DNA of 64,000 bases, taken from Candidatus Omnitrophota bacterium. Lineage in GTDB: Bacteria > Omnitrophota > Gorgyraeia > Zapsychrales > JANLHA01. The translations under genes were made by a program, and so were the position numbers. This document shows positions 1 to 64,000 of this stretch, piece after piece. The stretch is from the NCBI GenBank assembly GCA_023247795.1, contig JAHFFT010000001.1, positions 2,868 to 66,867 of the forward strand, read 5' to 3'. How positions within the stretch are numbered: the stretch's first letter is position 1; each line of letters starts with the position of its first letter. The notes under the pieces are model-generated. The model ran no database searches, was not told where the DNA came from, and worked only from the letters and a program-made list of their open reading frames with translations.

Positions 1-824
1 GCGATGGCCGTCGGGGTTTTTTGCTGGGTATGCGCGGCCAGATCAGTGATCGTCAGATTGATTTCATGGCCAATCCCGCTTAAGACGACAATCGGCATCT
101 GCGCGATCTTTTTAGCGATGCTCTCACTGTCAAAACAACTGAGCTCGGCAATGGAACCACCGCCGCGGGTGATAACCAAGACATCCAAATCATCAACTGT
201 ACTCAGTTCATCCAAAGCGCGACAGACGTCAGCCTCAGCCCTGCTCCCCTGCATCAAGGTGTTGCGACAAAAAATTTTAAATCCGTATCCGCTCAAACGC
301 AGTTCCGAAACAAAATCATGATACGCCGCCGAGTCATACGCCGTGATCAAACCGATGTTCAATGGGACCTGTGGAAAGGCAAGCTGCTTATTCGCGTCAA
401 GAACACCTTTGCTTTTTAACTCAGCAATCAATTTTTGCTTGGCCTGAGCGATTTTACCCAACGTATAAGTGGGATCAATATTCTCAACGATCAAACGGAG
501 CGCGCCATGCGGTGGATAAAAATCAATCCGGCATAAAAACTTGACCTCGATATCGTCTTTCAAAGGAAAGGCGTTTTGAGCGTCGGCCAAAACCTCCTCG
601 ATATAAATCTTCTTGCCGGAAAAAATCACCAGTCCCACACGGGCGACAATGTCCTTGGTCTTAATATCCTTCTCGCAGAGCTCAAAAAAGACATGCTTCT
701 TGTCCCGGTTGCGGTTAAATCCCTGAATCTCACCGCAGACCCACACCGCCTGAGGAAACCCCATCTGTAGGACTTCCTGAATGAGGGAATTCAATGCTGA
801 TACGGTAAGGAATTCTTGTGACAT
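1..824 (-). CDS. xseA: Exodeoxyribonuclease VII large subunit, N-terminal ~274 codons (gene runs off the left window edge)
   Basis: Absent from the ORF track because no stop lies in the window. The minus-strand frame from ATG 824..822 (3 nt after the sixA stop) stays open to position 3. Hand translation gives MSQEFLTVSALNSLIQEVLQMGFPQAVWVCGEIQGF (OB-fold N-terminus) and LVITRGGGSIAELSCFDSESIAKKIAQMPIVVLSGIGHEINLTITD, matching the XseA RGGGS/GHE core. Plus-strand ORFs 4..770 are antisense to it. Confidence 0.85.
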   Translation of the reverse strand, partial: MSQEFLTVSALNSLIQEVLQMGFPQAVWVCGEIQGFNRNRDKKHVFFELCEKDIKTKDIVARVGLVIFSGKKIYIEEVLADAQNAFPLKDDIEVKFLCRIDFYPPHGALRLIVENIDPTYTLGKIAQAKQKLIAELKSKGVLDANKQLAFPQVPLNIGLITAYDSAAYHDFVSELRLSGYGFKIFCRNTLMQGSRAEADVCRALDELSTVDDLDVLVITRGGGSIAELSCFDSESIAKKIAQMPIVVLSGIGHEINLTITDLAAHTQQKTPTAI

Positions 825-827
825 TGT

Positions 828-1280
828 TTAGCGAAGCGAAGAAGGATTGATCAAAGAAACCAACTTCCAATTCCCTTTGGAATCGCGGTCCAAAATTGCC
901 AAACTGCCGGTTTGAAAACCAACCGCGTTCTGGGCCTCATCATAAGCCAACAATTTCATGGCCAGCGTCCCCAAAAATGGCATGTGCCCCGCGATCAGGA
1001 CCACCTTTTTTTCCTTGGATAAATCTTCCATAAAACCCTCCACCGGGTCATTGGGGTTAAGATCGTTTCTGATCTCAATGGAAACATTCGCGGCAACTTT
1101 CTGTTGAATGATTTTTGCGGTCTCTTGAGCGCGGGCCTTGGGACTGGAATAAATCCGTTCAATCACGGCCTGTTCTTTCAGCAAAAATTCCGCGATGGCT
1201 TCGACTTCCCTCTTCCCAGCAAAATTGAGCGATTCGGTTTCCGTCGCGTATTGCCCGTGGCGCAGCAAATAAAGTTTCAT
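828..1280 (-). CDS. sixA: Phosphohistidine phosphatase SixA-type (histidine phosphatase superfamily)
   Basis: ORF 828..1292. The preferred ATG at 1280 gives MKLYLLRHGQ (RHG catalytic motif), with a second His in LIAGHMPFLG. The ~150-aa size is typical of SixA. There is an ATGA start/stop overlap with the upstream ORF. Confidence 0.75.
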   Translation of the reverse strand: MKLYLLRHGQYATETESLNFAGKREVEAIAEFLLKEQAVIERIYSSPKARAQETAKIIQQKVAANVSIEIRNDLNPNDPVEGFMEDLSKEKKVVLIAGHMPFLGTLAMKLLAYDEAQNAVGFQTGSLAILDRDSKGNWKLVSLINPSSLR

Positions 1281-1699
1281 CCCTTGCCCCATCCTCTCAT
1301 TTTCAATTCCTTCGCGATTCCCTGCACAGCACTCTTAAGAATTCCCTCCAACGGCTTAAACCGGGCCTTTGCCTCTTCCTGCTTCTGATGAAGGACCAAC
1401 CCATTTTCTCTGGTTTTATTTTTCTCATCGGACGTGTACCAATTTTCAAAATCATGAAACCCTTTTAAGGCCTGCTGATAACTCTCAATCGCCGCGGCAT
1501 ATTTTAAGACCGGTTCCTCGAAGTTGACCTCTTTGCTTGCTTTGATCCGCTGCCAAGCGTCCAATTTAAAATCGCGCAATCGATTGATCTGAAACATGAC
1601 ATAATACGACTCTAAATTTTTAGCCGCTTCTTGATCAAGGGCCAGCAGTTCTTTTCGAAGCTGCCGTTCTTTCTGAAATTGTCGCAATAAATTTATCAT
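1277..1699 (-). CDS. Hypothetical protein (K/E/Q-rich, probably helical)
   Basis: 140-aa ORF whose stop overlaps the sixA start. No motif recognised. Confidence 0.5.
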   Translation of the reverse strand: MINLLRQFQKERQLRKELLALDQEAAKNLESYYVMFQINRLRDFKLDAWQRIKASKEVNFEEPVLKYAAAIESYQQALKGFHDFENWYTSDEKNKTRENGLVLHQKQEEAKARFKPLEGILKSAVQGIAKELKMRGWGKG

Positions 1700-1771
1700 G
1701 TCTGGAAGAATTATTTTTTTATTCTACCAAATCTGCTAAAATAAACAACCTCGAGCAAAAATATCGTATCT

Positions 1772-1801
1772 CTCACCTCGCAGGTGTACCTGCGAAGTGA
1801 G
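1772..1801. repeat. 30-nt hairpin palindrome of the CCTCGCAG...CTGCGAGG family
   Basis: CTCACCTCGCAGG-TGTA-CCTGCGAAGTGAG: 13-bp arms with one mismatch, in the divergent intergenic region between 1699 and 1843. Confidence 0.7.
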
Positions 1802-1842
1802 AATTGGTAAAGATAAAAAGCACAAAAAAGGAGAATTCGCTC

Positions 1843-2436
1843 ATGAAAAGAATGTCTCGATTTGCACAACTTGTCGTCGTTGGGTTCTTGAGTCTGCTGG
1901 CAAACCCCTGCTGGGCGGCCAGTTATTCACTTGATCAAGCGCACAGCTCCATCGGTTTTTCCATTAAGCATCTCATGGTCAGCACCATCCGCGGGAGTTT
2001 TACTGACGCATCGGGTACAATTGAGTTTGATCCGACCGCGCTCGAAACTTTTAAGGCCTCGGTCACAATTCAAGCGACCAGCATTGACACCAACAATGAA
2101 AAACGGGACAACCATTTGCGTTCCGCGGATTTTTTCGACGTGGCCAACCATCCCGCGATCACTTTTACGGGGAAATCGCTAAAGAAAAACGGTGACTCTT
2201 ATCTGATCGTTGGTGATTTGACTCTCCTCAATGTCACGAAAGAAATCTCCATTCCCTGCAGCATTCAAGGCCCGATCAAAATGCCGTCGGGCGGACAAGC
2301 CATCGGCATCTCCGGACAGACCACCATCAACCGCAAAGATTTTGGCATGACCTGGAACAAACCCATGGACCAAGGTGGATTGATGGTTGGCGAAGACGTC
2401 GCAATTGATGTCAACATCGAGGCGCATCAGAAATGA
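1843..2436 (+). CDS. YceI-family periplasmic protein
   Basis: ORF 1804..2436 opens at TTG. The ATG at 1843 is preceded by AGGAG. Signal peptide MKRMSRFAQLVVVGFLSLLANPCWA, then the YceI-like region SSIGFSIKHLMVSTIRGSFTDASG. Confidence 0.8.
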   Translation: MKRMSRFAQLVVVGFLSLLANPCWAASYSLDQAHSSIGFSIKHLMVSTIRGSFTDASGTIEFDPTALETFKASVTIQATSIDTNNEKRDNHLRSADFFDVANHPAITFTGKSLKKNGDSYLIVGDLTLLNVTKEISIPCSIQGPIKMPSGGQAIGISGQTTINRKDFGMTWNKPMDQGGLMVGEDVAIDVNIEAHQK

Positions 2437-2448
2437 ACCTCGGTTAAA

Positions 2449-2976
2449 TCAGCTGCTCAATAGCCTTTTATAAATTCGATAATCCTGGTCATCAAAACAA
2501 CAGAAAATAACTTTTTCAATTGCGGATACGCGGGAAAGGAACTCTTTAACGGTGGCGACTGCTATCTGACCTGCTTTTTCTTTTGGAAAAAGGTAAACTC
2601 CGGTGCTGATGCAGGGAAAGGCCATTGATCGAATCTTATTTTCTTCGGCAAGCAAGAGCGACCGCTGATAACATCTTCTTAAAAATTCTGCTTCGCGATG
2701 CTGCCCGCCCTTCCAAACAGGCCCAACGGTATGAATCACATATTTTGCAGATAAACGATACCCTTTCGTTATCTTCGCCTCTCCCGTCTGACATCCACCG
2801 AGTGTACGGCACTCTGCAAGAAGCTGGGGGCCGGCGGCCCGATGGATCGCCCCATCAACGCCTCCCCCGCCGAGCAGTGAAGTGTTTGCGGCATTGACAA
2901 TCGCGTCAACCGACAATCGGGTGATGTCTGCGCAGACAGCTTCGCTTTGATTCATCGACTCCATGATAACCGTCAT
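2449..2976 (-). CDS. ymdB: Macro domain protein (O-acetyl-ADP-ribose deacetylase, YmdB-like)
   Basis: [41 protein letters not shown] and [15 protein letters not shown] are canonical macro-domain motifs. The ORF-track start at 3009 is TTG. The first ATG is at 2976, so the start is uncertain. Confidence 0.85.
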
Positions 2977-3075
2977 TCCCAATGAAAAAAAATCCTCGGA
3001 ACCGGACAAAAACTCCCCTCCCAGACTCTTTATTAAACAGATTCAATTTATCCTTTATTTTCAGACGAGTAGGAA

Positions 3076-3870
3076 CTATATCATTCTCTTTCTTACCAGC
3101 TCCATGATTTGAATGATCGCTTCTTGGGCATTGTCATAGATCACCAAATCCGCATAAATGTCATAAGGAGTTGCCATCAGATTGATGATCAAAACTTTGG
3201 CCCCCCGCCGTTTGGCCTCGATCACCAAATAGGCGGCCGGCTGGACTAAAAGGGACGCCCCAATGACGATAAAAAGATCGCTTTGCATGGTAGCCTGCAG
3301 GGATCGCAGAGAAGACTCCAAAGGCATGGGTTGTCCAAAGGCAATGGTGTTTGATTTTAAAATACCCCCGCACAAATCACAATAAGGAACCTGGATTCCC
3401 CCTCCTTTAATCCGCTGATAGATATGATCTCGAGAGAACCGGGCATAACAATGCAAACAACTGACCGAAAATATACTGCCATGGATTTCGATCACTTTTT
3501 CTTCTGACGATTGCGCCCTTTGATGAAGGCGATCGACATTTTGGGTGATCACCGCCAACAATTTCCCTTTATGTTCTAATTCCGAATAGGCATAATGAAC
3601 CTCATTCGGTTGTACCCGCAGCACCAATTCATAAAATTGCTGTTCCATTTCCCAAAAGATCTTTCGTGACCTTTCACTGTCAATGAATTGCTGATAAAGA
3701 AAGTCCTTAGGATCATATTTGGTCCAATAACTGTGTCCGATCCCTCGAAAATCAGGTACACCCGAATCCGTGCATGCCCCCGCACCAGTAAAGCCGACGA
3801 TCTTCTGTGAACCTAAAATCAACGACGCGGCACGTTCAATTTTTTCCTTTTTCTTTCGCGTTGAAAACAT
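3076..3870 (-). CDS. cobB: NAD-dependent protein deacylase (sirtuin, CobB/Sir2 family)
   Basis: GAGACTDSGVPDFRG Rossmann/NAD motif, TQNVDRLH, catalytic IEIHGS, and a Zn ribbon CLHC...CDLCGG. The ATG shares one nt with the upstream stop (TGATG). Confidence 0.85.
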   Translation of the reverse strand: MFSTRKKKEKIERAASLILGSQKIVGFTGAGACTDSGVPDFRGIGHSYWTKYDPKDFLYQQFIDSERSRKIFWEMEQQFYELVLRVQPNEVHYAYSELEHKGKLLAVITQNVDRLHQRAQSSEEKVIEIHGSIFSVSCLHCYARFSRDHIYQRIKGGGIQVPYCDLCGGILKSNTIAFGQPMPLESSLRSLQATMQSDLFIVIGASLLVQPAAYLVIEAKRRGAKVLIINLMATPYDIYADLVIYDNAQEAIIQIMELVRKRMI

Positions 3871-4958
3871 CAGCCTTGTCCAATCAGTTTTTCAAGGTCT
3901 CGCCAATAATGATCAGCAAAAACTTCTCCGCGGTACCACTCCAGACCAAATTCCGGAGAATAGACCAATTCCATGGGAACGGCATAAAATCCATCTTTTC
4001 GCTTTAATCGATTCGACTTAACTAACCAAATGATAAAAATAGTCACGGCATTGAAAGGAATAACAAAAGTTGGGAAAGGAAGATAATGGATTCCCAGATA
4101 GGTCAGAAGAACAGCGCCGAGACACCCCAAGAAGGTCAAGACACAAACATGTTTGTTAATCACAATAAAAATCCCCCCCAAGGCCAAGACAGTGGGAATC
4201 GAATTATAAATGTACAATTCCAGCATTCCAAATTCGTGTACTCCCCCCAGGAAAAAAATCAATATGATATTGATCAAGGTTGCCACGCTGACCACGAAAA
4301 ATGATAGCGAGGAATGGTAAAAAACGGCAATCATAATAATGAAAAAAGCCATCATATGATTAGAAAAGGCTTGCAAGAATATTTTTATGGTCTCCCACGT
4401 CCATTGCTTATTGGATAACGTGATGATACTCGCATTGAAATTCCGAAAATATTCGATCATACGCTCATCGGGGCCGCGCCAACTGCTCGACGGAAAAAAA
4501 TGGTTTGAAAGACTGCTCAGCAACAATAGGAGAAGTAGCGAAGGAATACTAAAGACCGGGAGGTTGGCAATTGTTCGGGCATTGAAATCACTCATCGCCT
4601 TCATCATCACTGAAGAAAGCGCCGCCGCAAAAATGAAAAGCAGAAGCGAGATAAAATTCAAATTGAAAAACCAAGCCCAGGCCACCCCAAGGACAACACC
4701 ATTGAATCCGTAAACCCCCGAGTTGATATGAAAGGGCCGCACTTTCAGATGAATGGCTGTGGCCGTCGACGCCATAACCCCTAAGACCGTCAGAAACCAT
4801 ACCTCCCTCGAAATAACAAAAATGGCGACGGATAAAAGAAAACCGGTGAGTTGATTAGGGCAAATCAGGACTTGCCCATATCCCTTTAAAAGGACCTGTA
4901 AATGTGGAAGGAATTTATCACGGGGAAGAAATTCTCTCCATTCGGTAAGATAATCCAT
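3870..4958 (-). CDS. Urea-transporter (UT) family channel-like membrane protein with an extra C-terminal cytoplasmic tail
   Basis: First-half signature LLKGYGQVLICPNQLTGFLL...LGVMASTATAIHL...SGVYGFNGVVLGVA. Second-half signature LYIYNSIPTVLALGG. About 10 hydrophobic segments, then a ~60-aa hydrophilic tail. Confidence 0.65.
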   Translation of the reverse strand: MDYLTEWREFLPRDKFLPHLQVLLKGYGQVLICPNQLTGFLLSVAIFVISREVWFLTVLGVMASTATAIHLKVRPFHINSGVYGFNGVVLGVAWAWFFNLNFISLLLFIFAAALSSVMMKAMSDFNARTIANLPVFSIPSLLLLLLLSSLSNHFFPSSSWRGPDERMIEYFRNFNASIITLSNKQWTWETIKIFLQAFSNHMMAFFIIMIAVFYHSSLSFFVVSVATLINIILIFFLGGVHEFGMLELYIYNSIPTVLALGGIFIVINKHVCVLTFLGCLGAVLLTYLGIHYLPFPTFVIPFNAVTIFIIWLVKSNRLKRKDGFYAVPMELVYSPEFGLEWYRGEVFADHYWRDLEKLIGQG

Positions 4959-4970
4959 GCGTGGACGATT

Positions 4971-6371
4971 TCATTTTTGCAGTTTCAAACGGTCGGGTAA
5001 CACATCTAGACGACGAAAGTCGGACATGACTTCCGGCATTCGCAAATATTCCGCCTCACCATGATGAACAATGACAACCGCGGGACGCGCATAAATGAAC
5101 TGCATTGATTGGCTCATATTATAAGCGCCGACATTCTTAATGATAAGCTGACTGCCCTTCTGCAACTGTGGTAAGCGCACGCCTAAACGAATCACATCGA
5201 TTTGCATGCACAAGGGGCCATACACATTCACATTATCCAAATGGGGGCCCATGTCCTGGACAGTCATAAATTCATGTTTATACCAATAAGCCGTAACCAA
5301 AATATTAACACCCGCATCAATGATAATCGCCTTTGTTCCATCAGCGAATCGTTTGGTCGCCACAACCGTTGTTATCATCGACACTGCCTCATCTACCAGG
5401 GAACGTCCCGGCTCGAGGATCAAACGGGGTTTGCTCTTAAACTCCTGAACCCGATTGCGCAACGGATAACAGAGGGCTTCCGCATACTGCTCTAAGGTCG
5501 GAATGATCGCGGAACCGGTTAAAAACTGCGAATGGAGAGTATTGCAGGAGGCATAGCCTCCCCCCATATCAAGATACTCAATCTGCACGTCGAATTCCCG
5601 CTCCAATTTTAAAGCAAAATCAATCAACTTATTAACCGCCTGATAATACGCCCCGTGGTCAGAGATGTAAGTCCCGATATGACAATGTAAGCCGTTCAAC
5701 TGCAGACTTCCCGACGAGACAACCCGACGCGCTGCTTCAAAGGCCTGTCCGGCCTCGAGATTAAAACCAAACTTACTCCAAGCCGGATAAGTCACATCAA
5801 CATTGACCCGAATCCCTACCTTCGCGGGATCCTTCTTAGACGGCCAAAGATTTTCAATTTGCTGAATCTCATCAAAAGAATCAATATTTATGATCGACTT
5901 TCCTTTTATGGCTCGCATCAGATCGGCACTTGTTTTATGGACACCATTGAAAACAATTTTTGTCGATGGCATACCTAAGTCTTCGGCCATTTCATATTCC
6001 AAACCCGAAACGACTTCTGCCCAGGCCCCTTCTTGATGCAAAATCGTACAAATACCAGAAAGATAGTTGGTCTTGTAAGAATAGGCAATATAGGTATCGG
6101 AATAAATTTTGCGTAAATTCTTGATAAAATCCCGATATCGCTGCCGAAGATCTTTCTCCGAAACAACATACAAAGGAGAACCATATTTGGCAACGAGTGT
6201 GGAGACATCCACACCGTCGATCTGCTGACAGGGAGTCGCGCTTAATGTTCGACCACGATATTTGTTCGTTGCTGCCAGCGAATGAATCGTGATCAGCGGT
6301 TTTTCGTAGGTGCCTCGGCGAACGCCGGGCGTCACAGTTTGACTTTTGGAATCATGATTTCTATGAATCAT
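4971..6371 (-). CDS. Fold-type III PLP-dependent decarboxylase (Orn/DAP/Arg decarboxylase family)
   Basis: YSYKTN (PLP lysine), GLHCHIGT, DMGGGY, EPGRSLV and GPLCMQIDV are the family motifs, in the correct order. There is an 11-nt overlap with the upstream ATP-grasp gene. Confidence 0.85.
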   Translation of the reverse strand: MIHRNHDSKSQTVTPGVRRGTYEKPLITIHSLAATNKYRGRTLSATPCQQIDGVDVSTLVAKYGSPLYVVSEKDLRQRYRDFIKNLRKIYSDTYIAYSYKTNYLSGICTILHQEGAWAEVVSGLEYEMAEDLGMPSTKIVFNGVHKTSADLMRAIKGKSIINIDSFDEIQQIENLWPSKKDPAKVGIRVNVDVTYPAWSKFGFNLEAGQAFEAARRVVSSGSLQLNGLHCHIGTYISDHGAYYQAVNKLIDFALKLEREFDVQIEYLDMGGGYASCNTLHSQFLTGSAIIPTLEQYAEALCYPLRNRVQEFKSKPRLILEPGRSLVDEAVSMITTVVATKRFADGTKAIIIDAGVNILVTAYWYKHEFMTVQDMGPHLDNVNVYGPLCMQIDVIRLGVRLPQLQKGSQLIIKNVGAYNMSQSMQFIYARPAVVIVHHGEAEYLRMPEVMSDFRRLDVLPDRLKLQK

Positions 6372-7419
6372 GAAAGATGAGTTCCTTTGTTGTTGCTAAC
6401 TGACCTAAACGACTGATCTCACACGTCATATCCAGCGAACTTCTTGCAAATAAAATCCCTGGTTTGAAGGGCAATTCAAAATCACCTTTTTTCCCAGAGG
6501 CAATCATAATAGCCGCCTTGGGCATATTACAACCGGCCTTGGCAGCCAACTGAATCCAATTCGGAAAACGCGGCCGGATATCCGTCAAAACATATTGGTT
6601 CGTAGTATGGCTCTTCACAAATTCCAATTCGGCCGGGCCACACCATTGGATTTCTTTTAACACCTTCCTCGCCATATCATCCAAGATCTCATCTTGCGTG
6701 GTCATGCCAATCCACGTTGACCCGTTTCTCGATTTGACAATTTTTTTCATGCCGGCACAAGCAACAACCTGATGCCGACGATTTGTCAGAGCGGCGATGG
6801 AATACTCATCACCACTGATATACTGCTGTAAGACCAAGGGACTTCCCCAACTCTCAAAAAATCGGTTGCTAAAAACACCTGCTTCTTGCGTAGAATAAAC
6901 TAACTGCTGTTCGCCACTGGGACATTTAACGTAAAAAGGCGAATAGAAATTCAGTGCCAAACTGGCTAATTGAGCTTGATCCCACAAAGGCATCGTATAA
7001 GGAACACCGACTTCGATGTTAACGGCCCAATAAGGAATACTTTCGGTCCGTGCTTTTCTTAAACTCGCTTCGCTGGGAATGAGCATTTTTACACCAAGGT
7101 CCCGCAGATCCGGCTCGAGTTTGATCATCGATGGGATTTCAAATTCCAGATTCGGGATAAGAAAATTGTTCTTGGACGTATCAACAATTTCTTTCATCCG
7201 TGATAGGTAACGATCTTCCTCTTCCTGCGGATAAGGAACAACATAAACCGCATCCACAAGTTTATCCAAATAGGCAATGCTGTCCAATAATTCATATACC
7301 AGCGCAATGATTTTGACTTCGAAATCGGCTTCGTTGCGAAGACAGCGAATAACCCCTATTCCGGGAGCTGGATCGGCTCCGGCATTTAAGCCGGTGACAT
7401 AAATATGATACCGTGCCAT
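6361..7419 (-). CDS. ATP-grasp family ligase (paralogue 2)
   Basis: 352 aa. The N-terminal layout is shared with 7430..8518 (YVTGLNAGADPAPGIGVIRCL vs FTGVDSTENPYPGLSVLRAI). The C-terminal ELEFVKS...VLTDIRPRFPNW resembles the ATP-grasp E-x-N/D-x-R Mg/ATP site. Confidence 0.7.
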   Translation of the reverse strand: MARYHIYVTGLNAGADPAPGIGVIRCLRNEADFEVKIIALVYELLDSIAYLDKLVDAVYVVPYPQEEEDRYLSRMKEIVDTSKNNFLIPNLEFEIPSMIKLEPDLRDLGVKMLIPSEASLRKARTESIPYWAVNIEVGVPYTMPLWDQAQLASLALNFYSPFYVKCPSGEQQLVYSTQEAGVFSNRFFESWGSPLVLQQYISGDEYSIAALTNRRHQVVACAGMKKIVKSRNGSTWIGMTTQDEILDDMARKVLKEIQWCGPAELEFVKSHTTNQYVLTDIRPRFPNWIQLAAKAGCNMPKAAIMIASGKKGDFELPFKPGILFARSSLDMTCEISRLGQLATTKELIFHDS

Positions 7420-7429
7420 ATCGACGTTG

Positions 7430-8518
7430 TTATAAAGGTGTCTGTTCGTTACTCGATAACTGGATACTGCGCCAATTGAGCGATCCCTGAAGATTCAGTT
7501 GAACCAAATGATTAAAATCACAAAAGATGTCCTCAAAAACACGGCTGAACATAACACCCTTCTTATACTCCAGTTGCGGCTCTACGCGTTCGCCTAACGC
7601 CAGTTTGAGCGTGAGCAGCGGCAAATTCAAATTGCTTGACATCGTGGTGTATATCCAAGCGGGTAACCGGGCATTGATCTCAATGATAAATTTCTTATTG
7701 AAATACGGATTCTTGATGATTTCGAGTTCCATGGGGCCTTGCCATTGCAACGCCTTAACGACCTTGCTGGCCAATTCATGAAACTCTTCGCCATCAACGG
7801 TCACGCCGGCAAAAGCTTTACCAGAATTTGTGATCCCAATTTTTTTCATCACCACTTTGGCCACGATATCACTGTTCTGGTCGGCAACCAACGCGATATC
7901 ATATTCGTCTCCATCAACACATTCCTGAACAATGAGCGGCAATCCCCATTGATAGGAAAAACGATGAAAAAAAACCTGCGCCTCATCTCGGTAATAAACC
8001 TTCTGTGCGTCAATGATCGAGCCTTTGATCAATAATGGATAATGCAGCTCAACCGAATGTTGATCAATTTCCTGGGGATCGTTGATCACATAACTCTTCG
8101 GATGATCAAATTGATTTTTTTCACAAAATTCCCTTAAAAACGCTTTCGATCGGGCCTTAACTGCCGCTTCCGGCGGAACAAAAGTCTTGATCCCGATATT
8201 CCTCAATTTATCTGCCAAACGGGCATAGGTGGCAATCTCCGAATCTAAACACGGGATCAAAACATCGATTTTGGTTTGGCGATGGATATCCTCGATCCTG
8301 GGAAATAGATAATTCTCCGGTTCGGAAGGGAAGGGGATCTGATAAACTTCATCGATCAGATCATATTTGTAAAGACCGGTCGTTACGCTATCATAAGTAA
8401 AGACAATGATTTTTCCTAGAAACTCGCCGGATTCCTTAATGGCCCGCAGCACGCTCAAACCCGGATAAGGATTCTCCGTCGAGTCTACGCCGGTGAAGGC
8501 CACATTGCAGTCAATCAT
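7430..8518 (-). CDS. ATP-grasp family ligase (paralogue 1)
   Basis: 362 aa. YPLLIKGS, LIVQECVDGDEYDI and MELEIIKN...FIIEINARLPAW (an EINxR motif) are typical of the ATP-grasp fold. Confidence 0.75.
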   Translation of the reverse strand: MIDCNVAFTGVDSTENPYPGLSVLRAIKESGEFLGKIIVFTYDSVTTGLYKYDLIDEVYQIPFPSEPENYLFPRIEDIHRQTKIDVLIPCLDSEIATYARLADKLRNIGIKTFVPPEAAVKARSKAFLREFCEKNQFDHPKSYVINDPQEIDQHSVELHYPLLIKGSIIDAQKVYYRDEAQVFFHRFSYQWGLPLIVQECVDGDEYDIALVADQNSDIVAKVVMKKIGITNSGKAFAGVTVDGEEFHELASKVVKALQWQGPMELEIIKNPYFNKKFIIEINARLPAWIYTTMSSNLNLPLLTLKLALGERVEPQLEYKKGVMFSRVFEDIFCDFNHLVQLNLQGSLNWRSIQLSSNEQTPL

Positions 8519-8889
8519 TGCTTAATTCCAATTTCTAACTCGCGCAGTTGATAAAGCAGATCATGGATATCGGAAACTAAAATTCCTTCACTGACCTCAT
8601 ATTCTTGAGTGAGTTGTTTTGCTAAGTCCTCCAGCGAAAGCCCCTCTTTGATCCTGGCGATAATAAAAGAAGCGGTCGTATTTAAAGCATAGACCCGGCC
8701 TGATTTAGCGTCAAATAAAAACCCATGACCATCTTCCGAGATTTCCGTACTCACGTGCTCCGGGATCGAAATCACATAATTTCCTAAATCCTTAAATTGG
8801 CAATCCTTCTTATTATTTCGATTGCGGAAACGTTCCAGGATTTGATCGATATCCTCGATCTTTCCTTTCCTTTTGATATACAATTTCAT
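8515..8889 (-). CDS. PqqD-like (RRE-type winged-helix) small protein
   Basis: 124 aa. GFLFDAKSGRVYALNTTASFIIARIKEGLSLEDLAKQLTQEYEVS matches the PqqD-family pattern. There is a 4-nt overlap with the downstream ATP-grasp gene. Confidence 0.6.
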   Translation of the reverse strand: MKLYIKRKGKIEDIDQILERFRNRNNKKDCQFKDLGNYVISIPEHVSTEISEDGHGFLFDAKSGRVYALNTTASFIIARIKEGLSLEDLAKQLTQEYEVSEGILVSDIHDLLYQLRELEIGIKQ

Positions 8890-8895
8890 CGTACC

Positions 8896-11400
8896 TTATG
8901 CCCCTCTATTCAATTCCCCCAAACCGTTTAAGGCTCCCAAATGTCCTGGAACAATTTCCAAGGCTTTCATAAATCTTTGCTTTGCCGCACTTTTATCGCC
9001 CTTCTTCAAATCACACCAACCCAACGCGGTATAAGGATCGGCATAAATATCCTGCTCTTTATGCAGCTCGAGAAGTTGATTAAAATATCCGGCTGCCTTA
9101 TCATAATTTTTAGTGTAAAAGTAACTCCAGCCTAAATTATTCAATACCACACTCCATTTCAACCATCCGTCTTCCTTCTCCGGTTTCTTCGATAAGAGCG
9201 GTTCCAGTCGATCAATCGCCCCCTTATAATCACCCTGGATAAAATAGATCGCTCCTAAACCTAAAGAAGCGCTTTCCGAGGTTGGCTCCTTCGCTAATAC
9301 TTTTGCAAATGATTCGGAAGCCTTCTTATAAATGCCCTGATAATAATAACTCCATCCTAACCGGCTATAAAGATCAAACCAGCCCTTTTCTGCGGCAAGG
9401 ATCTTTTGAAAATCCTCCGTCATTACATAATCCGGATAAATGTCGATGGCTTTCGCAAAGGCTTCTTTAGCAGGATCCAAGTTTTTAACTTGATACTGAC
9501 TTAACCCCAAACCATAATAAGGATCGACCCAATAGGGGTTGATATCAATGGCCATTTGAAAGCTTTCCGCGGCCTTAGCGTAATCTTTGATCTTATAAGA
9601 ACTCCAAGCTAAAGCGGTCAAGGCGGAATAATTTTTTGGGCTTTCTGCCACGGCTTTCTCTAAATATTCTTTAGCGCCGACATAATCTTTCCTTTGAAAT
9701 AAAATATTGCCTAAACCACTCAGGGCATCGAGATTTTTAGGATATTCCGCCAATAATTCTCGGAATTCTTTCTCCGCACTATCCTCTTCCCCTAAACGAT
9801 AGTAACACCAACCGATCCCTCCCCGCATGGCCAAGGCCTTATCTTGCGGAATATTTTTACCAGCATTTTGCAGGTCATATTTAAATTGCTTCAAGGCCGA
9901 AAAATAATCTCCTTGATAATAATAACTCCAGCCCAAATCGGTCCGCCCATATTTGGCTTGATCAACGGCCAGCAAACCATTTAAGGCATCCGCATAGCTT
10001 GGATTGAGAGCGAGCACGGCTTTAAATTCTGATTCCGCATCATCAACCTTTTTCAACATATAATACGACCATGCCAATCCATCATGCGGATCAATCCAAT
10101 TAGGCTGATTCGTAACCGCCTTTTTAAACTCTTGTGCTGCTTCACTGTATTGTCCCAGTTTATAATCCGCCCACGCCAGGCTTGACTGGGCATCGCTTTG
10201 CACTAAATAGCTGGCAATGGTCCCGGGGATTTGGACATATTCGCTCACCGCCGGTAAAGTCGGATTCTCCTTTAACGATTGCTTAAAATATTTTGCAGCA
10301 TCTTCAAATTGACCCAATTTATAAGCGGCATAACCCAAACCCCTTAAGGTTTCGCCATTCTTTCCTAAAACTTTAGAAGCCTCATCAAATTCTTGGGCCG
10401 CGAGTTGAAAATACCCTTGTTGATAATAACTCCATCCAACCACATTATAGAGATCTTGCCAATCCGTCTGAATTTTGAGAACATTCTTAAATTGTTCATC
10501 GGCGACAAAAGGATAAATGTTGATGGCCGTCGTAAAATACTCCTTTGCCTTCGGGAAATCCTTCAAATCAAAATACGTCCAGGCCAAACCTTTATAAGGT
10601 TCAACCAAATAGGGGTTCAATTGTCGGGCCTTCTCAAACTCTGCTTTTGCCCTCTCAAAATCAGATTTGCGATTATAAATCCACCCGATCTTGCTTTGCA
10701 CATCCGGTTGATAAGCTTGAACATCAAGCGCTTTCTGCAAAAAAACCAAGGCCTGATCAAAATCATTCATCTCAAAATACGAAAAACCTATTCCTTTGAT
10801 GGCATCAAAACTATCCTTTTGCAGACTCAACACTTGCTCAAAATTATGAATGGCTTCCTGGTATTGCTTGTTGAAATGATACGACCATGCCAATCCAGTG
10901 TGAACCCTCCACAATTCTATATTCGGTAAACGTCCACTGGTATCAGCAACAATGGCTTCAAAGATAGTAATCGCCTTGCTATAATTCCCGGCATAATAAT
11001 ATTGCCAAGCACGATTAAAAGGGCGATAACGCCAAGCACTCACTTCTGCCATCCCGTTCAGGGAACCGGGGAAATATGGATAAATTTGTAGACATTTTTT
11101 AAAATTCTCTTCCGCAGTAACAAATTCGCCTTTTTGTAAATAATTCCATCCTAACCCATCATAGGGATCACACCAATCCGTGTGCTCCTGAACTTCTTTC
11201 TGAAATACCCCAATCGCTTGATCATATTGTTTATCATAATAAAGATCCCAAGCCTCTTGGGAAACGGTGGGCTCTTCCTTTTTATTGTTTTCCTCAGCCA
11301 CGGCCTTTTGAACATTGATGAAAACATTGATCAAAACAAAGATCGTCACAACGACAAAACATAACATCGTTTTACAGCTCATTAATTTTTTTAAACGCAT
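8896..11400 (-). CDS. Large TPR-repeat protein with N-terminal signal/anchor
   Basis: 834 aa. Hydrophobic N-terminus MLCFVVVTIFVLINVFINVQKAVA, followed by about 20 repeats of the W/G-WxY...A...F.KAL...P TPR pattern. Confidence 0.8.
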   Translation of the reverse strand: MRLKKLMSCKTMLCFVVVTIFVLINVFINVQKAVAEENNKKEEPTVSQEAWDLYYDKQYDQAIGVFQKEVQEHTDWCDPYDGLGWNYLQKGEFVTAEENFKKCLQIYPYFPGSLNGMAEVSAWRYRPFNRAWQYYYAGNYSKAITIFEAIVADTSGRLPNIELWRVHTGLAWSYHFNKQYQEAIHNFEQVLSLQKDSFDAIKGIGFSYFEMNDFDQALVFLQKALDVQAYQPDVQSKIGWIYNRKSDFERAKAEFEKARQLNPYLVEPYKGLAWTYFDLKDFPKAKEYFTTAINIYPFVADEQFKNVLKIQTDWQDLYNVVGWSYYQQGYFQLAAQEFDEASKVLGKNGETLRGLGYAAYKLGQFEDAAKYFKQSLKENPTLPAVSEYVQIPGTIASYLVQSDAQSSLAWADYKLGQYSEAAQEFKKAVTNQPNWIDPHDGLAWSYYMLKKVDDAESEFKAVLALNPSYADALNGLLAVDQAKYGRTDLGWSYYYQGDYFSALKQFKYDLQNAGKNIPQDKALAMRGGIGWCYYRLGEEDSAEKEFRELLAEYPKNLDALSGLGNILFQRKDYVGAKEYLEKAVAESPKNYSALTALAWSSYKIKDYAKAAESFQMAIDINPYWVDPYYGLGLSQYQVKNLDPAKEAFAKAIDIYPDYVMTEDFQKILAAEKGWFDLYSRLGWSYYYQGIYKKASESFAKVLAKEPTSESASLGLGAIYFIQGDYKGAIDRLEPLLSKKPEKEDGWLKWSVVLNNLGWSYFYTKNYDKAAGYFNQLLELHKEQDIYADPYTALGWCDLKKGDKSAAKQRFMKALEIVPGHLGALNGLGELNRGA

Positions 11401-11489
11401 ACTCTCCTCCTATGTTAATCTAAATCTGTTAAATAACTGCTCAAAATAGTTATCCTTGACAACAATGATCGTACGGGAAGTTTTTGTTC

Positions 11490-12611
11490 TTATAAAGAAT
11501 TGGTCTTTTGATCGACTTGCTCAAGTCCGGTGAGAGAACTCTTATACGAAGGAGTAAGAGCTAAGGCTTTATTGAACATCACTCGAGCAGCTTTCATACG
11601 TCTACGACTCGTTTTATTTTTTCCTTTGGCGGTCTTATCATTATCCCAGTAAAGATACGACCAACCGATCTTATCGTAAATTTCAGCATTTCTTTCATAC
11701 TTCAAAGCCTGTTTATAAATCCCTATGGCTTCTTGATATCGCTTTAAAGAAAACAAGCAATCTGCCCATTTGATTCGGGCGTCATTCCATTGCGGCTTCA
11801 GCCGAGTGGCCATTCGAAACTCTTTTAAGGCCTTTCCAAAATCCTGACGGCTAAAATTAAGATAACCTAATGCCCGATGAGCTTCCGGCTCAGTTTTAAC
11901 ATGCACGCCCCTTTGATATCGCATCCCTTTAACTAAGGCCCGCTGGAGATATTTTTCGGCAATCTCAACTTCTCCCTTTCGAAAATAACACCAACCCAGA
12001 CCTGCATAGGCATCAGAAGAATTAGAATCTATACTCAACGCTTGTTCAAAATAGTTAATGGCTTGGGCCCAATCTGATTTTTTAAAATTTGCCCAACCTC
12101 TCCCGGTATAAGCATCAACGACCTTAGGATCCACTAAAACCAAATCGCCAAACGTTTTGCTGGCACTCTCATAATCACCTTTACCAAAATAGGCCCACCC
12201 TAGCAAAGTCAAGGCCTCTGAACTCAAGGGATTCTGTCTCACTGCTTTCTCAAAATATTCAATGGCTTTCTCGTGATTGTTAACCGATAAATAATACGAC
12301 CCTTCTGAGGCATAACCTTTGCCTCGACGATCTCCGGTGGAAGTAAAAATGGGTTCTTCTCCTACATTAACAACGGTCATCGCCATTTCAACGGGCTTTG
12401 TTCCTATTTCATAAAGTGACTTAAAAAGTTCCGGTACCTGCTTGACATTCGTCATAGACTTCGCAACATCAACCGGTAGCTTCGCGATTCCCACAACCTC
12501 CTCTTTGACCAGTTTCGGCACTTTTTTAACGGTGGCAGCACAGCCGGTCATCATTCCTCCAGCCAGCAGCAGGGTGATGAATTGCAAACATGGGTATGAG
12601 GAAATTTTCAT
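11490..12611 (-). CDS. TPR-repeat lipoprotein
   Basis: Lipobox-like LLLAGGMMTGC at the N-terminus. Multiple TPR units (GWAYFGKGDYESA, GWANFKKSDWAQA, GWCYFRKGEVEIA). Confidence 0.75.
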   Translation of the reverse strand: MKISSYPCLQFITLLLAGGMMTGCAATVKKVPKLVKEEVVGIAKLPVDVAKSMTNVKQVPELFKSLYEIGTKPVEMAMTVVNVGEEPIFTSTGDRRGKGYASEGSYYLSVNNHEKAIEYFEKAVRQNPLSSEALTLLGWAYFGKGDYESASKTFGDLVLVDPKVVDAYTGRGWANFKKSDWAQAINYFEQALSIDSNSSDAYAGLGWCYFRKGEVEIAEKYLQRALVKGMRYQRGVHVKTEPEAHRALGYLNFSRQDFGKALKEFRMATRLKPQWNDARIKWADCLFSLKRYQEAIGIYKQALKYERNAEIYDKIGWSYLYWDNDKTAKGKNKTSRRRMKAARVMFNKALALTPSYKSSLTGLEQVDQKTNSL

Positions 12612-12628
12612 CGTAAGCCGTTCCTTCT

Positions 12629-14227
12629 TTAAAACTCGATATCCAAACCAAATTCCACTTGATAGGCGCCATCGGCCTCGCCATCCCGTCGAGGAGTAGG
12701 CGCGAATATGTTATTGGCGGCAGTATCGGCGCGGGTTTCCTTATAATAATCTCCCGGGAAAAAATATCCTGACAAAATACTAAACTTTATGGCTTTGGTG
12801 ATTTGATAACTAGCAAAGACATCCAATTCCTGGCCCAAGTCTTTTGAAAAAGTTTTTAAATTCCCATTGCCATCCAGACCCCATCCCGGTTCTTTTGAAC
12901 GCAAATACCAATAATCCACGCCGATATACCATTTTTCAAGTGGGGTATAATCAAATCCAACGGTCGAAGCAATCAAATTTTCAAACATGAAAGGGTCACC
13001 AAAGGTCCCGGGACGAGCGACGCCAAAATTGACCGCGTATCCGCCTGCCATTGCCACATAAGGACCAAACTGTTTCTGATAATGCGTATCGGTTAAATTG
13101 GTGTTTAATGGGGAAAAAACACTGAAGGCCTCATTTTCATTACTGGTGAGGGTAAGTTCATTATAATTCTGCGCGTTGAATCGGTTACCGGAGGCCATAA
13201 AAAATTTCGTCTTCGGTTTGAACGCCCCCAAATCATAACTGGCATCCGCAACCAAAAGATAACCTTTATGTTCGATATCATTTTGTGCCGTGTTGATGGC
13301 CTTCGCCTTTCCCAAATTTTGGTCCCCTTCAAACCCAAGATTCAGACGGTCAAAATTCAGTTTTAAATAAGCCCCTGGTGTCACAAGATCTTCGTTTTTC
13401 ACACGGGTGCTGAATCGACTTGCACGCGCACCTTCTGGTGTTCGATCCCTCAGCCAGCCGGTATAAAGTTGTAACCGTTGTTTACCCAATTTGAATGTCG
13501 TATCCGCCGTATAAAAGTAAGCATTGGTGTCATTCCAATCATTGACCTTCTCATGATCAATGACTTTTCCTAAATGAATACGATTATTCAGATCTTCTTT
13601 TTCCCAGTGGACATTCCAATCGAGTGATTCATTAACTCCAGAAAGGGTTAGCCCATAATTTTCATATTTTCCACCCAAGGCAATGTTATGACCAAGATCG
13701 CGTCCGTAAGGATACAGACCAAATTTGAAATTGACATCTTTCGTTGAATTCACCGGAACTTCCAGCCAGGTTTCTCTTAATCGAGGATATAAATCTGAGT
13801 TTTGGTACCAATGATACCGTCCAAATAAAGAGTTGATGCCACGGCTCCCATAAAGCGGGGCATCATAATCGGCGCGCCCCCTTCTTTCTACAAAAGAATA
13901 AAACTCAAGGCCGGAAAGATGGCGGAGATCAAAAGTAAAGTCATAAGCTAACCCAAGATAACTGGTCTTATCATTGTTATTCGCTAAATCAAGATCAACC
14001 GTATTGTTCACTAAATTATAAGACGTACGCAGGTGCGCTCCGGAATGAAATTTCCAATTTGATTCATCCAATAAAAAAGGATGTTTCTCAACATCCAAAT
14101 CTTTAACGTCTTTAAAATAACTCTGAGCATATATAGAGGAAGGCAGGGCAAATAAGGAAAGGAAAATAAAAATATTGACGAAAGGCTGAAGGAAAACTTT
14201 TTTACTTTTTTTGTTTTTACAAGTCAT
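12629..14227 (-). CDS. Outer-membrane beta-barrel protein (porin/exporter-like)
   Basis: The ORF-track start at 14269 is TTG. ATG 14227 gives MTCKNKKSKKVFLQPFVNIFIFLSLFALPSSIYA (signal peptide). Alternating amphipathic strands run throughout, and the C-terminus is FGLDIEF (aromatic terminal residue typical of OMPs). Confidence 0.65.
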   Translation of the reverse strand: MTCKNKKSKKVFLQPFVNIFIFLSLFALPSSIYAQSYFKDVKDLDVEKHPFLLDESNWKFHSGAHLRTSYNLVNNTVDLDLANNNDKTSYLGLAYDFTFDLRHLSGLEFYSFVERRGRADYDAPLYGSRGINSLFGRYHWYQNSDLYPRLRETWLEVPVNSTKDVNFKFGLYPYGRDLGHNIALGGKYENYGLTLSGVNESLDWNVHWEKEDLNNRIHLGKVIDHEKVNDWNDTNAYFYTADTTFKLGKQRLQLYTGWLRDRTPEGARASRFSTRVKNEDLVTPGAYLKLNFDRLNLGFEGDQNLGKAKAINTAQNDIEHKGYLLVADASYDLGAFKPKTKFFMASGNRFNAQNYNELTLTSNENEAFSVFSPLNTNLTDTHYQKQFGPYVAMAGGYAVNFGVARPGTFGDPFMFENLIASTVGFDYTPLEKWYIGVDYWYLRSKEPGWGLDGNGNLKTFSKDLGQELDVFASYQITKAIKFSILSGYFFPGDYYKETRADTAANNIFAPTPRRDGEADGAYQVEFGLDIEF

Positions 14228-14407
14228 TCTCAAAGATTGTTGAGATTCAAATTTTATAACATCTCGCAAACATTTTTTATCCTAAGCATTTTTCGTTTCA
14301 ATTGCAAGTTTTTTTTAAATTTTTTGTGGGACAGGCCAAAAATCCCGGGTATCAGGGATAAAAGATGTTGCTGGTAAAAGTCGTAAATCCTTTTTCTCGT
14401 CGAATGT

Positions 14408-14437
14408 ATTATAAAAATTTTTACTCTCACATAGCAA
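14408..14437 (-). promoter_or_regulatory. Candidate sigma70-type promoter for the OMP/TPR operon
   Basis: The minus strand reads TTGCTA - 18 nt - TATAAT. The -35 element lies inside the palindrome CATAGCAAA-CGGA-TTTGCTATG (14430..14451). Confidence 0.3.
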
Positions 14438-14483
14438 ACGGATTTGCTATGTCCAAAAAATTTATCCTAGAAGTCGGCTGGAA

Positions 14484-14513
14484 GAATTCCTCGCAGCTAG
14501 CTGCGAGGAATTC
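14484..14513. repeat. Perfect 30-bp palindrome of the CCTCGCAG...CTGCGAGG family
   Basis: GAATTCCTCGCAGCTAGCTGCGAGGAATTC is its own reverse complement. Confidence 0.9.
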
Positions 14514-14580
14514 GCTCGAGTAAAAACTGAAGATCAGAGGTATCGTGGTTTAACAGCAAGGATAAAATTCAATACTTAAC

Positions 14581-14670
14581 TCAAGTCTCATGTCTCATCT
14601 CATATCGCAGGTCGCAAGTCATTTGTAACTTGCGACTTGGTACCTGGGACTTGTTACTTTGTCACTTCGC
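14581..14670. repeat. 3'-UTR repeat block: hairpin plus ACTTG/CAAGT heptad units
   Basis: GTCGCAAGT-CATTTGTA-ACTTGCGAC hairpin (14611..14636). ACTTG-type units at 14628, 14635, 14649, 14656 and 14663. The block lies directly after the stop at 14678. Confidence 0.6.
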
Positions 14671-14677
14671 CGTGATG

Positions 14678-15778
14678 TTAATTGGGTCGCGGACCATCAC
14701 TGCCAAGGCCGCCCGGCTGACCACCAACATGATTGGCGTTATTCAGACCCGCGCCGCCCAGACCAGGTCTTTGCGTACCCTGACTTGATAATACCCCAGG
14801 CTTCGGCATGACAGGACCGACAGGCCGATTGCCATTTAACTCTTGATGGCCGGCTCCTTGCCCTTCCATTTGGGGAGATTGGTCGGACTGCATATTCCGC
14901 ATTTGACCTTGTTCTTCTTGACTATGCTCTTGCATCGCTCCCTTCGGTGCTTCATGTTGTACTTTTATCCCTCGCATTTTCTCATACTCGCTTTTCATTT
15001 GTTCTCGACGATCTTGCTGCTCTTCATGAGACGCTTGCATTTTCTCTTGATGCTGCTCTTTCATTTCCTGCAGCTGTTCATGCTCAGCATCCATCTGCTC
15101 TCGATACTCCTGTTGCTCTTCACGAACCGCTTGCATTTTCTCTTGATGCTGCTCTTTCATTTCCTGCAGCTGTTCATGTTGCGCCTTCATTTCTTCTCGC
15201 TGTTGCTGAAATTGTTCTTTATAAGCCTCTGCGCGTTCCGAATTAGCTAACGGCGGTTTTTGGTTAGGCCCGCTTATCAGTGGTCTATTCATTTCGCCCA
15301 TTGAAGCATTGGGACGAGAACCTTCTTGCTGATCACCCATAGGGCCATTATCACGTTGCCCCATCTGATCAGGTTGATTCATTGGTTGCTGCGAACCTTG
15401 ACGGTCATTATCTGTTCGTGGACCAACCTGAGAATTGCCTTGTTCACCTTGCTGCGCACCCGATTGCGGACGATTTTGTTCTCCACCCATACGATTGCCC
15501 TGAGATCCACCCTGGCCTTGCATTCCCGATCCGTTGGGCCGATCGTTATTCATACCAGGATCTCCTCTTTGGCCTCCTGGACCGCCAGAACCACCAGGTC
15601 CACCTGCTCCGCCTTGACCACCTTGATGTCCAGCGTTCATACCCTGTCCCGGACCGCCATGTCCACCTGGACCTCCAGCTCCCGGACCACCACCCGGCCG
15701 CGGCCCTTGCTGGGCGAAAACCACACCCGAAAGCGCTAAGCAAAAAATTCCAATCAAAGCCATGATTCTCATTTTCAT
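14678..15778 (-). CDS. Secreted low-complexity G/P/Q/E/M/H-rich protein
   Basis: Signal peptide MKMRIMALIGIFCLALSGVVFAQQ. A good SD (AAGGAAAGG) precedes the ATG. Composition-biased throughout, with the internal repeat EQLQEMKEQHQEKMQA. Confidence 0.75.
   Translation of the reverse strand: MKMRIMALIGIFCLALSGVVFAQQGPRPGGGPGAGGPGGHGGPGQGMNAGHQGGQGGAGGPGGSGGPGGQRGDPGMNNDRPNGSGMQGQGGSQGNRMGGEQNRPQSGAQQGEQGNSQVGPRTDNDRQGSQQPMNQPDQMGQRDNGPMGDQQEGSRPNASMGEMNRPLISGPNQKPPLANSERAEAYKEQFQQQREEMKAQHEQLQEMKEQHQEKMQAVREEQQEYREQMDAEHEQLQEMKEQHQEKMQASHEEQQDRREQMKSEYEKMRGIKVQHEAPKGAMQEHSQEEQGQMRNMQSDQSPQMEGQGAGHQELNGNRPVGPVMPKPGVLSSQGTQRPGLGGAGLNNANHVGGQPGGLGSDGPRPN
15032..15178. repeat. Intragenic direct repeat (51 bp identical, 96-bp period)
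   Basis: 15032..15082 and 15128..15178 both read CGCTTGCATTTTCTCTTGATGCTGCTCTTTCATTTCCTGCAGCTGTTCATG. Confidence 0.9.
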
Positions 15779-15816
15779 TGTTTGTTCCTTTCCTTAATAT
15801 TAAACGCCTGTTCAAT

Positions 15817-15845
15817 AAAAAAACCTATTCCCCAAAGAGAATAGG
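15817..15845 (-). terminator. Intrinsic terminator (riboswitch expression platform)
   Basis: Minus-strand RNA is CCUAUUC-UCUUUGGG-GAAUAGG followed by U7. It lies between the aptamer and the SD/ATG of 14678..15778. Confidence 0.75.
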
Positions 15846-15859
15846 CTTAATTCAAAACA

Positions 15860-15945
15860 CTTGATTCGGTAATCAGGCTATCCTCTCTTAAAGGACCCTT
15901 GACTTTGCGCCCCACTGTTACCAGTGGTTTGCCTTTTCGTCAGAC
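15860..15945 (-). promoter_or_regulatory. c-di-GMP-I (GEMM-I) riboswitch aptamer
   Basis: Minus-strand RNA is ACGAAAAGGCAAACCACUG-GUAA-CAGUGGGGCGCAAAGUCAAGGGUCC...GGAUAGCCUGAUUACCGAA. This carries the GGCAAACC / GNRA-capped hairpin / GCGCAAAG / UUACCGA core of GEMM-I. Confidence 0.8.
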
Positions 15946-16018
15946 CCGCGAATTGTTAAAGAACATTTTAAATATAAAATATTTTGCCGGTAAAAATCAA
16001 GTGACAAAAAAATATTTC

Positions 16019-19000
16019 CTAAAATTCTTGTAAAGACTTAACTCTTTTTGTTTCTTGATGATAGCTCAATTGCTCTTCGTTCGGTGGAACCGTTTTCCCG
16101 ATCAGAGCTGGTAAATTGGTCACAGGCTTGATCTCCATGATGATCGGCAGAAAGCCATCAAATTGTAAATTTTTAATCTGCTCCGGATCAAAATCAAACT
16201 TGATTGCTGGCCCTTCATTTTGAATCATCAGCTCCAAATTTTCCGGATTCAAGTCGATACCACCAACCTCCGATGAAGCATTTTGCGGAGCAATGGTAAT
16301 CGCCGACACCTGTGGATTATTTGTATTACCTAGAAAAAAGGAATCCTTCATCCCCGGAGCTAATACCAAATTTTGGTCTAATAAATCAAGATCATTGCTG
16401 TCTCCGTTTTCTTTCTTAACTTGATTTTTAGCAATGTCCCAGACCCCGCCAAACCCAAAATCGAAAGCCTTGCCAGCCCACCCAGGGTATCGAGCAAAAT
16501 CAATCTGAACAGCATTATCTTCTGCCATAACCGGCTTTCCAGTCTCTGGATCTCTGACCATCACTTTTCCCGTGGGATCAAAATAAAGTCCTAAATCCAA
16601 ATGCCAATTGACAATTTCTTGCGCGGTCTGCCGACTTTCACCGTTTGTTACCGCAAATGCCTTGGATTCAATCAACTGATTGATTTGGGCGGAAGCACTT
16701 TCTGACAAATCATGAGCGCTTTCAGAACGAGGCTTGGCATACCAAGATCTTTGAATCTCACCGGTTTCCGGGTCAAAGAGGGCCATGACCGCCTCCTGCC
16801 TTTTCCATTTGTATTGACCGGTAACGGTCGAATAAGTATCACTGCTGTAATAAAGTTCCATCCGATTATCACGCGAAGCCAAAACATAAATACGGTCGTG
16901 CATAAAAAACGCTTGATGGAACAGAAACAAATTGGGTTTACCTTCGGTTGTATTTTGACGGTTCTGCCTGACATATCTGGCAAATGCCTCTTTTGTGGGA
17001 GCATCCTTCGCGTTGATCACCTTGAATGAGTAATCCCCGCTGTTCACTTCGCCGATGACGCGATCTTCATCCCTGCGCCATTGAGCTTTTTTGTTTTTCT
17101 TGATCAGAAGTCTCTTGACCCGCCCCAATTCAACCGCCTTGGAAAATTTATAGCTCCGATATTTGTAGATCAATTCCGAAATGACGTATTTGAGATCCAC
17201 CACCTTCTCTGCCTTCTCAAATTGATAAACCAAAACGAGGTAATGCGTGATCAAAGCAAGAATATCGGCCTGATCACCCTCAGTTTTTACACCGAGTTCT
17301 TTGTCAACATCACGGATAAAATCCTGATCAATATACTCAGCCAGTTTTAGAATCCCATCTTTATCTTTCCCTAAAAAATATTTTTTCATCTCATCATTAA
17401 CTTCGATCGCCATTATTGTGTTCAACCGTTCTATTCTCCTTTCAAGCTTTAGTATTTCCTCTTGACCAAAATTTTCCTTTAACTGTAATTTTAGTAGCAC
17501 TAATTCATGCCTTCGTTCCGCGTTAGTCATTAATATGCTGCGGACTGGCACTTGAGTAAATTTGTGATACCCATTCGCCGTTAGGACCGGTGCTAAACGA
17601 TTCGCCTGAGCAAAAAAGTCAGCCCGATCTGACGGGTTTGTTGTAAGAACGATATCCAAGGCCAAAGCAATGAGATTGAGAATATTCCGGTAGCGGTCTG
17701 GATCAGATTGAAAAATCTTAGCCAAAGGAAAATCGACATCTAACTTGAAACGATTTCTTTCTTTTTCATCATTTTGGACAACAATCTTTAAAACGTTGCC
17801 GGGGCTGCGCTTTTTTATCGTTTTCTTGATTCGATCTCGATCGATATCCGCTTTCGTGATCTCATTGATCGCCATGGTTCCTTCTGTTCCAGCGGTCCCC
17901 TCGATTTCATCCTCGAATGCTTCAGGAACAGGTACGAGAGGGATATCCGACTTGGATTCTTTATGGCCTTCGACAATGGCAGCAATCGTTTGCTGTTGAA
18001 AATCTGTGAGATCTTCATCAACACCTGGTTTCGGTGTTCGAACAGGAAACCCTTTGCCAATCTCGGCCAAGACGGGTTTCAATTCACTCCATTCCTTAAT
18101 AGGCAATTTAGTAAATCGAGAACTTTCTCTCAATAAAACCAACCGCGAATAAATCCTGCCGACATGGCTTTCTGGTTCCAGTTCATCCAGTTCATGCAGA
18201 TCGATGGCTTCCAGCAACTCCGCGATATCATCCCTCGTTGCCTCAATCCTTTCCAAGTCACTCGCCACCGTCTGGCGAAAATACTCCATGACAACCTCTG
18301 ACGATTCCAAAATTTTTTTCATAGCGAACATCGCTTCTTCATCATCCATTTGATCACGGACCGAATTCATCCCTCTCGCGAAATAGCGAGTACATACCTC
18401 TGGTTCTCTTTCAAATTTCCCCAAAATCTTCGCAATCAACCCCTCACGTAATGCTGCTGCTAATTTTTGCACGTTCACACTGAATTTATTTTCCCTTCGA
18501 ATCATATCAAATGTTATAAGCTGACTGGCCGTAAGCTCTTGCTGACCTTTCCCACGTAAAATCTTGACCGCTTGCGGCAATTGCTTTTGTTGCGTTAGAA
18601 TGACGGCTAAAATCAATCGCTTTTGATCATCGGTCAATTGCGCGCTTTCTTTGATTCGCTTTTTTTCATCCAAATAATCCTGATTGGCATCAGCGACCAG
18701 GAACTTAACCGCGCGTTGCAAATATTCTGGCATTGCCTTGAGCATTTTATTATTTTGTAAAACATATCTTTGGTTTCCAGAATCGGGATCAAAAATTCTT
18801 CCGCAGCGCGTTGCGATGATTTTAAAAGGATACGAATCCCCGACCGAATCGTTATGAGTGGGTTCAAAATCAATCTTGCCCTCATCATCAATTCGACCTT
18901 CCAGCATCGTGGGCGTATACTCACTATGCATCGCCTCGGTTATCAAAACCTTTTCAACGGATTGATGGAACCGGCTTCTTTGATTTATCGCCAAGCTTTG

Positions 19001-22000
19001 AATTTTTTTGTCCGAAAGCGTAAACGCGCTTTTCCACGCAACACCGATGCCATTTTTCGATTTCAAATCTTGAATCTGAAACCGATACCCTTGCTGTTCA
19101 CTGCCCAAAACTTGAACTGAAAAATTCCTTCCCGAAAGCTTATCGTCATTCGCGAATAATAGCTCTGCCCCAGCACCCCTACCAACGATAAATTCCTTAC
19201 CTACGCTAAATGCCCTCACATCCCCAGCTAGTGCTGTGTCAATTGTTTTATCTGGAAACGCCTGTAGGTAGGCACGATCACCCGCAACCCAAAGCCGATA
19301 CCAACCTGTTCCGGCTTGGATCCAAACATCATCAATCAACTCTTGCATTCCCGTATCCAAGACCTTCTCTTCCCTCGTTTTCATATTTCTATCGTCTAAG
19401 ACTTGATCTTTAGTTTTGACCATCCTTTCCCATTCCACGGTGATGGATCTATCTGTATAAGTCCCTGTCTTAACTCGATAATTCTCTGTCCCTGGAATAG
19501 GGTCTACGACGATATAACAATGTTCCGATTGAAGGTTGGGATCATTCGGGAAATAAAGTTCATCGATCTGCTTATTTTTTCCAAAAGCATGGAGCTCTCC
19601 TAAACTTATTTTGTAAACTTTCGATTCGTTTGAGGGCGGACCATTCTTGATGTCATGCTGCAGGACCCGGACCTGGTTGTTCACAACCCGAATACTGTAC
19701 CAAAATTTTCCACCCTCGGGCTGGATCCACTGGACCCTACCGGGCAACAAAACAAATTCAACCGGTGCCGGAGTTTGCGATTCTCCCCGCCTATTGTTCG
19801 TCGGAGCCAAAACAACCGGCTTGCCCGCTTTTGTTTTCATATACCTTGCTGTTGCTCCTACTTTGGGAGCTGAATTAACCACAGCAGCATTGTCCATCGA
19901 TCTTTGAATGCCAATCAGATTGGATAAATTCTGATAGACACGGTGATAAAATCTTGCGTCTTGAGGAAAAAAGTCGGAGTCATAAATAAGACGGTTTGCC
20001 CACCCCAATGATAACCAATCCTTTTTCCGCAATTCGCTCATGATTTCAGCCTTTTCCACGAGACTTAAAACTTTCTCTTGTTTGAAATAATTTAAGGCTG
20101 CGTCATAATCATTTTTTAAAAGCGCCCCTAACAATTTAAAAGTTGCGTCGTTTTCTTTAGAATCACTTTGCATTTCACGCAAATATTGCACCAAATGATC
20201 CGCAGAAACTTGTTGAGGATATCTCTCTTGTAATTTCGCTTTCACGCGATTTTTAACTCGCAAAAAATTTTCGGTCGCATGTTCACCAAGCAAATAAGAA
20301 CGCTGCAACTCAGGTGTTTTCATGAAATTGAGCATTAAAGCATTGTCCACCGTACCAAAATAAGGATGAGCCTCTAGCGCATCCATATAACTACTCATTT
20401 TAGCAACGACTGCATCAAAGTCGTCGAAATCACCAGCGCTATACCCATCCTTCATGAGTGCCTCGGCAATGCCCTCTATCATTCGATCTTCATCAGGATT
20501 TTGAGATTCCACTGCGGTACCGATGGTGCTGACTTTATCTTGACGACCCGCGTTGGAATCAAGCAGTTGCTCCCGGTCCTGCTCGGTATATGCCCCGGTC
20601 CCCGTTCGTTGATCCGCCGTGACCCATTCTGCCGGTTGTTCCAGCAGTCCTAACTGCTCTCTGGCCCGTTTGATTTTGACCCGCCCATTGATTTCACTCA
20701 GCTCGTGCTGTTCGACCGCCTCGGTCATATCGTCGCTGAAACCGAGGACAATCCACTCTCCCCGGACCTTATCGAAATAGTTGATCGCCTTGATCCCGGC
20801 CTTGGCTCCGGTTTTACTGCTCATATGGTTGATCACCCATTTATCAAAAACTTTTCCTAATTCTGTTTCTTTCGCCCCGCGATCAATGCGGATGACCTTG
20901 ACTTTGTAGTTTAAGTCCTTTTGATTGATAACTTGCTGCCCCTCATAATCCAAGGTCTCGCCTGCTGCCACCTGCTGCTCAATCGACGGAGAAGCTGTTG
21001 GCAAAAACCCATTCTGGTCAAGAAGCCCAACGATATGATTCAAAATCTGGTCTTCACTGGCGTTTTCAGGAAGTTTTTTCCCCTTGGCAACGGTGTTCAA
21101 CAAACGAATCATCCGGTTATAATAGGTTACCGGGGTGACAACCGCGGAGGCATTATAAACTTTTTGGTTTTCTAATTGCGCGGAGGTTAAATTCTGAGCT
21201 TCTGATGAGACATCAATGGTGGTGACACCACTAACCTCTGTTCCTTTAAATCCTCCGGAAAAATATTTCCTCGGGATGGAGGCTTGAAGATACGGATCAT
21301 AATCTTCTTTGATGTAGTTATAAACCCCCTGCTTGAAGGCCGCGATATACTGCTCATAAATCTGCTGTTGACCGTCCTTGTCATCTGAATCAACTCCGAC
21401 GACCTTATTTTTATCCACATAAATGCTGTCGAGAATGCTTTCGCGCAACTTCTTTTTGAACCAGGTCGCGAGGATCATGGCGTTGTAAATCTGGCGCAAT
21501 TGGGCAAAATTCTGACCTTCATTGACTTCTTTTTCGATCGTCGGTAAAACGATTTTCTTGACGATGTCTGAAGAAAAAGTACTGACGCTACCAACATCCG
21601 TGTTAGTCAATGACTCCGTCCCTAAATTTTTATTGCCTCGATTGGAATCCAGAGCGAGATAATCTTCTTCCAACATCACCTGCAAATGACTTTCAATCAC
21701 AAAAGCGGTCGCGCCATTTTCATAGACCCGGGCCTTGTCAGGAACAATCCAGACTTTATTGAAGGTATTGATCGGGACGTTGGTGGTACCATATTCCTGA
21801 TAGGCCTTTTCATAAATTTCCTTCCAAAACTGCGCACCCAGCTCTTTTTCCGGGTAGATCAAAGAGGCAGTGATTTGCTTTAACAGATAGTCCTGGGCCA
21901 AAAGATCGCGCCCCATCTCGGTCTGACCAAACTGTTCGGGAATGATCCGATTTTCTTCATAGGGCGACAAATTGACCCACAAGTCCTTTTCCGGGACCGT

Positions 22001-22300
22001 CAGGGTTGCTAAAAAATATTTGATCATCTTTTGCGATTCTTCCTTCAAGGCTTGATCAGACAGCGTTTGGTCCCCAGGTGTTACGATGAAATCAAACCGA
22101 AAAGGGTTATTAGGGAAAACCTTCACCCCCTTTAACAAGGCCGGCGCAAAGGCCTGGCTTAGCCCGACCATCGAGCCTGCCTGCGGAAGATTGAGCGGTT
22201 GAATTTGCGCGAAACCATTCCCGGGGCTGATCAGATTGAAAAAAAAAGTGAAAATAATCAGCAGATTGATACTTCGATATTTTTTGATTTGCTTTGCCAT
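16019..22300 (-). CDS. Giant secreted protein (2093 aa), function unknown; two FHA-like segments and a C-terminal domain shared with 60206..64000
   Basis: Single uninterrupted ORF. Signal peptide MAKQIKKYRSINLLIIFTFFFNLISPGNGFA. FHA-like stretches are encoded at ~19427..19600 and ~19033..19190 (FIVGRGAGAELLFANDDKLSGRNFSV...IQDLKSKNGIGVAW). The C-terminal sequence is VGGIDLNPENLELMIQNEGPAIKFDFDPEQIKNLQFDGFLPIIMEIKPVTNLPALIGK. Confidence 0.8.
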   Translation of the reverse strand: MAKQIKKYRSINLLIIFTFFFNLISPGNGFAQIQPLNLPQAGSMVGLSQAFAPALLKGVKVFPNNPFRFDFIVTPGDQTLSDQALKEESQKMIKYFLATLTVPEKDLWVNLSPYEENRIIPEQFGQTEMGRDLLAQDYLLKQITASLIYPEKELGAQFWKEIYEKAYQEYGTTNVPINTFNKVWIVPDKARVYENGATAFVIESHLQVMLEEDYLALDSNRGNKNLGTESLTNTDVGSVSTFSSDIVKKIVLPTIEKEVNEGQNFAQLRQIYNAMILATWFKKKLRESILDSIYVDKNKVVGVDSDDKDGQQQIYEQYIAAFKQGVYNYIKEDYDPYLQASIPRKYFSGGFKGTEVSGVTTIDVSSEAQNLTSAQLENQKVYNASAVVTPVTYYNRMIRLLNTVAKGKKLPENASEDQILNHIVGLLDQNGFLPTASPSIEQQVAAGETLDYEGQQVINQKDLNYKVKVIRIDRGAKETELGKVFDKWVINHMSSKTGAKAGIKAINYFDKVRGEWIVLGFSDDMTEAVEQHELSEINGRVKIKRAREQLGLLEQPAEWVTADQRTGTGAYTEQDREQLLDSNAGRQDKVSTIGTAVESQNPDEDRMIEGIAEALMKDGYSAGDFDDFDAVVAKMSSYMDALEAHPYFGTVDNALMLNFMKTPELQRSYLLGEHATENFLRVKNRVKAKLQERYPQQVSADHLVQYLREMQSDSKENDATFKLLGALLKNDYDAALNYFKQEKVLSLVEKAEIMSELRKKDWLSLGWANRLIYDSDFFPQDARFYHRVYQNLSNLIGIQRSMDNAAVVNSAPKVGATARYMKTKAGKPVVLAPTNNRRGESQTPAPVEFVLLPGRVQWIQPEGGKFWYSIRVVNNQVRVLQHDIKNGPPSNESKVYKISLGELHAFGKNKQIDELYFPNDPNLQSEHCYIVVDPIPGTENYRVKTGTYTDRSITVEWERMVKTKDQVLDDRNMKTREEKVLDTGMQELIDDVWIQAGTGWYRLWVAGDRAYLQAFPDKTIDTALAGDVRAFSVGKEFIVGRGAGAELLFANDDKLSGRNFSVQVLGSEQQGYRFQIQDLKSKNGIGVAWKSAFTLSDKKIQSLAINQRSRFHQSVEKVLITEAMHSEYTPTMLEGRIDDEGKIDFEPTHNDSVGDSYPFKIIATRCGRIFDPDSGNQRYVLQNNKMLKAMPEYLQRAVKFLVADANQDYLDEKKRIKESAQLTDDQKRLILAVILTQQKQLPQAVKILRGKGQQELTASQLITFDMIRRENKFSVNVQKLAAALREGLIAKILGKFEREPEVCTRYFARGMNSVRDQMDDEEAMFAMKKILESSEVVMEYFRQTVASDLERIEATRDDIAELLEAIDLHELDELEPESHVGRIYSRLVLLRESSRFTKLPIKEWSELKPVLAEIGKGFPVRTPKPGVDEDLTDFQQQTIAAIVEGHKESKSDIPLVPVPEAFEDEIEGTAGTEGTMAINEITKADIDRDRIKKTIKKRSPGNVLKIVVQNDEKERNRFKLDVDFPLAKIFQSDPDRYRNILNLIALALDIVLTTNPSDRADFFAQANRLAPVLTANGYHKFTQVPVRSILMTNAERRHELVLLKLQLKENFGQEEILKLERRIERLNTIMAIEVNDEMKKYFLGKDKDGILKLAEYIDQDFIRDVDKELGVKTEGDQADILALITHYLVLVYQFEKAEKVVDLKYVISELIYKYRSYKFSKAVELGRVKRLLIKKNKKAQWRRDEDRVIGEVNSGDYSFKVINAKDAPTKEAFARYVRQNRQNTTEGKPNLFLFHQAFFMHDRIYVLASRDNRMELYYSSDTYSTVTGQYKWKRQEAVMALFDPETGEIQRSWYAKPRSESAHDLSESASAQINQLIESKAFAVTNGESRQTAQEIVNWHLDLGLYFDPTGKVMVRDPETGKPVMAEDNAVQIDFARYPGWAGKAFDFGFGGVWDIAKNQVKKENGDSNDLDLLDQNLVLAPGMKDSFFLGNTNNPQVSAITIAPQNASSEVGGIDLNPENLELMIQNEGPAIKFDFDPEQIKNLQFDGFLPIIMEIKPVTNLPALIGKTVPPNEEQLSYHQETKRVKSLQEF

Positions 22301-22450
22301 GCTTTGTAAATGGTTGAAATTCCGTAATATGTTATACCTTTAAAAGTATAACACCTGATGATAGGAATGAAAGGCGTGGGGGGTTTTGGGAGGAAGCGCT
22401 TTCACGATACTTTAAGGAGGTTAGGGTAGGGACTTCTTTGCAGAGATCAA

Positions 22451-22498
22451 GCTACAAGTCTCAAGTTGCAAGTTGCAAGATACTTGAACTTGAGACTG
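22451..22498. repeat. Phased CAAGTNN heptad array forming a hairpin (3' UTR of 22515..23105)
   Basis: CAAGT at 22455, 22462 and 22469, and CAAGA at 22476 (exact 7-nt phasing). The inverted AACTTGAGACT pairs with AGTCTCAAGTT. Confidence 0.7.
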
Positions 22499-22514
22499 GA
22501 ACCATCGCTGTCCC

Positions 22515-23105
22515 CTATTTGCCTCTTACGATTTCTTCAAAGGCCTTTTGCGGACATATGTGCTTAAGGATATAATTCAGCAAAACCGACGCCAAGGAAC
22601 GGAGCCTTTTATCAACCTTTGGATCGAGACACTTTCCTTGATCGTCAAAGAGCTGATGAACGCCCGCCACCGATACAACGTCAGGTAAGACCACCGCGCC
22701 AATGTGCGCGCATACACTGCGTAAATGTTCCAAGGCCTTAATCGCCCCAATCTGTCCGGAAGCAACACCCAATAAGACAACCGGCTTTCCCGCCAACACC
22801 GACGGGTAACCTAAATTTTCAATGATCAATTTGATCACACTGCTATAGCTGCCGTGATATTCTGGTGTTGCTAAAATGATCCCGGTCGCCTGAGCAACTT
22901 TCGCCTTGATATCCTTCACCGACCGGCCTTCGCTTTCGCCTGGAAAAGCAAGGGTCAAACAGCCCGGATCAAGGATGTCGACCTCCAATGAATGGCTGTT
23001 CTTAAGCTCCGCAAGGACAATATCAAGCGCCTTGCGAGTAAAACTATCCCGACGGACACTGCCCAAAATAGCCACAATCCTAATCTTTTGTTCTTTTTTC
23101 ATCAT
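22515..23105 (-). CDS. NAD(P)H-dependent FMN reductase family protein
   Basis: IRIVAILGSVRRDSFTRK and LATPEYHGSYSSVIK are flavodoxin-like FMN reductase motifs. Confidence 0.8.
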   Translation of the reverse strand: MMKKEQKIRIVAILGSVRRDSFTRKALDIVLAELKNSHSLEVDILDPGCLTLAFPGESEGRSVKDIKAKVAQATGIILATPEYHGSYSSVIKLIIENLGYPSVLAGKPVVLLGVASGQIGAIKALEHLRSVCAHIGAVVLPDVVSVAGVHQLFDDQGKCLDPKVDKRLRSLASVLLNYILKHICPQKAFEEIVRGK

Positions 23106-24775
23106 TGACCCTTTCCTTCCACCCCTCGTTCAAGAAGATAAATCTTCAATTCTTCGGGAATCGGCTGCCCCCACAAAGCCAATTTCTCAACACACTGCTT
23201 GGCTTGGTCCGGCTGCCCATTGCGATGATAAATTGAAGCCAGTTGATAATACGCTTGAAACAAATAGGGATCGATAGCTACCGCCTTCTGCAGCGAAGCA
23301 ATCGCCTGCTCAATCTTATTCTCTCGGAAATATAACAACCCAAGATTGAAATGCGCTGAGGCATATTCTGGGTTCAATTTGATTTCATTTTGATAAGCCT
23401 GTTCAGCCAGTTCAACCTGATTCGCCGCCGCATAAATCAATCCCAGATTATTATAGACCATGGGTTCCTGATCGTTGAGCTGCAGGGCCTTTTGATACTC
23501 ATCAATCGCCGCCGGGTAATCGCTTTTCAAATAATAAACCACACCCAAATTTTTGTGGGCCAACGCGCAATGCGGTGAGTGTTCAACCGCGTCCTTCCAA
23601 AAACTAAAAGGTCCCTGATAATTTTGGCTGTACTGAAAGGTCAGGACCGCCAAACCAACAACACTCACGCTCATCAGCAAATATTTCAAATTTTCAAATT
23701 GCAAAATCTTCTTAACCAAATCCGTTTCGAATAAAAACAGGAGGATCCCGATGATGGGAAGATAAAGACGGTATTCATGATCAACAAAACTAATAAATAA
23801 CGACGGCAATAAAAACAACAAATACCATAACAAACCCAACATCATGACCCGCCGCCGCTTTTGAGGCGAACGTTTCCACAACACGACGAGCACGGTAAAA
23901 GCAGCTAGTCCATACCAAGGATGAAGGTCTTGCAACAACGGAAACGGCGACAAATTGAAAGGGAAAAAAACCTTGCCAAGATACGTTATCAGCGACGGCA
24001 AATTCAGCAGAGATTTTGGCAGCGCCTGCGCTAGCGGCACGCCTAACCCATGACCAAGAACCAAAGACCGGATCACCAGCCAACTGATCAAAAGCACCCC
24101 CCAAGCGCCGAAATAAAAATGGAGTCTTTGCAAAGCAGCTCGCGGAACGGCAACGACCAGAAGTAAAAGAACATAAAATAAAGGAACAACGACCGCGGTC
24201 TCTTTTGTGAAAAGGGCCAAGACAAAAAAAAGATTTTGCAGTAAAAACATTCCCCAACGGTTTGATTGCAAAAAGTCCAGCCAGCACAGCAATGAGAGAA
24301 GAACAAAAATCGCCAACAAGGAATCGGTGCGCCCGGGGATCCAAACCACGGCCTGGGTGAGTGCCGGGTGCGCTAAAAAAATCAGACTCGCCCAAAGGCT
24401 TTGCTCTTTCGTGAAATTAAGTCGCAGAAAAAAAATAAAGAGCAGCCCACTATTCAAGACATGGATCAAAATATTCGTCAGATGATAACCCAACAGATTT
24501 TGTCCGTATAGCTGGGCATCCAGCATAAAGGAAAGACTTAAAACTGGACGATAAAAAACCGCAGAAACCAAATCTGGATTGAGAAAGATATCTTTCATCT
24601 TAGTAAAATCTTTCAAAAGCCAGTGCTTATCAAAAATCCACACTTGATCATCGAGCAGGGTCAAATCAAAAAAAAGGCTTTGCCAAAACAAAAGCACCCC
24701 CAGTAGCAAAAATAAACCTATGAAGGCGAATCGCGCTAATACCGAATGGCTTTTCAAGGAGGAAGGATGCTCCAT
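23102..24775 (-). CDS. Polytopic membrane protein with C-terminal TPR repeats (GT-C/PMT-like glycosyltransferase architecture)
   Basis: About 11 hydrophobic segments, then TPR units (NLGVVYYLKSDYPAAIDEYQKAL, NLGLIYAAANQVELAEQAY, NLGLLYFRENKIEQAIASL). There is a 4-nt overlap with the FMN reductase gene. Confidence 0.6.
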   Translation of the reverse strand: MEHPSSLKSHSVLARFAFIGLFLLLGVLLFWQSLFFDLTLLDDQVWIFDKHWLLKDFTKMKDIFLNPDLVSAVFYRPVLSLSFMLDAQLYGQNLLGYHLTNILIHVLNSGLLFIFFLRLNFTKEQSLWASLIFLAHPALTQAVVWIPGRTDSLLAIFVLLSLLCWLDFLQSNRWGMFLLQNLFFVLALFTKETAVVVPLFYVLLLLVVAVPRAALQRLHFYFGAWGVLLISWLVIRSLVLGHGLGVPLAQALPKSLLNLPSLITYLGKVFFPFNLSPFPLLQDLHPWYGLAAFTVLVVLWKRSPQKRRRVMMLGLLWYLLFLLPSLFISFVDHEYRLYLPIIGILLFLFETDLVKKILQFENLKYLLMSVSVVGLAVLTFQYSQNYQGPFSFWKDAVEHSPHCALAHKNLGVVYYLKSDYPAAIDEYQKALQLNDQEPMVYNNLGLIYAAANQVELAEQAYQNEIKLNPEYASAHFNLGLLYFRENKIEQAIASLQKAVAIDPYLFQAYYQLASIYHRNGQPDQAKQCVEKLALWGQPIPEELKIYLLERGVEGKGQ

Positions 24776-24849
24776 CAGAATGGAAATACCTTAGAAAATT
24801 GATTGCGGATGACAAAAAAGCTATTTAAAATATAGCGACAGGAGCAAAA

Positions 24850-25194
24850 ATGCCTTACCAGGCTTTCATCAATAAAATCCGGCAGTGGGACAATCAAGCT
24901 TCGAAATGGATCCTCAGACATTTCTATATGATCTTCTTCGAATTTGTTTTGGTTATTATTTTTTTCGTCTTTTTATTCAATACGTTTCACTCGATTGATC
25001 TAGCAAAGACTCCGAATCAAAATTTGACGGAGCAGCTGCTGAGCCAGCAGCTGCTCAACACCTCAATGATCACCCTTTTACTTCTGCTCAATTCTTTTTG
25101 GCTGCTTTATCTGTTCAATGGGATGAACCGCATCCGTCTCTTACTTAAGGACATTGGCTTTCAACTGCTGCGCCGCCGGCACCAAGATGGTTGA
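24850..25194 (+). CDS. Small hypothetical membrane protein (2 TM)
   Basis: AGGAG lies 5 nt upstream of the ATG. Hydrophobic segments MIFFEFVLVIIFFVFLF and ITLLLLLNSFWLLYLF. This is the only plus-strand gene in the region. Confidence 0.55.
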   Translation: MPYQAFINKIRQWDNQASKWILRHFYMIFFEFVLVIIFFVFLFNTFHSIDLAKTPNQNLTEQLLSQQLLNTSMITLLLLLNSFWLLYLFNGMNRIRLLLKDIGFQLLRRRHQDG

Positions 25195-25202
25195 CGTCCG
25201 CG

Positions 25203-26459
25203 TCAAAAATATTCCTGATAAAGTTCTTTAATCCGGCCCATCAAATCCGTCATCTTATTGGTTGAGCCCAACGTCGAAATCAATCGCGCCGCGTTCTGTT
25301 GAACTCCCATCTGTGCCAGACCAACGACCGAGGCATATTTAGCGGCATGATTCAAACGTTTGACGACGCTAGGGACTTTACCGATTTTGACATTCAAATT
25401 GATGGCCTCTTCCAACCGTTCTGCCAATCCAGGAAGAAGCGCTCCTCCGCCGATCATGATAACGCCGGCATTGATGGGTGGATTGAATTCTAAATGTTTG
25501 ATCAACTCATCAAGGGCCTGGATCCATTTGCCAACAACCGTTTCAATGGCCCGCGCAATCATGGCTTTCTTGATCGGAACGTATCCATCATCTCTTCTGA
25601 TCAAGATCTCTTCGTCCAAATTGCTATCGGAACTAACGGCAAAGGCGTACGATCTTTTCAAATCCTCAGCCAAATCAAAAGACAAATTCAACTCTTTGGC
25701 AATATTCACGGTGACATCTTCCCCACCCAAATTCACTTGATCCATAAAGCGCAATTGTCCCTCTTGAAAAACAAGCACTTCGGTCGTGCGGGTCCCAATA
25801 TCCAAAATGATGCAACCCTGGCGTTTATGGTAATCATCGAGAACGATCTGATTCGAAGCGAGCGGTGAATAATAAAAACGGGTTACATCAAACCCCGCTT
25901 CATTAACCGCGCTATTCAAATTCTTAATCAGTGTTGAGTTGGTCACAATCAGCAAGGAATGAAGTTCGATCTTACGGGCAAATAACCCCCGCGGATTCAA
26001 GGTCCTATTGGCGTCGTCCACCTTATATTGCTGCGGGAAATCATGCAACACGTCTTCATCCATGCCGATCCCTAACAGTCGTGCCTGATGCTGAACATGG
26101 ACGATATCGCGATTCCCGACCATTTTTGTTCCCCGGTCCACCAAAGGCACCACTGCGTTTCCCAGCCGCTTTTGCACCAGTTTTCCGCTGAATCCGACGT
26201 TGAGTTCTTTCAATTTGAGCCCGGTTTTATTCGTCAATCCCGCTATGGTGGCATGGATGCTCTCCGACAATTCACTCAAATCCGTGACCGCGCCGTCCTT
26301 AAACCCCGCGGTCTTTGTTTCATAAACACCGATCAGCACCGGACGAACCGGATCTCCGTTCTGAGCAACTGCCGGCACCCGCAGCAGACTGGCTTTGATC
26401 GTTTGGCCGCCCAAATCCAAACCACAATAAATTTTTTCTCCTATCAAACCTTTAAACAT
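25203..26459 (-). CDS. ftsA: Cell division protein FtsA
   Basis: Actin-like ATPase motifs GLDLGGQTIKA, ILDIGTRTTEV and MIGGGALLPGL. Positioned after ftsQ. Confidence 0.9.
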   Translation of the reverse strand: MFKGLIGEKIYCGLDLGGQTIKASLLRVPAVAQNGDPVRPVLIGVYETKTAGFKDGAVTDLSELSESIHATIAGLTNKTGLKLKELNVGFSGKLVQKRLGNAVVPLVDRGTKMVGNRDIVHVQHQARLLGIGMDEDVLHDFPQQYKVDDANRTLNPRGLFARKIELHSLLIVTNSTLIKNLNSAVNEAGFDVTRFYYSPLASNQIVLDDYHKRQGCIILDIGTRTTEVLVFQEGQLRFMDQVNLGGEDVTVNIAKELNLSFDLAEDLKRSYAFAVSSDSNLDEEILIRRDDGYVPIKKAMIARAIETVVGKWIQALDELIKHLEFNPPINAGVIMIGGGALLPGLAERLEEAINLNVKIGKVPSVVKRLNHAAKYASVVGLAQMGVQQNAARLISTLGSTNKMTDLMGRIKELYQEYF

Positions 26460-26505
26460 TTTCTATACCATCCCCGTTAAAATAAGCTTTCCTAAAAATC
26501 CAAAC

Positions 26506-27267
26506 TCAATGCTGGCTTAAGATCGGCTGTTTAAACCGCAGATCGATATAATTGATCTGATTCAAATCAAGGTTGCCCTGACTCAAAACCAAGGCCAGCT
26601 GTTGGAGTTTCGCTTCAACACGATCCCGATCCATAATCACCCTGACTTTATTGTCAAGGATCATCTGGATTTGCGATAAGCTTTCAATCTGAAAAGAAAC
26701 AATCTCAAATTTTTTAAGGTCTTCTTGCTCCCGCATCAACCGCATGATTCGCAAAGCAATTTCGATCTCTTTTGAATTCAGATGCTTACCCAAAACCGGC
26801 TGCTGCTCAAGTTTGACTCCATTGATGGTCGGCAGATCCGGATACCCCTTCGCATCAAAGGCGATCGCGTATCCCTGTTCATCGATCACCATGTCTTTGC
26901 CTCTGCTGGAAAAAACAGCGACCGGATCACGTCTTTTAGCAACGATATAAATTTTATCAGGGAACCGCCGGTAAACCTTAAGATCTTCCACGTTCGGGTA
27001 CTGCGTTTGCAGACGCCGATGGAGCTCCTTAAGATCCACGGAAAAAATATTCTTTCCCTCCAAGTAAGAAATTTGTTTGGGTTCAATGAATTGCAGCGAT
27101 GGCGCCAGCACAACCGCTTTGATTCTAAACATCTTGGCGTCTTTAAACGAGCGGACTGTACTTCGCGTTAGCGCCACGACCAAAAAAGCAAAAACCAAAA
27201 ACAGAATCAAAAACTTTAAAAACTTTGTTCCCAATGGAGCAGGCTTTTTATTTCCGCGTTTCGTCAT
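26506..27267 (-). CDS. ftsQ: Cell division protein FtsQ (POTRA domain)
   Basis: ATG 27267 gives an ATGA overlap with the murC-ddl stop. MTKRGNKKP... then TM FLKFLILFLVFAFLVVAL, followed by a POTRA-like region. The dcw position supports the call. Confidence 0.75.
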   Translation of the reverse strand: MTKRGNKKPAPLGTKFLKFLILFLVFAFLVVALTRSTVRSFKDAKMFRIKAVVLAPSLQFIEPKQISYLEGKNIFSVDLKELHRRLQTQYPNVEDLKVYRRFPDKIYIVAKRRDPVAVFSSRGKDMVIDEQGYAIAFDAKGYPDLPTINGVKLEQQPVLGKHLNSKEIEIALRIMRLMREQEDLKKFEIVSFQIESLSQIQMILDNKVRVIMDRDRVEAKLQQLALVLSQGNLDLNQINYIDLRFKQPILSQH

Positions 27268-29633
27268 AATAGGGCACTTAAATTTTGCAATACTTGCGTC
27301 CTTCTTTTGATGGCCAACCCAAGAATGGTCCAACACAGATCGTCAAAACTCAAACCTGCTTTTTGCGCGGCCATGGGCAAAAGGCTGGTCTCGGTGAAAC
27401 CCGGGATGGTATTGGCCTCCAAAAAATAACTTTGATTCTTTTCATCCAACATAAAGTCCATGCGGGCCAGATCCCTGGCTCCGATCATGGTGTAAATCGC
27501 GAGCGCTATCCTTTGCAGTTCCTGAGCTAATTCTGCCGGTAAATCCGCGGGTACCAGATATTCCGTGAGCCCTTTCTGATATTTGGCCTCGGAATCAAAA
27601 AATTCCCGTTTGGTCCTGATCTCGATCACCGGCAACGGTTCACCGTCGAGGATCCCAACCGTCACTTCCCGTCCCCGGATGTACTGTTCGACGATAACTT
27701 CATCGGCTAAGGCGGCGGCATCCTTCACAGCCTGATCATATTGTTCCGCGGTTCTCACAATGGCCACCCCAAAACTCGACCCTGCACATGCTGGCTTGAC
27801 CACCAACGGAAAAGCCATGCGGCACGCATCCAAAGAGTTCAAATCACGCACTGCGATCCGTTGATAAGCCGCCACGTTGATGTGTTGGCCGCTTACAAAA
27901 TCCTGCATTTTCCCTTTATGAAAAGCCAGCCGGCTTGGCCCTACGCCGGAACCGGTATAGACAAACTTCCCTTCTTCCAAAATCGTCTGCAACTGGCCGT
28001 CCTCGCCAAAATCGCCGTGCAGCGCGTTGAAAACAACATCGACCTCCTTTTCAAAAAGCAGGGATAAAATTGTTTTCCGATCGGTCGAAGTCAAATCAAA
28101 TGCGGAGACCCTGGCACCTTTTCTTTTCAAGGCTTCATAAATCGCTTTGCCTGATTTCAAAGAAACATCCCTTTCCGGAGAAACCCCGCCCATCACGACG
28201 GCAATATGGTCGGTCTGCTTGGAAGGACTGATCAACGACGCGGTCACCTGATCCGGCGATCTTCTTTCCTTAAGCCGCTGCACAAGGATATCTGATATCT
28301 GTGTGATGTCCCCCGCGCCCAGAGTCAGCACCAGATCACCGGGCTGAACGATTTTGAGAATGTGTTCGACAATCTGTTCTTTGCGTAAATAAATCGCTTC
28401 AGAAAAATCCCTGGCTTTCAGCCGGTCACAGATGTCCTGAGCGCTGATCTGATTATTATTTTCTTCACTCGCGGCATAGATATCGGTCACGATCAAGCGG
28501 TCCGTCAACATGAGACTACTGATGAATTCTTCCAACAAAAATTTCGTTCTGGAAAAACGATGCGGTTGAAAAATGGTGATGATCCGCTTTTTATTCAAAC
28601 TGCGCGCCGTCTTCAGCGTCTGTATGATCTCCGTCGGATGATGTCCGTAATCATCCACAACGCTGATGTCATCGACTTCCCCCTTCCATTGGAATCGGCG
28701 TTTGACGCCCTGGTAAATCTGCAGCGACTGCTGCATCATCGAAAAAGACAACTCCAATTCTAACCCGACCGCGATCGCGGCCAGAGAGTTAAGGATGTTA
28801 TGTTCTCCGGGAACGGCTAAGATCACCGGGCCCAACAAGCGGCCCTGCAAATAACAATCATATTGAGAATGGCCTCCACCGTCGGCGAGTTTTTGAATGT
28901 TGCGCGCCTGCAATTCATTATGATCTAAGAAACCATAGGTGAGGAACCGACGTGATGAGCGTTTCACAATACTCTTTAACGTTTCCTGATCTCCCCAGGC
29001 AATGACCTTTCCCTGCGGCTGGGTCTGCTGGATGAACTGTTGATACGCCCCGACGATATGCTGCAGGCTGCGATAATAATCCAGATGTTCCATGTCCAAA
29101 TTGGTGACCACCGAAAGGAAGGGATAAAAGCATAAAAACGTCCCATCACTTTCATCGATCTCAGCGACAAAATGTTTACCGCGGCCAACCCGGGCGTGAT
29201 TTTCGGTTCCGCGGATGATCCCGCCGACCGCCGTTGAAGGATCCAGCCCCGCGTGGATGAGCAGATTGGCAATCATTGCCGTCGTGGTGGTTTTCCCGTG
29301 CGCCCCGGCGATCGTTATCCCAATATATGTTTGCATCAATTCGGCAAGGCATTCCGCTCGTCTTAAAATCCGTAAATCCCTTCGTTTGGCCTCCTGCAAT
29401 TCCGGATTATCAAGGGAGACCGCCGAGGAATAAACAACCACCGGCGCCCCGTCGAGATTAGCGGCAGCATGACCGATGGCGATCCTGGCACCTTGTTCAC
29501 GCAGTTTCCGCACCATTTTATTTTCAGTAGTATCAGAGCCGCTCACCTGACAGCCCTGGCGCAGCATGAGCGAGGCAATCGTGCCGACCCCAATCCCGCC
29601 AATTCCGATGAAATGATATTTTTTCTCCATCAC
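27264..29633 (-). CDS. murC-ddl: Bifunctional UDP-N-acetylmuramate--L-alanine ligase / D-alanine--D-alanine ligase (MurC-Ddl fusion)
   Basis: MurC half: HFIGIGGIGVGTIA, GAHGKTTTTAMIA. From about aa 480 the Ddl half: IAVVMGGVSPERDVSLKSG, an ATP-grasp body, EANTIPGFTETSLLP. A single 789-aa ORF. Confidence 0.9.
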   Translation of the reverse strand: MMEKKYHFIGIGGIGVGTIASLMLRQGCQVSGSDTTENKMVRKLREQGARIAIGHAAANLDGAPVVVYSSAVSLDNPELQEAKRRDLRILRRAECLAELMQTYIGITIAGAHGKTTTTAMIANLLIHAGLDPSTAVGGIIRGTENHARVGRGKHFVAEIDESDGTFLCFYPFLSVVTNLDMEHLDYYRSLQHIVGAYQQFIQQTQPQGKVIAWGDQETLKSIVKRSSRRFLTYGFLDHNELQARNIQKLADGGGHSQYDCYLQGRLLGPVILAVPGEHNILNSLAAIAVGLELELSFSMMQQSLQIYQGVKRRFQWKGEVDDISVVDDYGHHPTEIIQTLKTARSLNKKRIITIFQPHRFSRTKFLLEEFISSLMLTDRLIVTDIYAASEENNNQISAQDICDRLKARDFSEAIYLRKEQIVEHILKIVQPGDLVLTLGAGDITQISDILVQRLKERRSPDQVTASLISPSKQTDHIAVVMGGVSPERDVSLKSGKAIYEALKRKGARVSAFDLTSTDRKTILSLLFEKEVDVVFNALHGDFGEDGQLQTILEEGKFVYTGSGVGPSRLAFHKGKMQDFVSGQHINVAAYQRIAVRDLNSLDACRMAFPLVVKPACAGSSFGVAIVRTAEQYDQAVKDAAALADEVIVEQYIRGREVTVGILDGEPLPVIEIRTKREFFDSEAKYQKGLTEYLVPADLPAELAQELQRIALAIYTMIGARDLARMDFMLDEKNQSYFLEANTIPGFTETSLLPMAAQKAGLSFDDLCWTILGLAIKRRTQVLQNLSALL

Positions 29634-29640
29634 GTTCCTT

Positions 29641-30447
29641 TCATTCTTCTTTCAATAAAAAATCATACCAGGCGGAATTCAAATCGTTAAGCGATTTTAT
29701 TTTTAAATAAACACTGTCCAAAGCCGAATCCATGGTCAGTCCCTCATTCAATTTTTGACAAAAACGAAGAAACCGCGCATTATCCAATTGATTGATGATA
29801 AAAGAAACCGCGCTGGCCGATTCCGCGTAATACAAGTCAACGATCTCTTCATTTGTCGTGTCGTCCAATTTCATCAACGCCAATTGCGATAAAGGAATGA
29901 ATCGATTTTCTCTGATCGCTTGTCTGACTTGGGCCTGCGCCGATGCTCGTCTGGCCTTTTCCTGAAAACACGCCACACCTTCATCCAGCCATAAAGGGAA
30001 ATCGGTGTCCTCGCCGGCAAACTCGCGAAAAATGATATGTCCCAATTCATGCGGTAATATGGTATCAAAAAAACCGCTGTCCTGAGGAAAGGTGGCGATC
30101 ACCTTTTGCCGAATGTCCGCCGCACCGTGCGACCAATGCGTCATGTTGGTCGATTGAACATACTTTTCTTGCGAGTCATAAATATAAATTTTCGCGCGGT
30201 TGTTGTACGACCAGCCTTTGTAACGAGTGAACCCTAAGTCGGCCGTAATGCTCTCATAATATTGTTCGGCGGATTCAGCAACCGTTTTCGCGAAATCTTT
30301 TGGCGTCTTCTGATAATAAACCGAAAAATGATCCGTGCGCTCTTCCTGCCATTGGTCTTCATCAGCCTGAACGCCGATGCTAAAAATTCCAAACAAAAAC
30401 ACACCCAGTAAACAAAAAACGAAATGGCTCAGGCGACTTTTCTTCAT
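29641..30447 (-). CDS. Secreted HExxH (gluzincin-like) metallopeptidase-family protein
   Basis: ATG 30447 forms an ATGA overlap with the murG stop. Signal peptide MKKSRLSHFVFCLLGVFLFGIFSIGVQA. LPHELGHIIFREF...WLDEGVACFQE gives HExxH plus a downstream Glu. Confidence 0.6.
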   Translation of the reverse strand: MKKSRLSHFVFCLLGVFLFGIFSIGVQADEDQWQEERTDHFSVYYQKTPKDFAKTVAESAEQYYESITADLGFTRYKGWSYNNRAKIYIYDSQEKYVQSTNMTHWSHGAADIRQKVIATFPQDSGFFDTILPHELGHIIFREFAGEDTDFPLWLDEGVACFQEKARRASAQAQVRQAIRENRFIPLSQLALMKLDDTTNEEIVDLYYAESASAVSFIINQLDNARFLRFCQKLNEGLTMDSALDSVYLKIKSLNDLNSAWYDFLLKEE

Positions 30448-31517
30448 AAAAATGCAACCGCCGCTTGGGCGATCCTTTGGGCGGCATTCGGAAAAAATAA
30501 TTTCTCCTCCACCTTTTTCCAATCTCCACCACCCACTGGAATTTGCGTGAGAGCTATGACAGCATCGGCCAATGATCTCGCGTTCAACTCCCTTTCTTCC
30601 AATTTTCGAAACATCGGGAATTCAGCCAATTGCCCAGCATTTTCATTTTGATGGCCGTCAGCATGCGGATAAGGAATCATAATGGCCTTTTTTTGCAGGG
30701 TTACAATTTCAGTAATGGTAACCGCGCCTGCGCGACAGATCACCAGATCGGCGCAGGAATAGAGTTTCATGATTTCCTTTGAGAAAGGTTGAACATAGCA
30801 GGGAATCGAGAACGCCTGATACCTCGCCTTGACCCATTCATAATCACTTGGCCCCGTCAAATGGATCACCTGGATCGCTCGCTGATCTTTCACAAGCGAG
30901 ATCGAGTCCAAAAACACTTGATTGACGGTGCGGCTGCCCTGCGATCCCCCAAAAACCAAAATGGTCAAACGCCCGGTCTCAAGCTGAAACCTCTCTTGCA
31001 ATTCCTCACGCGACAAAGTCCGGTCCGGCGTTTGGCACGGGCAACCGGTCAAGACTGTTTTTCCCGTCGGAAAATAAGCCTCACTGGCTTTAAAACTGAT
31101 CGCGACCTTTCTGGCAAAAGGGATTAAACAGCAATTGGCCTTTCCAGGACGAACATTCTGCTCATGCAGCAAAACCGGAATCCCCGAGAAACTCCCCATA
31201 AACACAAAAGGGAACGAAGCATAACTGCCAAATCCGATGATGCGGTCCGCCTTGATGCAGCGCAAAAATTCCTTTGCCTGAAATAATGACCGGATGAGGA
31301 GATATCCGCATCGCCCAAGTCCAAAAAGCGAACGGCCAGACCACCCACTCACCACCGTCTCAAAAACACGAAAATTTTTTTCTTGAATGACCGGCTTGAA
31401 AGCACCGAACTTTCCGGCAAAAATCACTTCGTGTCCCGCCGCTTTCAACTCTTCGGCAACTCGCAGGGCCGGATAAATATGCCCGCCGCTTCCGCCGGTA
31501 GCTAATAGCATTTTCAT
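30444..31517 (-). CDS. murG: Undecaprenyldiphospho-muramoylpentapeptide beta-N-acetylglucosaminyltransferase
   Basis: LATGGSGGHIYPAL G-loop. GGSQGS. dcw position. Confidence 0.9.
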   Translation of the reverse strand: MKMLLATGGSGGHIYPALRVAEELKAAGHEVIFAGKFGAFKPVIQEKNFRVFETVVSGWSGRSLFGLGRCGYLLIRSLFQAKEFLRCIKADRIIGFGSYASFPFVFMGSFSGIPVLLHEQNVRPGKANCCLIPFARKVAISFKASEAYFPTGKTVLTGCPCQTPDRTLSREELQERFQLETGRLTILVFGGSQGSRTVNQVFLDSISLVKDQRAIQVIHLTGPSDYEWVKARYQAFSIPCYVQPFSKEIMKLYSCADLVICRAGAVTITEIVTLQKKAIMIPYPHADGHQNENAGQLAEFPMFRKLEERELNARSLADAVIALTQIPVGGGDWKKVEEKLFFPNAAQRIAQAAVAFL

Positions 31518-31518
31518 T

Positions 31519-32613
31519 TTAAGTTTGCGAATCCTGAACGCGCGAAATGTTCAATAACAAGGCCACCGCCAAAAGATTGACGATCAACGCCGAGCCTCCA
31601 TAACTGATAAAAGGAAGCGGCAGGCCTTTGGTCGGCAAAGCGCCGATACTGACTCCGACATTGACCATGGCCTGAAGACCGATCATAAAAACAATCCCCA
31701 TCGCGAGAAAATAGCCGAAGGGATCCATCGTGTTTTTGACAATCCTGGTCCCTTGCCAAATGAAACAGACAAAAAGGACAATGACCGCGAAGGCCCCCAA
31801 GAACCCCAATTCTTCACCAATGATGGATAAAATGAAATCGGTATGCGCCGCTGGAAGATAAAATAATTTTTGCACACTCTTGCCCAGGCCGACGCCAAAT
31901 ATCCCGCCGGAACCTAAAGCAATCTGCGATTGAATCAACTGAAAACCTGCTCCCTGGCTGTCGCTCCAAGGATCTAAAAAAATCATGATCCGCCGCCATC
32001 GATAAGGCACCATCATGACCAAAAAATAAAACGCCGGGATTACGGCCAAGGCTATGCCAAACAAAATTTCCAGACGCATTCCGGCCGTAAACAATAAAAC
32101 AAAGGCGATACTGGCAATCACCAGAGCACTTCCCAAATCCGGCTGCTTAAGAATCAAAAGACAGGTCACCCCCACAACCAGGCACAAAGGGATCACCCCT
32201 TCCCGCATTTGCTGTATTTGCTGCTGTTTCCTCGCCAAATAATCCGCGGCGTAAAGCAGAATCGCCAATTTAGCAAATTCCGAAGGTTGGATATAAAACG
32301 ACCCGATATGAAACCACCGACGAGCGCCAAAGCTGAGTTTGCCAATACCGGGGATGAGCACAACGACCAAAAGAAAGATCGATAACAACATGAGCGGTTT
32401 GGCCAAATGTCGAAGGTCACGATAATCGAAACCCAATGACAAAAAAGCCAACAACAACCCGACCAACAAAAAAAGCAAATGCCGTTTGAGAAAATAAAGA
32501 TTATCACCAAGTTCATGCATGGCATAGACGCCACTTGAACTGTAGATCATAATCACCCCTAAAAAAATGAGGATCGAAACAATGAAAACAATGGATATTC
32601 GCAGATGACGCAT
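31519..32613 (-). CDS. ftsW: Peptidoglycan glycosyltransferase FtsW (SEDS family)
   Basis: 10-TM SEDS pattern. FQPSEFAK-like IQPSEFAKLAIL. HTDFIL. PTKGLPLPFISYGGS. Confidence 0.9.
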   Translation of the reverse strand: MRHLRISIVFIVSILIFLGVIMIYSSSGVYAMHELGDNLYFLKRHLLFLLVGLLLAFLSLGFDYRDLRHLAKPLMLLSIFLLVVVLIPGIGKLSFGARRWFHIGSFYIQPSEFAKLAILLYAADYLARKQQQIQQMREGVIPLCLVVGVTCLLILKQPDLGSALVIASIAFVLLFTAGMRLEILFGIALAVIPAFYFLVMMVPYRWRRIMIFLDPWSDSQGAGFQLIQSQIALGSGGIFGVGLGKSVQKLFYLPAAHTDFILSIIGEELGFLGAFAVIVLFVCFIWQGTRIVKNTMDPFGYFLAMGIVFMIGLQAMVNVGVSIGALPTKGLPLPFISYGGSALIVNLLAVALLLNISRVQDSQT

Positions 32614-32626
32614 AAAAAGGATTAAC

Positions 32627-33949
32627 TCACTTTGATTTTTTTAAATCCTTCGATGATGCTTCGCATAGTCCACCCTGTTCAAACTTTTCTTTCAACATTT
32701 CAACCAGCTGTTTGAAACGCGAACCGCGCTCCTCAAAATTTTTAAACATGTCATAACTCGCGCACATCGGACTCAACAAAATGCAATCACCGGCCTGCGA
32801 ATTTTGATAGGCGGTCGCCAGCGCGTCCTCAAGCGTTTCACATTCCCGGACCGGAACCAGATGATGAAAACACTGCTTGATCTTTTCTTTCGCCTCGCCG
32901 ATGACGATCATCGTCTTGACTTTTTGCCGCACGATGTCCTGAATGGTTGAAAAATCAATGTTCTTGTCTCTCCCACCACAAATGAGCAAGACCGGGCATG
33001 AGATGTTCGCTAAGGCCCAGGCCGTTGCTTGCGCCGTGGTCGATTTGGAATCGTTGATAAACTCAACCCCTCGCAAAAGACCTAATTTCTCCATACGATG
33101 TTCCACCCCGCGGAATTCCGAAAAAATTTTGCGATAAATGTCTGGAGCAATATTTAAAACCCGACAAACTTGGGCCACCGCCCATTGGTTCTGGTTCAAA
33201 CCACTTTCCTTTCGTTGCTGCTCCTCGCTGTTAAAATAAAAGACCTTCGGGGTCAATCCCTGGATCCGCTGACTTAACGGATCACCCGCATTGATCACCG
33301 CAAAATCGGCTTGGGACTGATTCATAAACATCCGCTGTTTGATTTGAAAATATTCTTCCAAATTCGCGTGACGATCAAGATGATTTTGCGAGACGTTCGT
33401 CAAGACCGCGATCTTGGGACAAAATGCGCTAATCAACTCCAACTGAAAAGAACTGACTTCTAAGACGATAAAATCAATCCCACGAAGATCTAAGACCGCC
33501 TCGGAAAACGGCCAGCCGATGTTGCCGCATAAATGAACATGATAGCCGGCTTCGGTCAGAACCCTCGCCGTCAAATGCGACACGGTTGTTTTACCATTGC
33601 TGCCGGTGATGGCGATGATCGGGACCGGACAAAAGCGGTAAGCGAACTCAATTTCCGACCAAACCGTAACCCCTTTGCCCCTCGCCCACTTGACCGCGTC
33701 ACAGTTGAGATTGATCCCTGGACTCACAATCAAAAAATCGCTCTGCTCGATAAAATCCTTGGTATGGCCGCCGGTTTCTAAACGGATTTTATTTTGCTCA
33801 ATCCACTCGCGGAGAGCCGGAGTCAACTGGTCTTCAACGGCCTTTTCAGAAACCTTGACCTTGGCCCCTTTTGCCAGGCCCAAGGCCGCCGCAGCCTGAC
33901 CACTTTTCCCCGCGCCTAAAACCGTAACGATTTTTCCGGTCAAATCCAT
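32627..33949 (-). CDS. murD: UDP-N-acetylmuramoylalanine--D-glutamate ligase
   Basis: ATG 33949 shares one nt with the mraY stop (TGATG). VLGAGKSGQAAA. ITGSNGKTT P-loop. Confidence 0.9.
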   Translation of the reverse strand: MDLTGKIVTVLGAGKSGQAAAALGLAKGAKVKVSEKAVEDQLTPALREWIEQNKIRLETGGHTKDFIEQSDFLIVSPGINLNCDAVKWARGKGVTVWSEIEFAYRFCPVPIIAITGSNGKTTVSHLTARVLTEAGYHVHLCGNIGWPFSEAVLDLRGIDFIVLEVSSFQLELISAFCPKIAVLTNVSQNHLDRHANLEEYFQIKQRMFMNQSQADFAVINAGDPLSQRIQGLTPKVFYFNSEEQQRKESGLNQNQWAVAQVCRVLNIAPDIYRKIFSEFRGVEHRMEKLGLLRGVEFINDSKSTTAQATAWALANISCPVLLICGGRDKNIDFSTIQDIVRQKVKTMIVIGEAKEKIKQCFHHLVPVRECETLEDALATAYQNSQAGDCILLSPMCASYDMFKNFEERGSRFKQLVEMLKEKFEQGGLCEASSKDLKKSK

Positions 33950-35034
33950 CAACGAATTTTTAAAGTCATCAAGGTTAATAGAGCGAAAATGATCCCCAAG
34001 ATCCAAAATCGAATGATGATCTTTGACTCATGCCAACCACTTAACTGCAGGTGATGATGCAGCGGGGAGACTTTGAAAATCCTTTTCCGTCGGGTACGGA
34101 CCGAAATCACTTGCAAAATGACCGAGAGCGCTTCGATCACAAAGACACCGCCCAAAATCACCATGAGCAATTCTTTCTTGATCAACACCGCGATCACCCC
34201 GATCGTTCCGCCGAGGGCCAAAGATCCGGTATCTCCCATGAATATCGTTGCTGGGTGAGCGTTGAACCACAGGAAACCCAGACTAGCACCAAGGATCGCG
34301 GCACAAAAAATCGTGAGTTCCCCGGCCTCGGCCACATAGGGCAGAAAAAGGTATTCGCTGAAACGGCTGTGTCCGGTGATATAACAGAGTATCGCCAACG
34401 TGGCACTGACAATCAAAACACTGCCAATGGCTAATCCATCCAGCCCGTCGGTCAAATTCACAGCGTTGGAACTGCCGATGACAACCAGTGCGGCAAACGG
34501 TATGTAAAGGACTCCTAAATCGATCAAATGTTTGAAGAACGGCATGTCCAGGCGGCTGGATAAGGAAGGATGAAAATAAACAAAGGCCCCAATAAAACAT
34601 CCTAAAAAAACCTGCCAAAGCATTTTTGTTCTTGGCCGCAATCCCCGATGAGGCTTAAGCCCTTTCAATTTTGTATAATCATCAATCGCCCCTAAAACGC
34701 TCAAGTAAAGACAGGTGAATAGCGTCAACAAAATCAATCGGTTGCTCAAATCGGCCCATAGCAAAACGGAAAGAACAATGCTACCGATGATAAAGACCCC
34801 GCCCATCGTCGGGGTCCCCTCCTTACTGACTTGCAAATGATCCAAAGCCGGACAATCCTCCCGCTTGGCGCGCTCGCGAATTCTAAGGGCGATGAAATAA
34901 CGGGTAAAGATCGGGGCAAAATAAATACAGGACGCGAAAGTTGTCACCGCTGCCATGGCCGCGCGGAACGTGATATATTTGAAAATGTTTAAAAGAGGAA
35001 AAAATTCACGCAATTCCGCCAAAAGATAAAACAT
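33949..35034 (-). CDS. mraY: Phospho-N-acetylmuramoyl-pentapeptide transferase
   Basis: KEGTPTMGG, NAVNLTDGLDGLA, FMGDTGSLALGG and APLHHH-like SPLHHH motifs. Confidence 0.95.
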   Translation of the reverse strand: MFYLLAELREFFPLLNIFKYITFRAAMAAVTTFASCIYFAPIFTRYFIALRIRERAKREDCPALDHLQVSKEGTPTMGGVFIIGSIVLSVLLWADLSNRLILLTLFTCLYLSVLGAIDDYTKLKGLKPHRGLRPRTKMLWQVFLGCFIGAFVYFHPSLSSRLDMPFFKHLIDLGVLYIPFAALVVIGSSNAVNLTDGLDGLAIGSVLIVSATLAILCYITGHSRFSEYLFLPYVAEAGELTIFCAAILGASLGFLWFNAHPATIFMGDTGSLALGGTIGVIAVLIKKELLMVILGGVFVIEALSVILQVISVRTRRKRIFKVSPLHHHLQLSGWHESKIIIRFWILGIIFALLTLMTLKIR

Positions 35035-35075
35035 GTTCGCCCCTTTGTTGCTGTTTGACGCCGCTTGTTATAACG

Positions 35076-36452
35076 TCAATCTTTTGAAAAATGTTTGGTT
35101 AAAAATACAACTGTTTTTTCCATCTGCATCGCCCGCGAACCCTTGACCAGCAAGACATCCTCGGGCTGGCAGACCTTGGCCAATCTTCGATGCAACTGCA
35201 ATCGGTCCGAAAAATGCTCAACCAGAACAGCTGGGTTTCGACGGACCGCTCCCTCGCTAATCAAACGTGAATTTGTACCAAATGTCAAGATTTGACGGAT
35301 CCCTAAATCCGCGGCCAACGTTCCCATGGCCAGATGCGAAGGCCCGCTCCATTCTCCCAACTCCAGCATATCCGCCGCCACCAAAATCCGCTTTTTTCTC
35401 GTCGGCCAGGCTGCCAATGTCTTCAATGCACTGCGAAAAGAAACAGGATTGGCATTATACACATCATCAATGACCATGACACCACCAATGGATTTGATCG
35501 TCTGCCGGGAACAATCGAAATCAAAAGTCTTAAGTTGCCGGCGGATGGTCTGATACCCGACTCGAAATACCCGCCCGCAGGAAATGGCGGCTAAGGCATT
35601 GTACACGTTGGCCTCGACCGGAGTGTTCAACTCAAATTTTTGTCCGTCGATTCTAAATTGGATTTGCTGTCCCCGACCAAGCAAAACCTTCTCTGCTCTA
35701 AAATCCGCGTCGCCCTTGATCCCGTAAGTCAAGATCCGGTCTTTCCATACGCGGCTGAGCAGTTTCCTTAACCAAGGATCATCGCTGTTGATCAAAATCT
35801 TTCCTCCTTTATCCATCCCTTTCAGCACTTGAATTTTTTCCTGAAAAACTTTGGCCGGACTCTTGAGTTTTTCTAAATGTGCCTCGCCAATGTTGGTGAG
35901 AACGGTAAAAGTGGGATGAACGATCGACGTCAGCCAGGCGATATCCCCAGGCTGATTGGTCCCGAGTTCCAGAACAGCCATTTGATGCTGCTTGGTCAAT
36001 TGGAACAATGTCAAAGGAACGCCGATAAAATTGTTAAACGAGCCGGTATTTTTCAAAACCCGGTAACGGGCCGCCAAGACCTGCGCTACCAATTCTTTGG
36101 TTGTGGTTTTACCCGCCGATCCAGTAACGGCAATCACCGGTATGGAAAATTTCCGACGGTGCGCGGCTGCCAACCGTCCCAAAGCCTTGGTGGTGTCGTC
36201 CACGTTGATGACGCTTACGTCACGCGGGACCGATCGCACCGATTTGGCAACAACAACGGCTCCCGCTCCTTGACGTACCGCTGCTCGAACAAATTGATGT
36301 CCATCGAGCCGATGACCTTGGATGGCAAAAAAAATATCACCGGTCTTGACCGAACGCGAATCAATGCTGACCCGATGAAACTCTTGATTTTTTCGCGACT
36401 GCGTGATCATTCCCTTAACCGCCCTTGCAATTTCCTTAACGGTTCCAATCAT
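35076..36452 (-). CDS. murF: UDP-N-acetylmuramoyl-tripeptide--D-alanyl-D-alanine ligase
   Basis: VTGSAGKTTTKE P-loop. The ORF-track start at 36560 overlaps murE. The ATG at 36452 (MIGTVKEIA...) is more plausible, but the start is uncertain. Confidence 0.85.
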   Translation of the reverse strand: MIGTVKEIARAVKGMITQSRKNQEFHRVSIDSRSVKTGDIFFAIQGHRLDGHQFVRAAVRQGAGAVVVAKSVRSVPRDVSVINVDDTTKALGRLAAAHRRKFSIPVIAVTGSAGKTTTKELVAQVLAARYRVLKNTGSFNNFIGVPLTLFQLTKQHQMAVLELGTNQPGDIAWLTSIVHPTFTVLTNIGEAHLEKLKSPAKVFQEKIQVLKGMDKGGKILINSDDPWLRKLLSRVWKDRILTYGIKGDADFRAEKVLLGRGQQIQFRIDGQKFELNTPVEANVYNALAAISCGRVFRVGYQTIRRQLKTFDFDCSRQTIKSIGGVMVIDDVYNANPVSFRSALKTLAAWPTRKKRILVAADMLELGEWSGPSHLAMGTLAADLGIRQILTFGTNSRLISEGAVRRNPAVLVEHFSDRLQLHRRLAKVCQPEDVLLVKGSRAMQMEKTVVFLTKHFSKD

Positions 36453-36486
36453 CTTTACCCCACCCCCGAAAACAAACTTTTGCAAG

Positions 36487-37977
36487 TCATTTGACCGCCA
36501 GTCCACGAGACGTTTTCGAATTCCCCAACAGATAATCACGGATGACCTTGCGATCATCAAAAGGAATCGTCTGATTTTTTAAAATCTGATAATCTTCATG
36601 CCCCTTCCCCGCCACCAATACAATGTCGTCCTTCTGGGCCATCGCCAAGGCCTGTTTGATCGCTTCTCGACGATCATAAATGATTTCATAATTGTTCCGA
36701 CTGAACCCTTTGCTGATCATCTCGATGATCAACTGCGGATCTTCTCCCCGAGGGTTATCATTGGTGACAAACGAAAAATCTGCCCACTTTCCAGCGACCG
36801 CTCCCATTTTCGAACGCTTGCCCTTATCGCGATCTCCTCCACAGCCAAAAACCAAAATGATCCGCCTGCTTTTCATCTGCTGAAGACATTCAAGAACGCG
36901 GAACAGAGCGTCTTCGGTGTGGGCGTAATCAACAAAGATCTGATAATTCTGACCACAAACCACGCGCTCCAATCGCCCTGGAACTCCCGCCAAATTCTCC
37001 AGACCAGCCTGAATATCTTCTTTAGCGATGCCCTCTCCCAAAGCCACGGCCGTCGCAGCCAAAATGTTGTAGACATTATGAATCCCAATGAGCGGCGTGC
37101 GGACTCGAAATTCCTCATCGGCCGTTAGCACCACAAAAGTCGATGCGTTGACATCCATCTTAATCTCCTGGGCCATCACATCACTCTGCTGGTTGATCCC
37201 GTAAGTGACGGCCGGCACATCCGTCATTTTGACCAACTTTTTACCATAAACGTCGTCGCGGTTGATGACCACCCGTTCTTTATCCGTGGGTTTGGTAAAA
37301 AGTTTGGCCTTGGCCTGAAAATAACTTTCATGGTCCTTGTGATAATCCAAATGATCTTGAGTAAGATTGGTAAAAACGCAATTTCGAAAATGGATTCCGG
37401 CCACCCGATTTTGCTCTAAGGCATGCGAAGAGACTTCCATAACGCAATATTCGCTACCGGCTTCAAGCATCTGTGAAAGAAAGGAATAATTTTCAACCAA
37501 CCCAGGAGTTGTGTTTTTTGAAACTACCGTGCGCTGAGCGAAACGGTGATTCACCGTTCCAATGACTCCGGTCCGCTTATGGGCGGCCTGAAAAATGGCC
37601 TCCAAAAGATACGTGATCGTTGTTTTGCCGTTGGTTCCGGTCACCCCAATGACTTTCAATTGGCGGCTGGGATTTTTATAGAAAATATTAAGAAGTCGAG
37701 CAAGTTCCTGGCAAGGGTTTTCACGATCAATCCACAGAACACCGTTGGAAGTAGCTAGGCGTTCATCATCGCTGCTTTTGACGATCACTTTTGCCCCCTT
37801 CGCGACGGCCTGCGGAATGAATTTCTTTCCATGTTCTTTGACCCCCGGCAAGGCCACAAAAATGCTGCCATGCTCGACTTGCCGGGAATCTGATGTGATG
37901 GAACTCACGTCAAAATTTTGCCACTCGCCGGAAATCGTCACATCCGCAATATCTTTAAAAAGCTCAATCAATTTCAT
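36487..37977 (-). CDS. murE: UDP-N-acetylmuramoyl-L-alanyl-D-glutamate--2,6-diaminopimelate ligase
   Basis: GVTGTNGKTT P-loop. DYAHTEDAL. The DNPR motif (TNDNPRGEDP) is consistent with meso-DAP specificity. Confidence 0.9.
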   Translation of the reverse strand: MKLIELFKDIADVTISGEWQNFDVSSITSDSRQVEHGSIFVALPGVKEHGKKFIPQAVAKGAKVIVKSSDDERLATSNGVLWIDRENPCQELARLLNIFYKNPSRQLKVIGVTGTNGKTTITYLLEAIFQAAHKRTGVIGTVNHRFAQRTVVSKNTTPGLVENYSFLSQMLEAGSEYCVMEVSSHALEQNRVAGIHFRNCVFTNLTQDHLDYHKDHESYFQAKAKLFTKPTDKERVVINRDDVYGKKLVKMTDVPAVTYGINQQSDVMAQEIKMDVNASTFVVLTADEEFRVRTPLIGIHNVYNILAATAVALGEGIAKEDIQAGLENLAGVPGRLERVVCGQNYQIFVDYAHTEDALFRVLECLQQMKSRRIILVFGCGGDRDKGKRSKMGAVAGKWADFSFVTNDNPRGEDPQLIIEMISKGFSRNNYEIIYDRREAIKQALAMAQKDDIVLVAGKGHEDYQILKNQTIPFDDRKVIRDYLLGNSKTSRGLAVK

Positions 37978-37982
37978 AGACT

Positions 37983-39668
37983 CTACATCCCCGCGTCCAA
38001 CGCGTTAAGATACCGGAGCGAATCAGAAATCACCTCACGAAAAACCGGAGCGGAAACCGTTCCGCCAAAATGATTCGGATGAGGCTCATCAAAAACCACA
38101 ACCGCCGCCAATCGCGGATTCTCGACCGGCGCAAATCCGAAAAAAGTCGCGTAAAATTTGGAATTGGAATATCCGCCGCCCTCGGGCTTTTGCGCGGTTC
38201 CGGTTTTACCGGCGACGTTGACTCCTTTAATTTGGGCCAACTTACCCGTACCCTGCTCAACCACCTTTTGTAAAATGGCTTTAACTCGTCGGGCCGTATC
38301 AACGCTCATCACTTGATCAACCACTTTCGGATCCGTTGCCTTGATCAATTCCTCATGAACATCTTTGATGTATTTTACCACAAAGGGTCGCATGTACACC
38401 CCGTCATTTGCAATAGCAGAAATGGCACTGACCAATTGCAACGGCGTCACCGCGACTTCCTGGCCAATGGGAATCGCCCCGATCGAGGCTTTCGACCATT
38501 GCGAAGGTGGCTTTAAAATTCCCGGGACTTCCCCTTGGACATCAATGCCGGTTGTTTCGCCAAAATGAAACCGTTTAGCGTATTTGTAAACCGTTTCTAA
38601 TCCAATTTTTTGCGCCACTTTCACCGTGCCGATATTGCTGGATTGTTCGATGACTTCACTGAAGGTCAACCAGCCATGAGCATGATGGTCGTGCAGCATG
38701 TGATTGGCCACGCGGTACTGCCCATTTTCGCAAAAAAATTTGTCGGTTTCTTGGACCGCCTGCTCTTCCAAGGCCGCGGTCAACGTCACAATCTTAAAGA
38801 CCGACCCTGGCTCATAGATATAGGAAACCGCCCGATTCGTTCGGTCTTCCGCATGACTATCATTATAAGATTCCAAATTGTACGTCGGGAGATTGGCCAA
38901 GGCAAGGATCTCGCCGGTCCTCGGGTCCATCACAATGATGCTAGCGGACTTGGCCCGATGTGTCTTAAAGGCCTTTTCTAAAGCCCGCTCAGCGATATAT
39001 TGAATCGTTTCATCAATGGTCAAAACCAAACTGAAACCATCCTTAGGCGGGATAAATCCCTTATCAAGCATCAATTCCTGCTGCCGGGCGTCCCGCAGGA
39101 TCATCATCCAACCAAACTCTCCGCGAAGGTCCTTGTCATACGCGAGTTCCAATCCCTCCAACCCCAGATTATCAACTCCCGCGAACCCGATCAAGTGCGC
39201 GGCCAAATTCTGATTAGGATAATATCTTTTGCTTTCCTTAATGAAACCCACTCCCTTAAGATTCAATTTCTTGATCTGTTCCGCCAAATCCAATGGCAGT
39301 TTACGCACCAACCAGACAAAATATTTTTTCCGATCCAATTGATTTTCTAAATAACTTCTATTGAGACCTAGCATGTCACTGAGTTTTTTCGCGGCGATCT
39401 GCTTATCCTGACTGCTCATCTGTCGAGGATTCGCGTACAAGGATTGAACGCTGAGATTAATGGCCAGCGGGCGCATCTGCCGGTCAAAGACCGTTCCGCG
39501 CACCGGTTCCAGTTTTACATAATGATTTTGCTGTTGCTGGGCGAGTTCCGCCAGATGCGCGGATCGAAAGACCTGAATGAGGACCAGTTGGACAGAAAAA
39601 AGAAAGAGGCAAACGATGAGAAAAAGAAAAACCAAACTAAACCGCAGCGCACGTTTTCTTAAGTACAC
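37983..39668 (-). CDS. ftsI: Penicillin-binding protein 3 (FtsI, class B transpeptidase)
   Basis: N-terminal TM. SxxK (GSVFKIVT), SSN (SSNIG) and KTGT (AGKTGTAQ). Confidence 0.9.
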   Translation of the reverse strand: MYLRKRALRFSLVFLFLIVCLFLFSVQLVLIQVFRSAHLAELAQQQQNHYVKLEPVRGTVFDRQMRPLAINLSVQSLYANPRQMSSQDKQIAAKKLSDMLGLNRSYLENQLDRKKYFVWLVRKLPLDLAEQIKKLNLKGVGFIKESKRYYPNQNLAAHLIGFAGVDNLGLEGLELAYDKDLRGEFGWMMILRDARQQELMLDKGFIPPKDGFSLVLTIDETIQYIAERALEKAFKTHRAKSASIIVMDPRTGEILALANLPTYNLESYNDSHAEDRTNRAVSYIYEPGSVFKIVTLTAALEEQAVQETDKFFCENGQYRVANHMLHDHHAHGWLTFSEVIEQSSNIGTVKVAQKIGLETVYKYAKRFHFGETTGIDVQGEVPGILKPPSQWSKASIGAIPIGQEVAVTPLQLVSAISAIANDGVYMRPFVVKYIKDVHEELIKATDPKVVDQVMSVDTARRVKAILQKVVEQGTGKLAQIKGVNVAGKTGTAQKPEGGGYSNSKFYATFFGFAPVENPRLAAVVVFDEPHPNHFGGTVSAPVFREVISDSLRYLNALDAGM

Positions 39669-39703
39669 TTGATCCTAACCAACGTTGTTCACAACCCATT
39701 TGG

Positions 39704-40114
39704 TTATTGAAATTTCTTCCAGGGATTCAAACTTTTCTTTTGACTCTCGGCCCGCGCTTCCGACAGGGTTAGCAAAGACAGCAGTCGTTGCAAAAAACTA
39801 TTGTCTGAAGAATGAACATTCGTGACACCATTGTCGAGATCATCAGATCGTTTCGCCAACCGCACGGTCTGCTGTTGATCACGGAACCGCAAATCGGAAT
39901 CCTTGGCCAATAACGTATCACCTAAATGATGCGCTGATTTGAGCCGGAGGATTCGATAATTGATCATCGTATTGTACTCTTTCAGATTTAAAAAAATCCG
40001 TTCCTTCTGCTTCCCTTGATAGGCCAGCTCATAGATGTTCATCTGCATATAAATGTAGACCAAGGCAAGGAACGTAAAAAACAGCATGCATTTGAGTGAT
40101 CTGACTAACGGCAT
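39704..40114 (-). CDS. ftsL: Small bitopic division protein in the FtsL position
   Basis: ATG 40114 lies 10 nt after the rsmH stop. Single TM CMLFFTFLALVYIYMQM followed by a helical region. The call rests mainly on synteny. Confidence 0.5.
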   Translation of the reverse strand: MPLVRSLKCMLFFTFLALVYIYMQMNIYELAYQGKQKERIFLNLKEYNTMINYRILRLKSAHHLGDTLLAKDSDLRFRDQQQTVRLAKRSDDLDNGVTNVHSSDNSFLQRLLSLLTLSEARAESQKKSLNPWKKFQ

Positions 40115-40124
40115 ATCTTCATCC

Positions 40125-41057
40125 TTAAACTTTCTCCACGACCCGCAATCGAGCGCTGCGGGCACGGGCATTTTTTTGAACCTCAACTTCTTGAGGACGA
40201 ATCGGCTTTTTTGTAATCAAACTGACCGTTTCCGTTCGGGCTAAATGACGAAATTTATGTTTCACAATCCGATCTTCCAAAGAATGAAAAGCAATCACCA
40301 CCAAACGCGCTTTGGGTTTCAGGACCTGAACGCATTTTTCCAAAGCATCGGACAAGGATTCCAATTCATGATTCACGGCAATTCGAAAAGCCTGGAAAGT
40401 ACGCGTGGCAGGATGGATCTTCTGCTGCCAATACGAACGCGGAACGGCTTGCAAAATCGTTTCGCAAAGCTCCTGCGTTGTTTGCAATGGTTTCTTCGAA
40501 CGTGCGGTGACCAAATATTTGGCAATCCGATGAGAGAATCGCTCCTCACCATATTCGCGCAAAATTTGGGCCAACTCACGTTCCGATAAAGAATTGATCA
40601 AATCGTAAGCGCAGACCTGACCGTCCTGATCCATGCGCATATCCAACGGCCCTTCGTCCTTAAAACTGAACCCGCGCTGAGGATTATCCAGCTGAAAACT
40701 CGATATCCCTAGATCCATGAGGATCCCGTCGACCTTTTGAACTCCGCAATCCGCAAGGACTTGATCGATATGACGAAAATCCGCGTGCACGAAACGCATC
40801 CGATCAGCAAAATTCTTCAAGCGCTCTTTCGCAAATTTCAAGGAACTCTCATCGCGGTCAATGCCAATGATCCGCCCCTGCCCGCCCAGCCTCTGGACGA
40901 AAAGCTCACTATGCCCGCCCAGCCCTAGGGTCGCGTCAACCACGCAAGCGTCCGCGAAAAACGTCAAATAGCGCGAAACCTCTTCGGCCATAACCGGGAT
41001 ATGGTTGATTGGATCATTCATTAAATTTTGCGAATAATCTAGTGCTAAAGAATACAT
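40125..41057 (-). CDS. rsmH: 16S rRNA (cytosine1402-N4)-methyltransferase
   Basis: HIPVMAEEV and VDATLGLGGHS motifs. ATG 41057 is preceded by GGGGAGG (7-nt spacing). The alternative ATG 41021 lacks an SD. The ORF-track N-terminus (to 41162) reads through intergenic hairpins. Confidence 0.85.
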   Translation of the reverse strand: MYSLALDYSQNLMNDPINHIPVMAEEVSRYLTFFADACVVDATLGLGGHSELFVQRLGGQGRIIGIDRDESSLKFAKERLKNFADRMRFVHADFRHIDQVLADCGVQKVDGILMDLGISSFQLDNPQRGFSFKDEGPLDMRMDQDGQVCAYDLINSLSERELAQILREYGEERFSHRIAKYLVTARSKKPLQTTQELCETILQAVPRSYWQQKIHPATRTFQAFRIAVNHELESLSDALEKCVQVLKPKARLVVIAFHSLEDRIVKHKFRHLARTETVSLITKKPIRPQEVEVQKNARARSARLRVVEKV

Positions 41058-41064
41058 GTATGAA

Positions 41065-41176
41065 CCTCCCCGCAGCAAGCTGCGAGGTATCAGAGTTGTA
41101 TCCTGAATTCGAGAAACCCATAGTTTCTCGAGCTCTTCCTTCAGATGGTAACCCCGGAGCAAGCTCCGAGGAATTC
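41065..41176. repeat. Three hairpin palindromes in the mraZ-rsmH spacer
   Basis: 41065..41087 CCTCCCCGCAGCAAGCTGCGAGG. 41109..41131 TCGAGAAAC-CCATA-GTTTCTCGA. 41152..41176 CCCCGGAGCAAGCTCCGAGGAATTC. Confidence 0.8.
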
Positions 41177-41255
41177 TCTCGATTAAAGTGAATTGCTAAG
41201 TTTTTTAATACCCCTGCCGCTAAAAAAATCCTTCGACGGAAAATAAACTCCGCTA

Positions 41256-41705
41256 TCAGCTCTGCGGATTGCCTTGAACCAAATTCTCCGCAATCTGCTC
41301 AAAAGATTCCTGACAATTTGCGTAAAAATTTTCCCAGGTGGTCTTATCCCAAATCTCGATTCGATTTGATATCCCAATGATGATGGTGTCCCGTTTGATA
41401 TTGGCGTAATTTTTCAAAAATTGTGGAATGATAAATCGGCCCTGCTTATCCGGCAACACCTCAACGGCCCCGGAAAAAAATAACCGATTGAAACTGCGCG
41501 ATTCCTGTTTGGTAAAAGGCATTGTTTTAAATTTTTGTTCTTGCGTCCGCCACTCCCCCTCGGCGAAAACAAACAAGCAACGGTCCAAACCTCTGGTTAC
41601 AAAGAACTTTTCAATACCGCATTCTTGGCACACTTCGCGAAACCGTGCCGGAAGGATGATGCGACCTTTACGGTCAATCCCATGAATGTATTCGCCGTAA
41701 AACAT
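41256..41705 (-). CDS. mraZ: Transcriptional regulator MraZ
   Basis: MFYGEYIHGIDRKGRIILPARFRE, with a second DxxGR repeat (PDKQGRFIIPQFL). Confidence 0.9.
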   Translation of the reverse strand: MFYGEYIHGIDRKGRIILPARFREVCQECGIEKFFVTRGLDRCLFVFAEGEWRTQEQKFKTMPFTKQESRSFNRLFFSGAVEVLPDKQGRFIIPQFLKNYANIKRDTIIIGISNRIEIWDKTTWENFYANCQESFEQIAENLVQGNPQS

Positions 41706-41821
41706 AGGTTCTCAAGATTCGTTTTAATCCACTTCACTCCACTTTGCTCCACCATTTGCCAGTATAAACACCTCACCAGGGGATGTCAATCAGTATTTTT
41801 GTGTTTTTTTGTGATAAAAAA

Positions 41822-42751
41822 TCAGCGCTTTTGAAAAAACGCGCGGGCGAGTCTTACGTCATTTTGGATCTGCTTTTTGAGGGTTTCTACGGAAGGAAAA
41901 TATTTTTCGTCGCGGACTTTTTTCAAATATTGCAAGATCACCGTCTTACCATAAAGGTGACCGTGAAAATCCAGCAAATGAACTTCTAAAACGACTTCCT
42001 TTCCGCTTTTAAACGTTGGCCGATGACCAAGGTTGGCGATCCCCGGAAAAACTTTTCCGTCGAATCGAACGTAAACGAGATAAACCCCTAAAGGCGGCAA
42101 GACCTCGTTGGACAATTGGATATTGGCGGTGGGGAACCCGAGTTTTTCCCCTCGAGAATCGCCCTGAACAATGACACCCATCGTCGAGACCGGTCGCTTC
42201 AACAAACGCGCCGCCTTTTTCAAGTCGCCGGTAGAAATCAACTCGCGGATCACGCTGCTGCTCACTGTTTTTTTTCCCTGATTCCCCACTGAAATCGCAG
42301 CCACATGCAGGCCATATTTACGGCCAGCCTCTTCAAAATCGGCAAAAGATCCAGAACGATTCCTACCAAAGCGAAAATCCTCGCCGATGACAACCTCTTG
42401 CGCGGCGACTCGCTTCAAAAGATATTCCTGGATGAATTGCTCTGGAGTCTGAAGGGAAAATTTTTTGGTAAAAGGAACAACGATACCGATATCCACACCC
42501 TGCTCGGCGATCAATTTCAGTCGATAATCCAACGAGACAATCAACGGCAGATCAATTTCCGGGTGCAGCACATGAACCGGATGCGGATGGAACGTCATGA
42601 TCACAGACTTGACATTGAGTTTTTGGGCCCTTTGAACAACCCTTTGCATCAAACGCTGATGGCCGCGGTGGACGCCGTCAAAGACACCTATCCCGAGGAT
42701 GCACTTGGTTATTGTGGTCTTGATCTGACGGATGCCGTAAAGAATTTGCAT
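41822..42751 (-). CDS. ribF: Bifunctional riboflavin kinase / FMN adenylyltransferase
   Basis: GVFDGVHRGHQ. The C-terminal riboflavin kinase region contains GFPTANI. Confidence 0.9.
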   Translation of the reverse strand: MQILYGIRQIKTTITKCILGIGVFDGVHRGHQRLMQRVVQRAQKLNVKSVIMTFHPHPVHVLHPEIDLPLIVSLDYRLKLIAEQGVDIGIVVPFTKKFSLQTPEQFIQEYLLKRVAAQEVVIGEDFRFGRNRSGSFADFEEAGRKYGLHVAAISVGNQGKKTVSSSVIRELISTGDLKKAARLLKRPVSTMGVIVQGDSRGEKLGFPTANIQLSNEVLPPLGVYLVYVRFDGKVFPGIANLGHRPTFKSGKEVVLEVHLLDFHGHLYGKTVILQYLKKVRDEKYFPSVETLKKQIQNDVRLARAFFQKR

Positions 42752-42757
42752 TTTGAT

Positions 42758-43435
42758 TTACGCGGCCTTGAGCGATGAAGCCGGCAGCACGTGCCGCTCC
42801 TGGAGCTCTTCTAAAGAAACAGCACAAGCAATATCGTACGGACCGACTTTGCTGCGTTCAATTTGAGTGATGCACGCCGAGCTGCCCAATTTCTCACCGA
42901 TGTCTTCGGCCAATTGGCGGACATACATTCCCTTTGAGCATTGAACGCTAAACTTGACTTCCGGCGGTGAAAAATGCAACAACTGAAGTTTTTGAATCGA
43001 GACAGTGCGCGTTGGCCTTTCCACTGCGATGCCTCGGCGGGCCAGTTGGTATAAGCGTTTGCCTTTCACCTTGACGGCGGAAAACATTGGTGGTTGCTGT
43101 TCGATCTCTCCTTCAAAAGTCTTTAACACCTCGAGAAACATGTCTTTCGTGATGTGATCATAAGGTTTATTCTCGATTACTTTTCCTTGGATGTCAGCGG
43201 TATTGGTCTTGGTTCCCAAAATGAGTGTTGCTTCGTAGGCTTTATCGCACGCTTCAAAATCAGAAAACTGCTTTGTCGCTCGTCCCAAAAGGATCACTAA
43301 AACACCGGTCGCTAAAGGATCCAACGTCCCGGCATGACCAACCCGGCGCATCTTAAACTTAGCACGCACACGGTCGACGACATCGTGCGACGTGATCCCC
43401 TTTGGTTTGTTGACGATGACAATACCTTCTAACAT
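42758..43435 (-). CDS. truB: tRNA pseudouridine(55) synthase
   Basis: MLEGIVIVNKPKGITSHDVV and GHAGTLDPLATGVL (catalytic Asp). The ORF-track N-terminal extension to 43561 overlaps nrnA and is unlikely to be real. Confidence 0.9.
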   Translation of the reverse strand: MLEGIVIVNKPKGITSHDVVDRVRAKFKMRRVGHAGTLDPLATGVLVILLGRATKQFSDFEACDKAYEATLILGTKTNTADIQGKVIENKPYDHITKDMFLEVLKTFEGEIEQQPPMFSAVKVKGKRLYQLARRGIAVERPTRTVSIQKLQLLHFSPPEVKFSVQCSKGMYVRQLAEDIGEKLGSSACITQIERSKVGPYDIACAVSLEELQERHVLPASSLKAA

Positions 43436-43488
43436 CCTGCCCTCAGCTGTTCTAGTCGTTGAAAATGATCTCGCGCCAGATGTTGAAT

Positions 43489-44460
43489 TCATTTCAAATT
43501 CGCTCGGATTTTTGCTATGACTTTTCGTCGGGTATTGAGCAAATTGGTTGCGAGCACGCATCCACTGGCTTTGCGATGACCACCGCCATTGAAAAAGCTG
43601 GCGAGTTTGGCCACATTGACCTGCCCCTGGGAACGGAAGTTGACCCGTGTGATATTTTTCCGTTGTTCGGTAAAGATCGCGATCACCTCAACACCCTTGA
43701 TGGCCCGCAGGTACTGAAAAATTTTGTCCCGCAAATCAAATTCTTTCGAAAACTGCTTTACCCGCCGTCGCAGCAGGTCCAGACAAACCAATTTGCCGCC
43801 GTATAAAAAGTCAAATTCACTCACGACTTTTCCAAAATGGCGCAGGTCCTTGAGAGGGATCGTCTCATAAAGCCTTCGGTAAAGCTCGTCAACCGGAATG
43901 CCAAACCGCAAAAGTTCACCGACCACTTGATGCGTGCGCGCCGAGGTATTGTCATAGCGAAAGGATCCCGTGTCCGTCATAATCCCCAAATAGAGCAACA
44001 TAGCTACTTTTTTGGTTAAAGGGAACCGCGCGTGCTGAAAAAAATCAAACAAGACTTCTGCCGTCGAGGAAGCATTGGGTTTGACCAAATGGACATCCCC
44101 AAAAGAATCATTCGTGACATGATGGTCGATATTGATGATTGGTTGTCCAGTTCCGATCCCACCCTGCACCTTCCCCACTCGCTCGAGATCACCGCAATCG
44201 ACAATGATGACAACGTCCCAAGGTGACGGTTGACCTTTTTTAAGACTTTGATACGATTTGATTCGCGCCGTCCCGGGAAGGAAGCGAAGACGAGCCGGTA
44301 CTTCTGAATCATTAACCAGATGCACTTTCTTTCCCAAAAATTTCAGATATTCCGCCATCGCCAATTGCGAGGACAAGGCGTCCGGATCGGGATGGGTATG
44401 GGTCGTCACTAAGAATCGTTTATGTTTTTTGATCAGCCGCTCAATGGCTTGAAGACTCAT
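43489..44460 (-). CDS. nrnA: DHH/DHHA1 phosphoesterase (NrnA-type oligoribonuclease / pAp phosphatase)
   Basis: HTHPDPDALSS, DCGD, NIDHHVTN and GGGHRKASG motifs. Confidence 0.8.
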   Translation of the reverse strand: MSLQAIERLIKKHKRFLVTTHTHPDPDALSSQLAMAEYLKFLGKKVHLVNDSEVPARLRFLPGTARIKSYQSLKKGQPSPWDVVIIVDCGDLERVGKVQGGIGTGQPIINIDHHVTNDSFGDVHLVKPNASSTAEVLFDFFQHARFPLTKKVAMLLYLGIMTDTGSFRYDNTSARTHQVVGELLRFGIPVDELYRRLYETIPLKDLRHFGKVVSEFDFLYGGKLVCLDLLRRRVKQFSKEFDLRDKIFQYLRAIKGVEVIAIFTEQRKNITRVNFRSQGQVNVAKLASFFNGGGHRKASGCVLATNLLNTRRKVIAKIRANLK

Positions 44461-44813
44461 GGTTTACTCTCTTCGGTTTTATGAATTTCGTCGATGATCC
44501 GTTCAATCCGATCACTATCGGTGACCGAAGGATCAAAGATAAATTCGATGTCCGGGGTGTAACGCAGACGCACACGCTGACCTACCAGCTTACGAATAAA
44601 TCCTTTGGCCCGCGATAGGGCATCTTCCGCTGCTAAAATTTTTTTATCATCGCCCAGGACACTGAAGTGAACATACGCGTTGTGCAAATCCGGACTGACC
44701 GAAACCCTGGTGATGGTCACAAATTCCAGACGCGGATCACGAACATCCTCTAGCAACATTGTGCTGATTTCACGTTTCATCAATTCGTTGACTTTATCCA
44801 ACCGTGACATCAT
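44457..44813 (-). CDS. rbfA: 30S ribosome-binding factor RbfA
   Basis: 118 aa. RLDKVNELMKREIS...VTITRVSVSPDLHNAYVHFS is the typical RbfA pattern. Confidence 0.9.
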   Translation of the reverse strand: MMSRLDKVNELMKREISTMLLEDVRDPRLEFVTITRVSVSPDLHNAYVHFSVLGDDKKILAAEDALSRAKGFIRKLVGQRVRLRYTPDIEFIFDPSVTDSDRIERIIDEIHKTEESKP

Positions 44814-46093
44814 TCCCCTCCCTTATCACTTCGCGGCACTGATTTGGTCAAACTCAAACGGATATAGGCTTCTTCCTTTTCCCTAGAACCAAGCTGCCCA
44901 TCGATCTTTTTAGACAAGACCGCCTTAAGCAATCGCCCAATTCGCTGACCATCAACAACACCCATTTTTCTTAAATCATTCCCGGTCAAGGACGTCCTAA
45001 CCGCCGAAGACTTTCGCTGATAGAATTCCAACGCCCTCGTGGCCCTTTGACTATTTGTCCGCAACTGCAAATAAACAATCGCGGGCAAAGGAGAATTCCG
45101 CGCAAGTTCATACACGGCACTGGGTGACAACTGCAAGCTCTCAATCTTTCGAAGAACTTTTAAATAACCGTCAATGTTGAAAACACATTCGCCCGCTATT
45201 TTGGTCAACTGAAAATTTCTTGCTAATTCTTCACGCTGTTTCACATTGAGCTGTTCCGCAATCGCTAGCAAATAAAACAGCGTCGTTTCATCACTGTGGA
45301 TCGCCGTCTTCGGGCGTCCGCTTCGAATACGTCGGTACAAACCCGCAACAACCCCAAAATCCAAATCCTTCCCAAACAAAAAATCCGTGCCGCAAATCTT
45401 ACGCAGTCGCTTCAAGCAGGCCAGCGGGTCCTTTTCACATAACATCTTTTTGAACTCAACCGCGTTTCGTTGAGCGCTGACAGTCCGCAAGAACCCTTCC
45501 TTGACCGACCATTTTAGCAAAGAAAGCGTTCTTCGTTCAATCTGAAAATGCAGACGCTGTTCAAAACGGATAATCCGTAAAATGCGAGTCGCGTCGTCGC
45601 GGAAACTTTGATCATGAAGAATCCTAATTTTTTTTCCTTTCAAATCCGCATATCCCTGATAGGGATCGATCAATGTTCCCTTGTCTTGAGGATGGATCTG
45701 GGCTGCCATCGCATTGATCGTAAAATCCCGACGGAACAGATCTTCTTGCAAACCACCGGGTCGAACTTTTGGCAAGGCCCCTGGTGAGGCATACGTTTCC
45801 TTTCGCGTCATCGCGATATCAACACGCAAATCATTTGCAAACGTCAGGGTCGTTGTTTGAAATTGCGGATAAATTTTTAGTTTTCCATTTTTCTTAGCCG
45901 CCAAAAACGCCGCAACTTTGCATGAATCGCCCTCGATGGCCATGTCCACATCAATATTCGGCTGGTTTAGAAGCAAATCCCGCACGCACCCGCCGACCAA
46001 ATAGGCAGAATATCCCCTAGATTCAGCTTCACGGGCTGCATCCTCAATGATCTCGCGTTGTTTTTTTGAAAAATTTCTAAATGTGATCTTCAT
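44810..46093 (-). CDS. tRNA nucleotidyltransferase / poly(A) polymerase family protein (CCA-adding type)
   Basis: The head-domain motif YLVGGCVRDLLLNQPNIDVDMAI and RRDFTINA are present. CCA-adding and poly(A) polymerase activity cannot be told apart by eye. Confidence 0.75.
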   Translation of the reverse strand: MKITFRNFSKKQREIIEDAAREAESRGYSAYLVGGCVRDLLLNQPNIDVDMAIEGDSCKVAAFLAAKKNGKLKIYPQFQTTTLTFANDLRVDIAMTRKETYASPGALPKVRPGGLQEDLFRRDFTINAMAAQIHPQDKGTLIDPYQGYADLKGKKIRILHDQSFRDDATRILRIIRFEQRLHFQIERRTLSLLKWSVKEGFLRTVSAQRNAVEFKKMLCEKDPLACLKRLRKICGTDFLFGKDLDFGVVAGLYRRIRSGRPKTAIHSDETTLFYLLAIAEQLNVKQREELARNFQLTKIAGECVFNIDGYLKVLRKIESLQLSPSAVYELARNSPLPAIVYLQLRTNSQRATRALEFYQRKSSAVRTSLTGNDLRKMGVVDGQRIGRLLKAVLSKKIDGQLGSREKEEAYIRLSLTKSVPRSDKGGE

Positions 46094-46150
46094 TTCAATC
46101 TTAACCTGTTACCGTCATGGAGGACAAGTCCCTAAAGGGACCGCCCCCTC

Positions 46151-47038
46151 TCATCCTCGCGGATGAAACTGTTTATGCACGGCCTTCAAACGCTCCCGAT
46201 CCACATGCGTATAAATCTGTGTGGTTGAAATATCAGCATGACCGAGCATCTCCTGGACCGAACGCAGATCAGCCCCATGCTCTAAAAGATGTGTGGCAAA
46301 AGAATGTCGCAACGTATGCGGTTTGATCGATTTTTTGATATTGGCTTTACGGCCATAAGCCTTGATCAATTTCCAAATGCTTTGCCGGCTCAATTTCTTC
46401 CCCAGCCGGCTTAAAAAAACCTGCGGCTGCGCTTGCAACTTCACTGATTTCCGACGGGCCTGCTCAAAATACCGTTTGACCGCCTCCCTGGCACTTTTGC
46501 CGATCGGGATGATCCGTTCCTTACTGCCTTTGCCAACGCAACGGATATATCCCCCGTCCAAATTCACATTTTCAACCTTCAATTCCACGAGTTCCGAAAC
46601 CCGCATGCCGCTGGCATAAAACAATTCAAGGATGGCGAAATCCCGGACCTGTTGCGCCTTCCTTCCTTTCGCGGCATCGATGATCGCCTCAATTTCCTGA
46701 CCTGAGAGCACATCGGGTATGCGTTTCCAGGTCTTTGGCGTATCCAAAAGATTCGTGGGGTCTTCTTTGACCAATCGTTCCCTGACCAAAAAACGATGAA
46801 ACATCTTGGTCGCTGCCAAGCTGCGGCAGATTGAACCCGTCGACAATCCTTCTTCCTTCTGCGTAAAAATATATTTTGAAATCATTTCCCGATCAACCCG
46901 TTCCCAACGGCTCACTTTATGATGTTCCAGATAAGCCAGATATTTATTCAGGTCCCGATGGTAAGCCAACAAAGTGTTCTTGGCCAAACCTCGCTCAATT
47001 GACAAATGATTGATAAAATCGTCAATGAACTTCTCCAT
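46151..47038 (-). CDS. Tyrosine recombinase, XerC/XerD type
   Basis: N-terminal SAM-like domain, then catalytic residues in ASGMRVSEL, HTLRHSFATHLLEHGADLRSVQEMLGH and TTQIYTHV. Confidence 0.85.
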   Translation of the reverse strand: MEKFIDDFINHLSIERGLAKNTLLAYHRDLNKYLAYLEHHKVSRWERVDREMISKYIFTQKEEGLSTGSICRSLAATKMFHRFLVRERLVKEDPTNLLDTPKTWKRIPDVLSGQEIEAIIDAAKGRKAQQVRDFAILELFYASGMRVSELVELKVENVNLDGGYIRCVGKGSKERIIPIGKSAREAVKRYFEQARRKSVKLQAQPQVFLSRLGKKLSRQSIWKLIKAYGRKANIKKSIKPHTLRHSFATHLLEHGADLRSVQEMLGHADISTTQIYTHVDRERLKAVHKQFHPRG

Positions 47039-47047
47039 GGAACAATC

Positions 47048-49583
<2,536 letters not shown>

Positions 49584-49604
49584 TTACGGAAACTCCCGTA
49601 CCGC

Positions 49605-49874
49605 TCAAAAAACAATCTGAAAATCCCGACAGCTTTCTTTAACCTCCAACCAACTGACCGCTTTTTCTTTAATGCCCCTGTCAAAATGGTCGTCGATTTC
49701 CTGTATCAATTGTTCAATTTTTTCTTTGGAACCCTGCGTTCTGATCTCAACCCGGCCATCGGCCAAATTCTTCACCCATCCACAGATTTTGAGCGGTCTG
49801 GCGAGACTTTGGACCGTGTAACGAAAACCTACACCTTGAACTCGACCGGAATAGACAATGTGAGCTTCAATCAT
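49605..49874 (-). CDS. acyP: Acylphosphatase
   Basis: 89 aa. YSGRVQGVGFRY and GWVKNLADGRVE motifs. Confidence 0.85.
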   Translation of the reverse strand: MIEAHIVYSGRVQGVGFRYTVQSLARPLKICGWVKNLADGRVEIRTQGSKEKIEQLIQEIDDHFDRGIKEKAVSWLEVKESCRDFQIVF

Positions 49875-49891
49875 GCGGATCTAAAAAAGAT

Positions 49892-49968
49892 GGTCGGGAA
49901 GGTGGGATTTGAACCCACGACCTCAACGTCCCGAACGTTGCGCGCTAGCCAGCTGCGCTACTCCCCGA
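49892..49968 (-). tRNA. tRNA-Pro (anticodon CGG), CCA encoded
   Basis: The reverse complement folds as a cloverleaf. Acceptor CGGGGAG/CUUCCCG. D stem GCGC/GCGC. Anticodon stem CAACG/CGUUG with loop UUCGGGA. T arm GUGGG-UUCAAAU-CCCAC. ACCA tail. Confidence 0.95.
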
Positions 49969-50064
49969 ACACATAAACGACCATCGAAGTTAACAATAAA
50001 ATTTGAAGGGTCATTTTACCATCGACCGGCAGGCGCGTCAACATTACCCCATTTCTTTAAAGCG

Positions 50065-50092
50065 ACAAGTTTCAAGTCACAAGTCGCAAGCA
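50065..50092. repeat. Phased CAAGTNN heptad array (3' UTR of 50130..51188)
   Basis: CAAGT at 50065, 50072 and 50079, and CAAGC at 50086. This is the same 7-nt phasing as at 22455..22480. Confidence 0.7.
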
Positions 50093-50129
50093 ATACCTCT
50101 CCCGCAGAGGGGTACCTACGGATTCAGAA

Positions 50130-51188
50130 TCAACGCCGGATGTTAAGCTCGCAGTGGATCTGCTCCAAAGTACTGACAAGATCAAACTTTTGCTGCCACT
50201 GCGGATAATGCGACTGAAACTTGGCTAATCGGGTTATGTACCAGATATGGTCCCCGCTTCGCGGCTGATCCAAATACTTAGTTTTTAACTTTTTACCGCA
50301 AATTTTTTCACACAGTGACGCAGCCTCGATCAATGAACAATTGTTTTTCCGACCGCCGCCGATGTTATAAACCTCCCCCGGCCGTGGGTCCTGAAAATAA
50401 TAATAAAAGGCATTCACCAAATCCCTGCTGTGGATATTGTCACGGACCTGTTTGCCCTGATATCCATAGATCGTATACGTTTCTCCAGACAAACAGCATT
50501 TCATCATATAGGATAAAAACCCATGCAACATGGCCCCGCTGTGTTTGGGGCCGGTCAAGCATCCTCCTCGAAACGATACGGTCTTCATCCCAAAATAACG
50601 GCTATATTCCTGCACCAAAATATCGGCTGCCACCTTCGAGGCCCCGAATAAAGAATGCTTGGAAAAATCAATGCTCATTTCTTCATCGATCCCGGAAAAA
50701 TAAGAATGCTTCGTGGGAAGTTCCCAACGTGTCGCCTGTTCCTCAAACGGTAAAGAATTGGGCCGGTCGCCGTAAACTTTATTCGTACTGGTAAAAATGA
50801 ATACCGCCTGTGGACAATACCGTCGGGATAACTCCAAAAGGTTCAACGTCCCATTGGCGTTGATGCTAAAATCGGTCAAGGGCTCTTTAGCCGCCCAGTC
50901 ATGCGACGGTTGGGCCGCGGCATGGATGATCAGTTGGATGCCTTTTTTAAATTTCTGAAAAATTTTTTCACACGCGCCGAACTCACGGATATCCACATCA
51001 CAATGCCGGTAAGACTTGATATGCTTCTTTAAACGGTCACGGTTCCATCGGGTTGACGCGCTTGGACCAAAGAAATACTTCCGGGCGTCATTATCAATCC
51101 CGACAACATCAAAACCCTTTTTCGAAAAAAATTCAACCGCTTCCGAGCCAATGAGCCCAGCTGAACCGGTGATCAACACGATAGCCAT
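50130..51188 (-). CDS. Extended SDR, NAD-dependent sugar epimerase/dehydratase family (CDP-paratose/tyvelose 2-epimerase-like)
   Basis: [10 protein letters not shown] Rossmann motif, TSTNKVYGD, and [11 protein letters not shown] in the YxxxK position. Confidence 0.8.
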
Positions 51189-51302
51189 TCATCTCCTCCT
51201 ATGACTTCTCCATTTTAATATAAAATCTCGGAATCAAAAACATTTCGTCAAATAATATGAAAGTTGTTGGGCGCGCTACGGTCATCGTGTTATAATTTTT
51301 TC

Positions 51303-52175
51303 ATGAAAAAAATCCCTGATCTTTTCAAACAAAAAGATCGCACCTATTCTTTTGAACTTTTCCCACCGAAGACCGACGTCGGATATCAAAATCTGCTTAA
51401 GACGATCTCTGCGCTCGCTCTTTTGAAACCGGATTTTTTTACCTGCACCTACGGGGCCGGCGGTGGCAATCGGGATAGGACCTTTGATATTGTTCAACAC
51501 ATCCAAACCAATCATCATTTCCCGACGGTGGCACATCTGACCTGCGTTTTGCACACCAAAGACGAAATAAAAAATATTTTAACCAACATTCAACATCGCG
51601 GCATCGTCAATGTTCTAGCCTTGCGGGGCGATCCGCCACAAACTCATCCTGATTGGAAACCAGGGGCCGAGAACTTTCATTACAGCAGCGAGCTCTGCGC
51701 TTTTATCCGTAAACATTTTGGCCAAAATTTCGGCATTGGGGTCGCCGGGTTTCCGGAAGGGCACCTGCTTTGCCCGGACCGCGATCTGGACGCCAAATAT
51801 CTCAAACTTAAAATGGAAAGCGGCGCTGACTTCATCATCACGCAGCTTTTTTTCAATAATCAAGACTATTTCGATTATGTCAAACGACTGCGAGTATTGG
51901 GCGTGACACAACGCGTGATCCCCGGGATCCTGCCGATCACCGATTATCCAGCTCTTTTGCGATTCACGAAAATGTGCGGAGCCACAGTGACCCCTGAAGT
52001 CAAGGAAATCTTTGAACCCATCCAAGATGATAAGGAAAAAACGCTGCAGACGGGAATTGACTTCGCGATTCGACAATGCCGAACCTTATTAGCCGGCGGA
52101 GCTCCGGGCCTGCATTTTTACACCCTCAACAAAACTCACCCCGTTGACGTGATCCTCAAAGAAGCTCGTTGTTAA
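51303..52175 (+). CDS. metF: 5,10-methylenetetrahydrofolate reductase
   Basis: SFELFPPKT, FTCTYGAGG, LALRGDPP and ITQLFF motifs. The ATG at 51303 is preferred over the TTG at 51264. Confidence 0.9.
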   Translation: MKKIPDLFKQKDRTYSFELFPPKTDVGYQNLLKTISALALLKPDFFTCTYGAGGGNRDRTFDIVQHIQTNHHFPTVAHLTCVLHTKDEIKNILTNIQHRGIVNVLALRGDPPQTHPDWKPGAENFHYSSELCAFIRKHFGQNFGIGVAGFPEGHLLCPDRDLDAKYLKLKMESGADFIITQLFFNNQDYFDYVKRLRVLGVTQRVIPGILPITDYPALLRFTKMCGATVTPEVKEIFEPIQDDKEKTLQTGIDFAIRQCRTLLAGGAPGLHFYTLNKTHPVDVILKEARC

Positions 52176-53713
52176 AACAACTGCATCTGATCTTCCGTCT
52201 TAACTTTCTTACGCCGGACAGATATCTTTTCATAACTTTTAAGATCTTCTTCAATATCACGCAGAAAAGGCGTTGGCCGACTTTGATGAGTTTGACCGAA
52301 AAGTTGACGCTGTTTAGCGTGCAATAAATAAAGTTGTTCCTTGGCCCGTGTCATACCAACGTAAAGCAGCCGACGCTCTTCTTCTTTATTGGACGAAAGA
52401 CCCGCTAAATCAAGCGGCAGCAATTTCTCTTCACAGCCGACGATAAAGACAACCGGAAATTCCAATCCCTTGGCCGCGTGCAATGTCATCAAACTCACCC
52501 GTTCATGATCAAAGACCACATCAATCTCCCGAGTTGGACAAACTTCGTCATCGTCTTCGCTCTTCGGTTCATTCACCTGATAAGGGATCCCACTGCGCTC
52601 AAAGGCCTGTTTCAAGGCATGACGCTGGCTATTGAGCCGGTACAGAACAGCAACATCACCAAAGCTGCGGTCGGCCATTTGATCCGCCGCGACCCGCGAC
52701 GAGTCGTACGAAAACAAGCTAGTCCCTCCGACCATTTTTTCCACTTCATGCACCACATATTCCGCCTCTGCCTTTTCCGTCGGGCAGGAATGGATGGTCA
52801 AACGGCCTTGCTGATAAATCTGTGCCGTGATTTTAGCGACCTGGGCATGACCCGACGAGCCGATCATCTGCGATGAGGCTGATAATAAATTTTGCGCGTT
52901 GCGGTAATTCTCCGTCAAGGACATGACCTCCGCCGGCACGAAATCCTGGCTAAAGCTGGAAAAATATTTCACCTCAGAACCACGAAAGCCATAAATGGCC
53001 TGGTTCGGATCGCCGATCGCGGTCAAATGGTTATCGTGTCCGACAACGCATTTTAAAAGTTCATGTTGGATCCGATTGATGTCTTGATATTCATCAACGC
53101 AAATGAACCGATAACATCCCTTTATATCGTCGAGAGTTTTGCGGTTTTTCAAAAATAACCGGTAGGTCTCTAACAACAAATCGTCGAAATCCAACCAGCG
53201 CAGTTCGCGCAGCCGCTGATCATATTCTTTCAAAACTTCCGGTGCCGCCCCGTCAAATTCGGTCGATTTCCACTGCGAGATCTGTTCGAGCCGTTCCTTC
53301 CGCTCTTTGGGTTTGAGCCGCGGCCAAAGGGTCTTGGCCAGAGCAACACGGTCTTCTTGACCAGCCACTTTAAAATCTTCTGCCAACCCTGAATGTTTTC
53401 CGTATTGCTGCAAAACCTGCAGGCACCATTGATGAAACGTCCCCATCACAATCTGCTCCCGAAATTGTGGCCAACGTTTTGCCACACGGCTAGCCATGTT
53501 ATCGGCAGCTTTATGGGTAAAAGTAACGGCTAAAATCTTTTGATGGGATTCCAATTCTTGGGCGAGGAAAGCCATGCGGTAAGTTAAGGTATGGGTCTTT
53601 CCCGTACCCGGACCGGCCACAATCAACAAATGATTTTTGGGGTGGGTGATGGCCTGCCATTGTGCGGCATTCACATCATCGGGCTTTTGCATAGGGGAGA
53701 CAGGGATTGTCAA
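52172..53713 (-). CDS. UvrD/Rep-family SF1 helicase (short, 513 aa)
   Basis: AGPGTGKTHT (I), VDEYQDIN (II), GDPNQAIYGFRG (III), ENYRN (IV), TLHAAKGLEFPVVF (V) and LLYVGMTRAKEQL (VI). Confidence 0.85.
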   Translation of the reverse strand: MTIPVSPMQKPDDVNAAQWQAITHPKNHLLIVAGPGTGKTHTLTYRMAFLAQELESHQKILAVTFTHKAADNMASRVAKRWPQFREQIVMGTFHQWCLQVLQQYGKHSGLAEDFKVAGQEDRVALAKTLWPRLKPKERKERLEQISQWKSTEFDGAAPEVLKEYDQRLRELRWLDFDDLLLETYRLFLKNRKTLDDIKGCYRFICVDEYQDINRIQHELLKCVVGHDNHLTAIGDPNQAIYGFRGSEVKYFSSFSQDFVPAEVMSLTENYRNAQNLLSASSQMIGSSGHAQVAKITAQIYQQGRLTIHSCPTEKAEAEYVVHEVEKMVGGTSLFSYDSSRVAADQMADRSFGDVAVLYRLNSQRHALKQAFERSGIPYQVNEPKSEDDDEVCPTREIDVVFDHERVSLMTLHAAKGLEFPVVFIVGCEEKLLPLDLAGLSSNKEEERRLLYVGMTRAKEQLYLLHAKQRQLFGQTHQSRPTPFLRDIEEDLKSYEKISVRRKKVKTEDQMQLF

Positions 53714-54996
53714 AACAAGACGAGCTGTTCTTTCGCGGTTTCGCGTTCTTGCGGTTGATAAATCTTGATCACACCATATTCGCCGTCGTACCCAGGTTCA
53801 ATATTGACTTTACCTTCGCGCACACGGCGGATCCCTTCCGCTAAAATCGATCCGGCCATTGCCTTGATTTCAGCAAGCGAGGCTTCCCGCAAAATGTACA
53901 TCTCACTGCCCATTTTTGCTAACAGCTCCCTATAGACGCGCTGAACACCTTGCGCGTTCTGTCCCATGCCTTTGGCGTCGGCAATGATCTCTGGCAATGG
54001 AATCAAACTGGTATACGGCCGCCAGCGAGGAGATTTGCGTCCCTCAGGATGGTCAGCCAATTCTTCCACACGGTGCATGACCCCGATCGTGACCGGCTTG
54101 CCCGTTTGCGGATCTAATCCCTTATGCTTGATCGTTTCCTGAGGATGAAGGCGCAAATTTTGGCTGCGTAATCCGTCATAATGGTATTTTCCCTCTTCGG
54201 GAAAAAACTCAACCGTTCCCACGAGACCCTTATTTTGAGGGTCCTTCAGGGCCTGATAAATACCCGAATAAGAAAATTCTGTATCATAAATGGTGGATTC
54301 TCGACCAAGTTTTTGCGGCGAATGCGCATCCGAATGGGAAACCAACGCGTAAGGATCTAACTGACTCAATCGCCAGTTCATCAAAGGGTCCGACGACAAT
54401 CCGGTTTCAACCGCGAAAATATGCGGGCTAAGATCAGCGAAGCAATCGGTCATCTTATCAAAGCCGCTCTTGGAACCCAGCGCTGAGAACCAGGGCGTCC
54501 AGATGTGCGCCGGGATCAGATAACTCATGGGGTCGGATTCCAAGACAATCTCCAAAAGGTCACGGGAATCCAAACCTAAAATCGGCCGCCCGTCGGAAGA
54601 GATGTTGCCGATGGCCCCCAATCGACTTTGGATCTTTTCCGCGGCCTTAAAATCAGGAGCCAAAACCACGTTATGGACCTTGCGGACCTTATCCAGCCTT
54701 TTATAAATGTTTGAAATCTCGACGGTGAGCATGAAGCGCACCTCGCCTTGACAGGCCTTGGGGAGTTCCTTCTGAATTTTTTTTGTGTAAGCACTTTTGA
54801 GTTTGAAAAAACCTTCCTCTGCCGGTTCGAGCTTTTCTTTCAATTCTTTCATCCATCCGGGATGGGCAAAGTCGCCGGTACCGACGACCTGGATCCCCTT
54901 CAACTGCGCCCAGAGGAATAAGTATTCCAGATTGAGATTTTTGCTCGTCGCACGGGAAAAATGGGAATGGATATGAAGATCGGCGTAATAACGCAT
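53710..54996 (-). CDS. PHP-domain protein, endonuclease Q-like
   Basis: MRYYADLHIHSHFSRATSK N-terminal PHP metal-binding motif. SHSDAHS later in the sequence. ~430 aa. 4-nt overlap with the downstream helicase gene. Confidence 0.65.
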   Translation of the reverse strand: MRYYADLHIHSHFSRATSKNLNLEYLFLWAQLKGIQVVGTGDFAHPGWMKELKEKLEPAEEGFFKLKSAYTKKIQKELPKACQGEVRFMLTVEISNIYKRLDKVRKVHNVVLAPDFKAAEKIQSRLGAIGNISSDGRPILGLDSRDLLEIVLESDPMSYLIPAHIWTPWFSALGSKSGFDKMTDCFADLSPHIFAVETGLSSDPLMNWRLSQLDPYALVSHSDAHSPQKLGRESTIYDTEFSYSGIYQALKDPQNKGLVGTVEFFPEEGKYHYDGLRSQNLRLHPQETIKHKGLDPQTGKPVTIGVMHRVEELADHPEGRKSPRWRPYTSLIPLPEIIADAKGMGQNAQGVQRVYRELLAKMGSEMYILREASLAEIKAMAGSILAEGIRRVREGKVNIEPGYDGEYGVIKIYQPQERETAKEQLVLF

Positions 54997-55087
54997 GTTT
55001 TTATGGATGGATTTTGATTTGTCCTGATCCTAACAGATTAAAGGTGATATTGCAATAACCTTATTCTGACCTGCGGGGTCTACTGCG

Positions 55088-56257
55088 CTAATGATAGTAT
55101 TGGGAAAAGAGATAAAAATTGCGGCCGATAGCGATGAGTAGAAAAATGACGATATTGATAACGAAGAAATCATAGACCGGCTTCCAAGGCTTCAAACCTT
55201 CGATCGATTTGAGAATGAAATAAAAGACGAGTGGCGAGAGAAAAAGCGTCAGACGCTCACCGGTAAACGGATACTTTTTAATGATTGACAAGATAAACAA
55301 TTCGCATAATAAAAAGGCTCCGATGACCCCTGCCGTTTGGACCTTGAACTTCTCTCTTACCATCGCGACTAGCCCAAACCTAACCAGGCCATAAAGAAAA
55401 AATGGGATCAAAAAACTGCTCCATTGAATAAATACTTTTTCTTTCCCATACCAAGTCGTAGCTAGCCGGCGCAGACCTTCCCAGAAACTTTCCATAAAGC
55501 AGCCAAAGGAATGCGTGCAGATAAAATAAGATTCCCAATATTCGATCAGCGGTTGATGGGTGGTCGAATATCGCAAATCGGTCAAATAAACAAAAACAAC
55601 AACCAGCCCGGTTAACAAGAAAAAAATTACGGCGGGCTGATCCAGCTTTGGGGACAGTCCCTTAAGGGACTGTCCCCCACCACGGATGATTTCTGCTAAA
55701 AAATTCAAAATCAGAATACCCATAAAAAAAATAGCGGCATAAGAAAACAGCAAGCAGAACGGCAGCAACCAAAAGAAATACCTTGGCTGTTTTCCGCCTA
55801 AAAGATAAAATGTAAAAATCCCAGCAACGAGAACATCCATACTGTACGGCTTAAATTCTGCAGCATAATAACCAAAAAAATAACTTCCCCCCATCATCGT
55901 CAGTGCCAAAGCATAACTGGTCTTGTCGATGAAAACCTGTCGAAAAATTTTCTGCCAGACCCAAAAAGCCAAAATCATCGCGACGAGTGGAAATAAACGC
56001 AAAACCGGAACCGGATAACCAAACGGCTGGCTGACCGCTTTGATCAACATGAGATAAACCCGCGGGAAGGCTTGGGAATGGTCCAACAGCCCTAAAAGCC
56101 CCGAATAAGAAAACCTTTGGATATTATCGAGAAGAAAAAGTTCATCCATCCATAAGGGACGAGCTGAAAAATAATGCAAAAGTGCCAATGCAAGAAACAG
56201 CGTCCAGCTGCCGATATCAATCCATCTTAGAGAAAGCCTCTGAGAGAATCTAACCAT
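55088..56257 (-). CDS. Polytopic membrane protein (possible GT-C-fold glycosyltransferase)
   Basis: About 11 hydrophobic segments. An acidic first-loop motif PLWMDELF resembles the GT-C DE/DD motifs. No other motif recognised. Confidence 0.4.
   Translation of the reverse strand: MVRFSQRLSLRWIDIGSWTLFLALALLHYFSARPLWMDELFLLDNIQRFSYSGLLGLLDHSQAFPRVYLMLIKAVSQPFGYPVPVLRLFPLVAMILAFWVWQKIFRQVFIDKTSYALALTMMGGSYFFGYYAAEFKPYSMDVLVAGIFTFYLLGGKQPRYFFWLLPFCLLFSYAAIFFMGILILNFLAEIIRGGGQSLKGLSPKLDQPAVIFFLLTGLVVVFVYLTDLRYSTTHQPLIEYWESYFICTHSFGCFMESFWEGLRRLATTWYGKEKVFIQWSSFLIPFFLYGLVRFGLVAMVREKFKVQTAGVIGAFLLCELFILSIIKKYPFTGERLTLFLSPLVFYFILKSIEGLKPWKPVYDFFVINIVIFLLIAIGRNFYLFSQYYH
55650..55677. repeat. Perfect 28-bp palindrome inside a coding sequence
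   Basis: GGGGACAGTCCCTTAAGGGACTGTCCCC is its own reverse complement and encodes GGQSLKGLSP within 55088..56257. A related GTCCCTAAAGGGAC lies at 46128..46141. Confidence 0.85.
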
Positions 56258-56301
56258 GCCCCTATGATGGATAAAAAATTTTTATTTTTCAAGCGGAATA
56301 T

Positions 56302-56335
56302 AAAAAACAACCCCGGGAGTTAAACCCCCGGGGTT
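56302..56335 (-). terminator. Intrinsic terminator after 56368..57024
   Basis: Minus-strand RNA is AACCCCGGGGGUUUAACUCCCGGGGUU followed by GUUUUUU. Confidence 0.8.
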
Positions 56336-56367
56336 GAAGCCAAAGGCGAACTTCGCCTTGAGCGAGG

Positions 56368-57024
56368 TTACTTCTTTGCAAAATACTTGGCTGCTTTATC
56401 TTTGCCGCCTAGCCCATAAGCCAGGGCAAGAGCAAGCACCACACCGCCAAAAAGAATATAGAACGGGGTGCCGACAAAGATCTCGCCGAACCCAAGTTCG
56501 ATGACCGTTACCTTGATGGCATAGATCGTAATGGCCCATCGAGTTACGCGTTCATAGATCTTTGGCTTGGGAAAACCGACGTGCGTGGTGATGACATAAA
56601 TGACGCTTGCAACCACCTTCGCTATGATTAAGCCCAACGCCAAAGCTAATACGGCTGCGACAACCTGCGGCAAATAAGCCACAGTGCCAGAGATCATGCC
56701 GCCCGACATCGTCACTCCGAGGTGATCAACCGTCATCAAAACAAAGATGACCATAACCACCAAGTGGACCAATGAAGCAACCAGATCACTGAATTTATGC
56801 TTTACCCCACCTTTATGAAGAGCCCCTGACAAGCCAATCTTGTCAGAAAGAATGTCAAACTTGAGCTCTGTCAATAATCGGTGAAAGATAACGCGCAGCA
56901 CTTTAGCCACAAAAATACCGACTAATAGAATTATTAGTGCGCTGACCAAAGTGGGGACGTAACTCGCTACCTTATAGACCATGTCTCGAAACGGTGACAG
57001 TAATAAAGTATCGATTGTAGTCAT
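56368..57024 (-). CDS. Small integral membrane protein with MscS-N-terminal-like conserved TM helices
   Basis: ATG 57024 is preceded by AAAGGAGGGG. The ORF-track start at 57081 would lie inside the leader terminator. LVSALIILLVGIFVAKVLRVIFHRLL resembles the conserved TM helix of mechanosensitive-channel N-termini. No MscS beta-domain is present. Confidence 0.6.
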   Translation of the reverse strand: MTTIDTLLLSPFRDMVYKVASYVPTLVSALIILLVGIFVAKVLRVIFHRLLTELKFDILSDKIGLSGALHKGGVKHKFSDLVASLVHLVVMVIFVLMTVDHLGVTMSGGMISGTVAYLPQVVAAVLALALGLIIAKVVASVIYVITTHVGFPKPKIYERVTRWAITIYAIKVTVIELGFGEIFVGTPFYILFGGVVLALALAYGLGGKDKAAKYFAKK

Positions 57025-57078
57025 TTTAATCCCCTCCTTTCTTTTAACCATTGCTGCCTGCATCATCAGCTGTCGTAA

Positions 57079-57112
57079 CAAAAAAGGCCCAGACTTTGAA
57101 TCGATCTGGACC
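57079..57112 (-). terminator. Intrinsic terminator (riboswitch expression platform)
   Basis: Minus-strand RNA is GGUCCAGA-UCGAUUCAAAG-UCUGGGCC followed by UUUUUUG. It lies upstream of the SD/ATG at 57024. Confidence 0.8.
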
Positions 57113-57143
57113 TTAGATATGCGTAAAATCAGTTGGACTGCTA

Positions 57144-57226
57144 TTGTTGCAGCCCGGCCACCATAGAAGTATCCTTAGGTCCGAGGCTTTGCGCCCTTAA
57201 GTTTCCTTAAGTTTGCCTTTCGAGAG
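57144..57226 (-). promoter_or_regulatory. c-di-GMP-I (GEMM-I) riboswitch aptamer
   Basis: Minus-strand RNA is CUCGAAAGGCAAACUUAAG-GAAA-CUUAAGGGCGCAAAGCCUCGGACCUAAGGAUACUUCUAUGGUGGCCGGGCUGCAAC. It has the GEMM-I core plus a GAAA tetraloop and both halves of the 11-nt tetraloop receptor (CCUAAG / UAUGG). Confidence 0.9.
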
Positions 57227-57267
57227 TCCTCCCCTACTTTTCTCACCTCTGAGAACCTCTCAATTAG

Positions 57268-57295
57268 AGCATATCACATTTTGGTGGTTTGACAA
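57268..57295 (-). promoter_or_regulatory. Candidate promoter for the riboswitch leader
   Basis: The minus strand reads TTGTCA - 16 nt - TATGCT, about 40 nt upstream of the aptamer. Confidence 0.3.
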
Positions 57296-57454
57296 GGTGG
57301 CTAGAGGGAATTAGACTAGAATCATAATATATTGAAAATAAATGAGTTATGGATTAGACATTTACAGATCCCTAAAATGAAGCATGCTCGCAACCAAAAT
57401 CGCGCCTCAAGAGAATCAAATGGGAGCCAAGTCCGGATCTGACTCACTTTTTAT

Positions 57455-57512
57455 ACTTAAAAACAATCTCAGGTCGTACAGCGGCTGGATATTGATGATG
57501 GAGACAAAACTT
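57455..57512 (-). repeat. Orphan copy 1 (most decayed) of the 3' end of gene 60206..64000
   Basis: 57474..57510 TCGTACAGCGGCTGGATATTGATGATGGAGACAAAAC aligns to 60234..60273 with a 3-nt deletion. It would encode FVSIINIQPLYDL. Confidence 0.7.
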
Positions 57513-57538
57513 GTGTGAATAGAAAAACTTCCTCAAAA

Positions 57539-58720
57539 TTATTCATTCAAAGATTGTATCCGTTGATAACAATCAAGAACATTCAGGTAGGAATGAATTG
57601 AAACATCTTCCCTGTTAAATTCATTTTTGCCTCCATAAACGACAGCCCGGCCCAACATATCTTTGCCAGCCAAACGCTTTAGAAAATCAAGGCCTTTAAA
57701 AAATTCCTCATGTATGGTCTGCCCCGCTTTGATTTCGACACTCATAATCCGGCGGGCCTTTTCGATGATCAGGTCCACCTCGCTGCCGTGATTATCCCTA
57801 AAAAAATAAAGCGGCGCCTCTCGCCCCTGCGACCAAAAATATTTCAAGAATTCAATGACCACAAAATTTTCAAACAAGGCACCCCGCAAAGGATCACGGC
57901 TCATCTGAGAAGACTTTTCGATCCCCAGCAAATATGCCGCGAGTCCGGTATCGTAAAAATACATTTTAGGGGCCTTAATGATCCTTTTCTTCCAATTACG
58001 GTAATAAGCTGGAAGCAAAAAAACCACATAGCTCGCTTCCAGAACAGACATCCATTCCTTGATCGTCGTATGCGAAACCCCTAAGTCATTGCTGATACTA
58101 GAGAGGTTAAGTATTTGACCGATCCGCCCGGCGCATAGTTTCAAAAATTTCTGGAATGAAGAAAGGTTCTTGACATTGATGACCTGCCGCACGTCCCGTT
58201 CCACATAGGTCGCGACATAGTCGCGCATCGCGTCGGAAGGGTCAATCTTTTGATCAAAAATCCTGGGGAAAAACCCTGTGTGGACAATGTCATCCGCTGT
58301 ACGCTTTTGGATCAAAGAACGGATTTCCTCCACCGAAAAGGGCAAAAGTTTCAGGACGGCCGTACGGCCGGCCAAAGACTGCCGAATGGACCGCAATAAC
58401 AAAAGGTTCTGACTACCACTGAGAATATACAGACCATTTTTGTTACGTTCATCGACAATCCCCTGAAGATAAGAAAGGATTTCCGGGACCCGTTGGACTT
58501 CATCCAGAATAGCTCCTTCAGGATAACGGCCCAGAAACCCCCTGGGATCCTGCATGGCTAGTTCACGAATATCCGGAATCTCAAAAGAAAGATAAGATTT
58601 TTTGGGGAAAACTTTACGGCACAACGTGGTTTTGCCGGATTGCCTAGGCCCGGTCACCGAAACAACCGGATAATGTCTGGCGGATTCCCTGAGTTTGGCT
58701 TCAAGAATTCTAGTGATCAT
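57539..58720 (-). CDS. AAA+ ATPase with C-terminal PD-(D/E)xK nuclease-like domain (AAA_14/DUF4143-type architecture)
   Basis: ATG 58720 gives MITRILEAKL. Walker A GPRQSGKTT, Walker B AILDEVQRVPE, and C-terminal GSEVDLII...MSVEIKAG (D...ExK). The ORF-track extension to 58864 reads through repeat copy 2. Confidence 0.75.
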   Translation of the reverse strand: MITRILEAKLRESARHYPVVSVTGPRQSGKTTLCRKVFPKKSYLSFEIPDIRELAMQDPRGFLGRYPEGAILDEVQRVPEILSYLQGIVDERNKNGLYILSGSQNLLLLRSIRQSLAGRTAVLKLLPFSVEEIRSLIQKRTADDIVHTGFFPRIFDQKIDPSDAMRDYVATYVERDVRQVINVKNLSSFQKFLKLCAGRIGQILNLSSISNDLGVSHTTIKEWMSVLEASYVVFLLPAYYRNWKKRIIKAPKMYFYDTGLAAYLLGIEKSSQMSRDPLRGALFENFVVIEFLKYFWSQGREAPLYFFRDNHGSEVDLIIEKARRIMSVEIKAGQTIHEEFFKGLDFLKRLAGKDMLGRAVVYGGKNEFNREDVSIHSYLNVLDCYQRIQSLNE

Positions 58721-58791
58721 AAATAAACCATACCACATCTTGTACAGTTTGCAAGTTAAATATTCAATTAGTACAGATTTGTTCTCAAACC

Positions 58792-58909
58792 TTAATTCCC
58801 AAAAAGGTCGACAGATCGTAAAGCGGCTGGACATTGATGATGACCGGGACAAAACCTGGAGCATTTTGCAATTGTTTGAGCAGGGCGGGATCGAGATGAA
58901 ATTGGATTT
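58792..58909 (-). repeat. Orphan copy 2 of the 3' end of gene 60206..64000 (118 bp, about 89 percent identical by hand count)
   Basis: Aligns base for base with 60210..60327, with 13 mismatches by my count. It retains the frame KIQFHLDPALLKQLQNAPGFVPVIINVQPLYDLSTFLGIKV-stop. No homologous sequence lies upstream of it. Confidence 0.85.
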
Positions 58910-58976
58910 TTATGGAATACACAATTCTTCGGTTGTTTTAAAAATATTATTGACAAAGGCTCCATATTCGTCGAAA

Positions 58977-60161
58977 ATGGAGTCTATGCAATACATATTA
59001 AGACTGACCGAAAACGATATCCAAAACTCTTTACAACGCAATAAAAGTGTTTTATTGTTGGGCGCTCGTCAAACCGGTAAAACAACCCTCATTCAGCGGC
59101 TGCCGGCCGACTTGTCGATTTCCTTTGTCCGTCCGGATGTCAGGCAGCAATACGAAAAAAACTCCACGCTTTTAGTGGGAGAAGTTGAAGCACTAAAGAG
59201 CAAAACGCCCGCGGCTCGCCCCTTGGTTGTTTTAGATGAGGTCCAGCGTGTCCCAGAAATACTCGACATCGTTCAGGATCTCATTGATCGAAAAATAGCC
59301 AACTTTATTTTAACCGGATCCTCCGCAAGAAAATTACGCCATGGATCTCACATCAACCTTCTTCCGGGAAGAGTGACGGCTTTAAAACTAAATCCACTTA
59401 ACATTCAAGAAATTCCGCAAACAGATCTTAAAACGCATTTGCTCTACGGCTCTTTGCCGGCTATTCATCAGGTTACTTCACTGAAAGACAAAGAAATCGA
59501 CCTAAGCTCTTATGTCATCACCTACCTCGAGGAAGAAATCCGTGCCGAAGCGATTGTTAGAAATTTAGGGCCGTTTGCCCGCTTTCTGGAATCAGCGGCT
59601 ATTGAATCAGGAAAGGTCGTGAACTTCAGAAAACTTTCTCAAGAAATCGGTGTTGCCCACACAACCATTGCCTCTTATTATCAAATTTTGGAAGACTGCC
59701 TGATTGTCGAAAAAATAATGCCACTGACAAAAAGCGAAACACGCAAAAAGCTGACCAAAACCCATAAATATATCTTTTTCGATATGGGCGTTCGACGGCT
59801 CACCGCGCATCAAAATACTCAATTGACCAAAGAAATGTGGGGATATCTGTTCGAACAATTCATTGGACTTCAGCTCATTCAACTAGCCGAGCTCTCCGAT
59901 AAAAATATCCAGATCAAATTTTGGCGAGATCCCGATGGCCCGGAAGTAGACTTTATTGTCGACAACAATCATAGCTACTTGCCTCTAGAAGTCAAATGGA
60001 CAAAAAGCCCTACAGCAAAAGACGTTAAACATCTGAAAGTATTCTTAAATGAATATCCCAATGCTAAACAAGCCTATCTCATCTGCCAATGTGAGCGGGA
60101 TGTTGCCCTTGAAAAAAACATTACCGCAATCCCCTGGCAAAAAATAAAAAATATTTTTTAA
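58977..60161 (+). CDS. AAA+ ATPase with C-terminal PD-(D/E)xK nuclease-like domain (second, divergent paralogue)
   Basis: ATG 58977 gives MESMQYILRL. Walker A GARQTGKTT, Walker B VVLDEVQRVPE, and C-terminal GPEVDFIV...LPLEVKW. The ORF-track start at 58695 is an antisense read-through of repeat copy 2. Confidence 0.75.
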   Translation: MESMQYILRLTENDIQNSLQRNKSVLLLGARQTGKTTLIQRLPADLSISFVRPDVRQQYEKNSTLLVGEVEALKSKTPAARPLVVLDEVQRVPEILDIVQDLIDRKIANFILTGSSARKLRHGSHINLLPGRVTALKLNPLNIQEIPQTDLKTHLLYGSLPAIHQVTSLKDKEIDLSSYVITYLEEEIRAEAIVRNLGPFARFLESAAIESGKVVNFRKLSQEIGVAHTTIASYYQILEDCLIVEKIMPLTKSETRKKLTKTHKYIFFDMGVRRLTAHQNTQLTKEMWGYLFEQFIGLQLIQLAELSDKNIQIKFWRDPDGPEVDFIVDNNHSYLPLEVKWTKSPTAKDVKHLKVFLNEYPNAKQAYLICQCERDVALEKNITAIPWQKIKNIF

Positions 60162-60205
60162 TAAAATATTCAGCCATACCTATTTTTCCTCAGAATCGGA
60201 TCGCT

Positions 60206-63200
60206 CTATTTAATTCCCAAAAAGGCCAATAAATCGTACAGCGGCTGGACATTGATGATGACGGGGACAAAACCCGGGGCATCTTGCAGTTGCTTGAGTA
60301 GGGCGGGATCAAGATGAAATTGGATTTCACCGTTCTGATTTACTTTCAGGTTCATTTTGTTAGGATCGAAATCAATACCACCAAGCTGATCAGGACGATC
60401 CGACATCTCCGGTGCTGCGTCCTCACCTAACATCAACCGATCCGACGCTCCTCCGCCATTGGGCTTCTGATTTTGTAAACTGTCCTCTGCATTACTTTGC
60501 ACTTCTCTAATTTTAGCTTCAATGCGATTGACCGCGTCAGGGTACAATTTACCTTCAACGAAATCGGCCTCATTCAAAGGAACCCAATATTTCGCTTCAA
60601 TCTTCTCTATCCCAACACCGATTAAATCATTGGAATGGTTTTCAAAATGTTCACGCATCAATGCGAACGCATCGGCTGTAGATAAATATTTTATCATTTT
60701 AATAAAATCCACACTGCTGTTTATCGCAGCAACTTGCTTAGTTAGTCTTTCCTCGATATCCAATTCCATTAATTCTGTCTTGTCATCCAAGGTTGGCGTA
60801 TACTCCCCTAATTTTTGAATATATATTGTATGTTCTTTCCCTTCCTCAATGTCACAAGAATAGCCAATGTTGCGCAAAATAATTGATAATATTTCTTTAT
60901 CCTTATATTCACTGTCAAATAAAATGAACCAACCATCATTCTCAAGGACACGCATAACCTCTTTTAAGACCACCATAAAATCTTTGATCGAAATAAAATA
61001 TACCATCACAAAAGACTCGTTGATAATGTCTATGGACTGATTACTAAATGGTAGCCGACGGAGATCACCATTGACAAGCTGCACACCTGGCAACGATTGT
61101 TTAGGATCGATATCCATATCAATGCCTATCCCTTCTACTTGATCACCTAATTCTTTCCTAAGTTCGACCAACGCCCTGCCTTCTGGACCAGAACCCAAAT
61201 CTAAAACCCGCAATTTACCTGGCGCCTTTCGCGCCAGATGGTCTTTGATCAGCTCCAAATGTTTTAGCAAATAATCCGGTCTATTACTATCACGGGCATA
61301 TTTCTGATGAAACACCTCCCACAAAAAAATCTCGTCTTTCTCAAGAGTCCCCAATTCTTTCAGACGATTTATTAATCTTCCCACAATCTTACCTTGCAAA
61401 AGTTCTTGCATATTAAACTTTCTAAAATATTGGACCATAATCATGCCAAGATGTTCTGGGATTGGCTTTTGAATTCCACTGAAACGAAGCCATCCTTCGT
61501 TTAACAGTCGCACTTTTTCATCCATGCTCAAAGACTCCTCCCCCAATTTAACACTCAAAATTTCTGCGAATTTTTCAACATCATCTCCGGTCTCATTCAA
61601 TATTCCCTGAAATATATCCTGACCAAGCATTAGACGATCCGCTGTTTCTACAGTAGCAGACGGCTCCGCCAAATCCCTCATCGCCATTTCATCTAATATT
61701 TCAATAGAAGGATTCTTTGCCATCCTGATCTGCTCCGGCTCTAAAACCGCGATATGAATATTCCTACTCCCAAACATAACCGCATCTTCATCTTGCAGCT
61801 CTCTCAATCCTGTAAAAAATAAATTATCGTATGCTTTTCCCAAAAATTCTGTGACATTGACATATTCAGGATGCCGTTCAATGACATTCAAAGGTTTTCT
61901 GACATTCAAAAAAGCAGACATTAAAATCTTCTTTACTGTATTAGGGACATATAATTGCTCTCCATTAATTTTTATAAGATGACAATTAATTTTATTTGGT
62001 GCTAATCCATCAAATAAATCAGCAAGCTCTGATTGAACAAACAAATTCTTTCCATCAAAAACTACGATTCCAGGTTTCTTTGTAAACGATACCCGATCCA
62101 GATTCTCTGCGTTTTCGATAAATTCATTCCATTTTTTAAACACTGCAGGCGTATCGGTAAGATTAAACTTTTCTTTTAGCAGAGATAACATGCTTTTTAA
62201 AAATTTAAATCTAAAATAGCTAAATTCATTCACAACAAAATCTCGATCTGAAGAGAAATAAAATGCATGTCTTTCACCAAAATCAAAATTCCTGCGCGCA
62301 TTTTTATCAAATTCATTAAATTCCCTGCCAGTTCCATGATAAAAAATTTTGGGCTCACCGGTTTCGGCATCAATCATTTTCGAGGCTAATTCGGGATGAT
62401 TTATCCAATCTCCAAACCATGCGATAAAATCAGGATCTCTCACTTGTAAAAAATGTAGGAGCCCAAGTTTAGAGGGTTTGCCATTTGGCGCTTTCAATTC
62501 AACCACTTTTCCATCTTGAATTTTAATGTTTCCATTCAAAACTTCTCTATTAAAAATCTGCTTATAAATTTCTATATCAATATGATCATCATATCTTTCT
62601 GTCAATGTTGACAACATCAATCGATCAAATCGCCCAACTTCATCCGCTGTTTCTACAGCGGCAGGCGGCTCCGCCAGATCCCTCATCGCTTGATTGCGCT
62701 CGGTGATCTGCTGATCGAGATCAGCGCTGCTACGCATCTCGATTCGATAGACCATTGCTTGCTCGCTTATCATCTCTTCAACCACTTTTTGGAATAAAAC
62801 CGCTGTCTCCGGCGAAGAATGGATGACCCTTCTGTAAATCTCCCTCTGATTTTTATCATTAATCCGCCAATAGGAAACATATCTCCTTATGAACTCTTCC
62901 ATTGATAAATCCAAAGGAACCCACCCCCATTCCGATTCCGGCAATTGCCTGATGAACGCGATCGTCGCTGCCGGTAAATTCAATCGCCGCGGCAGAACCT
63001 CATTAAAAATGCTGTCGCGGGACGGACTTTCAACGCCAATGGTATCCGCAAATCGATCCAGATGGTATAAACGAAACAGCAAGGCTCCAAGATGATCATC
63101 TCTCTCTTTCATCAGCGCCCTTTCCACAGCAAAATCAAAAAATTCTGCATTCGCAACATTGATTCTCTGGGCAACAAACAGCTCTTTCATAATTTTTTGA

Positions 63201-64000
63201 TGACCTTTTCCAGCAAGTGATTGGTACACCTCCCAAAGCAATCGTACCTGCTGTTTTTCGTTCAAATGTCTTAAAGGGATAAGTTGCTGAAGTCGTCTCG
63301 CCAGTTCCTCAAAATTCCTTGCCGTCATAATTGGATAAATCAATGTGGATGAAGACAGCCCCATCAATTCCGCGATCTTTGTATAAGCCCTTATCAGATC
63401 TCGATAATCTTTTGCCTTTTTAAAAAGTATTTTTTTTCGCGTGTAAATTAAGCTATACGGTGAGACGCTGCTCAAATCGCGATTCTCCAATGCATAAGCA
63501 ATGATTTCATCTTTAAAACGTTTAAAGGCATCGAATTCCGCGTCAAACATCTCAGGAGTTTGATTTGGATTGACATTGATTTTCCTTAAAACATTTTTTC
63601 TAAAAAAATAATTGTGAAGTTCATGATGAAATTCGTGTCTTGAGGTACTGTCGTCTTTAAAAATTTTGGTTTCTTGCAAGCTTTTGGCTAATTTGGGCCT
63701 TGGTAATAGCATAAACCCCACATCTCTGCTATTACTGCTCATAAAACAAACAGCCACTCCATTAAAAATAAATAATTTTTGATCACGGAGCAATTCAAAA
63801 AAAGGATCTTCAACTTCCAGCATAAACACACCCGGTTTGATTTCGATCAAAACTCCAGCTTTCCGATTTGCTTGGACGTCGCTCGGGCCAATCTGATATT
63901 GTTTAATGAACTCTAAAACCTGTTTCAAATCTTCCGCAATCTTCTTTGCTCCCCTATTGAAACCATTTGCAATGATAGCAACTGACAGAAAATACAATAC
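60206..64000 (-). CDS. Large modular protein (at least 1263 aa; 5' end probably beyond the right window edge): HExxH module, YHGT ART-like module, class-I SAM methyltransferase module, shared C-terminal domain
   Basis: The frame is open to the window edge, and the track start is a TTG 3 nt from the edge. HEFHHELH at ~63614..63640. FYHGTGREF at ~62331..62345 and AFYFSSDRDF...SY at ~62247..62266. VLDLGSGPEG at 61179..61207. C-terminal LGGIDFDPNKMNLKVNQNGEIQFHLDPALLKQLQDAPGFVPVIINVQPLYDLLAFLGIK at 60209..60388. Confidence 0.8.
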   Translation of the reverse strand, partial: VLYFLSVAIIANGFNRGAKKIAEDLKQVLEFIKQYQIGPSDVQANRKAGVLIEIKPGVFMLEVEDPFFELLRDQKLFIFNGVAVCFMSSNSRDVGFMLLPRPKLAKSLQETKIFKDDSTSRHEFHHELHNYFFRKNVLRKINVNPNQTPEMFDAEFDAFKRFKDEIIAYALENRDLSSVSPYSLIYTRKKILFKKAKDYRDLIRAYTKIAELMGLSSSTLIYPIMTARNFEELARRLQQLIPLRHLNEKQQVRLLWEVYQSLAGKGHQKIMKELFVAQRINVANAEFFDFAVERALMKERDDHLGALLFRLYHLDRFADTIGVESPSRDSIFNEVLPRRLNLPAATIAFIRQLPESEWGWVPLDLSMEEFIRRYVSYWRINDKNQREIYRRVIHSSPETAVLFQKVVEEMISEQAMVYRIEMRSSADLDQQITERNQAMRDLAEPPAAVETADEVGRFDRLMLSTLTERYDDHIDIEIYKQIFNREVLNGNIKIQDGKVVELKAPNGKPSKLGLLHFLQVRDPDFIAWFGDWINHPELASKMIDAETGEPKIFYHGTGREFNEFDKNARRNFDFGERHAFYFSSDRDFVVNEFSYFRFKFLKSMLSLLKEKFNLTDTPAVFKKWNEFIENAENLDRVSFTKKPGIVVFDGKNLFVQSELADLFDGLAPNKINCHLIKINGEQLYVPNTVKKILMSAFLNVRKPLNVIERHPEYVNVTEFLGKAYDNLFFTGLRELQDEDAVMFGSRNIHIAVLEPEQIRMAKNPSIEILDEMAMRDLAEPSATVETADRLMLGQDIFQGILNETGDDVEKFAEILSVKLGEESLSMDEKVRLLNEGWLRFSGIQKPIPEHLGMIMVQYFRKFNMQELLQGKIVGRLINRLKELGTLEKDEIFLWEVFHQKYARDSNRPDYLLKHLELIKDHLARKAPGKLRVLDLGSGPEGRALVELRKELGDQVEGIGIDMDIDPKQSLPGVQLVNGDLRRLPFSNQSIDIINESFVMVYFISIKDFMVVLKEVMRVLENDGWFILFDSEYKDKEILSIILRNIGYSCDIEEGKEHTIYIQKLGEYTPTLDDKTELMELDIEERLTKQVAAINSSVDFIKMIKYLSTADAFALMREHFENHSNDLIGVGIEKIEAKYWVPLNEADFVEGKLYPDAVNRIEAKIREVQSNAEDSLQNQKPNGGGASDRLMLGEDAAPEMSDRPDQLGGIDFDPNKMNLKVNQNGEIQFHLDPALLKQLQDAPGFVPVIINVQPLYDLLAFLGIK
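61637..62689. repeat. Intragenic ~49-bp direct repeat encoding the inter-module linker
   Basis: 62641..62689 and 61637..61685 (CCGCTGTTTCTACAG..GCAG.CGGCTCCGCCA.ATCCCTCATCGC) encode AMRDLAEP(P/S)A(A/T)VETAD, each followed by DRLML. A third DRLML is encoded at ~60428..60445. Confidence 0.8.

What the first reader, a model, noticed from the sequence alone, without database searches (positions are those of the whole stretch)
16019..22300. 2093-aa secreted giant protein of unknown function sitting directly upstream of a c-di-GMP riboswitch
This is a single 6.3-kb ORF with a clear signal peptide and no enzymatic motif that I can recognise.

- It has two segments with FHA-like signatures: ...LQSEHCYIVVD...YRVKTGTY...SITVEW and FIVGRGAGAELLFANDDKLSGRNFSV...IQDLKSKNGIGVAW.
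- It has a long alpha-helical middle region.
- Its C-terminal ~55-aa domain is shared with the other large protein in the window.

Proteins of this size in small-genome uncultivated bacteria are often cell-surface or host-interaction factors. Extracytoplasmic FHA-like modules would be unusual.
Basis: partly seen in the sequence, partly recalled or inferred. Interest (0 to 1): 0.55.

Follow-up and report, generated by a model that had tools for sequence, protein, structure and literature searches.

The report
Cysteine-free exported "cap–cargo–cap" Omnitrophota protein
The 2093-aa gene is real and belongs to a very large, unannotated, Omnitrophota-only family of nearly cysteine-free exported proteins, in which a conserved N-terminal domain and a conserved C-terminal domain bracket freely swapped cargo (here two FHA-type modules and a fold with no known relative); the c-di-GMP riboswitch next door controls a different gene.

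Summary
ORF 16019..22300 (-) is intact and encodes 2093 aa. It has a cleavable Sec-type signal peptide (GFA|Q), two FHA-type modules, helix-prone orphan stretches, and a ~57-aa C-terminal domain shared with the window's other large protein.

Residues 32-350 form a domain present in more than 3400 database proteins and at least 572 loci of GTDB species-representative genomes. The records seen are labelled Omnitrophota, or "uncultured Planctomycetales" in one assembly series. Every complete member also ends in the C-terminal domain. Members are 766 to more than 3700 aa, occur at least 6 per genome and often sit in tandem.

The cargo between the two caps is almost always unrelated between members. 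It includes many cytoplasm-type enzymes and signalling domains. Members are almost free of cysteine (median 0.07% against 1.04% in neighbouring genes).

Neither cap, nor the confidently modelled ~430-aa "module D", matches Pfam, NCBIfam or any PDB sequence. Module D also has no PDB fold match. The N-cap model was too weak to settle its fold.

Best reading: a Sec-exported modular protein whose caps are handles for a shared envelope export or anchoring step, probably used in host or prey interaction. The riboswitch association is incidental.

The parts
22208..22300 (-). Signal peptide, aa 1-31, with predicted signal peptidase I site GFA|Q32.
   Evidence: The sequence shows an n-region, a 14-aa h-region and a small-x-small site. 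There is no 19-aa TM-grade hydrophobic window. The x[YF]A|Q site is conserved in register across homologues.
21251..22207 (-). N-cap, aa 32-350. Family-defining conserved domain with motifs LNLPxxG, NPxxFDF, WVNLSPYE, TEMGRDLLAQDY, NTFNKVWI; ends in KYFSGG.
20501..21250 (-). N-cap extension, aa 351-600: an alpha/beta region shared by only a subset of the family.
   Evidence: 18 of 119 homologues align beyond aa 480. Model pLDDT is 55-79 for aa 380-550.
19739..20500 (-). Orphan, helix-prone segment, aa 601-854.
   Evidence: Almost no homologue coverage in this stretch (0-2 of 119 listed hits per 50-aa block); the exhaustive search of 1.84 billion representatives, which covered aa 801 onward, found nothing for aa 801-854. 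High helix propensity and low Pro/Gly content.
19406..19738 (-). FHA-type module 1, aa 855-965. Degenerate: GK replaces GR and the NG motif is lost.
   Evidence: The HMM of unit-2 homologues hits aa 862-960 at E 3.5e-11. Alignment A3 shows the substitutions.
18995..19396 (-). FHA-type module 2, aa 969-1102. It has an N-terminal W-x-AG-x-Y-x-W hairpin extension. It keeps GR (1040-1041), S1056 and NG (1083-1084), but the His is replaced by N1059.
   Evidence: HMM hit at E 1.4e-40. Homologues carry PF00498 at the aligned place. Profile A3 matches solved FHA domains with E down to 5e-7.
17714..18994 (-). Orphan helix-prone middle, aa 1103-1529.
   Evidence: No homologue in the exhaustive search. 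Composition is helix-prone. Only two sub-threshold Pfam matches (RAC_head E 0.018, PLipase_C_C E 0.096), neither near its cut-off.
16406..17713 (-). Module D, aa 1530-1965: a helical half plus an alpha/beta half. Motifs include IDxDFxRDV, YKFSKAV, and (A/S)RDxRxELYY(T/S)SxTYSxV(A/T)GQ.
16094..16264 (-). C-cap, aa 2013-2069: GGIDLNP...IKFDFDP...FDGFLPIIMEIKPVTNLPALIGK.
   Evidence: Present in all 119 listed homologues by HMM and in the window's other large protein. GGI[DN] occurs in 119 of 120 members. Always within 1-76 aa of the C-terminus. Low monomer confidence, pLDDT about 50-69. No Pfam, NCBIfam or PDB match.
16019..16093 (-). Polar C-terminal tail with an EEQLSYHQ motif (aa 2075-2082), followed by the stop codon.
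   Evidence: A short [QEKP][LIM]S motif recurs in the last 14 residues of 39 of 119 family tails.
15821..15942 (-). Neighbour, not part of the gene: c-di-GMP-I-GGC riboswitch aptamer (15864-15942) plus a terminator-type hairpin (15821-15848) that control ORF 14678..15778.
   Evidence: Rfam 61.8 bits. Promoter-like sites at 16007-15965 and the terminator. RBS and ATG at 15778.

Best explanation
The gene encodes one member of a very large, multi-copy, Omnitrophota-restricted family of Sec-exported modular proteins. The layout is: cleavable signal peptide, conserved ~320-aa N-cap, variable cargo, conserved ~57-aa C-cap, short polar tail.

Shown:
- the architecture;
- the obligate pairing of the two caps;
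- conservation of the caps while the cargo is exchanged;
- extreme cysteine depletion;
- dispersal through the genome without a fixed partner gene.

Inferred:
- After Sec export and signal-peptide cleavage, the two caps act as common handles recognised by a separately encoded envelope machinery.
- That machinery moves the largely unfolded, disulfide-free polypeptide across the outer membrane or anchors it there.
- The cargo then acts at the cell surface or in or on a host or prey cell.

In this member the cargo is an FHA pair, one unit of which is plausibly still able to bind phosphothreonine, plus module D, a confidently folded domain with no known relative, joined by orphan helical spacers.

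The adjacent c-di-GMP riboswitch regulates the next gene, not this one.
For: - Family size and range: 3413 proteins with E<=1e-3 among the 8000 candidates scored. At least 572 confirmed loci in GTDB species genomes. The best 80 are all labelled Omnitrophota, Omnitrophica, or 'uncultured Planctomycetales' in one TPA series.
- Cap pairing: all 119 listed hits carry both caps. In the 80 loci there are 97 N-cap ORFs. Nearly all complete ones end in the C-cap; the exceptions are mostly split ORFs, four of which are followed directly by a C-cap ORF.
- Copy number: tandem arrays of 2-3 genes, and at least 6 copies per assembly even within this subset.
- Cargo swapping: of protein pairs whose N-caps are 60-70% identical, 98% share less than 10% of their cargo. 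C-cap identity rises with N-cap identity, from 41% to 77%.
- Cargo content: phosphoglucomutase, UDP-glucose pyrophosphorylase, PGK, PGI, receiver, GGDEF, HATPase, methyltransferases, UbiB plus M48, helicases, HEAT, FHA.
- Export: a signal-peptidase-I-type site is conserved in register. The h-region is too short for a membrane anchor, and this protein has no other hydrophobic segment.
- Cysteine: family median 0.07% (this protein 3 of 2093), against 1.04% in 550 neighbouring ORFs and 0.75% in neighbours with signal-peptide-like N-termini. 34 of 119 members have no Cys at all; the median is 1 per protein. From established knowledge of type V and type I secretion, Cys-poor passengers are typical of proteins that cross the outer membrane unfolded.
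- No fixed neighbour gene: the most recurrent clusters are two-component systems, in 11-15 of 80 loci. This is as expected for substrates of a machinery encoded elsewhere.
- C-cap structure: poorly ordered as a monomer, while module D in the same model is above pLDDT 90. This fits a signal or docking element.
- Not a mobile-element protein: 3 matches in 2.9 million viral contigs.
Against: - No export machinery, receptor or processing enzyme was identified.
- There is no experimental localisation.
- Neither cap resembles any known secretion or sorting domain, so their role is assigned by analogy only.
- The N-cap model is of modest quality (pLDDT 61), so its apparent lack of fold relatives is weak evidence.
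- Cytoplasm-type cargo needs ATP, SAM or phosphoproteins, which are absent outside a cell. This fits delivery into another cell but is equally a puzzle for a simple surface location.
- A few members have a TM-grade segment just after the N-cap, so topology may differ within the family.
- Assignment of the window itself to Omnitrophota is by family distribution only. No source names the organism.
Confidence: 0.6

Rival explanations
1. The family is a self-assembling surface coat or extracellular multi-enzyme matrix. This would build a layer around the tiny cell that displays variable domains. The caps would then be assembly modules rather than export signals.
For: - The two caps always occur together.
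- The C-cap is poorly ordered alone and contains a beta-strand-like hydrophobic PVIINIxPV stretch.
- Copy number is high.
- N-cap and C-cap identities co-vary.
- A coat around an Omnitrophota cell has been proposed for a giant protein of V. archaeovorus (PMC10066038).
Against:
- Co-variation of the caps is also expected from whole-gene duplication.
- Kinase, methyltransferase and phosphopeptide-binding cargo has no obvious use in a cofactor-free exterior.
Confidence: 0.2
2. The protein is exported only into the periplasm, or tethered at the inner membrane. It would work there as a scaffold or regulator. The caps would be periplasmic folding or quality-control modules.
For: - Only Sec export is directly supported by sequence.
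- Some members carry a TM-grade segment right after the N-cap.
- A 2026 preprint predicts mostly membrane-associated topologies for Omnitrophota proteins of 10 kaa or more (10.64898/2026.06.07.730766).
Against: - This member has no hydrophobic segment after the signal peptide.
- Near-total loss of cysteine is not typical of resident periplasmic proteins. Neighbours with signal-peptide-like N-termini have 0.75% Cys.
- ATP- and SAM-dependent cargo would be inert in the periplasm.
Confidence: 0.1
3. The protein is a c-di-GMP-controlled adhesin or surface factor. On this reading the giant gene and the riboswitch form one regulatory unit, as the finding's title hints. This would parallel the PilZ genes that follow giant Omnitrophota genes.
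For: - The riboswitch lies 76 nt after the stop codon.
- A second c-di-GMP riboswitch lies about 3 kb downstream of the window's other capped protein.
- West-Roberts et al. report PilZ genes downstream of most giant Omnitrophota genes.
Against: - A riboswitch acts on the transcript downstream of it. Here it has its own promoter-like sites and a terminator hairpin, and it precedes ORF 14678..15778.
- The two riboswitch-controlled genes are unrelated to each other.
- None of 21 other family loci (437 kb) has a c-di-GMP riboswitch.
Confidence: 0.04
4. The protein is cytoplasmic, and the N-terminal hydrophobic stretch has been misread as a signal peptide. Alternatively, the ORF is an assembly artefact.
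For: - The cargo domain types in the family are those of cytoplasmic proteins.
- No dedicated signal-peptide predictor was available.
Against: - The n/h/c pattern and the AxA-type site are conserved in register across more than 100 paralogues.
- Cysteine is depleted 15-fold.
- The identical protein sequence is on record from two sources and on contigs of two lengths.
- Both caps are in frame.
- A 2093-codon stop-free frame at 44% GC cannot arise by chance.
Confidence: 0.03

Closest known systems
Type IX secretion cargo (Sec signal peptide plus conserved C-terminal domain, Por_Secre_tail)
   Same: An N-terminal Sec signal and a small conserved C-terminal domain are attached to very diverse cargo. 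The genes are dispersed around the genome, and the machinery is encoded elsewhere.
   Different: - The C-cap has no sequence match to PF18962 or TIGR04183.
- It is shorter, about 57 aa.
- It is followed by a polar tail.
- It is always paired with a 320-aa N-cap, which T9SS cargo lacks.
- T9SS is a Bacteroidota system.
Two-partner secretion exoproteins (TpsA / CdiA)
   Same: A signal peptide is followed by a conserved N-terminal domain of about 250-320 aa on very large, Cys-poor proteins with polymorphic downstream parts.
   Different: - No match to the TPS domain PF05860.
- The N-cap model is alpha/beta with long helices, not a beta-helix.
- No adjacent TpsB/Omp85 gene.
- TpsA proteins have no conserved C-terminal cap.
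MARTX toxins (conserved N- and C-terminal regions flanking swappable effector domains)
   Same: Conserved termini bracket an effector region that is exchanged by recombination. The cargo is of a type that acts in a cytoplasm.
   Different: - MARTX toxins use a type I system with no Sec signal peptide.
- Their arms are glycine-rich repeats.
- They carry an autoprocessing cysteine protease domain.
- None of these features is present here.
Giant Omnitrophota proteins ('Archaeovorins' and multi-enzyme giants; West-Roberts et al. 2023 preprint; 2026 complete-genome preprint)
   Same: Same phylum and the same unusual repertoire of cytoplasm-type domains (PGM, PGI, HATPase, receiver, GGDEF, methyltransferase, HEAT) in proteins predicted to be extracytoplasmic.
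   Different: - Those proteins are over 10-30 kaa, have many TM helices, and often carry SecA-DEAD or C39 domains.
- This one is 2.1 kaa with no TM helix.
- The passages of those papers I searched and read do not mention the N-cap/C-cap bracket.
- Whether the giants carry the caps was not tested.
FHA domain (PF00498)
   Same: The profile of the module matches solved FHA domains. Unit 2 keeps the Gly-Arg, Ser and Asn-Gly positions.
   Different: - It sits behind a signal peptide.
- It has a conserved extra N-terminal hairpin (W-x-AG-x-Y-x-W).
- In unit 2 the His is replaced by Asn.
- Unit 1 has lost the binding residues.
- Pfam does not reach threshold on this protein itself.

Membership tests
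N-cap/C-cap family of Omnitrophota (defined here) | Cleavable Sec-type signal peptide with an x-[YF]-A|Q site about 5-12 residues before the LNLPxPG motif | tested here: met
   GFA|Q at residues 29-32, and LNLPQAG at residue 36. The family pattern is shown.
N-cap/C-cap family of Omnitrophota (defined here) | N-cap domain directly after the signal peptide | tested here: met
   aa 32-350, at 42-66% identity to 119 listed homologues.
N-cap/C-cap family of Omnitrophota (defined here) | C-cap (GGIDLNP...GFxPVIxxIxP...LG) within about 80 aa of the C-terminus | tested here: met
   aa 2013-2069, 24 aa from the end.
N-cap/C-cap family of Omnitrophota (defined here) | Near-absence of cysteine | tested here: met
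   3 Cys in 2093 aa (0.14%). Family median 0.07%, neighbours 1.04%.
FHA domain (PF00498) | Significant match to an FHA sequence profile | tested here: inconclusive
   Direct Pfam scan: no FHA hit at E<=1. Through the family profile the result is positive. Unit 2 scores E 1.4e-40 and unit 1 E 3.5e-11 against the homologue HMM. That profile hits solved FHA domains at E 5e-7, and homologues carry PF00498 at the aligned place.
FHA domain (PF00498) | Phosphothreonine-binding residues (Gly-Arg, Ser-x-x-His, Asn-Gly) | tested here: inconclusive
   Unit 2 has GR, Ser and NG, but His is replaced by Asn. Unit 1 has GK, a shifted Ser, and no NG.
FHA domain (PF00498) | Eleven-stranded beta-sandwich fold | not tested
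Type IX secretion cargo | C-terminal domain matching Por_Secre_tail (PF18962 / TIGR04183) | tested here: not met
   No such hit at E<=1 in Pfam or NCBIfam for the protein, nor in Pfam for 29 C-cap segments of the family.
Two-partner secretion exoprotein (TpsA) | N-terminal TPS domain (PF05860, beta-helix) and an adjacent TpsB transporter gene | tested here: not met
   No PF05860 hit in 26 N-caps. The model is alpha/beta with long helices. There is no conserved neighbour other than two-component systems.
RTX / MARTX (type I secretion substrates) | No Sec signal peptide; glycine-rich nonapeptide repeats; C-terminal T1SS signal | tested here: not met
   A Sec signal peptide is present. There is no RTX repeat hit and no tandem repeat.
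Sortase/exosortase-type C-terminal sorting signals (LPXTG, PEP-CTERM and relatives) | Short motif, then a TM helix, then a basic tail at the extreme C-terminus | tested here: not met
   In this protein the hydrophobic stretch of the C-cap contains Pro, Glu and Lys. Family tails are mostly acidic or polar. No NCBIfam hit.
Classical autotransporter (type Va) | C-terminal beta-barrel of about 250-300 aa | tested here: not met
   The conserved C-terminal element is only about 57 aa, and there is no PF03797 hit.
Giant Omnitrophota 'Archaeovorin' proteins | More than 30,000 aa, numerous TM regions, divergent SecA DEAD helicase domain (West-Roberts et al. 2023 abstract) | tested here: not met
   2093 aa, no TM-grade segment, no SecA hit.
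Gene under c-di-GMP riboswitch control | Aptamer in the 5' leader of the gene | tested here: not met
   The aptamer lies 76 nt after the stop codon and leads into ORF 14678..15778. The 214-nt region upstream of the giant gene has no Rfam hit.

The most novel reading that the evidence does not exclude
The two caps mark the substrates of a so far unrecognised protein export or sorting pathway in Omnitrophota. Dozens of cysteine-free cap-cargo-cap proteins per lineage, loaded with cytoplasm-type enzymes and signalling domains (here FHA plus a new fold), would be moved unfolded across the envelope and delivered into or onto host or prey cells. The conserved Gly-Gly boundaries, KYFSGG at the end of the N-cap and GGIDLNP at the start of the C-cap, would be processing sites that release the cargo.
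Probability: 0.25. Interest if true: 0.85.

Novelty: new variant of a known kind. Interest (0 to 1): 0.62.

Why it matters
Omnitrophota are ubiquitous, uncultivated, ultra-small bacteria thought to live off other cells. How they interact with hosts is largely unknown.

- **A sequence definition.** The signal peptide, N-cap, C-cap and lack of cysteine together pick out thousands of candidate exported or host-interaction proteins. They explain why cytoplasm-type domains keep turning up in "extracellular" Omnitrophota proteins.
- **Two handles for experiments.** The conserved caps could be used to find the responsible machinery.
- **New domains.** Three domain families have no Pfam, NCBIfam or PDB sequence counterpart: the N-cap, the C-cap and module D. 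Module D is confidently modelled and has no PDB fold match.

For this particular gene, the practical message is that the riboswitch association should be dropped and the family context taken up.

Tried and rejected
- **Direct annotation.** Pfam, NCBIfam, PHROGs and PDB sequence searches of the whole protein gave nothing significant.
- **Word-index search of the middle.** A search with aa 601-2000 found only the protein itself and was a wasted search. The exhaustive HMMER search then showed that only the FHA unit and module D have any relatives.
- **Fold searches.**
  - In Foldseek, module D gave non-significant, recurrent histidine-kinase and PDK-like hits (E at least 0.1, TM no higher than 0.12). 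I rejected these as evidence.
  - The afdb50 library was unavailable.
- **Conserved partner gene.** Clustering the neighbours of 80 loci found only two-component systems and ABC ATPases, in no more than 15 of 80 loci.
- **Mobile-element or phage origin.** Rejected: 3 of 2.9 million viral contigs matched.
- **Riboswitch linkage.** Rejected.
- **C-cap as a TM anchor.** Rejected for this protein, because the stretch contains charged residues and prolines.
- **Literature.** Searches found descriptions of giant Omnitrophota proteins but no description of the cap family in the passages searched. One paper I read, PMC10407285, was irrelevant.
- **Organism name.** Cluster look-ups returned no names.

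Full report
**1. The observation**

The window holds one uninterrupted ORF on the minus strand, 16019..22300, starting at ATG and encoding 2093 aa. The identical protein is on record from NCBI and ENA, with a 137,881-bp longest contig on record and a 13,383-bp ENA contig that carries the same neighbours. It contains no tandem repeats.

The N-terminus has a basic n-region (KQIKKYR), a 14-residue hydrophobic core and GFA|Q at residues 29-32. No 19-residue window anywhere in the protein reaches membrane-helix hydrophobicity. This is therefore a signal peptide rather than an anchor.

An Rfam scan places a c-di-GMP-I-GGC aptamer at 15864..15942 (-), 76 nt after the stop codon. That aptamer has promoter-like sites upstream of it (16007-15965). 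A terminator-type hairpin (15848-15821) follows it, and then an RBS and the ATG of ORF 14678..15778. The title's positional statement is correct, but the riboswitch belongs to the next gene.

**2. What the protein is made of**

A search of 5.8 billion proteins returned 3413 significant hits among the 8000 candidates scored. Every source name given among the 120 listed is an Omnitrophota or Omnitrophica label, or 'Candidatus Aceula'.

Coverage mapping gives this picture:

| Region (aa) | Homologue coverage |
|---|---|
| ~1-350 | all 119 listed homologues |
| ~350-600 | 18 of 119 (align beyond aa 480) |
| ~2010-2070 | 105 of 119 by BLAST, all 119 by HMM |
| everything between | almost none |

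An exhaustive HMMER search of 1.84 billion cluster representatives with aa 801-2000 found only 28 proteins. They match just two stretches: aa ~978-1115 and aa ~1630-1978. The helix-prone stretch aa 1103-1529 has no detectable relative anywhere. The same holds for aa 801-854. The rest of the orphan stretch, aa 601-800, was covered only by the word-index searches, which found almost nothing there.

**3. The FHA claim**

Pfam does not call FHA on this protein. Three lines of evidence still support it:

- Homologues aligned to aa ~1037-1089 carry PF00498 exactly there: P0004, P0047, P0130, P0132, P0136, P0139 and P0141.
- An HMM built from those segments hits the query twice, at aa 982-1099 (E 1.4e-40) and aa 862-960 (E 3.5e-11).
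- The profile of the module matches 54 PDB sequences at E<=1. Nearly all are chains of well-known FHA-domain proteins by name (Rad53, GarA/OdhI, Rv0020c, CHFR, Nibrin and others), best E 5e-7.

The alignment shows a conserved N-terminal hairpin extension (W-x-AG-x-Y-x-W) in front of the FHA core. Unit 2 keeps Gly-Arg, the Ser and Asn-Gly, but has Asn in place of the His. Unit 1 has lost these residues.

**4. The caps define a family**

The best 80 are all in MAGs labelled Omnitrophota or Omnitrophica, or 'uncultured Planctomycetales' in one TPA series.

In those 80 loci I found 97 ORFs with the N-cap, always at the N-terminus:

- Nearly every complete one ends in the C-cap. Of the exceptions, four are followed directly by a C-cap ORF, which suggests frameshifts or split genes.
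- Lengths run from 766 aa to more than 3700 aa.
- Tandem arrays of two or three members are common (L033, L043, L067).
- Single assemblies contribute at least 6 copies even within this subset.

Conserved boundary and tail motifs:

- GGI[DN] opens the C-cap in 119 of 120 members.
- A [YFH][FI][SA]GG motif closes the N-cap in 110 of 120.
- Many tails end in a short [QEKP][LIM]S motif. Ours has EEQLSYHQ at aa 2075-2082.

Neither cap matches Pfam, NCBIfam or any PDB sequence, whether searched singly or as profiles.

**5. Caps are kept, cargo is swapped**

I compared 181 complete members pairwise.

| N-cap identity of the pair | Pairs sharing <10% of cargo |
|---|---|
| 60-70% | 98% |
| 70-80% | 93% |
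| >=80% | 55% |

Over the same range, C-cap identity climbs from 41% to 77%. The two caps are thus inherited together while the middle is replaced.

By the precomputed Pfam calls, the cargo of the listed homologues includes:

- metabolic enzymes: phosphoglucomutase, UDP-glucose pyrophosphorylase, phosphoglycerate kinase, glucose-6-phosphate isomerase;
- signalling domains: receiver, GGDEF, HATPase, FHA;
- others: SAM methyltransferases, UbiB kinase plus M48 peptidase, helicases, HEAT repeats.

The window's other capped protein (60206..>64000) carries an ART-PolyVal ADP-ribosyltransferase domain and a methyltransferase.

Module D of our protein also occurs in large proteins that lack the caps. 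Those proteins have a different signal-peptide-plus-motif N-terminus (W-x-ERR[RK]N). Cargo modules therefore circulate among more than one family of proteins with secretion-type N-termini.

**6. Evidence on location**

- The signal-peptidase-type site is conserved in register across paralogues.
- The family is almost free of cysteine.

| Protein set | Cysteine content |
|---|---|
| Family (median) | 0.07% |
| This protein | 3 of 2093 (0.14%) |
| Window's other capped protein | 3 of 1263 by my count of the translation |
| 550 neighbouring ORFs | 1.04% |
| Neighbours with signal-peptide-like N-termini | 0.75% |

34 of 119 members have no Cys at all, and the median is 1 per protein. From what is established for autotransporter and two-partner passengers and for type I substrates, such depletion is typical of proteins that must stay disulfide-free to cross the outer membrane unfolded. 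I take it as the strongest indirect evidence that the whole polypeptide, cargo included, leaves the cytoplasm.

- No gene is consistently adjacent. The only recurrent neighbours are two-component systems, in 11-15 of 80 loci. This is what one sees for substrates of a machinery encoded elsewhere.
- The family is essentially absent from viral contigs: 3 of 2.9 million.

**7. Structure**

The C-cap in the same model has pLDDT of only about 50-69. This fits an element that folds on a partner.

**8. Most likely mechanism**

Shown:

- the architecture (Sec signal, N-cap, swappable cargo, C-cap);
- the obligate pairing of the caps;
- the cysteine depletion;
- dispersal through the genome and multi-copy status.

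Inferred:

- After Sec export and cleavage at Ala31|Gln32, the caps serve as common handles for an envelope step, either outer-membrane passage or anchoring.
- The cargo works at the surface or in a partner cell.

The cytoplasm-type cargo needs phosphoproteins, NAD, SAM or ATP, and these exist only inside a cell. That favours delivery into a host or prey. It also fits the host-dependent or predatory lifestyle proposed for the phylum (PMC10066038; West-Roberts et al.). This last step is the least supported.

The main rival is a self-assembling coat in which C-caps dock on N-caps. I could not test it because the structure jobs were exhausted.

The Gly-Gly boundaries of both caps suggest processing sites. 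C39 peptidase domains are reported to be common in giant Omnitrophota proteins. This is only a lead.

**9. Comparison with known systems**

The family works most like three known kinds of secretion substrate: type IX cargo, two-partner exoproteins and MARTX toxins. It fails the defining sequence tests of each (see the membership table).

It shares phylum and domain repertoire with the giant Omnitrophota proteins described in two preprints. It lacks their size, TM helices and SecA or C39 domains. The passages of those papers that I searched and read do not mention the cap bracket. That is absence in what I read, not proof that the family has never been described.

**10. The riboswitch**

The two riboswitch-controlled genes in the window are unrelated to each other:

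- a secreted Gly-rich 366-aa protein, followed by an Alginate_exp-like porin and TPR proteins;
- a mechanosensitive-channel-like protein.

None of 21 other family loci (437 kb) contains a c-di-GMP riboswitch. The adjacency is a feature of this genome, which has two such riboswitches in 64 kb. It is not a feature of the family.

**11. Verdict**

The interest lies not in this single ORF but in the family it reveals. I rate it a new variant of a known kind: modular exported proteins with conserved handling domains, built from three domains that have no Pfam, NCBIfam or PDB sequence counterpart.

Interest is 0.62. It would be higher if a dedicated export pathway or delivery into prey were shown.

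Noticed in passing
window 58792-58909 and 60210-60327 (with ORFs 58695..60161 + and 57539..58864 -): A 118-nt direct repeat (89% identical) duplicates the C-cap-coding 3' end of the other large gene. The downstream copy is an orphan fragment (...IQFHLDPALLKQLQNAPGFVPVIINVQPLYDLSTFLGIKV*). The 1.4-kb segment between the copies carries an AAA_14/DUF4143 ATPase gene, and a second such gene follows. This looks like an insertion or recombination event at the conserved cap-coding DNA.
   Followed up: partly
window 60206-64000 (-): The other large ORF runs off the window, with more than 1263 aa visible. It carries an ART-PolyVal ADP-ribosyltransferase domain, a class I methyltransferase and the same C-cap. 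By my count of the translation it has only 3 Cys. It is probably a second family member whose N-cap lies beyond the window.
   Followed up: partly
window 15821-15942 (-) and 11490-15778 (-): The c-di-GMP-I-GGC riboswitch with its terminator hairpin precedes a possible envelope or exopolysaccharide-type operon. The operon encodes a secreted Gly-rich 366-aa protein with no Pfam match, a 546-aa Alginate_exp-like beta-barrel, and TPR proteins.
   Followed up: partly
window 57145-57227 (-) and 56368-57081 (-): A second c-di-GMP-I riboswitch (73.4 bits) lies upstream of a 237-aa protein with a mechanosensitive-channel TM-helix domain. Two such riboswitches in 64 kb contrasts with none in 437 kb of related loci.
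   Followed up: partly
proteins P0123, P0124, P0125, P0133 (also P0121, P0127): Module D also occurs in large (2.2-4.5 kaa), Cys-poor proteins that lack both caps. P0123, P0124, P0125 and P0133 have a signal-peptide-like N-terminus followed by a different conserved motif (W-x-ERR[RK]N). This may be a second 'capped' family of proteins with secretion-type N-termini.
   Followed up: no
loci L016 (8629-8701), L032 (9606-9694), L052 (9711-9781), L061 (9485-9558): In 3 of the 21 loci scanned, a tRNA gene lies 200-450 nt upstream of the family gene; in L016 it lies about 1.3 kb upstream. This could point to island-like insertion sites.
   Followed up: no
proteins P0006, P0033, P0035, P0071, P0076, P0103, P0114: A subset of family members has a TM-grade hydrophobic segment directly after the N-cap, at aa ~363-460. 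Their topology may differ from that of the window's protein.
   Followed up: no
window 27264-29633 (-): A single 789-aa ORF combines Mur-ligase (MurC-like) domains and D-Ala-D-Ala ligase domains. It lies within a cell-division/cell-wall (dcw-type) cluster next to FtsQ and FtsA.
   Followed up: no
window 22440-22500 (-), intergenic region upstream of the giant gene: Imperfect repeats (…caagttcaagtatcttgcaacttgcaacttgagacttgtagcttga…) lie between the FMN-reductase gene and the giant gene. The simple scans called no promoter or terminator there.
   Followed up: no

Follow-up and report, generated by a model that had tools for sequence, protein, structure and literature searches.

The window analysed here, a 64,000-nucleotide stretch of DNA from an Omnitrophota bacterium, is chromosomal, as judged from the presence of dcw cluster genes, LigA, UvrD and MTHFR. 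Its minus strand, on which all features given below with coordinates are located, contains a complete open reading frame (16019..22300) for a protein of 2,093 aa, an exact match to which exists in an ENA assembly. The translation shows a Sec-type signal peptide read from the sequence (MAKQIKKYRSINLLIIFTFFFNLISPGNGFAQ, 22205..22300), an N-terminal module (N-module) covering approximately residues 33–390 up to an invariant RKYFSGG (21131..22204), a cargo of about 1,600 residues, a C-terminal domain (CTD; residues 2012–2069, 16094..16267) of sequence VGGIDLNPENLELMIQNEGPAIKFDFDPEQIKNLQFDGFLPIIMEIKPVTNLPALIGK, and a variable 24-aa tail (16022..16093). Because of this tail, the CTD is not at the very C-terminus of the protein. 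This CTD copy is divergent and type B-like; tails of about 31–36 aa follow type-B copies elsewhere. The whole protein gave nothing significant in Pfam and NCBIfam, and its cargo has no recognisable domain.

A second open reading frame (60206..64000) had been taken by the first-pass annotation as a protein of 1,263 aa. It is in fact the window-truncated C-terminal part of a 1,797-aa protein, P0238, which was found by protein search and whose residues 535–1797 are 100% identical to it; the signal peptide and N-module of P0238 are encoded past the window end. Its CTD (LGGIDFDPNKMNLKVNQNGEIQFHLDPALLKQLQDAPGFVPVIINVQPLYDLLAFLGIK, 60209..60385) belongs to the mainstream type A and is directly followed by the stop codon (60206..60208). 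A short DRLML delimiter, a variant of the motif D-x-A-M, lies 19 aa N-terminal of the CTD (60428..60442), and two internal DRLM delimiters precede an ART-PolyVal module (ADP-ribosyltransferase of polyvalent proteins; delimiter at 62615..62626, context ...MRDLAEPPAAVETADEVGRFDRLMLS) and a methyltransferase module (delimiter at 61628..61639, context ...MRDLAEPSATVETADRLMLGQD). The core of the former matched Pfam PF18760 at 62219..62365 (E = 1.6e-10), with a score exceeding the gathering cut-off. The latter was recognised as a SAM-dependent methyltransferase domain at 60908..61216 by Pfam Methyltransf_11/25/31, and by methyltransferase families of NCBIfam with scores below their cut-offs. Between the two window proteins, a delimiter was confirmed in P0238 only, as the DRLML variant; none was visible in the stretch just before the CTD of the 2,093-aa protein.

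The first-pass annotation had noted a C-terminal domain shared by these two proteins, placing the first copy at 16097-16268. Both sequences that it quoted exist, in genes on the minus strand as indicated, and the domain is indeed there, with boundaries off by 1–3 nt. The two CTDs, each of about 60 aa, are homologous (BLASTP E = 3e-12, 37% identity), and a BLASTP comparison of the whole 2,093-aa protein with the 1,263-aa reading frame gave E = 7e-10. When the six-frame translation of the window was scored with an independent HMM, built on 149 CTDs from elsewhere and on no window sequence, only four places matched. Two were the genes described above (E = 2e-17 for the 2,093-aa reading frame and 8e-29 for that at 60209..64000), while the other two were short remnants. 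One is a 45-aa open reading frame, ...KIQFHLDPALLKQLQNAPGFVPVIINVQPLYDLSTFLGIKV (58785..58922; HMM match 58788..58937, E = 9e-24), which at the DNA level duplicates the 3' end of the 1,797-aa gene with 89% identity; the other, shorter remnant of a CTD 3' end reads IINIQPLYDL (57470..57500; HMM match 57419..57532, E = 3e-5).

What did not survive was the idea that outside this domain the two proteins have nothing in common. The full proteins share a signal peptide and an N-module of about 380 aa, and the N-termini of the 2,093-aa protein and P0238 align over 394 aa with 55% identity (E = 1.6e-124); only their middles are unrelated. Both are paralogues within one family, with signal peptide, N-module and CTD all present in each of them.

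The CTD is the constant C-terminal end-module of this very large, Omnitrophota-specific family. The consensus reads GGIDLTPANMNLQTQN-G--IKFHLDPAMLQQLQNAPGFVPVIINIQPM--L--FLG, with a short variable tail after it. A search returned 5,283 clusters at 50% identity with E ≤ 1e-3, and 1,878 with E ≤ 1e-10. The 79 best genome loci all came from Omnitrophota-type MAGs (about 40), labelled as Omnitrophota, as 'uncultured Planctomycetales' or, once, just as 'bacterium'; a single MAG carried up to eight CTD loci, frequently in tandem. The CTD found no match in Pfam, NCBIfam (25 CTDs, E ≤ 10) or PDB sequence profiles, nor did the N-module in Pfam (22 N-modules, lax thresholds) or PDB sequence profiles, and a search of the literature with motif strings and an Omnitrophota focus retrieved no description of the CTD. 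The CTD family is undescribed, and we found no published name for it. A phage origin was rejected, as the CTD had two hits in 2.9 million viral contigs (IMG/VR).

The position of the CTD was checked in the best 150 of the 5,283 hits and in 88 genomic copies from 80 loci. In nearly all of the genomic copies the stop codon fell 0–36 aa past the CTD, mostly within 15 aa, and the three exceptions had tails of up to 92 aa. In the set of best database hits, 150 of 156 matches (in 155 proteins) were followed by 0–15 aa. Neither set contained a complete internal copy. Random internal placement and non-significant similarity, the two outcomes that had been proposed as fatal to the shared domain, were therefore both absent. 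Proteins consisting of little more than a CTD do not form a separate class; each such case that was examined proved to be a remnant or a fragment of a long gene that had been split.

Members of the family consist of a Sec signal peptide, an N-module of about 350 aa ending at RKYFSGG, a cargo and a CTD. The signal peptides were judged by eye and by alignment, and a basic region, a hydrophobic region and an A-x-A/AQ site were present in 22 of 22 aligned N-termini. The N-modules of these 22 members aligned with a mean column identity of 43% and many invariant residues. When the 2,093-aa protein was compared with 80 related loci, residues 1–380 and 2001–2093 had some 55 homologues each and residues 400–1950 had none. 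Among 85 genomic carriers of the CTD, 51 had a signal peptide and an N-module, 27 were cut at the edge of the locus, and seven had no N-module, several of the latter being fragments of split genes or remnants.

The cargo ranges in length from 280 to more than 2,000 aa, with modules parted by D-x-A-M delimiters. Domains recognised in 48 scanned carriers include GNAT, GT1, starch synthase, HEAT, PPDK_N, GGDEF, HAD, M48 and REC, and many cargo regions have no recognisable identity. The pattern D[RHKQ][AL]M was 18-fold enriched in the bodies of family members as compared to control genes of the same loci. In 73 of 137 carriers, D-x-A-[MQ] occurred in the 30 aa upstream of the invariant GG with which the CTD begins, with a peak at positions –7 to –11. 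In the orthologous P0239, by comparison with P0238, the ART module has been lost and the methyltransferase module duplicated, both changes occurring at such delimiters. The delimiters may be processing sites or recombination joints between cargo modules.

Selection on the CTD acts on the protein and not on the DNA. The core of the domain was 82% identical in amino acids, but the codons at conserved residues were identical in 54% of the pairs, against 46% expected from codon usage. Of the original proposal of a C-terminal sorting or anchoring module, what stands is a real module that keeps its place at the C-terminus and is under strong selection as a protein, while the premise of otherwise unrelated carriers falls.

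Since it is one of two constant ends around a hypervariable, enzyme-carrying middle, the CTD resembles one part of a scaffold for delivery or localisation more than it does a portable tag. Given the Sec signal peptides of the carriers, a sorting or anchoring role past Sec is plausible. The reading that we favor, with a rough probability of 0.45, is that the CTD is a post-Sec localisation or partner-docking end-module of a Sec-exported effector carrier. The carriers would cross the inner membrane via Sec, and the two constant ends would then provide what each member needs beyond that point. The CTD would take the carrier as far as the outer membrane or across it, or keep it on the surface, either through recognition in trans by envelope machinery or by pairing with the N-module. 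Much of the recognisable cargo requires cytoplasmic cofactors (NAD-dependent ADP-ribosyltransferase, SAM methyltransferases, GNAT, nucleotide-sugar glycosyltransferases, GGDEF and PPDK-like domains), and for Sec-exported proteins this cargo is most plausibly meant for the interior of another cell. As the cargo of the 2,093-aa protein has no recognisable domain, the term 'effector' is based on the other members of the family.

A somewhat unlikely alternative is that N-module and CTD together form a single folded or assembled unit into which the cargo is inserted, for example a device for membrane insertion or translocation, comparable to the flanking repeats of MARTX toxins. The CTD would then be structural and no signal for separate machinery. 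The N-module does accompany the CTD in 51 of 58 resolvable carriers, and an invariant ...SGG closes the former just as an invariant GG opens the latter. The identities of the two modules were also correlated (rho = 0.77, Mantel p about 0.001), so that the conservation of the CTD may reflect a constant two-ended scaffold instead of a portable signal, but this correlation is confounded by shared phylogeny and may be purely phylogenetic. No member with abutting ends was found among 78 proteins, the minimum spacing being 280 aa, which argues against a split unit. When the CTD was modeled alone with AF2, pLDDT was low for both type A (69.9, 125 sequences) and type B (56.7, eight sequences), with a low-confidence prediction of mixed helix and short-strand content over about 60 aa. 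Such values, which speak in favor of a split unit, are in line with a module dependent on a partner, but a shallow or low-diversity alignment could also cause them.

A partner encoded nearby was not apparent. The first-pass annotation had suggested looking for a co-occurring transporter or sortase, but none of the 80 loci revealed a conserved, non-paralogous neighbor of this kind, or a protease; the neighbors were only paralogues, TPR/GT-C proteins and housekeeping synteny. This absence fits a self-sufficient two-ended unit. It counts against the favored reading, and also against the distinctly unlikely possibility that the CTD is an autonomous tag, carried by unrelated proteins and recognised by a sorting or secretion system of its own, in the manner of the T9SS CTD and the sortase signals. 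The strictly C-terminal position, the thousands of proteins in the family, the confinement to one phylum and the many copies per genome are what such a tag would lead one to expect, and some database proteins that start with Met have a CTD and no N-module. Yet both window proteins and most genomic carriers are paralogues sharing the N-module, and the N-less cases examined were starts at contig edges, genes split into several reading frames, or remnants. Furthermore, the CTD has no TM helix and no basic tail and matched no known sorting-signal HMM in Pfam or NCBIfam, which confirms the absence of a TM segment and of known sorting signals noted in the first-pass annotation.

It is improbable that the CTD, together with D-x-A-M and GG, is a pro-domain that is removed or acts during maturation, perhaps as an intramolecular chaperone or as the recognition site for a cargo-releasing protease. 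The proximity of D-x-A-M to the invariant GG and the recurrence of the motif between cargo modules point in this direction, and for the giant proteins of Omnitrophota, C39 and S8 peptidase domains have been described as possible agents of cleavage. However, no peptidase domain recurred among the 48 scanned carriers, and D-x-A-M might just as well serve as a linker or mark a recombination joint.

Finally, the near-random synonymous codons largely refute, and make most improbable, the idea that the CTD 3' end is kept as a DNA site for recombination or attachment that serves cassette exchange or the insertion of mobile genes: the two remnants in the window flank two AAA_14/DUF4143 genes, an orthologous locus has only one such gene, and isolated CTD remnants occur in two other loci (L032 and L036), but a DUF4143 gene lies near a CTD in only one other of the 80 loci, so that a general link was rejected, and insertion beside a conserved sequence leaves the amino acid conservation unexplained.

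Omnitrophota are ubiquitous, almost wholly uncultured, ultra-small bacteria, suspected to be predators or parasites. How they attack cells is an open question, and attention has so far focused on giant genes. The CTD family is different from these genes and far more numerous, with thousands of clusters, many copies per genome and tandem arrays. It is also easy to search for, being built cleanly from a constant end on either side, delimiter motifs and an exchangeable enzyme cargo, and two HMMs offer a simple handle to catalogue a candidate effector arsenal across the phylum. The family would also explain the breaks of Omnitrophota assemblies at these genes, as well as the many short CTD-only 'hypothetical' reading frames.

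A bolder version of the favored reading, which we regard as rather doubtful, is that the family embodies a new, phylum-specific mode of effector delivery. Export by Sec would be followed by two-ended routing to or through the outer membrane and cutting at D-x-A-M, and the enzymes released into prey or host would be of cytoplasmic type, namely ADP-ribosyltransferases, methyltransferases, and acetyl- and glycosyl-transferases. Predictions amenable to testing concern localisation, processing at D-x-A-M and the interaction of the N-module with the CTD. If the two ends did represent a new export or delivery route, this would interest the field of secretion biology in general.

A formal precedent for the CTD is that of T9SS substrates in Bacteroidota (Por_Secre_tail, TIGR04183/PF18962), where a Sec signal peptide is likewise combined with a conserved, strictly C-terminal domain in many proteins per genome of one phylum-level lineage. 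The T9SS domain, however, is an Ig-like beta-sandwich of 70–100 aa, whereas the Omnitrophota CTD, of about 60 aa, is predicted, with low confidence, to be mixed helix and short strand, and its carriers, unlike T9SS substrates, also have a conserved N-terminal module in common. Models PF18962, TIGR04183 and TIGR04131 did not match the window proteins (E ≤ 1), 48 carriers or 25 CTDs (NCBIfam, E ≤ 10), and no SprA/Sov, PorV, PorU or other T9SS machinery was present among the annotated window genes. Signals for sortases, exosortases and rhombosortases (LPXTG, PEP-CTERM, GlyGly-CTERM and relatives) consist of a motif, a TM segment and a basic cluster, an arrangement that was not seen in the CTD, and NCBIfam gave no match to them; the maximum 19-aa Kyte–Doolittle hydropathy of the consensus was 0.88, and the tails contained 6.6% K+R and 9.1% D+E. 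Nor does the family resemble type I substrates (RTX, MARTX) in its export features, as a signal peptide is present, Pfam detected no RTX repeats and no transporter recurs as a neighbor. Neither the CTDs of the window proteins nor those of 48 carriers matched dockerin (PF00404), and the conserved C-terminal region, with about 60 aa and no Pfam match, is no T5aSS autotransporter barrel (PF03797, at least 250 aa).

In overall plan the family recalls MARTX toxins, with constant N- and C-terminal regions around exchangeable enzymatic modules, short conserved junctions, and relatives that differ by gain, loss or duplication of modules (compare P0238 and P0239). MARTX toxins alone have a type I system, long glycine-rich repeats and a cysteine protease domain, and they carry no Sec signal peptide. 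The occurrence of ART-PolyVal beside a methyltransferase in one long multi-enzyme chain, as in the 1,797-aa protein, is a trait of the polyvalent proteins of phages and conjugative elements. Unlike these, the Omnitrophota gene is chromosomal, judging by its housekeeping genes, and encodes a signal peptide and constant end modules.

CdiA (VENN), Rhs and the oomycete CRN proteins (HVLVxxP) also join a trafficking part to variable modules at a short delimiter, and they too form multi-copy, tandem, strongly variable families. In those systems the N-terminal part alone is constant and the C-terminus varies, whereas in the Omnitrophota family it is the middle that varies, between two constant ends.

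Within the same phylum, the giant 'archaeovorins' measure 10,000 to 147,000 aa and have many TM helices (West-Roberts et al. 2023 preprint; 2026 complete-genome preprint); neither preprint mentions the N-module or the CTD. Signal peptides are common among these giants, which share with our family the cargo domains GNAT, glycosyltransferase/starch synthase, HEAT, PPDK_N, GGDEF, HAD, methyltransferase and REC. Should the effector-delivery reading be true, the CTD family would be the small-protein counterpart of the 'archaeovorins', and a main arsenal of these ultra-small predators.

Translation of the window yielded two large minus-strand ORFs, one of 2,093 aa (16019..22300) and one reaching past the window end (60206..64000), and both contain the C-terminal peptides quoted for them in the first-pass annotation. 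The shared C-terminal domain (CTD) occupies residues 2012-2069 of the 2,093-aa protein, followed by a 24-aa tail (16094..16267, minus strand), and the final 59 residues of the second protein, with the stop codon immediately after (60209..60385, minus strand). The two copies alone are 37% identical (E 3e-12), and the similarity also emerges when the whole proteins are compared (E 7e-10). A six-frame scan of the window with an HMM of these two sequences retrieved two further pieces, missed at first reading: a 45-aa ORF with a CTD piece (KIQFHLDPALLKQLQNAPGFVPVIINVQPLYDLSTFLGIKV; 58785..58922) and a short remnant (57419..57532). An independent HMM, built exclusively from 149 CTDs from elsewhere, matched these four sites and no other (E 8e-29, 9e-24, 2e-17 and 3e-5). 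The C-terminal likeness of the two proteins is therefore real, far above chance, and more than a two-protein coincidence, yet the premise from which it was first interpreted needs correcting.

The CTD had no match in Pfam-A or NCBIfam, nor among PDB sequence profiles. An initial word-indexed search returned six short relatives; a profile made from them, scored against 1.84 billion cluster representatives, matched 5,283 proteins at E<=1e-3, 1,878 of them at E<=1e-10. The consensus reads GGIDLTPANMNLQTQN-G--IKFHLDPAMLQQLQNAPGFVPVIINIQPM--L--FLG. Position was checked on 155 database proteins (the best 150 of the profile search plus the first six relatives), which are 72 to 2,491 aa long: the domain ends 0-15 aa from the C-terminus in 150 of 156 matches, and one protein has an additional internal half-copy. 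A scan of GTDB, with each species represented by a single genome, confirmed 254 stretches. The best 79 loci come from ~40 MAGs, up to eight from one MAG, labelled mostly Omnitrophota or Omnitrophica; the remaining labels are 'Ca. Zapsychrus', one plain 'bacterium' and, for bin-chicken MAGs with family genes of the same appearance, 'uncultured Planctomycetales'. A stop codon follows within 0-92 aa (mostly <=15 aa) in all 88 copies of these loci, so that the C-terminal placement proposed from two proteins holds widely. IMG/VR gave just 2 matches in 2.9 million viral contigs.

By sequence, the CTD comes in two flavours. Type A, the mainstream one, has a short tail and is found in the second window protein; type B (GGIDLNP..LDLQIKRDG.GIPLP....I.GFVPVIINI.PV.NLP.LLG), the kind carried by the 2,093-aa protein, has a longer, more acidic tail. 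Many small database ORFs that seem to be CTD-only are pieces of long family genes broken into several ORFs by frameshifts, stops or long-read assembly errors (L077:1785-6225, L083:1909-8222, L085:1-8351 and L001:5816-10210, among the outside loci). The conserved family ends also seem to break short-read assemblies, hence the many 60-140-aa matches on ~1-kb contigs.

Many long CTD carriers open with a signal peptide and continue as ...LPAPGVMV.LSP.FNPPILKGIKVHPDNPFRFDFI.D.GD..., and so does the 2,093-aa protein, for which ~55 homologues each were found among related loci for residues 1-380 and for the final ~90, and zero for residues 400-1950. The second protein, first described as having 1263 aa, is cut by the window end. 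Its full database form, P0238 (1,797 aa), is 100% identical to the entire window part and begins with a signal peptide (MSCQRSVSLTVIACFLISSLNLPVVFAQE) and the same N-terminal region (N-module). When the full 2,093-aa protein was compared with P0238 by BLASTP, an N-terminal stretch of 394 aa aligned at 55% identity (E 1.6e-124) and a C-terminal one of 125 aa at 30%, with no match in between. Being alike at both ends, the two are paralogues of one family, not unrelated bearers of one tag, and the statement that they share nothing else has to be withdrawn.

The N-module (alignment A7) spans ~350 aa with many invariant residues, ends in an invariant RKYFSGG and has no relative in Pfam or PDB. What stands of the idea of a conserved tag on unrelated proteins is the fixed C-terminal position; the carriers form one family, with the N-module present in 51 of the 85 CTD genes of the genomic loci. 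Another 27 are cut by the locus edge and seven are seemingly complete without it, several of these being 93-98-aa remnants or parts of multi-ORF split genes. Conversely, N-module genes lacking a CTD are nearly all 3'-cut, and many lie directly downstream of another family gene, indicating tandem arrays. From RKYFSGG to the CTD the spacing is 280 to 2,070 aa (median 957; 78 proteins), with no cargo-less member among the 78. Pairwise identities of the two ends are correlated over 33 complete members (Spearman 0.77, Mantel p about 0.001), which fits joint descent or co-adaptation of the ends, inseparable here from shared phylogeny. The N-module, the CTD and the short delimiter motif discussed below are described neither in Pfam, NCBIfam or PDB nor in the searchable literature, the latter with incomplete coverage.

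As cargo, Pfam recognized an ART-PolyVal ADP-ribosyltransferase domain and a SAM methyltransferase in the 1,797-aa protein; the ~1,600-aa middle of the 2,093-aa protein has no recognisable domain in Pfam or NCBIfam. Pfam hits in 48 other carriers comprise GNAT acetyltransferases, group-1 glycosyltransferases, starch synthase, HEAT repeats, PPDK_N, GGDEF, HAD, receiver domains and an M48 peptidase. The same repertoire has been published for giant Omnitrophota proteins, in papers that mention neither the N-module nor the CTD.

In 73 of 137 carriers, D-x-A-[MQ] stands no more than 30 aa ahead of the invariant GG, with a peak at -7 to -11 (chance expectation, about 0.06 per 30-aa window). D[RHKQ][AL]M, often extended to GD.AQL....D.AM, marks module boundaries, including that just ahead of the CTD, and is 18-fold denser in family bodies than in other genes of the same loci (0.57 vs 0.03 per 1,000 aa). 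The 1,797-aa window protein has the variant DRLML three times: ahead of the ART module (62615-62626), the methyltransferase module (61628-61639) and the CTD (60428-60442). Its 89% identical orthologue from another sample, P0239 (ENA ERZ27296333), is missing the ART-PolyVal module and contains two copies of the methyltransferase module (window region 60431-62630), with the junctions at repeated MRDLAEP...DRLML / DHLML delimiters. Loss and duplication of modules at the delimiter are thus directly evident, meaning that the family middle is a set of interchangeable modules with a conserved joint at their boundaries, a joint that may serve for processing or for recombination.

As first stated, the CTD has no TM segment (maximum 19-aa hydropathy of the consensus, 0.88). 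Its tails are not basic (6.6% K+R), and cysteine is nearly absent (2 of 155 sequences). AF2 modeled the isolated domain with low confidence (pLDDT 56.7 with 8 sequences, 69.9 with 125) as a short hairpin and two helices, one over DPALLKQLQ and a short one at the terminus, leaving the very hydrophobic GFVPVIINIQP stretch as coil; such low confidence is weakly compatible with a domain that might become ordered only alongside a partner.

The window is ordinary chromosome (MurC-Ddl fusion, FtsQ, FtsA, LigA, UvrD, MTHFR, TPR proteins). The MurC-Ddl fusion, a single 789-aa ORF with MurC-type Mur ligase domains and a complete D-Ala-D-Ala ligase (27264-29633, minus strand), sits inside a cell-division and cell-wall gene cluster. 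Elsewhere, a Macro-domain protein (186 aa) adjoins a SIR2-family protein (264 aa; 2449-3870, minus strand), a pairing known from ADP-ribosylation systems; beside the two, at 3870-8518, are genes for a urea-transporter-like protein, an Orn/DAP-type decarboxylase and two ATP-grasp proteins.

Over 80 loci, no non-paralogous neighbour recurs beside family genes as a sorting system would, and the anticipated transporter or sortase gene thus failed to appear. The only recurrent neighbours are membrane-plus-TPR proteins, in five loci (L009:6601-8535, L072:6441-8354, L075:6413-8170, L080:6257-8020, L036:8402-9979) and upstream of the 2,093-aa gene (23102-24775, minus strand), and STT3-like oligosaccharyltransferases, in three further loci (L055:6204-8639, L021, L040). 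Among the former, a match to PMT_2 (GT-C) was limited to L075 and the window protein. Neighbours of the PMT_2/STT3 type may hint at periplasmic glycosylation of the predicted exported proteins. Directly downstream of the 2,093-aa gene (12629-15778, minus strand) lie a 366-aa protein that matches no known family and a 546-aa one that weakly matches alginate export (AlgE-like outer-membrane barrel); neither is repeated beside family genes in other loci. At L083:8556-12843, and also in L084, a toxin-antitoxin string (HicA/HicB, RelE, DUF433) directly follows a CTD-ending gene, suggesting that mobile or accessory cargo can settle in the 3' flank of family genes.

At window positions 57470-60330 the 3' end that encodes the CTD is present in three direct copies: the gene end itself, 118 nt at 89% identity (58792-58909) and 31 nt (57470-57500). 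They bracket two single AAA_14/DUF4143 ATPase genes (about 58977-60161, plus strand; 57539-58720, minus strand), mutually just 30% identical. Since the orthologous locus in another sample has only one such gene, the second looks like a target-duplicating insertion, and DUF4143 genes may home to the conserved CTD-coding sequence. The arrangement is not general (1 other locus in 80). Isolated 93-98-aa CTD remnants away from any N-module occur at L036:4402-7003 and L032:5917-6210; the former is flanked, on the opposite strand, by two mutually paralogous genes of ~365 aa, a layout resembling the window's remnant between duplicated inserted genes.

Family carriers would cross the inner membrane by Sec export. 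Much of the recognisable cargo needs cytoplasmic cofactors (NAD, SAM, acetyl-CoA, nucleotide sugars, GTP) and so would be useless in the producer's periplasm; Omnitrophota are suspected, in published work, to live by attacking other cells. The most economical reading would be that of effector carriers, whose two constant ends would handle the shared steps after Sec (delivery to or through the outer membrane, retention at the surface or docking to a partner), with the D-x-A-M joints as putative processing or recombination points. The CTD might be recognised by separate machinery or work through pairing with the N-module. Stated generally, we tentatively regard it as an end-module by which an exported carrier is localised or docked (probability roughly 0.45).

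The specific variant of a split scaffold, with the CTD pairing with the N-module, strikes us as somewhat doubtful. A truly portable tag is unlikely, because the two window proteins are paralogues that also resemble each other in signal peptide and N-module, and a cleaved pro-domain is quite improbable. For 36 genomic copies, a gap-free core of 28 residues was compared (mean amino-acid identity 82%). Codons at conserved residues were identical in 54% of pairs vs 46% expected from pooled codon usage, a result unchanged within a single MAG; conservation thus acts on the protein, which makes a DNA-level element very hard to credit. We have documented the architecture, distribution, fixed C-terminal position and protein-level selection of the CTD family; functionally, we infer from its sequences a constant terminal module on polymorphic, exported, modular proteins.

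Comparison with sortase/exosortase-type signals, type I substrates, dockerins and autotransporters assigned the family to none of them, nor does it match the T9SS C-terminal domain models or fit the MARTX toxins; the initial impression that the CTD lacks known sorting-signal features held for the T9SS and sortase/exosortase models. The ART-PolyVal hallmark of the 1,797-aa protein is common to polyvalent proteins, but these occur in a mobile-element context, unlike the window protein. In logic, the nearest systems would be two: the T9SS C-terminal domain, where a signal peptide likewise goes together with a conserved CTD and genomes of one lineage hold many copies, and the MARTX toxins, in which constant ends similarly bracket swappable effector modules.

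Follow-up and report, generated by a model that had tools for sequence, protein, structure and literature searches.

A predicted exported peptidase of family PF13485 is an integral cistron between murG and murC in the dcw cluster of Candidatus Omnitrophota

The dcw cluster is among the most conserved bacterial gene arrangements, and genes that are fixed inside it usually serve wall synthesis or division. In the DNA analysed here (the window, one stretch of 64,000 nucleotides from a member of Candidatus Omnitrophota, a phylum whose members are ultra-small, host-dependent and for the most part uncultured), a gene for a peptidase-family protein lies inside this cluster. The questions raised by the locus are whether this gene (gene X, encoding protein X) belongs to the cluster, what kind of enzyme it encodes, and what that enzyme may do in the cell envelope.

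A first-pass annotation had placed a 268-aa protein between murG and murC-ddl. The translation of 29641–30447 on the minus strand gave 268 codons followed by TGA, and the Pfam-typed neighbours agreed with this placement. The features of the locus are listed below.

25203..41705, minus strand: the whole dcw cluster (ORF map, Pfam and synteny)
30444..31517, minus strand: murG, directly upstream of X (Pfam Glyco_transf_28 and Glyco_tran_28_C)
30444..30447, minus strand: ATGA shared by the murG stop and the X start (sequence)
29641..30447, stop included, minus strand: gene X, a 268-aa predicted exported Peptidase_MA_2 gluzincin (translation, Pfam, AlphaFold2 model and fold matches)
29634..29640, minus strand: 7-nt spacer AAGGAAC from the X stop to the murC-ddl GTG (sequence)
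27264..29633, minus strand: murC-ddl fusion, directly downstream of X (Pfam Mur_ligase N/M/C and Dala_Dala_lig N/C)

The gene order of the cluster was mraZ-mraW-(ftsL-like)-ftsI-murE-murF-mraY-murD-ftsW-murG-X-murC/ddl-ftsQ-ftsA. In the window, mraZ, ftsW, murG, murC-ddl, ftsQ and ftsA were assigned by Pfam, and mraW, ftsI, murE, murF, mraY and murD were named by the size and order of their ORFs and by comparison with related loci whose synteny carried Pfam annotation. MurC-Ddl was a true fusion, i.e., one 789-aa ORF with the Mur_ligase domains at 5–441 and Ddl at 528–770 (Pfam). Protein X was not orthologous to mraZ/W, ftsL/I/W/Q/A/Z, murB–G, mraY or ddl. Hence, the earlier view that X lies outside the canonical dcw set was upheld: it is a peptidase-family protein encoded by a same-strand cistron with overlapping or near-abutting junctions.

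Both junctions were read directly in the sequence, as first described. The ATG of X (30447–30445) and the TGA of murG (30446–30444) shared the ATGA, and the TGA of X (29643–29641) was followed by two candidate starts of murC-ddl, a GTG at 29633 (7-nt gap) and an ATG at 29630 (10-nt gap). The spacing of the AAGGA Shine-Dalgarno sequence within the spacer fitted the ATG better than the GTG. From this layout we infer, on good grounds, that X is co-transcribed and translationally coupled with its dcw neighbours. The term 'stoichiometric', which had been applied to this co-expression, was an over-reading, as stop/start overlaps suggest coupling but leave the ratios unfixed. The strongest promoter-like site was located upstream of mraZ (41789–41761). 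Promoter- and terminator-like sites occurred in the cluster at chance frequency, and thus they gave no evidence on transcription units.

The family of protein X was evaluated through profile and similarity searches. X matched the Pfam family PF13485 (Peptidase_MA_2) with an E value of 1.7e-15 and 57.8 bits, against a gathering threshold of 32.4. Residues 80–263 were aligned with positions 16–198 of the 201-position model, of which 183 were covered. No other Pfam family was found for X at E ≤ 1, and no NCBIfam model reached its cut-off. A word-indexed search of 5.8 billion proteins returned 963 homologues, the top 120 of which were approximately 260 aa long and 46–55% identical to X, with the exception of one 93%-identical relative. 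The names among the top homologues were 'peptidase MA family metallohydrolase' or 'hypothetical protein', and all close homologues carried the PF13485 domain. The dN/dS of X was 0.19 and that of murG 0.18, each calculated against the 93%-identical relative (locus L001). The Pfam match, the 963 homologues and this dN/dS value together indicated that X is a genuine gene and not a chance ORF. Furthermore, its GC content (0.44) and GC3 (0.49) were inside the range of the neighbouring genes.

An AlphaFold2 model of X, built from an alignment of 54 sequences, had a pLDDT of 89 and a pTM of 0.82. In this model, the N-terminal half was mixed beta/alpha, followed by the active-site helix (126–144), the Glu helix (152–161) and a helical C-terminal half. 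The top Foldseek matches in the PDB were the peptidase domains of M9 collagenases (E values of approximately 1e-6, TM scores of approximately 0.6), and M1 aminopeptidases came next. The nearest fold relatives of the model were the M9, M30 and M1 catalytic domains, and the model had the two-subdomain thermolysin-like gluzincin fold (clan MA, subclan E). The presence of a zincin fold had been set beforehand as a check on the peptidase assignment; the confident model shows one. The Pfam match and the model thus agree on a gluzincin-type HExxH metallopeptidase, as had been proposed. Sequence searches of the PDB gave a single weak match, the Deinococcus M1 peptidase 6a8z, with E values of 0.32 and 1.3.

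The positions of the predicted export signal and of the candidate active-site elements are as follows.

30364..30447, minus strand: predicted Sec signal peptide, residues 1–28 (sequence and homologue layout, by eye and simple rules)
30124..30135, minus strand: WSHG motif, residues 105–108 (alignment, and model strand E108–111)
30037..30051, minus strand: HELGH, with H133, E134 and H137 as predicted zinc ligands and catalytic base (invariant; helix 126–144)
29959..29991, minus strand: WLDEGVACFQE, residues 153–163, with E156 as the predicted third zinc ligand and E163 invariant
29827..29829, minus strand: Y207, a candidate transition-state-stabilising Tyr (invariant in both alignments)

The HELGH motif and the downstream Glu in WLDEGVACFQE, on which the first-pass annotation had based its assignment, were confirmed in the translation as HExxH-x18-E. 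HELGH corresponds to residues 133–137, and E156 is carried on helix 152–161 in the model. Conservation was evaluated with two alignments, one of 54 homologues of approximately 50% identity and the other of 13 sequences reaching 25% identity. In the former, W105, H133, E134, H137, E156, Q162, E163, K164, Y207 and C230 were invariant, and S106 and G108 nearly so. In the latter, the invariant residues were H40, F41, W79, S106, H133, E134, H137, W153, E156, G157, A159, E163, Y207 and F226, of which G157 and A159 were invariant in the former as well. The HExxH-x18-E spacing was kept in 53 of the 54 homologues, X included. The GXMEN exopeptidase motif was absent from all 54. WSHG and its predicted strand (E108–111) precede the active-site helix, at approximately the position that GXMEN occupies in M1 enzymes. 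Moreover, the weak HMMER alignment to 6a8z (E 0.32–1.3) paired HELGH with HELAH, WLDEG with WLSEG, and Y207 with the Tyr of 'AYFRGA', which we take to be the catalytic Tyr of M1 enzymes.

The invariance of H133, E134, H137, E156 and Y207 down to 25% identity suggests that X is very probably an active zinc peptidase, as far as sequence and model can tell. H133, H137 and E156 would hold the zinc, E134 would act as the general base, and Y207 would stabilise the transition state. The same residues bear on a quite different explanation, in which X would be a catalytically dead peptidase-fold scaffold or regulator, in the manner of E. coli EnvC and NlpD for the amidases. Degenerate peptidase folds as divisome regulators, EnvC and NlpD among them, are a known theme (PMC4083426). 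Nevertheless, an active site that is invariant to 25% identity is the opposite of what degenerate regulators display; a pseudo-enzyme was ruled out on this ground, and a dead scaffold is most improbable.

Protein X had been described as a signal-peptide protein, and a Sec-type layout was recognised by simple rules both in X and in its homologues. The N-terminus consisted of MKKSR, a hydrophobic stretch and a cleavage-like site (VQA|DED). Nearly all of the 54 aligned homologues shared the n/h/c layout, in which the AxA-like site closely precedes the conserved W33, and nearly all homologues with complete N-termini had a K/R start, 10–15 hydrophobic residues and an AxA-like site. The h-region of X was long (approximately 21 residues), so that an uncleaved membrane anchor is conceivable. 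X showed neither a lipobox nor any additional transmembrane segment or domain. The mature protein was acidic, with a pI of 4.8 against a family median of 5.9. Among the longer relatives that were checked, one was fused to a thioredoxin/AhpC-TSA (redoxin) domain and one had a zinc-ribbon N-terminus. The thioredoxin fusion would fit a periplasmic site if this domain were a TlpA-type oxidoreductase, which is a guess.

Whether the gene belongs to the cluster was examined in related loci. The loci that were reached through X comprised one genome locus (L001, the sole locus from a genome-contig scan with the single X sequence as query), four loci from three long contigs and 80 metagenome loci, a sample biased towards the window's own clade. 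In all of the loci L001–L085 whose contig extended far enough, murG was directly before X and murC directly after it, as located by tblastn with the window proteins, and the gene order was ftsW-murG-X-murC-ddl-ftsQ-ftsA. The overlap between the murG stop and the X start was 4 nt in 50 of 74 related loci, and this junction was an overlap or a gap of at most 5 nt in 72 of the 74. The X stop overlapped the murC start by 4 or 8 nt in 40 of 59 loci. Across the loci reached through X, identity was 45–52% for X, 42–59% for MurC, 33–46% for MurG, 28–49% for FtsQ and 34–52% for FtsA. X was thus conserved to approximately the same extent as MurC and more than MurG, FtsQ and FtsA, and at long range its identity dropped lower (25%) than that of FtsW (46%) or MurC (40%).

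More distant members were explored via an exhaustive HMMER search, in which the number of representative clusters grew from 236 at E ≤ 1e-30 through 1,822 at E ≤ 1e-10 to 7,293 at E ≤ 1e-3. Three of these members, P0150 (38% identity), P0262 (25%) and P0273 (Candidatus Omnitrophica), also lay between murG and murC, in the distant loci L086, L088 and L089 (25–38% identity). In a reverse test, the search was carried out with MurG, and three long contigs were picked that were all missing from the X match list; a PF13485 gene was located between murG and murC in all three. One of them had an AbiEii cassette between ftsW and murG, with murG-X-murC still intact. Twelve further MurG matches had longest contigs of the same size as those of the X matches, an indirectly supportive observation. 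The named matches to X were Candidatus Omnitrophota or Omnitrophica throughout. Presence in the dcw clusters of relatives was the other check set beforehand, and each related locus that was examined carried X between murG and murC. X is an integral dcw cistron in Candidatus Omnitrophota, between murG and murC. A recent insertion or a foreign gene was ruled out by the GC and GC3 values, which were like those of the neighbours, and by a position that was kept at 25% identity.

The position of X had also been described as roughly that where murB often sits, and this description did not hold. The murB gene was not found in the 64-kb window. Nine related loci (L043, L058, L070, L071, L073, L082, L086, L088 and L089) contained both X and murB, in the arrangement murG-X-murC-murB-ddl. 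In these deeper lineages, murB is located between murC and ddl and X is separate from it, which ruled out X as the occupant of a murB slot and indicated that X is an addition to the cluster and no replacement of murB.

X may instead be a general periplasmic peptidase for nutrient peptides or housekeeping that was fixed early between murG and murC and whose function is not tied to the wall. Its retention would then be explained by the overlapping frames, which make removal hard. Homologues of 28–32% identity occurred outside the dcw cluster in L087, L090 and L091, where the neighbours were Rnf genes, an alpha/beta hydrolase or sugar-nucleotide genes. The presence of similarly diverged family members in such unrelated neighbourhoods shows that the fold itself is not tied to cell-wall genes, and the wide family (the 7,293 representative clusters at E ≤ 1e-3) points the same way. 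In addition, Omnitrophota have been described as host-dependent or predatory with a reduced metabolism (bioRxiv 10.64898/2026.06.07.730766), so that exported peptidases could serve feeding. Against this, the position of X was kept across lineages at 25% identity while the cluster otherwise changed (murB was lost from it, murC and ddl were fused, and the AbiEii cassette was inserted), and its sequence conservation equalled that of MurC. A general peptidase is regarded as improbable, though less so than a dead scaffold.

The best explanation overall, to which we assign a probability of about 0.55, is that X is a periplasmic zinc endopeptidase with a wall- or division-linked envelope substrate. 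X would be a Sec-exported, soluble periplasmic zinc metallopeptidase of approximately 27 kDa with a single thermolysin-like gluzincin domain. Owing to its position in the dcw operon, it would be made whenever the genes for lipid II and the divisome are expressed. The lack of an M1-type GXMEN anchor for the amino terminus makes an endopeptidase more likely than an N-terminal trimmer, i.e., internal cutting would be likelier than trimming of N-termini. The gene context suggests that the enzyme acts in the periplasm on an envelope substrate tied to wall growth or division, and, judged by this context, an envelope- or division-linked role is somewhat favoured. The likeliest targets would be the stem peptides or cross-links of peptidoglycan, which X could trim or split, or an envelope or divisome protein that X would cut in its periplasmic part. 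This reading is weakened by the similarly diverged homologues outside dcw, by the lower identity of X than of FtsW or MurC at long range, by the acidic mature form and by the h-region that is long enough for a membrane anchor.

The first of these targets was considered in terms of what is known of wall enzymes. Gene context makes a peptidoglycan peptide a possible but not the expected direct substrate of X. A further and more doubtful proposal would make X the first peptidoglycan peptidase of the gluzincin (HExxH) type, an operon-encoded and phylum-specific core enzyme by which Omnitrophota mature the wall or split the septum. Its substrates would then be the stem peptides of lipid II or of newly made peptidoglycan, which it would trim or cleave. 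Elsewhere, stem peptides are cleaved by LytM, LAS, amidase or PBP5-type enzymes, and we know of no HExxH gluzincin that is established as a peptidoglycan peptidase. X had no match to the Pfam or NCBIfam models of M23 LytM, M15 LAS, Amidase_3, NlpC/P60 or S11. No peptidoglycan-binding domain (LysM, SPOR or PG_binding) was found in X or in its longer relatives, and the scan of the longer relatives gave no informative domain fusion pointing to peptidoglycan.

The second target leads to a reading of X as a periplasmic protease that acts on proteins. Like the HExxH proteases of the BepA type, it could process divisome or envelope proteins or control their quality. The periplasmic domains of FtsQ, FtsL and FtsI, outer-membrane proteins and lipoproteins would be candidate targets. 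The nearest structural relatives of X (M9 collagenases, M30 lugdulysin and M1 aminopeptidases) all cut peptides or proteins, the protein has no peptidoglycan-binding module, and its mature form is acidic. This reading agrees with export and operon context no less than action on peptidoglycan does. On the other hand, no partner or substrate can be named, and X is a bare catalytic domain that lacks the TPR, PDZ or similar recognition domains common in such proteases. Action on proteins as the sole explanation is possible yet uncertain, and it is viewed as about as tentative as a peptidoglycan peptide being the direct substrate.

Under the preferred reading of a wall- or division-linked endopeptidase, X is a hitherto unstudied candidate for a factor of the cell envelope or of division that is specific to this lineage. 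Its candidacy follows from its place between murG and murC in every related locus examined. This conserved place was not described in the literature found, and the papers on division genes and genomes of the PVC group and Omnitrophota report intact dcw and peptidoglycan genes and mention no such peptidase. The protein family PF13485 was already catalogued; a full-text literature search for it returned one incidental mention, and no functional study was found. What is new is that a dcw operon contains an additional, conserved cistron for a predicted exported gluzincin. An exported zinc peptidase of an unstudied family thus appears to be held between murG and murC across deep Omnitrophota branches. 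Should the wall or the divisome prove to be the site of action of X, the enzymes known to serve division would gain a new class, and PF13485, with its thousands of members, would gain its first functional anchor. The proposed function can be tested in vitro, with no need to culture the organism.

Compared with known systems, X is closest in sequence to PF13485, almost the whole model of which it matches, and this family is itself defined by sequence alone. In the model, X consists of a thermolysin-like gluzincin domain alone. Its active-site signature resembles that of the M1 enzymes, and the aminopeptidase anchor is missing. X shares HExxH-x18-E with the M1 enzymes (PepN, ERAP1, LTA4 hydrolase and 6a8z). 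In contrast to them, it lacks GXMEN (0 of 54 homologues), is predicted to be exported and consists of one 240-residue domain without the N-terminal beta or C-terminal helical domain. X had no match to PF01433 at E ≤ 1, and some relatives had sub-threshold matches. An M1 aminopeptidase was ruled out by the absent GXMEN motif, the lack of a PF01433 match and the single domain. The M9 collagenases (Vibrio/Grimontia 7wss, ColG, ColH and ColT) resemble X in fold at 10–16% identity, whereas X had no match to Pfam Peptidase_M9 at E ≤ 1 and has no activator or accessory domains. In M9 enzymes, the Glu zinc ligand sits further from HExxH. The M30 peptidases hyicolysin and lugdulysin (7bb8) are similar to X in fold at 15% identity, with no sequence-level relationship detected, and they have no link to cell-wall genes.

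An analogy in role only is offered by the chlamydial 'NlpD' (CPn0902), the gene of which is presumably placed among the chlamydial mur and fts genes. This exported PVC-group peptidase is a division-associated carboxypeptidase that acts on the wall precursor lipid II during division, and it is a LysM-domain protein without a LytM domain, so its domain make-up is unrelated to that of X (PMC4083426). With respect to the canonical dcw cluster, the present one has the customary set from mraZ to ftsA, arranged in the typical order and tightly packed on a single strand. It differs in that murB and ftsZ are absent from the cluster in this lineage, that murC and ddl are fused in this genome, and that it contains an additional conserved cistron, X, between murG and murC.

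The dcw cluster of the window ended with ftsA (end at 25203), which was not followed by ftsZ, and the same arrangement was observed in the related loci. The tubulin signature GGGTG[ST]G was absent from every frame across the 64-kb window. The ORF found at this end of the cluster was as follows:

24850-25194, plus strand: 114-aa ORF with two hydrophobic segments, convergent with ftsA

The spot after ftsA where ftsZ is usual was occupied by this small ORF, for which no match was given by Pfam. Its position and orientation were kept in at least 29 related loci, with identities of 43-57%.

Farther downstream, on the strand of ftsA, lay the following genes:

23102-24775, minus strand: 557-aa TPR-repeat membrane protein that also bears a PMT_2 glycosyltransferase region, downstream of ftsA
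16019-22300, minus strand: 2,093-aa ORF
14678-15778, minus strand: low-complexity ORF of 366 aa, rich in Gly, Gln and Pro and signal-like at its N-terminus, coming after the 2,093-aa ORF
8896-12611, minus strand: two more large proteins with TPR repeats, plus an alginate-export-like porin, farther past the 557-aa protein
4971-8889, minus strand: PqqD-like small protein, two ATP-grasp proteins (ATPgrasp_Ter-like) and a PLP-dependent Orn/DAP/Arg decarboxylase in a row

No Pfam match was obtained for the 2,093-aa ORF; very long proteins are a known trait of Omnitrophota (bioRxiv 10.64898/2026.06.07.730766). The layout of the last row of genes resembles that of a peptide-modification (RiPP-like) cluster.

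Near the junction between murG and X, the gene of a predicted exported gluzincin, lay one further element:

30456-30474, minus strand: terminator-like hairpin followed by a T-run, within the 3' end of murG and shortly before the start codon of X

This hairpin could affect the coupling of murG and X, or it could have no meaning; in a motif scan, terminator-like sites were as frequent in the dcw region as chance predicts. The dS between the window and L001, its 93%-identical relative, was 0.17 for X and 0.45 for murG, a 2.6-fold gap between adjoining genes. Recombination with a boundary at this point may lie behind the gap, or the assembly may be chimeric.

An insertion was detected in another Omnitrophota dcw cluster, that of locus L093:

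L093 2213-3887: AbiEii-family gene and a 264-aa unannotated partner, inserted between ftsW and murG

The murG-X-murC block of this locus was unbroken despite the insertion upstream. An X-family relative of 409 aa (P0208) was fused with a thioredoxin/AhpC-TSA (redoxin) domain, and another member, a non-dcw one (L087, 2473-3489), had an AhpC-TSA/Redoxin gene two genes off. This fusion and this neighbour may be a hint that the non-dcw branch of the family has a periplasmic role connected with redox chemistry.

The gene murB was located between murC and ddl in L043, L058, L070, L071, L073, L082, L086, L088 and L089. It was not found within the 64 kb of the window, and it has left the dcw cluster in the window's lineage. 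The corresponding region of the window was organized as follows:

27264-29633, minus strand: murC-ddl fusion, one 789-aa ORF

In the window, murC and ddl formed a single ORF, whereas they were separate genes in almost all relatives. Chlamydiae and Firmicutes are the main reported sources of MurC-Ddl chimeras (PMC10214165).

Follow-up and report, generated by a model that had tools for sequence, protein, structure and literature searches.

Does the leader in front of a small membrane protein gene in Candidatus Omnitrophota sense c-di-GMP, and if it does, in which direction does it switch the gene? Based on Rfam, Pfam and NCBIfam searches, folding of the leader and comparisons to homologous loci, all starting from a 64-kb stretch of DNA (64,000 nt, the window), we propose with considerable confidence that this leader is a c-di-GMP-I (GEMM-I) riboswitch with an intrinsic terminator, which controls the gene for a 218-aa membrane protein and most likely operates as a kinetic OFF switch. 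The aptamer lies within the 5' UTR and has the same orientation as the gene next to it, and the order along the minus strand is promoter-like site, aptamer, terminator, Shine-Dalgarno (SD) sequence and ATG (Table 1).

Table 1. Positions in the window of the leader elements, the gene they precede and the predicted alternative pairings.
Feature	Position	Strand	Basis or remark
Promoter-like site: -35 TTGTCA, 16-nt spacer, TG-extended -10 TATGCT	-35 57295..57290; -10 57273..57268	(-)	Consensus scan
c-di-GMP-I (GEMM-I) aptamer	57227..57145	(-)	RF01051 full-length match
P1a hairpin CUUAAG-GAAA-CUUAAG with GNRA (GAAA) cap	57211..57196	(-)	Sequence and Rfam alignment
P2 (P1b) helix, bearing the tetraloop receptor	57188..57151	(-)	Rfam alignment
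Alternative hairpin GGGCUGC-AACAAUA-GCAGUCC	57155..57135	(-)	Scan; folds at -10.4 kcal/mol
Predicted antiterminator, GGACCU..GGAUA (P2 5' strand) : UAUCU.AGGUCC (terminator 5' arm)	57182..57170 : 57119..57108	(-)	Folding
Intrinsic terminator AAGGUCCAGA-(11 nt)-UCUGGGCCUU, then U6	57114..57080	(-)	Sequence and fold
Shine-Dalgarno sequence AAAGGAGGGG	57040..57031	(-)	6 nt before ATG 57024
Regulated gene, 218-aa all-helical membrane protein	57024..56368	(-)	ATG 57024; stop codon ends at 56368
Downstream terminator, strong, with 13-bp stem and T run	56336..56308	(-)	Terminator scan

Judged from its sequence and predicted structure, the aptamer genuinely belongs to the c-di-GMP-I class, with which it agrees at every point compared here. 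In a cmscan run of the whole window against 4227 Rfam families, it reaches 73.4 bits with RF01051, well outside what chance would give (E 1.7e-12; gathering score 35), and the alignment spans model positions 1-87 of 87 without truncation. The first hairpin reads, in order, GC, AAA, CUUAAG-GAAA-CUUAAG, GGC and GC, followed by an AAA linker to the second hairpin, i.e. the P1a stem is seated on a two-base-pair GC:GC stem, with AAA and GGC as the two strands of an internal loop. In the Rfam alignment, the pairs G21-C22 : G45-C46 correspond to 57216-57215 : 57192-57191. Both halves of the canonical 11-nt receptor for the GAAA tetraloop are located in P2, CCUAAG at 57179..57174 and UAUGG at 57165..57161 of the minus strand. 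The published description of the GEMM motif comprises a P1 with 2-bp and 6-bp stems, a 3-nt internal loop, a GNRA loop, an AAA linker and the receptor (PMC1950547), and the aptamer found here matches every one of these features. Its consensus structure has a free energy of -20.7 kcal/mol, and the minimum free energy (MFE) fold of the isolated aptamer shows the same two hairpins. With Vc2 of Vibrio cholerae (PDB 3irw, as cited in PMC6140456), it shares the two-hairpin architecture, the GGCAAAC and CGCAAAGC core, the GAAA tetraloop with its 11-nt receptor, and G20, A47 and C92. Unlike in Vc2, no contiguous outer P1 directly abuts the aptamer core; the proposed P1 is a candidate 5-bp pairing, GGACU:AGUCC, across an asymmetric loop. 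The expression platform, the host phylum (Omnitrophota) and the downstream gene all differ from those of Vc2 as well.

The bases that contact the ligand can be assigned through the Rfam alignment. The equivalent of G20 is G57217, with which the unpaired stretch ahead of the GC stem ends; that of A47 is A57190, directly 3' of the closing GC pair; and that of C92 is C57149, the second base past the 3' end of P2. All three agree with the RF01051 consensus. A47 intercalates in the ligand complex. G20 pairs with G-alpha and C92 forms a Watson-Crick pair with G-beta of c-di-GMP, and in 3'3'-cGAMP sensors an A replaces G20 (PMC6140456). Because G20 is present where the cGAMP sensors carry an A, the expected ligand is c-di-GMP and not 3'3'-cGAMP. 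The alternative, that the aptamer senses another cyclic dinucleotide, either the GEMM-Ib ligand 3'3'-cGAMP or the one bound by the c-di-GMP-I-GGC variant, has some basis in that single contact bases distinguish the GEMM-I variants and that a contig with the identical sequence minus its first few 5' bases (L081) reaches 60.5 bits with the GGC-variant model RF03167, against a gathering score of 59. In the window, however, RF01051 (73.4 bits) beats RF03167, and both contact positions speak against this alternative, which we regard as highly improbable. The GEMM-Ib riboswitches of Geobacter (Gs1761, pilM) share the fold and the Rfam clan, but have an A where the window has G57217 (PMC6140456), and this G argues against a GEMM-Ib identity. 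The GGC variant is likewise a clan member, but directly 3' of the closing GC pair its consensus has a G and the window an A (GGCGCAAAGCC in the window, GACGCGAAgCc in the consensus), and this A rules out an RF03167 identity.

On either side of the aptamer, the leader contains the elements expected of a transcription unit. The promoter-like site has 9 of 12 consensus matches in addition to the TG and implies a transcription start near 57261; in an alignment with the leader of a homologous locus, L171, that is discussed below, its -10 region falls on TATAGT. The site coincides with the left boundary of the region delimited in the preliminary description. The terminator stem begins 31-33 nt past the aptamer end. 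Its arms, GGUCCAGA (57112..57105) and UCUGGGCC (57093..57086), form 8 bp, one U-G pair included, or 10-11 bp with the flanking AA/UU, and enclose an 11-nt loop; the U6 tract occupies 57085..57080, and the hairpin folds at -15.0 kcal/mol (RNAfold). Our consensus terminator scan missed this hairpin solely on account of its loop limit of 8 nt. Within the SD region, AAGAAAGGAGGGG is conserved in the leaders of L171 and three further homologous loci (L164, L168 and L162). The public gene call (P0001) begins 13 codons further upstream and predicts 231 aa; the start at 57024 is favoured by the N-termini of 23 homologues and by the conserved SD. Since a strong terminator closes the gene, the unit is monocistronic. 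The preliminary description, made from the sequence before any search, had quoted a leader RNA that is indeed present on the minus strand exactly as written (57300..57020); its assignment to GEMM-I is confirmed by the RF01051 search that it had proposed, and the GNRA-capped P1a, the two receptor halves matching the GAAA tetraloop, the SD followed by the ATG, and the 8-bp hairpin with U6 about 30 nt downstream are all found as it had placed them, the last being the intrinsic terminator between aptamer and SD.

How could ligand binding be communicated to this terminator? Stepwise folding returns an ordered series of MFE structures, in which the aptamer is present at 57145, the alternative hairpin GGGCUGC/GCAGUCC once 57135 has been transcribed, the antiterminator in transcripts ending at 57108..57092, and the terminator from 57086 on. 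The alternative hairpin recruits the P2 3' strand together with C92, which are thereby lost to the aptamer. The AGUCC of its 3' arm (57139..57135) can otherwise pair with GGACU (57229..57225), giving the outer P1, which forms spontaneously in folds with the aptamer enforced. The antiterminator duplex (-14.0 kcal/mol) is also seen in the whole-leader MFE. Among the pairings found, the P2 5' strand is the only strand able to compete for the terminator 5' arm. The sole competitor of the terminator is thus the strand that is sequestered in the ligand-bound aptamer, which argues for an OFF switch, and provided that regulation takes place at this terminator, we consider OFF the likelier direction, with moderate confidence as the direction is read from folding.

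Energies do not decide the matter. The unconstrained MFE, comprising hairpin and terminator, is -48.8 kcal/mol, the state with aptamer and terminator -47.0 kcal/mol and the antiterminator state -45.6 kcal/mol; with three states within ~3 kcal/mol, we rejected thermodynamics as arbiter between ON and OFF. The whole leader is not unusually stable either (z = -1.15). At equilibrium the terminator wins even without ligand, and because it is also favoured in the ligand-free state, regulation would have to be kinetic. Transcriptional c-di-GMP-I switches of the OFF type have precedents, e.g. Cd1 of C. difficile, for which kinetic control has been documented (PMC9262584).

We propose that the switch operates in the following way. 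Transcription would start from the sigma-70-type promoter near 57295..57268 and produce a leader of ~237 nt. When c-di-GMP is bound, it would be held by G20, A47 and C92 with the GAAA loop docked in its receptor, and P2 and the outer P1 (GGACU:AGUCC) would be locked. The terminator 5' arm would then be free of its competitor, so that the terminator could form and transcription would halt ahead of the gene. In the ligand-free transcript, the downstream GCAGUCC (57141..57135) would capture the P2 3' strand and thereby free the P2 5' strand GGACCUAAGGAUA, which may then pair with the emerging terminator 5' arm UAUCUAAGGUCC and allow the polymerase to read through. High c-di-GMP would in this way lower the expression of the protein.

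In Cd1 of Clostridioides difficile the target is a flagellar operon, and not a small membrane protein as here. Both have a class-I aptamer with an intrinsic terminator downstream, and in both, as a prediction for the present case, ligand binding favours termination within a kinetic co-transcriptional window (PMC9262584). The differences are that the direction is a prediction here, and that the predicted antiterminator uses the P2 5' strand, released through a relay hairpin (57155..57135). The element in the window resembles such Cd1-type OFF switches more than the commonly drawn arrangement, in which the terminator overlaps P2 (PMC1950547).

That arrangement is an argument for the opposite polarity, in which c-di-GMP would cause read-through and the membrane protein would be made at high c-di-GMP. 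Many GEMM-I elements are ON switches, and in 78 of 322 GEMM instances the terminator overlaps P2, ligand binding thus preventing the terminator (PMC1950547). Our scan listed a terminator-like hairpin at 57155..57135 that shares sequence with the P2 3' strand and has AACUGAUUUU behind it, and the small energy differences between the alternative states leave room for this wiring. However, this hairpin is followed by four U's only, behind a 6-nt spacer, and the stronger downstream terminator is present in every fold with the aptamer enforced. No pairing was found that blocks the downstream terminator in an aptamer-dependent manner, and the OFF wiring recurs in L171. An ON switch is hence unlikely in our view.

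Control that is mainly translational, or dual, has a lower probability still. It would require the U tract and the terminator 3' arm to pair with the AAAAGAAAGG region, such that the leader conformation occludes the SD, and the whole-leader MFE does show CCUUUUUU paired with AAAAGAAAGG, beside the SD. This pairing is, however, weak and AU-rich, and the one MFE from which it derives has an ensemble frequency of 0.0002. A canonical terminator lies 40 nt ahead of the SD and suffices by itself to explain control. The preferred reading is that of an OFF switch acting on transcription.

Comparison to homologous loci indicates which parts of the leader are maintained. The homologue encoded by L171 is 46% identical at the protein level, and an RF01051 match of 38.9 bits is located 134 nt upstream of its start. 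Its leader has a related terminator, AGUCCAGA...UCUGGAUUUUUU, together with the same SD, and a related terminator, UCCAGA...UCUGGAUUUUUU, occurs in the leaders of L171, L164 and L168. Between the window and L171, three of the six P1a pairs are changed on both sides and still pair (CUUAAG:CUUAAG vs CUCAUC-GAAA-GGUGAG), and P2 contains two compensatory pairs, CGG:CCG to CGA:UCG and ACC:GGU to GCC:GGC. This covariation lends modest support to the predicted P1a and P2 helices, as it comes from two independent sequences only. Folding of the L171 leader predicts an antiterminator in which the terminator 5' arm pairs with the P2 3' strand, the opposite P2 strand to that used in the window, following the same logic.

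Beyond these two loci, the pairing of aptamer and gene is rare. The close homologues (44-52% identity) comprise eleven that were looked up and the window's own protein, and among those whose upstream regions were scanned RF01051 is found in L171 only; the scan left out L173 (53 nt upstream), P0008, P0010 and P0013. For L162, L164, L165, L168, L169 and L172, no Rfam match of any family was obtained at E <= 1, where L168 has only 138 nt upstream before the contig end, too little for a verdict. At 60 more distant homologue loci, taken from GTDB genomes and JGI metagenomes, no GEMM-I reached the Rfam gathering threshold. Regular-expression scans for the core, strict (81 loci) and looser (161 loci), detected no GEMM-I beside a homologue except in L081, which is the window sequence. 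A wider association of GEMM-I with the gene family was rejected on the basis of these negative Rfam and regular-expression results. In the metagenome scan, all homologues have at most 41% identity, and the closest clade is not among them. The link between riboswitch and gene thus appears confined to a narrow clade, with two independent examples found. Terminators were searched for in the 350 nt upstream of 165 loci, with 10 matches, some of which may belong to the upstream gene; the loop limit of 12 nt in this search meant that those of L164, L168 and L169 were missed.

The distribution raises the question of whether the aptamer could be a non-regulating evolutionary relic, with the terminator acting as a constitutive attenuator. 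The sister leaders L164, L162 and L169 retain promoter, terminator and SD without a recognisable GEMM-I, and aptamer loss apparently occurs in the clade. An aptamer that scores 73.4 bits and has kept all conserved core bases, the loop-receptor pair and both helices does not, however, look decayed, and the compensatory changes relative to L171 indicate selection on structure. To this explanation we assign the faintest probability of those considered, and we retain the functional riboswitch.

What, then, does the riboswitch control? The only Pfam match of the 218-aa protein is PF05552 (MS_channel_1st_1), in two stretches (E 1.5e-16, 60.4 bits against a gathering score of 22), and PF00924 (MS_channel core) is not matched at E <= 0.01. 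The NCBIfam msc profile is matched in part, at positions 74-216 of 365, with a score of 75.3 that is below the cutoff of 100. Positions ~114-202 of the family profile align to residues 24-110 of E. coli MscS in many PDB entries (E 6e-6 to 1e-5). These residues comprise TM1, TM2 and the pore-lining helix TM3a, and the aligned part falls in the C-terminal half of the 218-aa protein, where a Gly/Ala-rich, pore-helix-like segment, GGVVLALALAYGLGG, lies opposite AAGLAVGLA of MscS. The protein ends 16 residues past this TM3a-like helix, without TM3b or a cytoplasmic domain. In its N-terminal half, the TM1-TM2 unit is weakly repeated (BLASTP E 0.013), in agreement with the two PF05552 stretches. Hence, the protein appears to consist of a duplicated MscS-type TM1-TM2 unit and a TM3a-like Gly/Ala helix, with no cytoplasmic MscS domain. 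Compared to E. coli MscS (PDB 2oau, 6rld), TM1-TM2-TM3a are in common, whereas TM3b and the cytoplasmic beta/alpha-beta vestibule are missing and an N-terminal TM1-TM2 copy is additional. Membership of the MscS-type channels proper, as defined by the PF00924 core, was rejected, as the continuity of TM3 with the cytoplasmic beta and alpha-beta domains is absent.

The AF2 model is composed of helices throughout (pLDDT 75). Foldseek with this model gave no significant PDB match, MscS (6vyk) being 33rd with E 9.7 over 92 columns at 2.0 A rmsd, which leaves the sequence profile as the basis for the relationship to MscS. For the 218-aa protein, a function as a channel is putative. The preliminary description had presented a protein of about 218 aa resembling the N-terminal helices of MscS channels, which agrees with the exclusive PF05552 match and the missing channel body, and needs to be extended by the TM3a-like helix. 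It had also called the protein an unusual target, a point that we qualify. GEMM is named after the 'membranes' class of its associated genes (PMC1950547), into which an uncharacterised membrane protein fits; the stand-alone PF05552 family, on the other hand, is not in the published list of GEMM-associated genes (PMC1950547).

This stand-alone family is large and uncharacterised, with proteins of 215-235 aa. At E <= 1e-5 the protein has 256 homologues, and all 120 among the matches listed carry PF05552 only; relatives are encoded by 467 candidate stretches of GTDB representative genomes from many phyla. Our literature search found no paper mentioning PF05552, and nothing relevant that links c-di-GMP riboswitches with mechanosensitive proteins or Omnitrophota with riboswitches. 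The riboswitch described here provides a first regulatory handle on this MscS-membrane-domain-only family. Conceptually it is not new, as GEMM-I elements with terminators before membrane or envelope genes have been known since 2007-2008, and it is a further example of a well-known regulator. Omnitrophota is an uncultured phylum for which regulatory knowledge is almost exclusively sequence-derived, and the two sites counted in these 64 kb place predicted c-di-GMP riboswitch control on record for Candidatus Omnitrophota.

Low c-di-GMP is typically associated with the motile or planktonic state. If the OFF direction is true, proteins of this family would be wanted at low c-di-GMP, a hint of a role in envelope or osmotic physiology. 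As a speculation to which we attach little probability, the stand-alone family could represent a minimal tension-gated or solute-release pore tied to a c-di-GMP lifestyle switch in Omnitrophota, and the aptamer-less sister leaders (L164, L162 and L169) might carry a diverged or different sensor. No c-di-GMP turnover genes were detected by Pfam or NCBIfam among the 24 window proteins scanned. Its LigA agrees with the assignment of the window to Candidatus Omnitrophota: after one identical NCBI protein, the following relatives (60-66% identity) bear, where named, almost without exception the label Candidatus Omnitrophota or Omnitrophica, and one is entered as 'hydrothermal vent metagenome'. The window itself is ordinary chromosome, with ligA, the CCA-adding enzyme, ftsI, a murC-ddl fusion, ribF and a tRNA.

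The aptamer on L171, the contig whose homologue of the regulated MscS-membrane-domain protein is 46% identical to it, is homologous to the main riboswitch and carries an insertion of ~44-48 nt that separates the GAC strand of the internal loop from the closing GC pair. This inserted segment folds as two additional hairpins, GUCCC-GAAA-GGGAC and CCCGCGG...GCGGG, and with them the aptamer remains above the RF01051 threshold, scoring 38.9 bits. It is an unusual, multi-helix elaboration of the GEMM-I core.

The leaders of the other closest homologues, on contigs L164, L162, L169 and L168, keep the -10 box (TATAGT/TATAAT) and the Shine-Dalgarno sequence AAGAAAGGAGGGG, and gave no Rfam match at E <= 1; the L168 leader reaches the contig end, which cuts it inside the apparent 3' strand of P2. 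A UCCAGA...UCUGGAUUUUUU-type terminator is also kept in L164, L168 and L169, in place of which L162 has a different hairpin, AGGUGCGAAAGCACCUAUUUUC. In addition, L162 retains GGAACCCUAGGAUAC, resembling the P2 strand CGGACCUAAGGAUAC of the main aptamer. These leaders may be decayed GEMM-I aptamers, or else a different sensor.

Regarding the start of the regulated gene, the public call P0001 (231 aa) begins 13 codons upstream of the ATG at 57024, at window position 57063 (-), only ~17 nt past the U tract of the main riboswitch's terminator. The conserved Shine-Dalgarno sequence favours the ATG over this start, and so does the N-terminus of each aligned homologue.

Directly downstream, and separated from the regulated gene by a strong terminator, lies the gene for a 389-aa multi-pass membrane protein that matches neither Pfam nor NCBIfam, and which is a neighbour also on both other contigs with an identical regulated gene. 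The genes directly upstream of the main riboswitch promoter (57539..63997) look like a mobile-element or defence-type island, comprising a protein with an ART-PolyVal ADP-ribosyltransferase and a class-I methyltransferase domain, and two head-to-head ORFs that overlap in their long-ORF coordinates, i.e. a confirmed AAA_14 + DUF4143 ATPase and an ORF resembling one by eye.

A second GEMM-type aptamer is present in the window. Its top Rfam model is the c-di-GMP-I-GGC variant RF03167 (61.8 bits vs 59), despite which the standard ligand-contact bases G20, A47 and C92 are present; its loop is GUAA, and the 11-nt receptor is absent. The terminator 3' of it is followed by genes for a 366-aa signal-peptide protein without a Pfam match, an Alginate_exp-like porin and two TPR proteins, probably an envelope or export operon under c-di-GMP control. 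Directly upstream of this riboswitch is an ORF of 2093 aa in which Pfam finds no domain at E <= 0.001.

Coordinates of the features discussed (in the window unless a contig is named)
Feature	Position	Strand	Remark
L171 aptamer insertion	L171 1985..2030		
Homologue leader, L164	2280..2500		
Homologue leader, L162	1760..1925		
Homologue leader, L169	2195..2320		
Homologue leader, L168	1..138		
389-aa membrane protein	55088..56257	-	
AAA_14 + DUF4143 ATPase	57539..58864	-	beside the ART-PolyVal protein
ORF resembling this ATPase by eye	58695..60161	+	
ART-PolyVal/methyltransferase protein	60206..63997	-	>1263 aa; runs past window end
Second GEMM-type aptamer	15864..15942	-	Rfam
Its terminator	~15847..15815	-	AAGCCUAUUCUC...GGGAAUAGGUUUUUUU
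Genes downstream of it	15778..8896	-	
Alginate_exp-like porin	12629..14269	-	
2093-aa ORF	16019..22300	-	
MurC-Ddl fusion	27264..29633	-	

Elsewhere in the window, MurC (UDP-N-acetylmuramate--L-alanine ligase) and Ddl (D-Ala--D-Ala ligase) are fused in a single 789-aa ORF, which sits within a gene cluster for cell wall and division.
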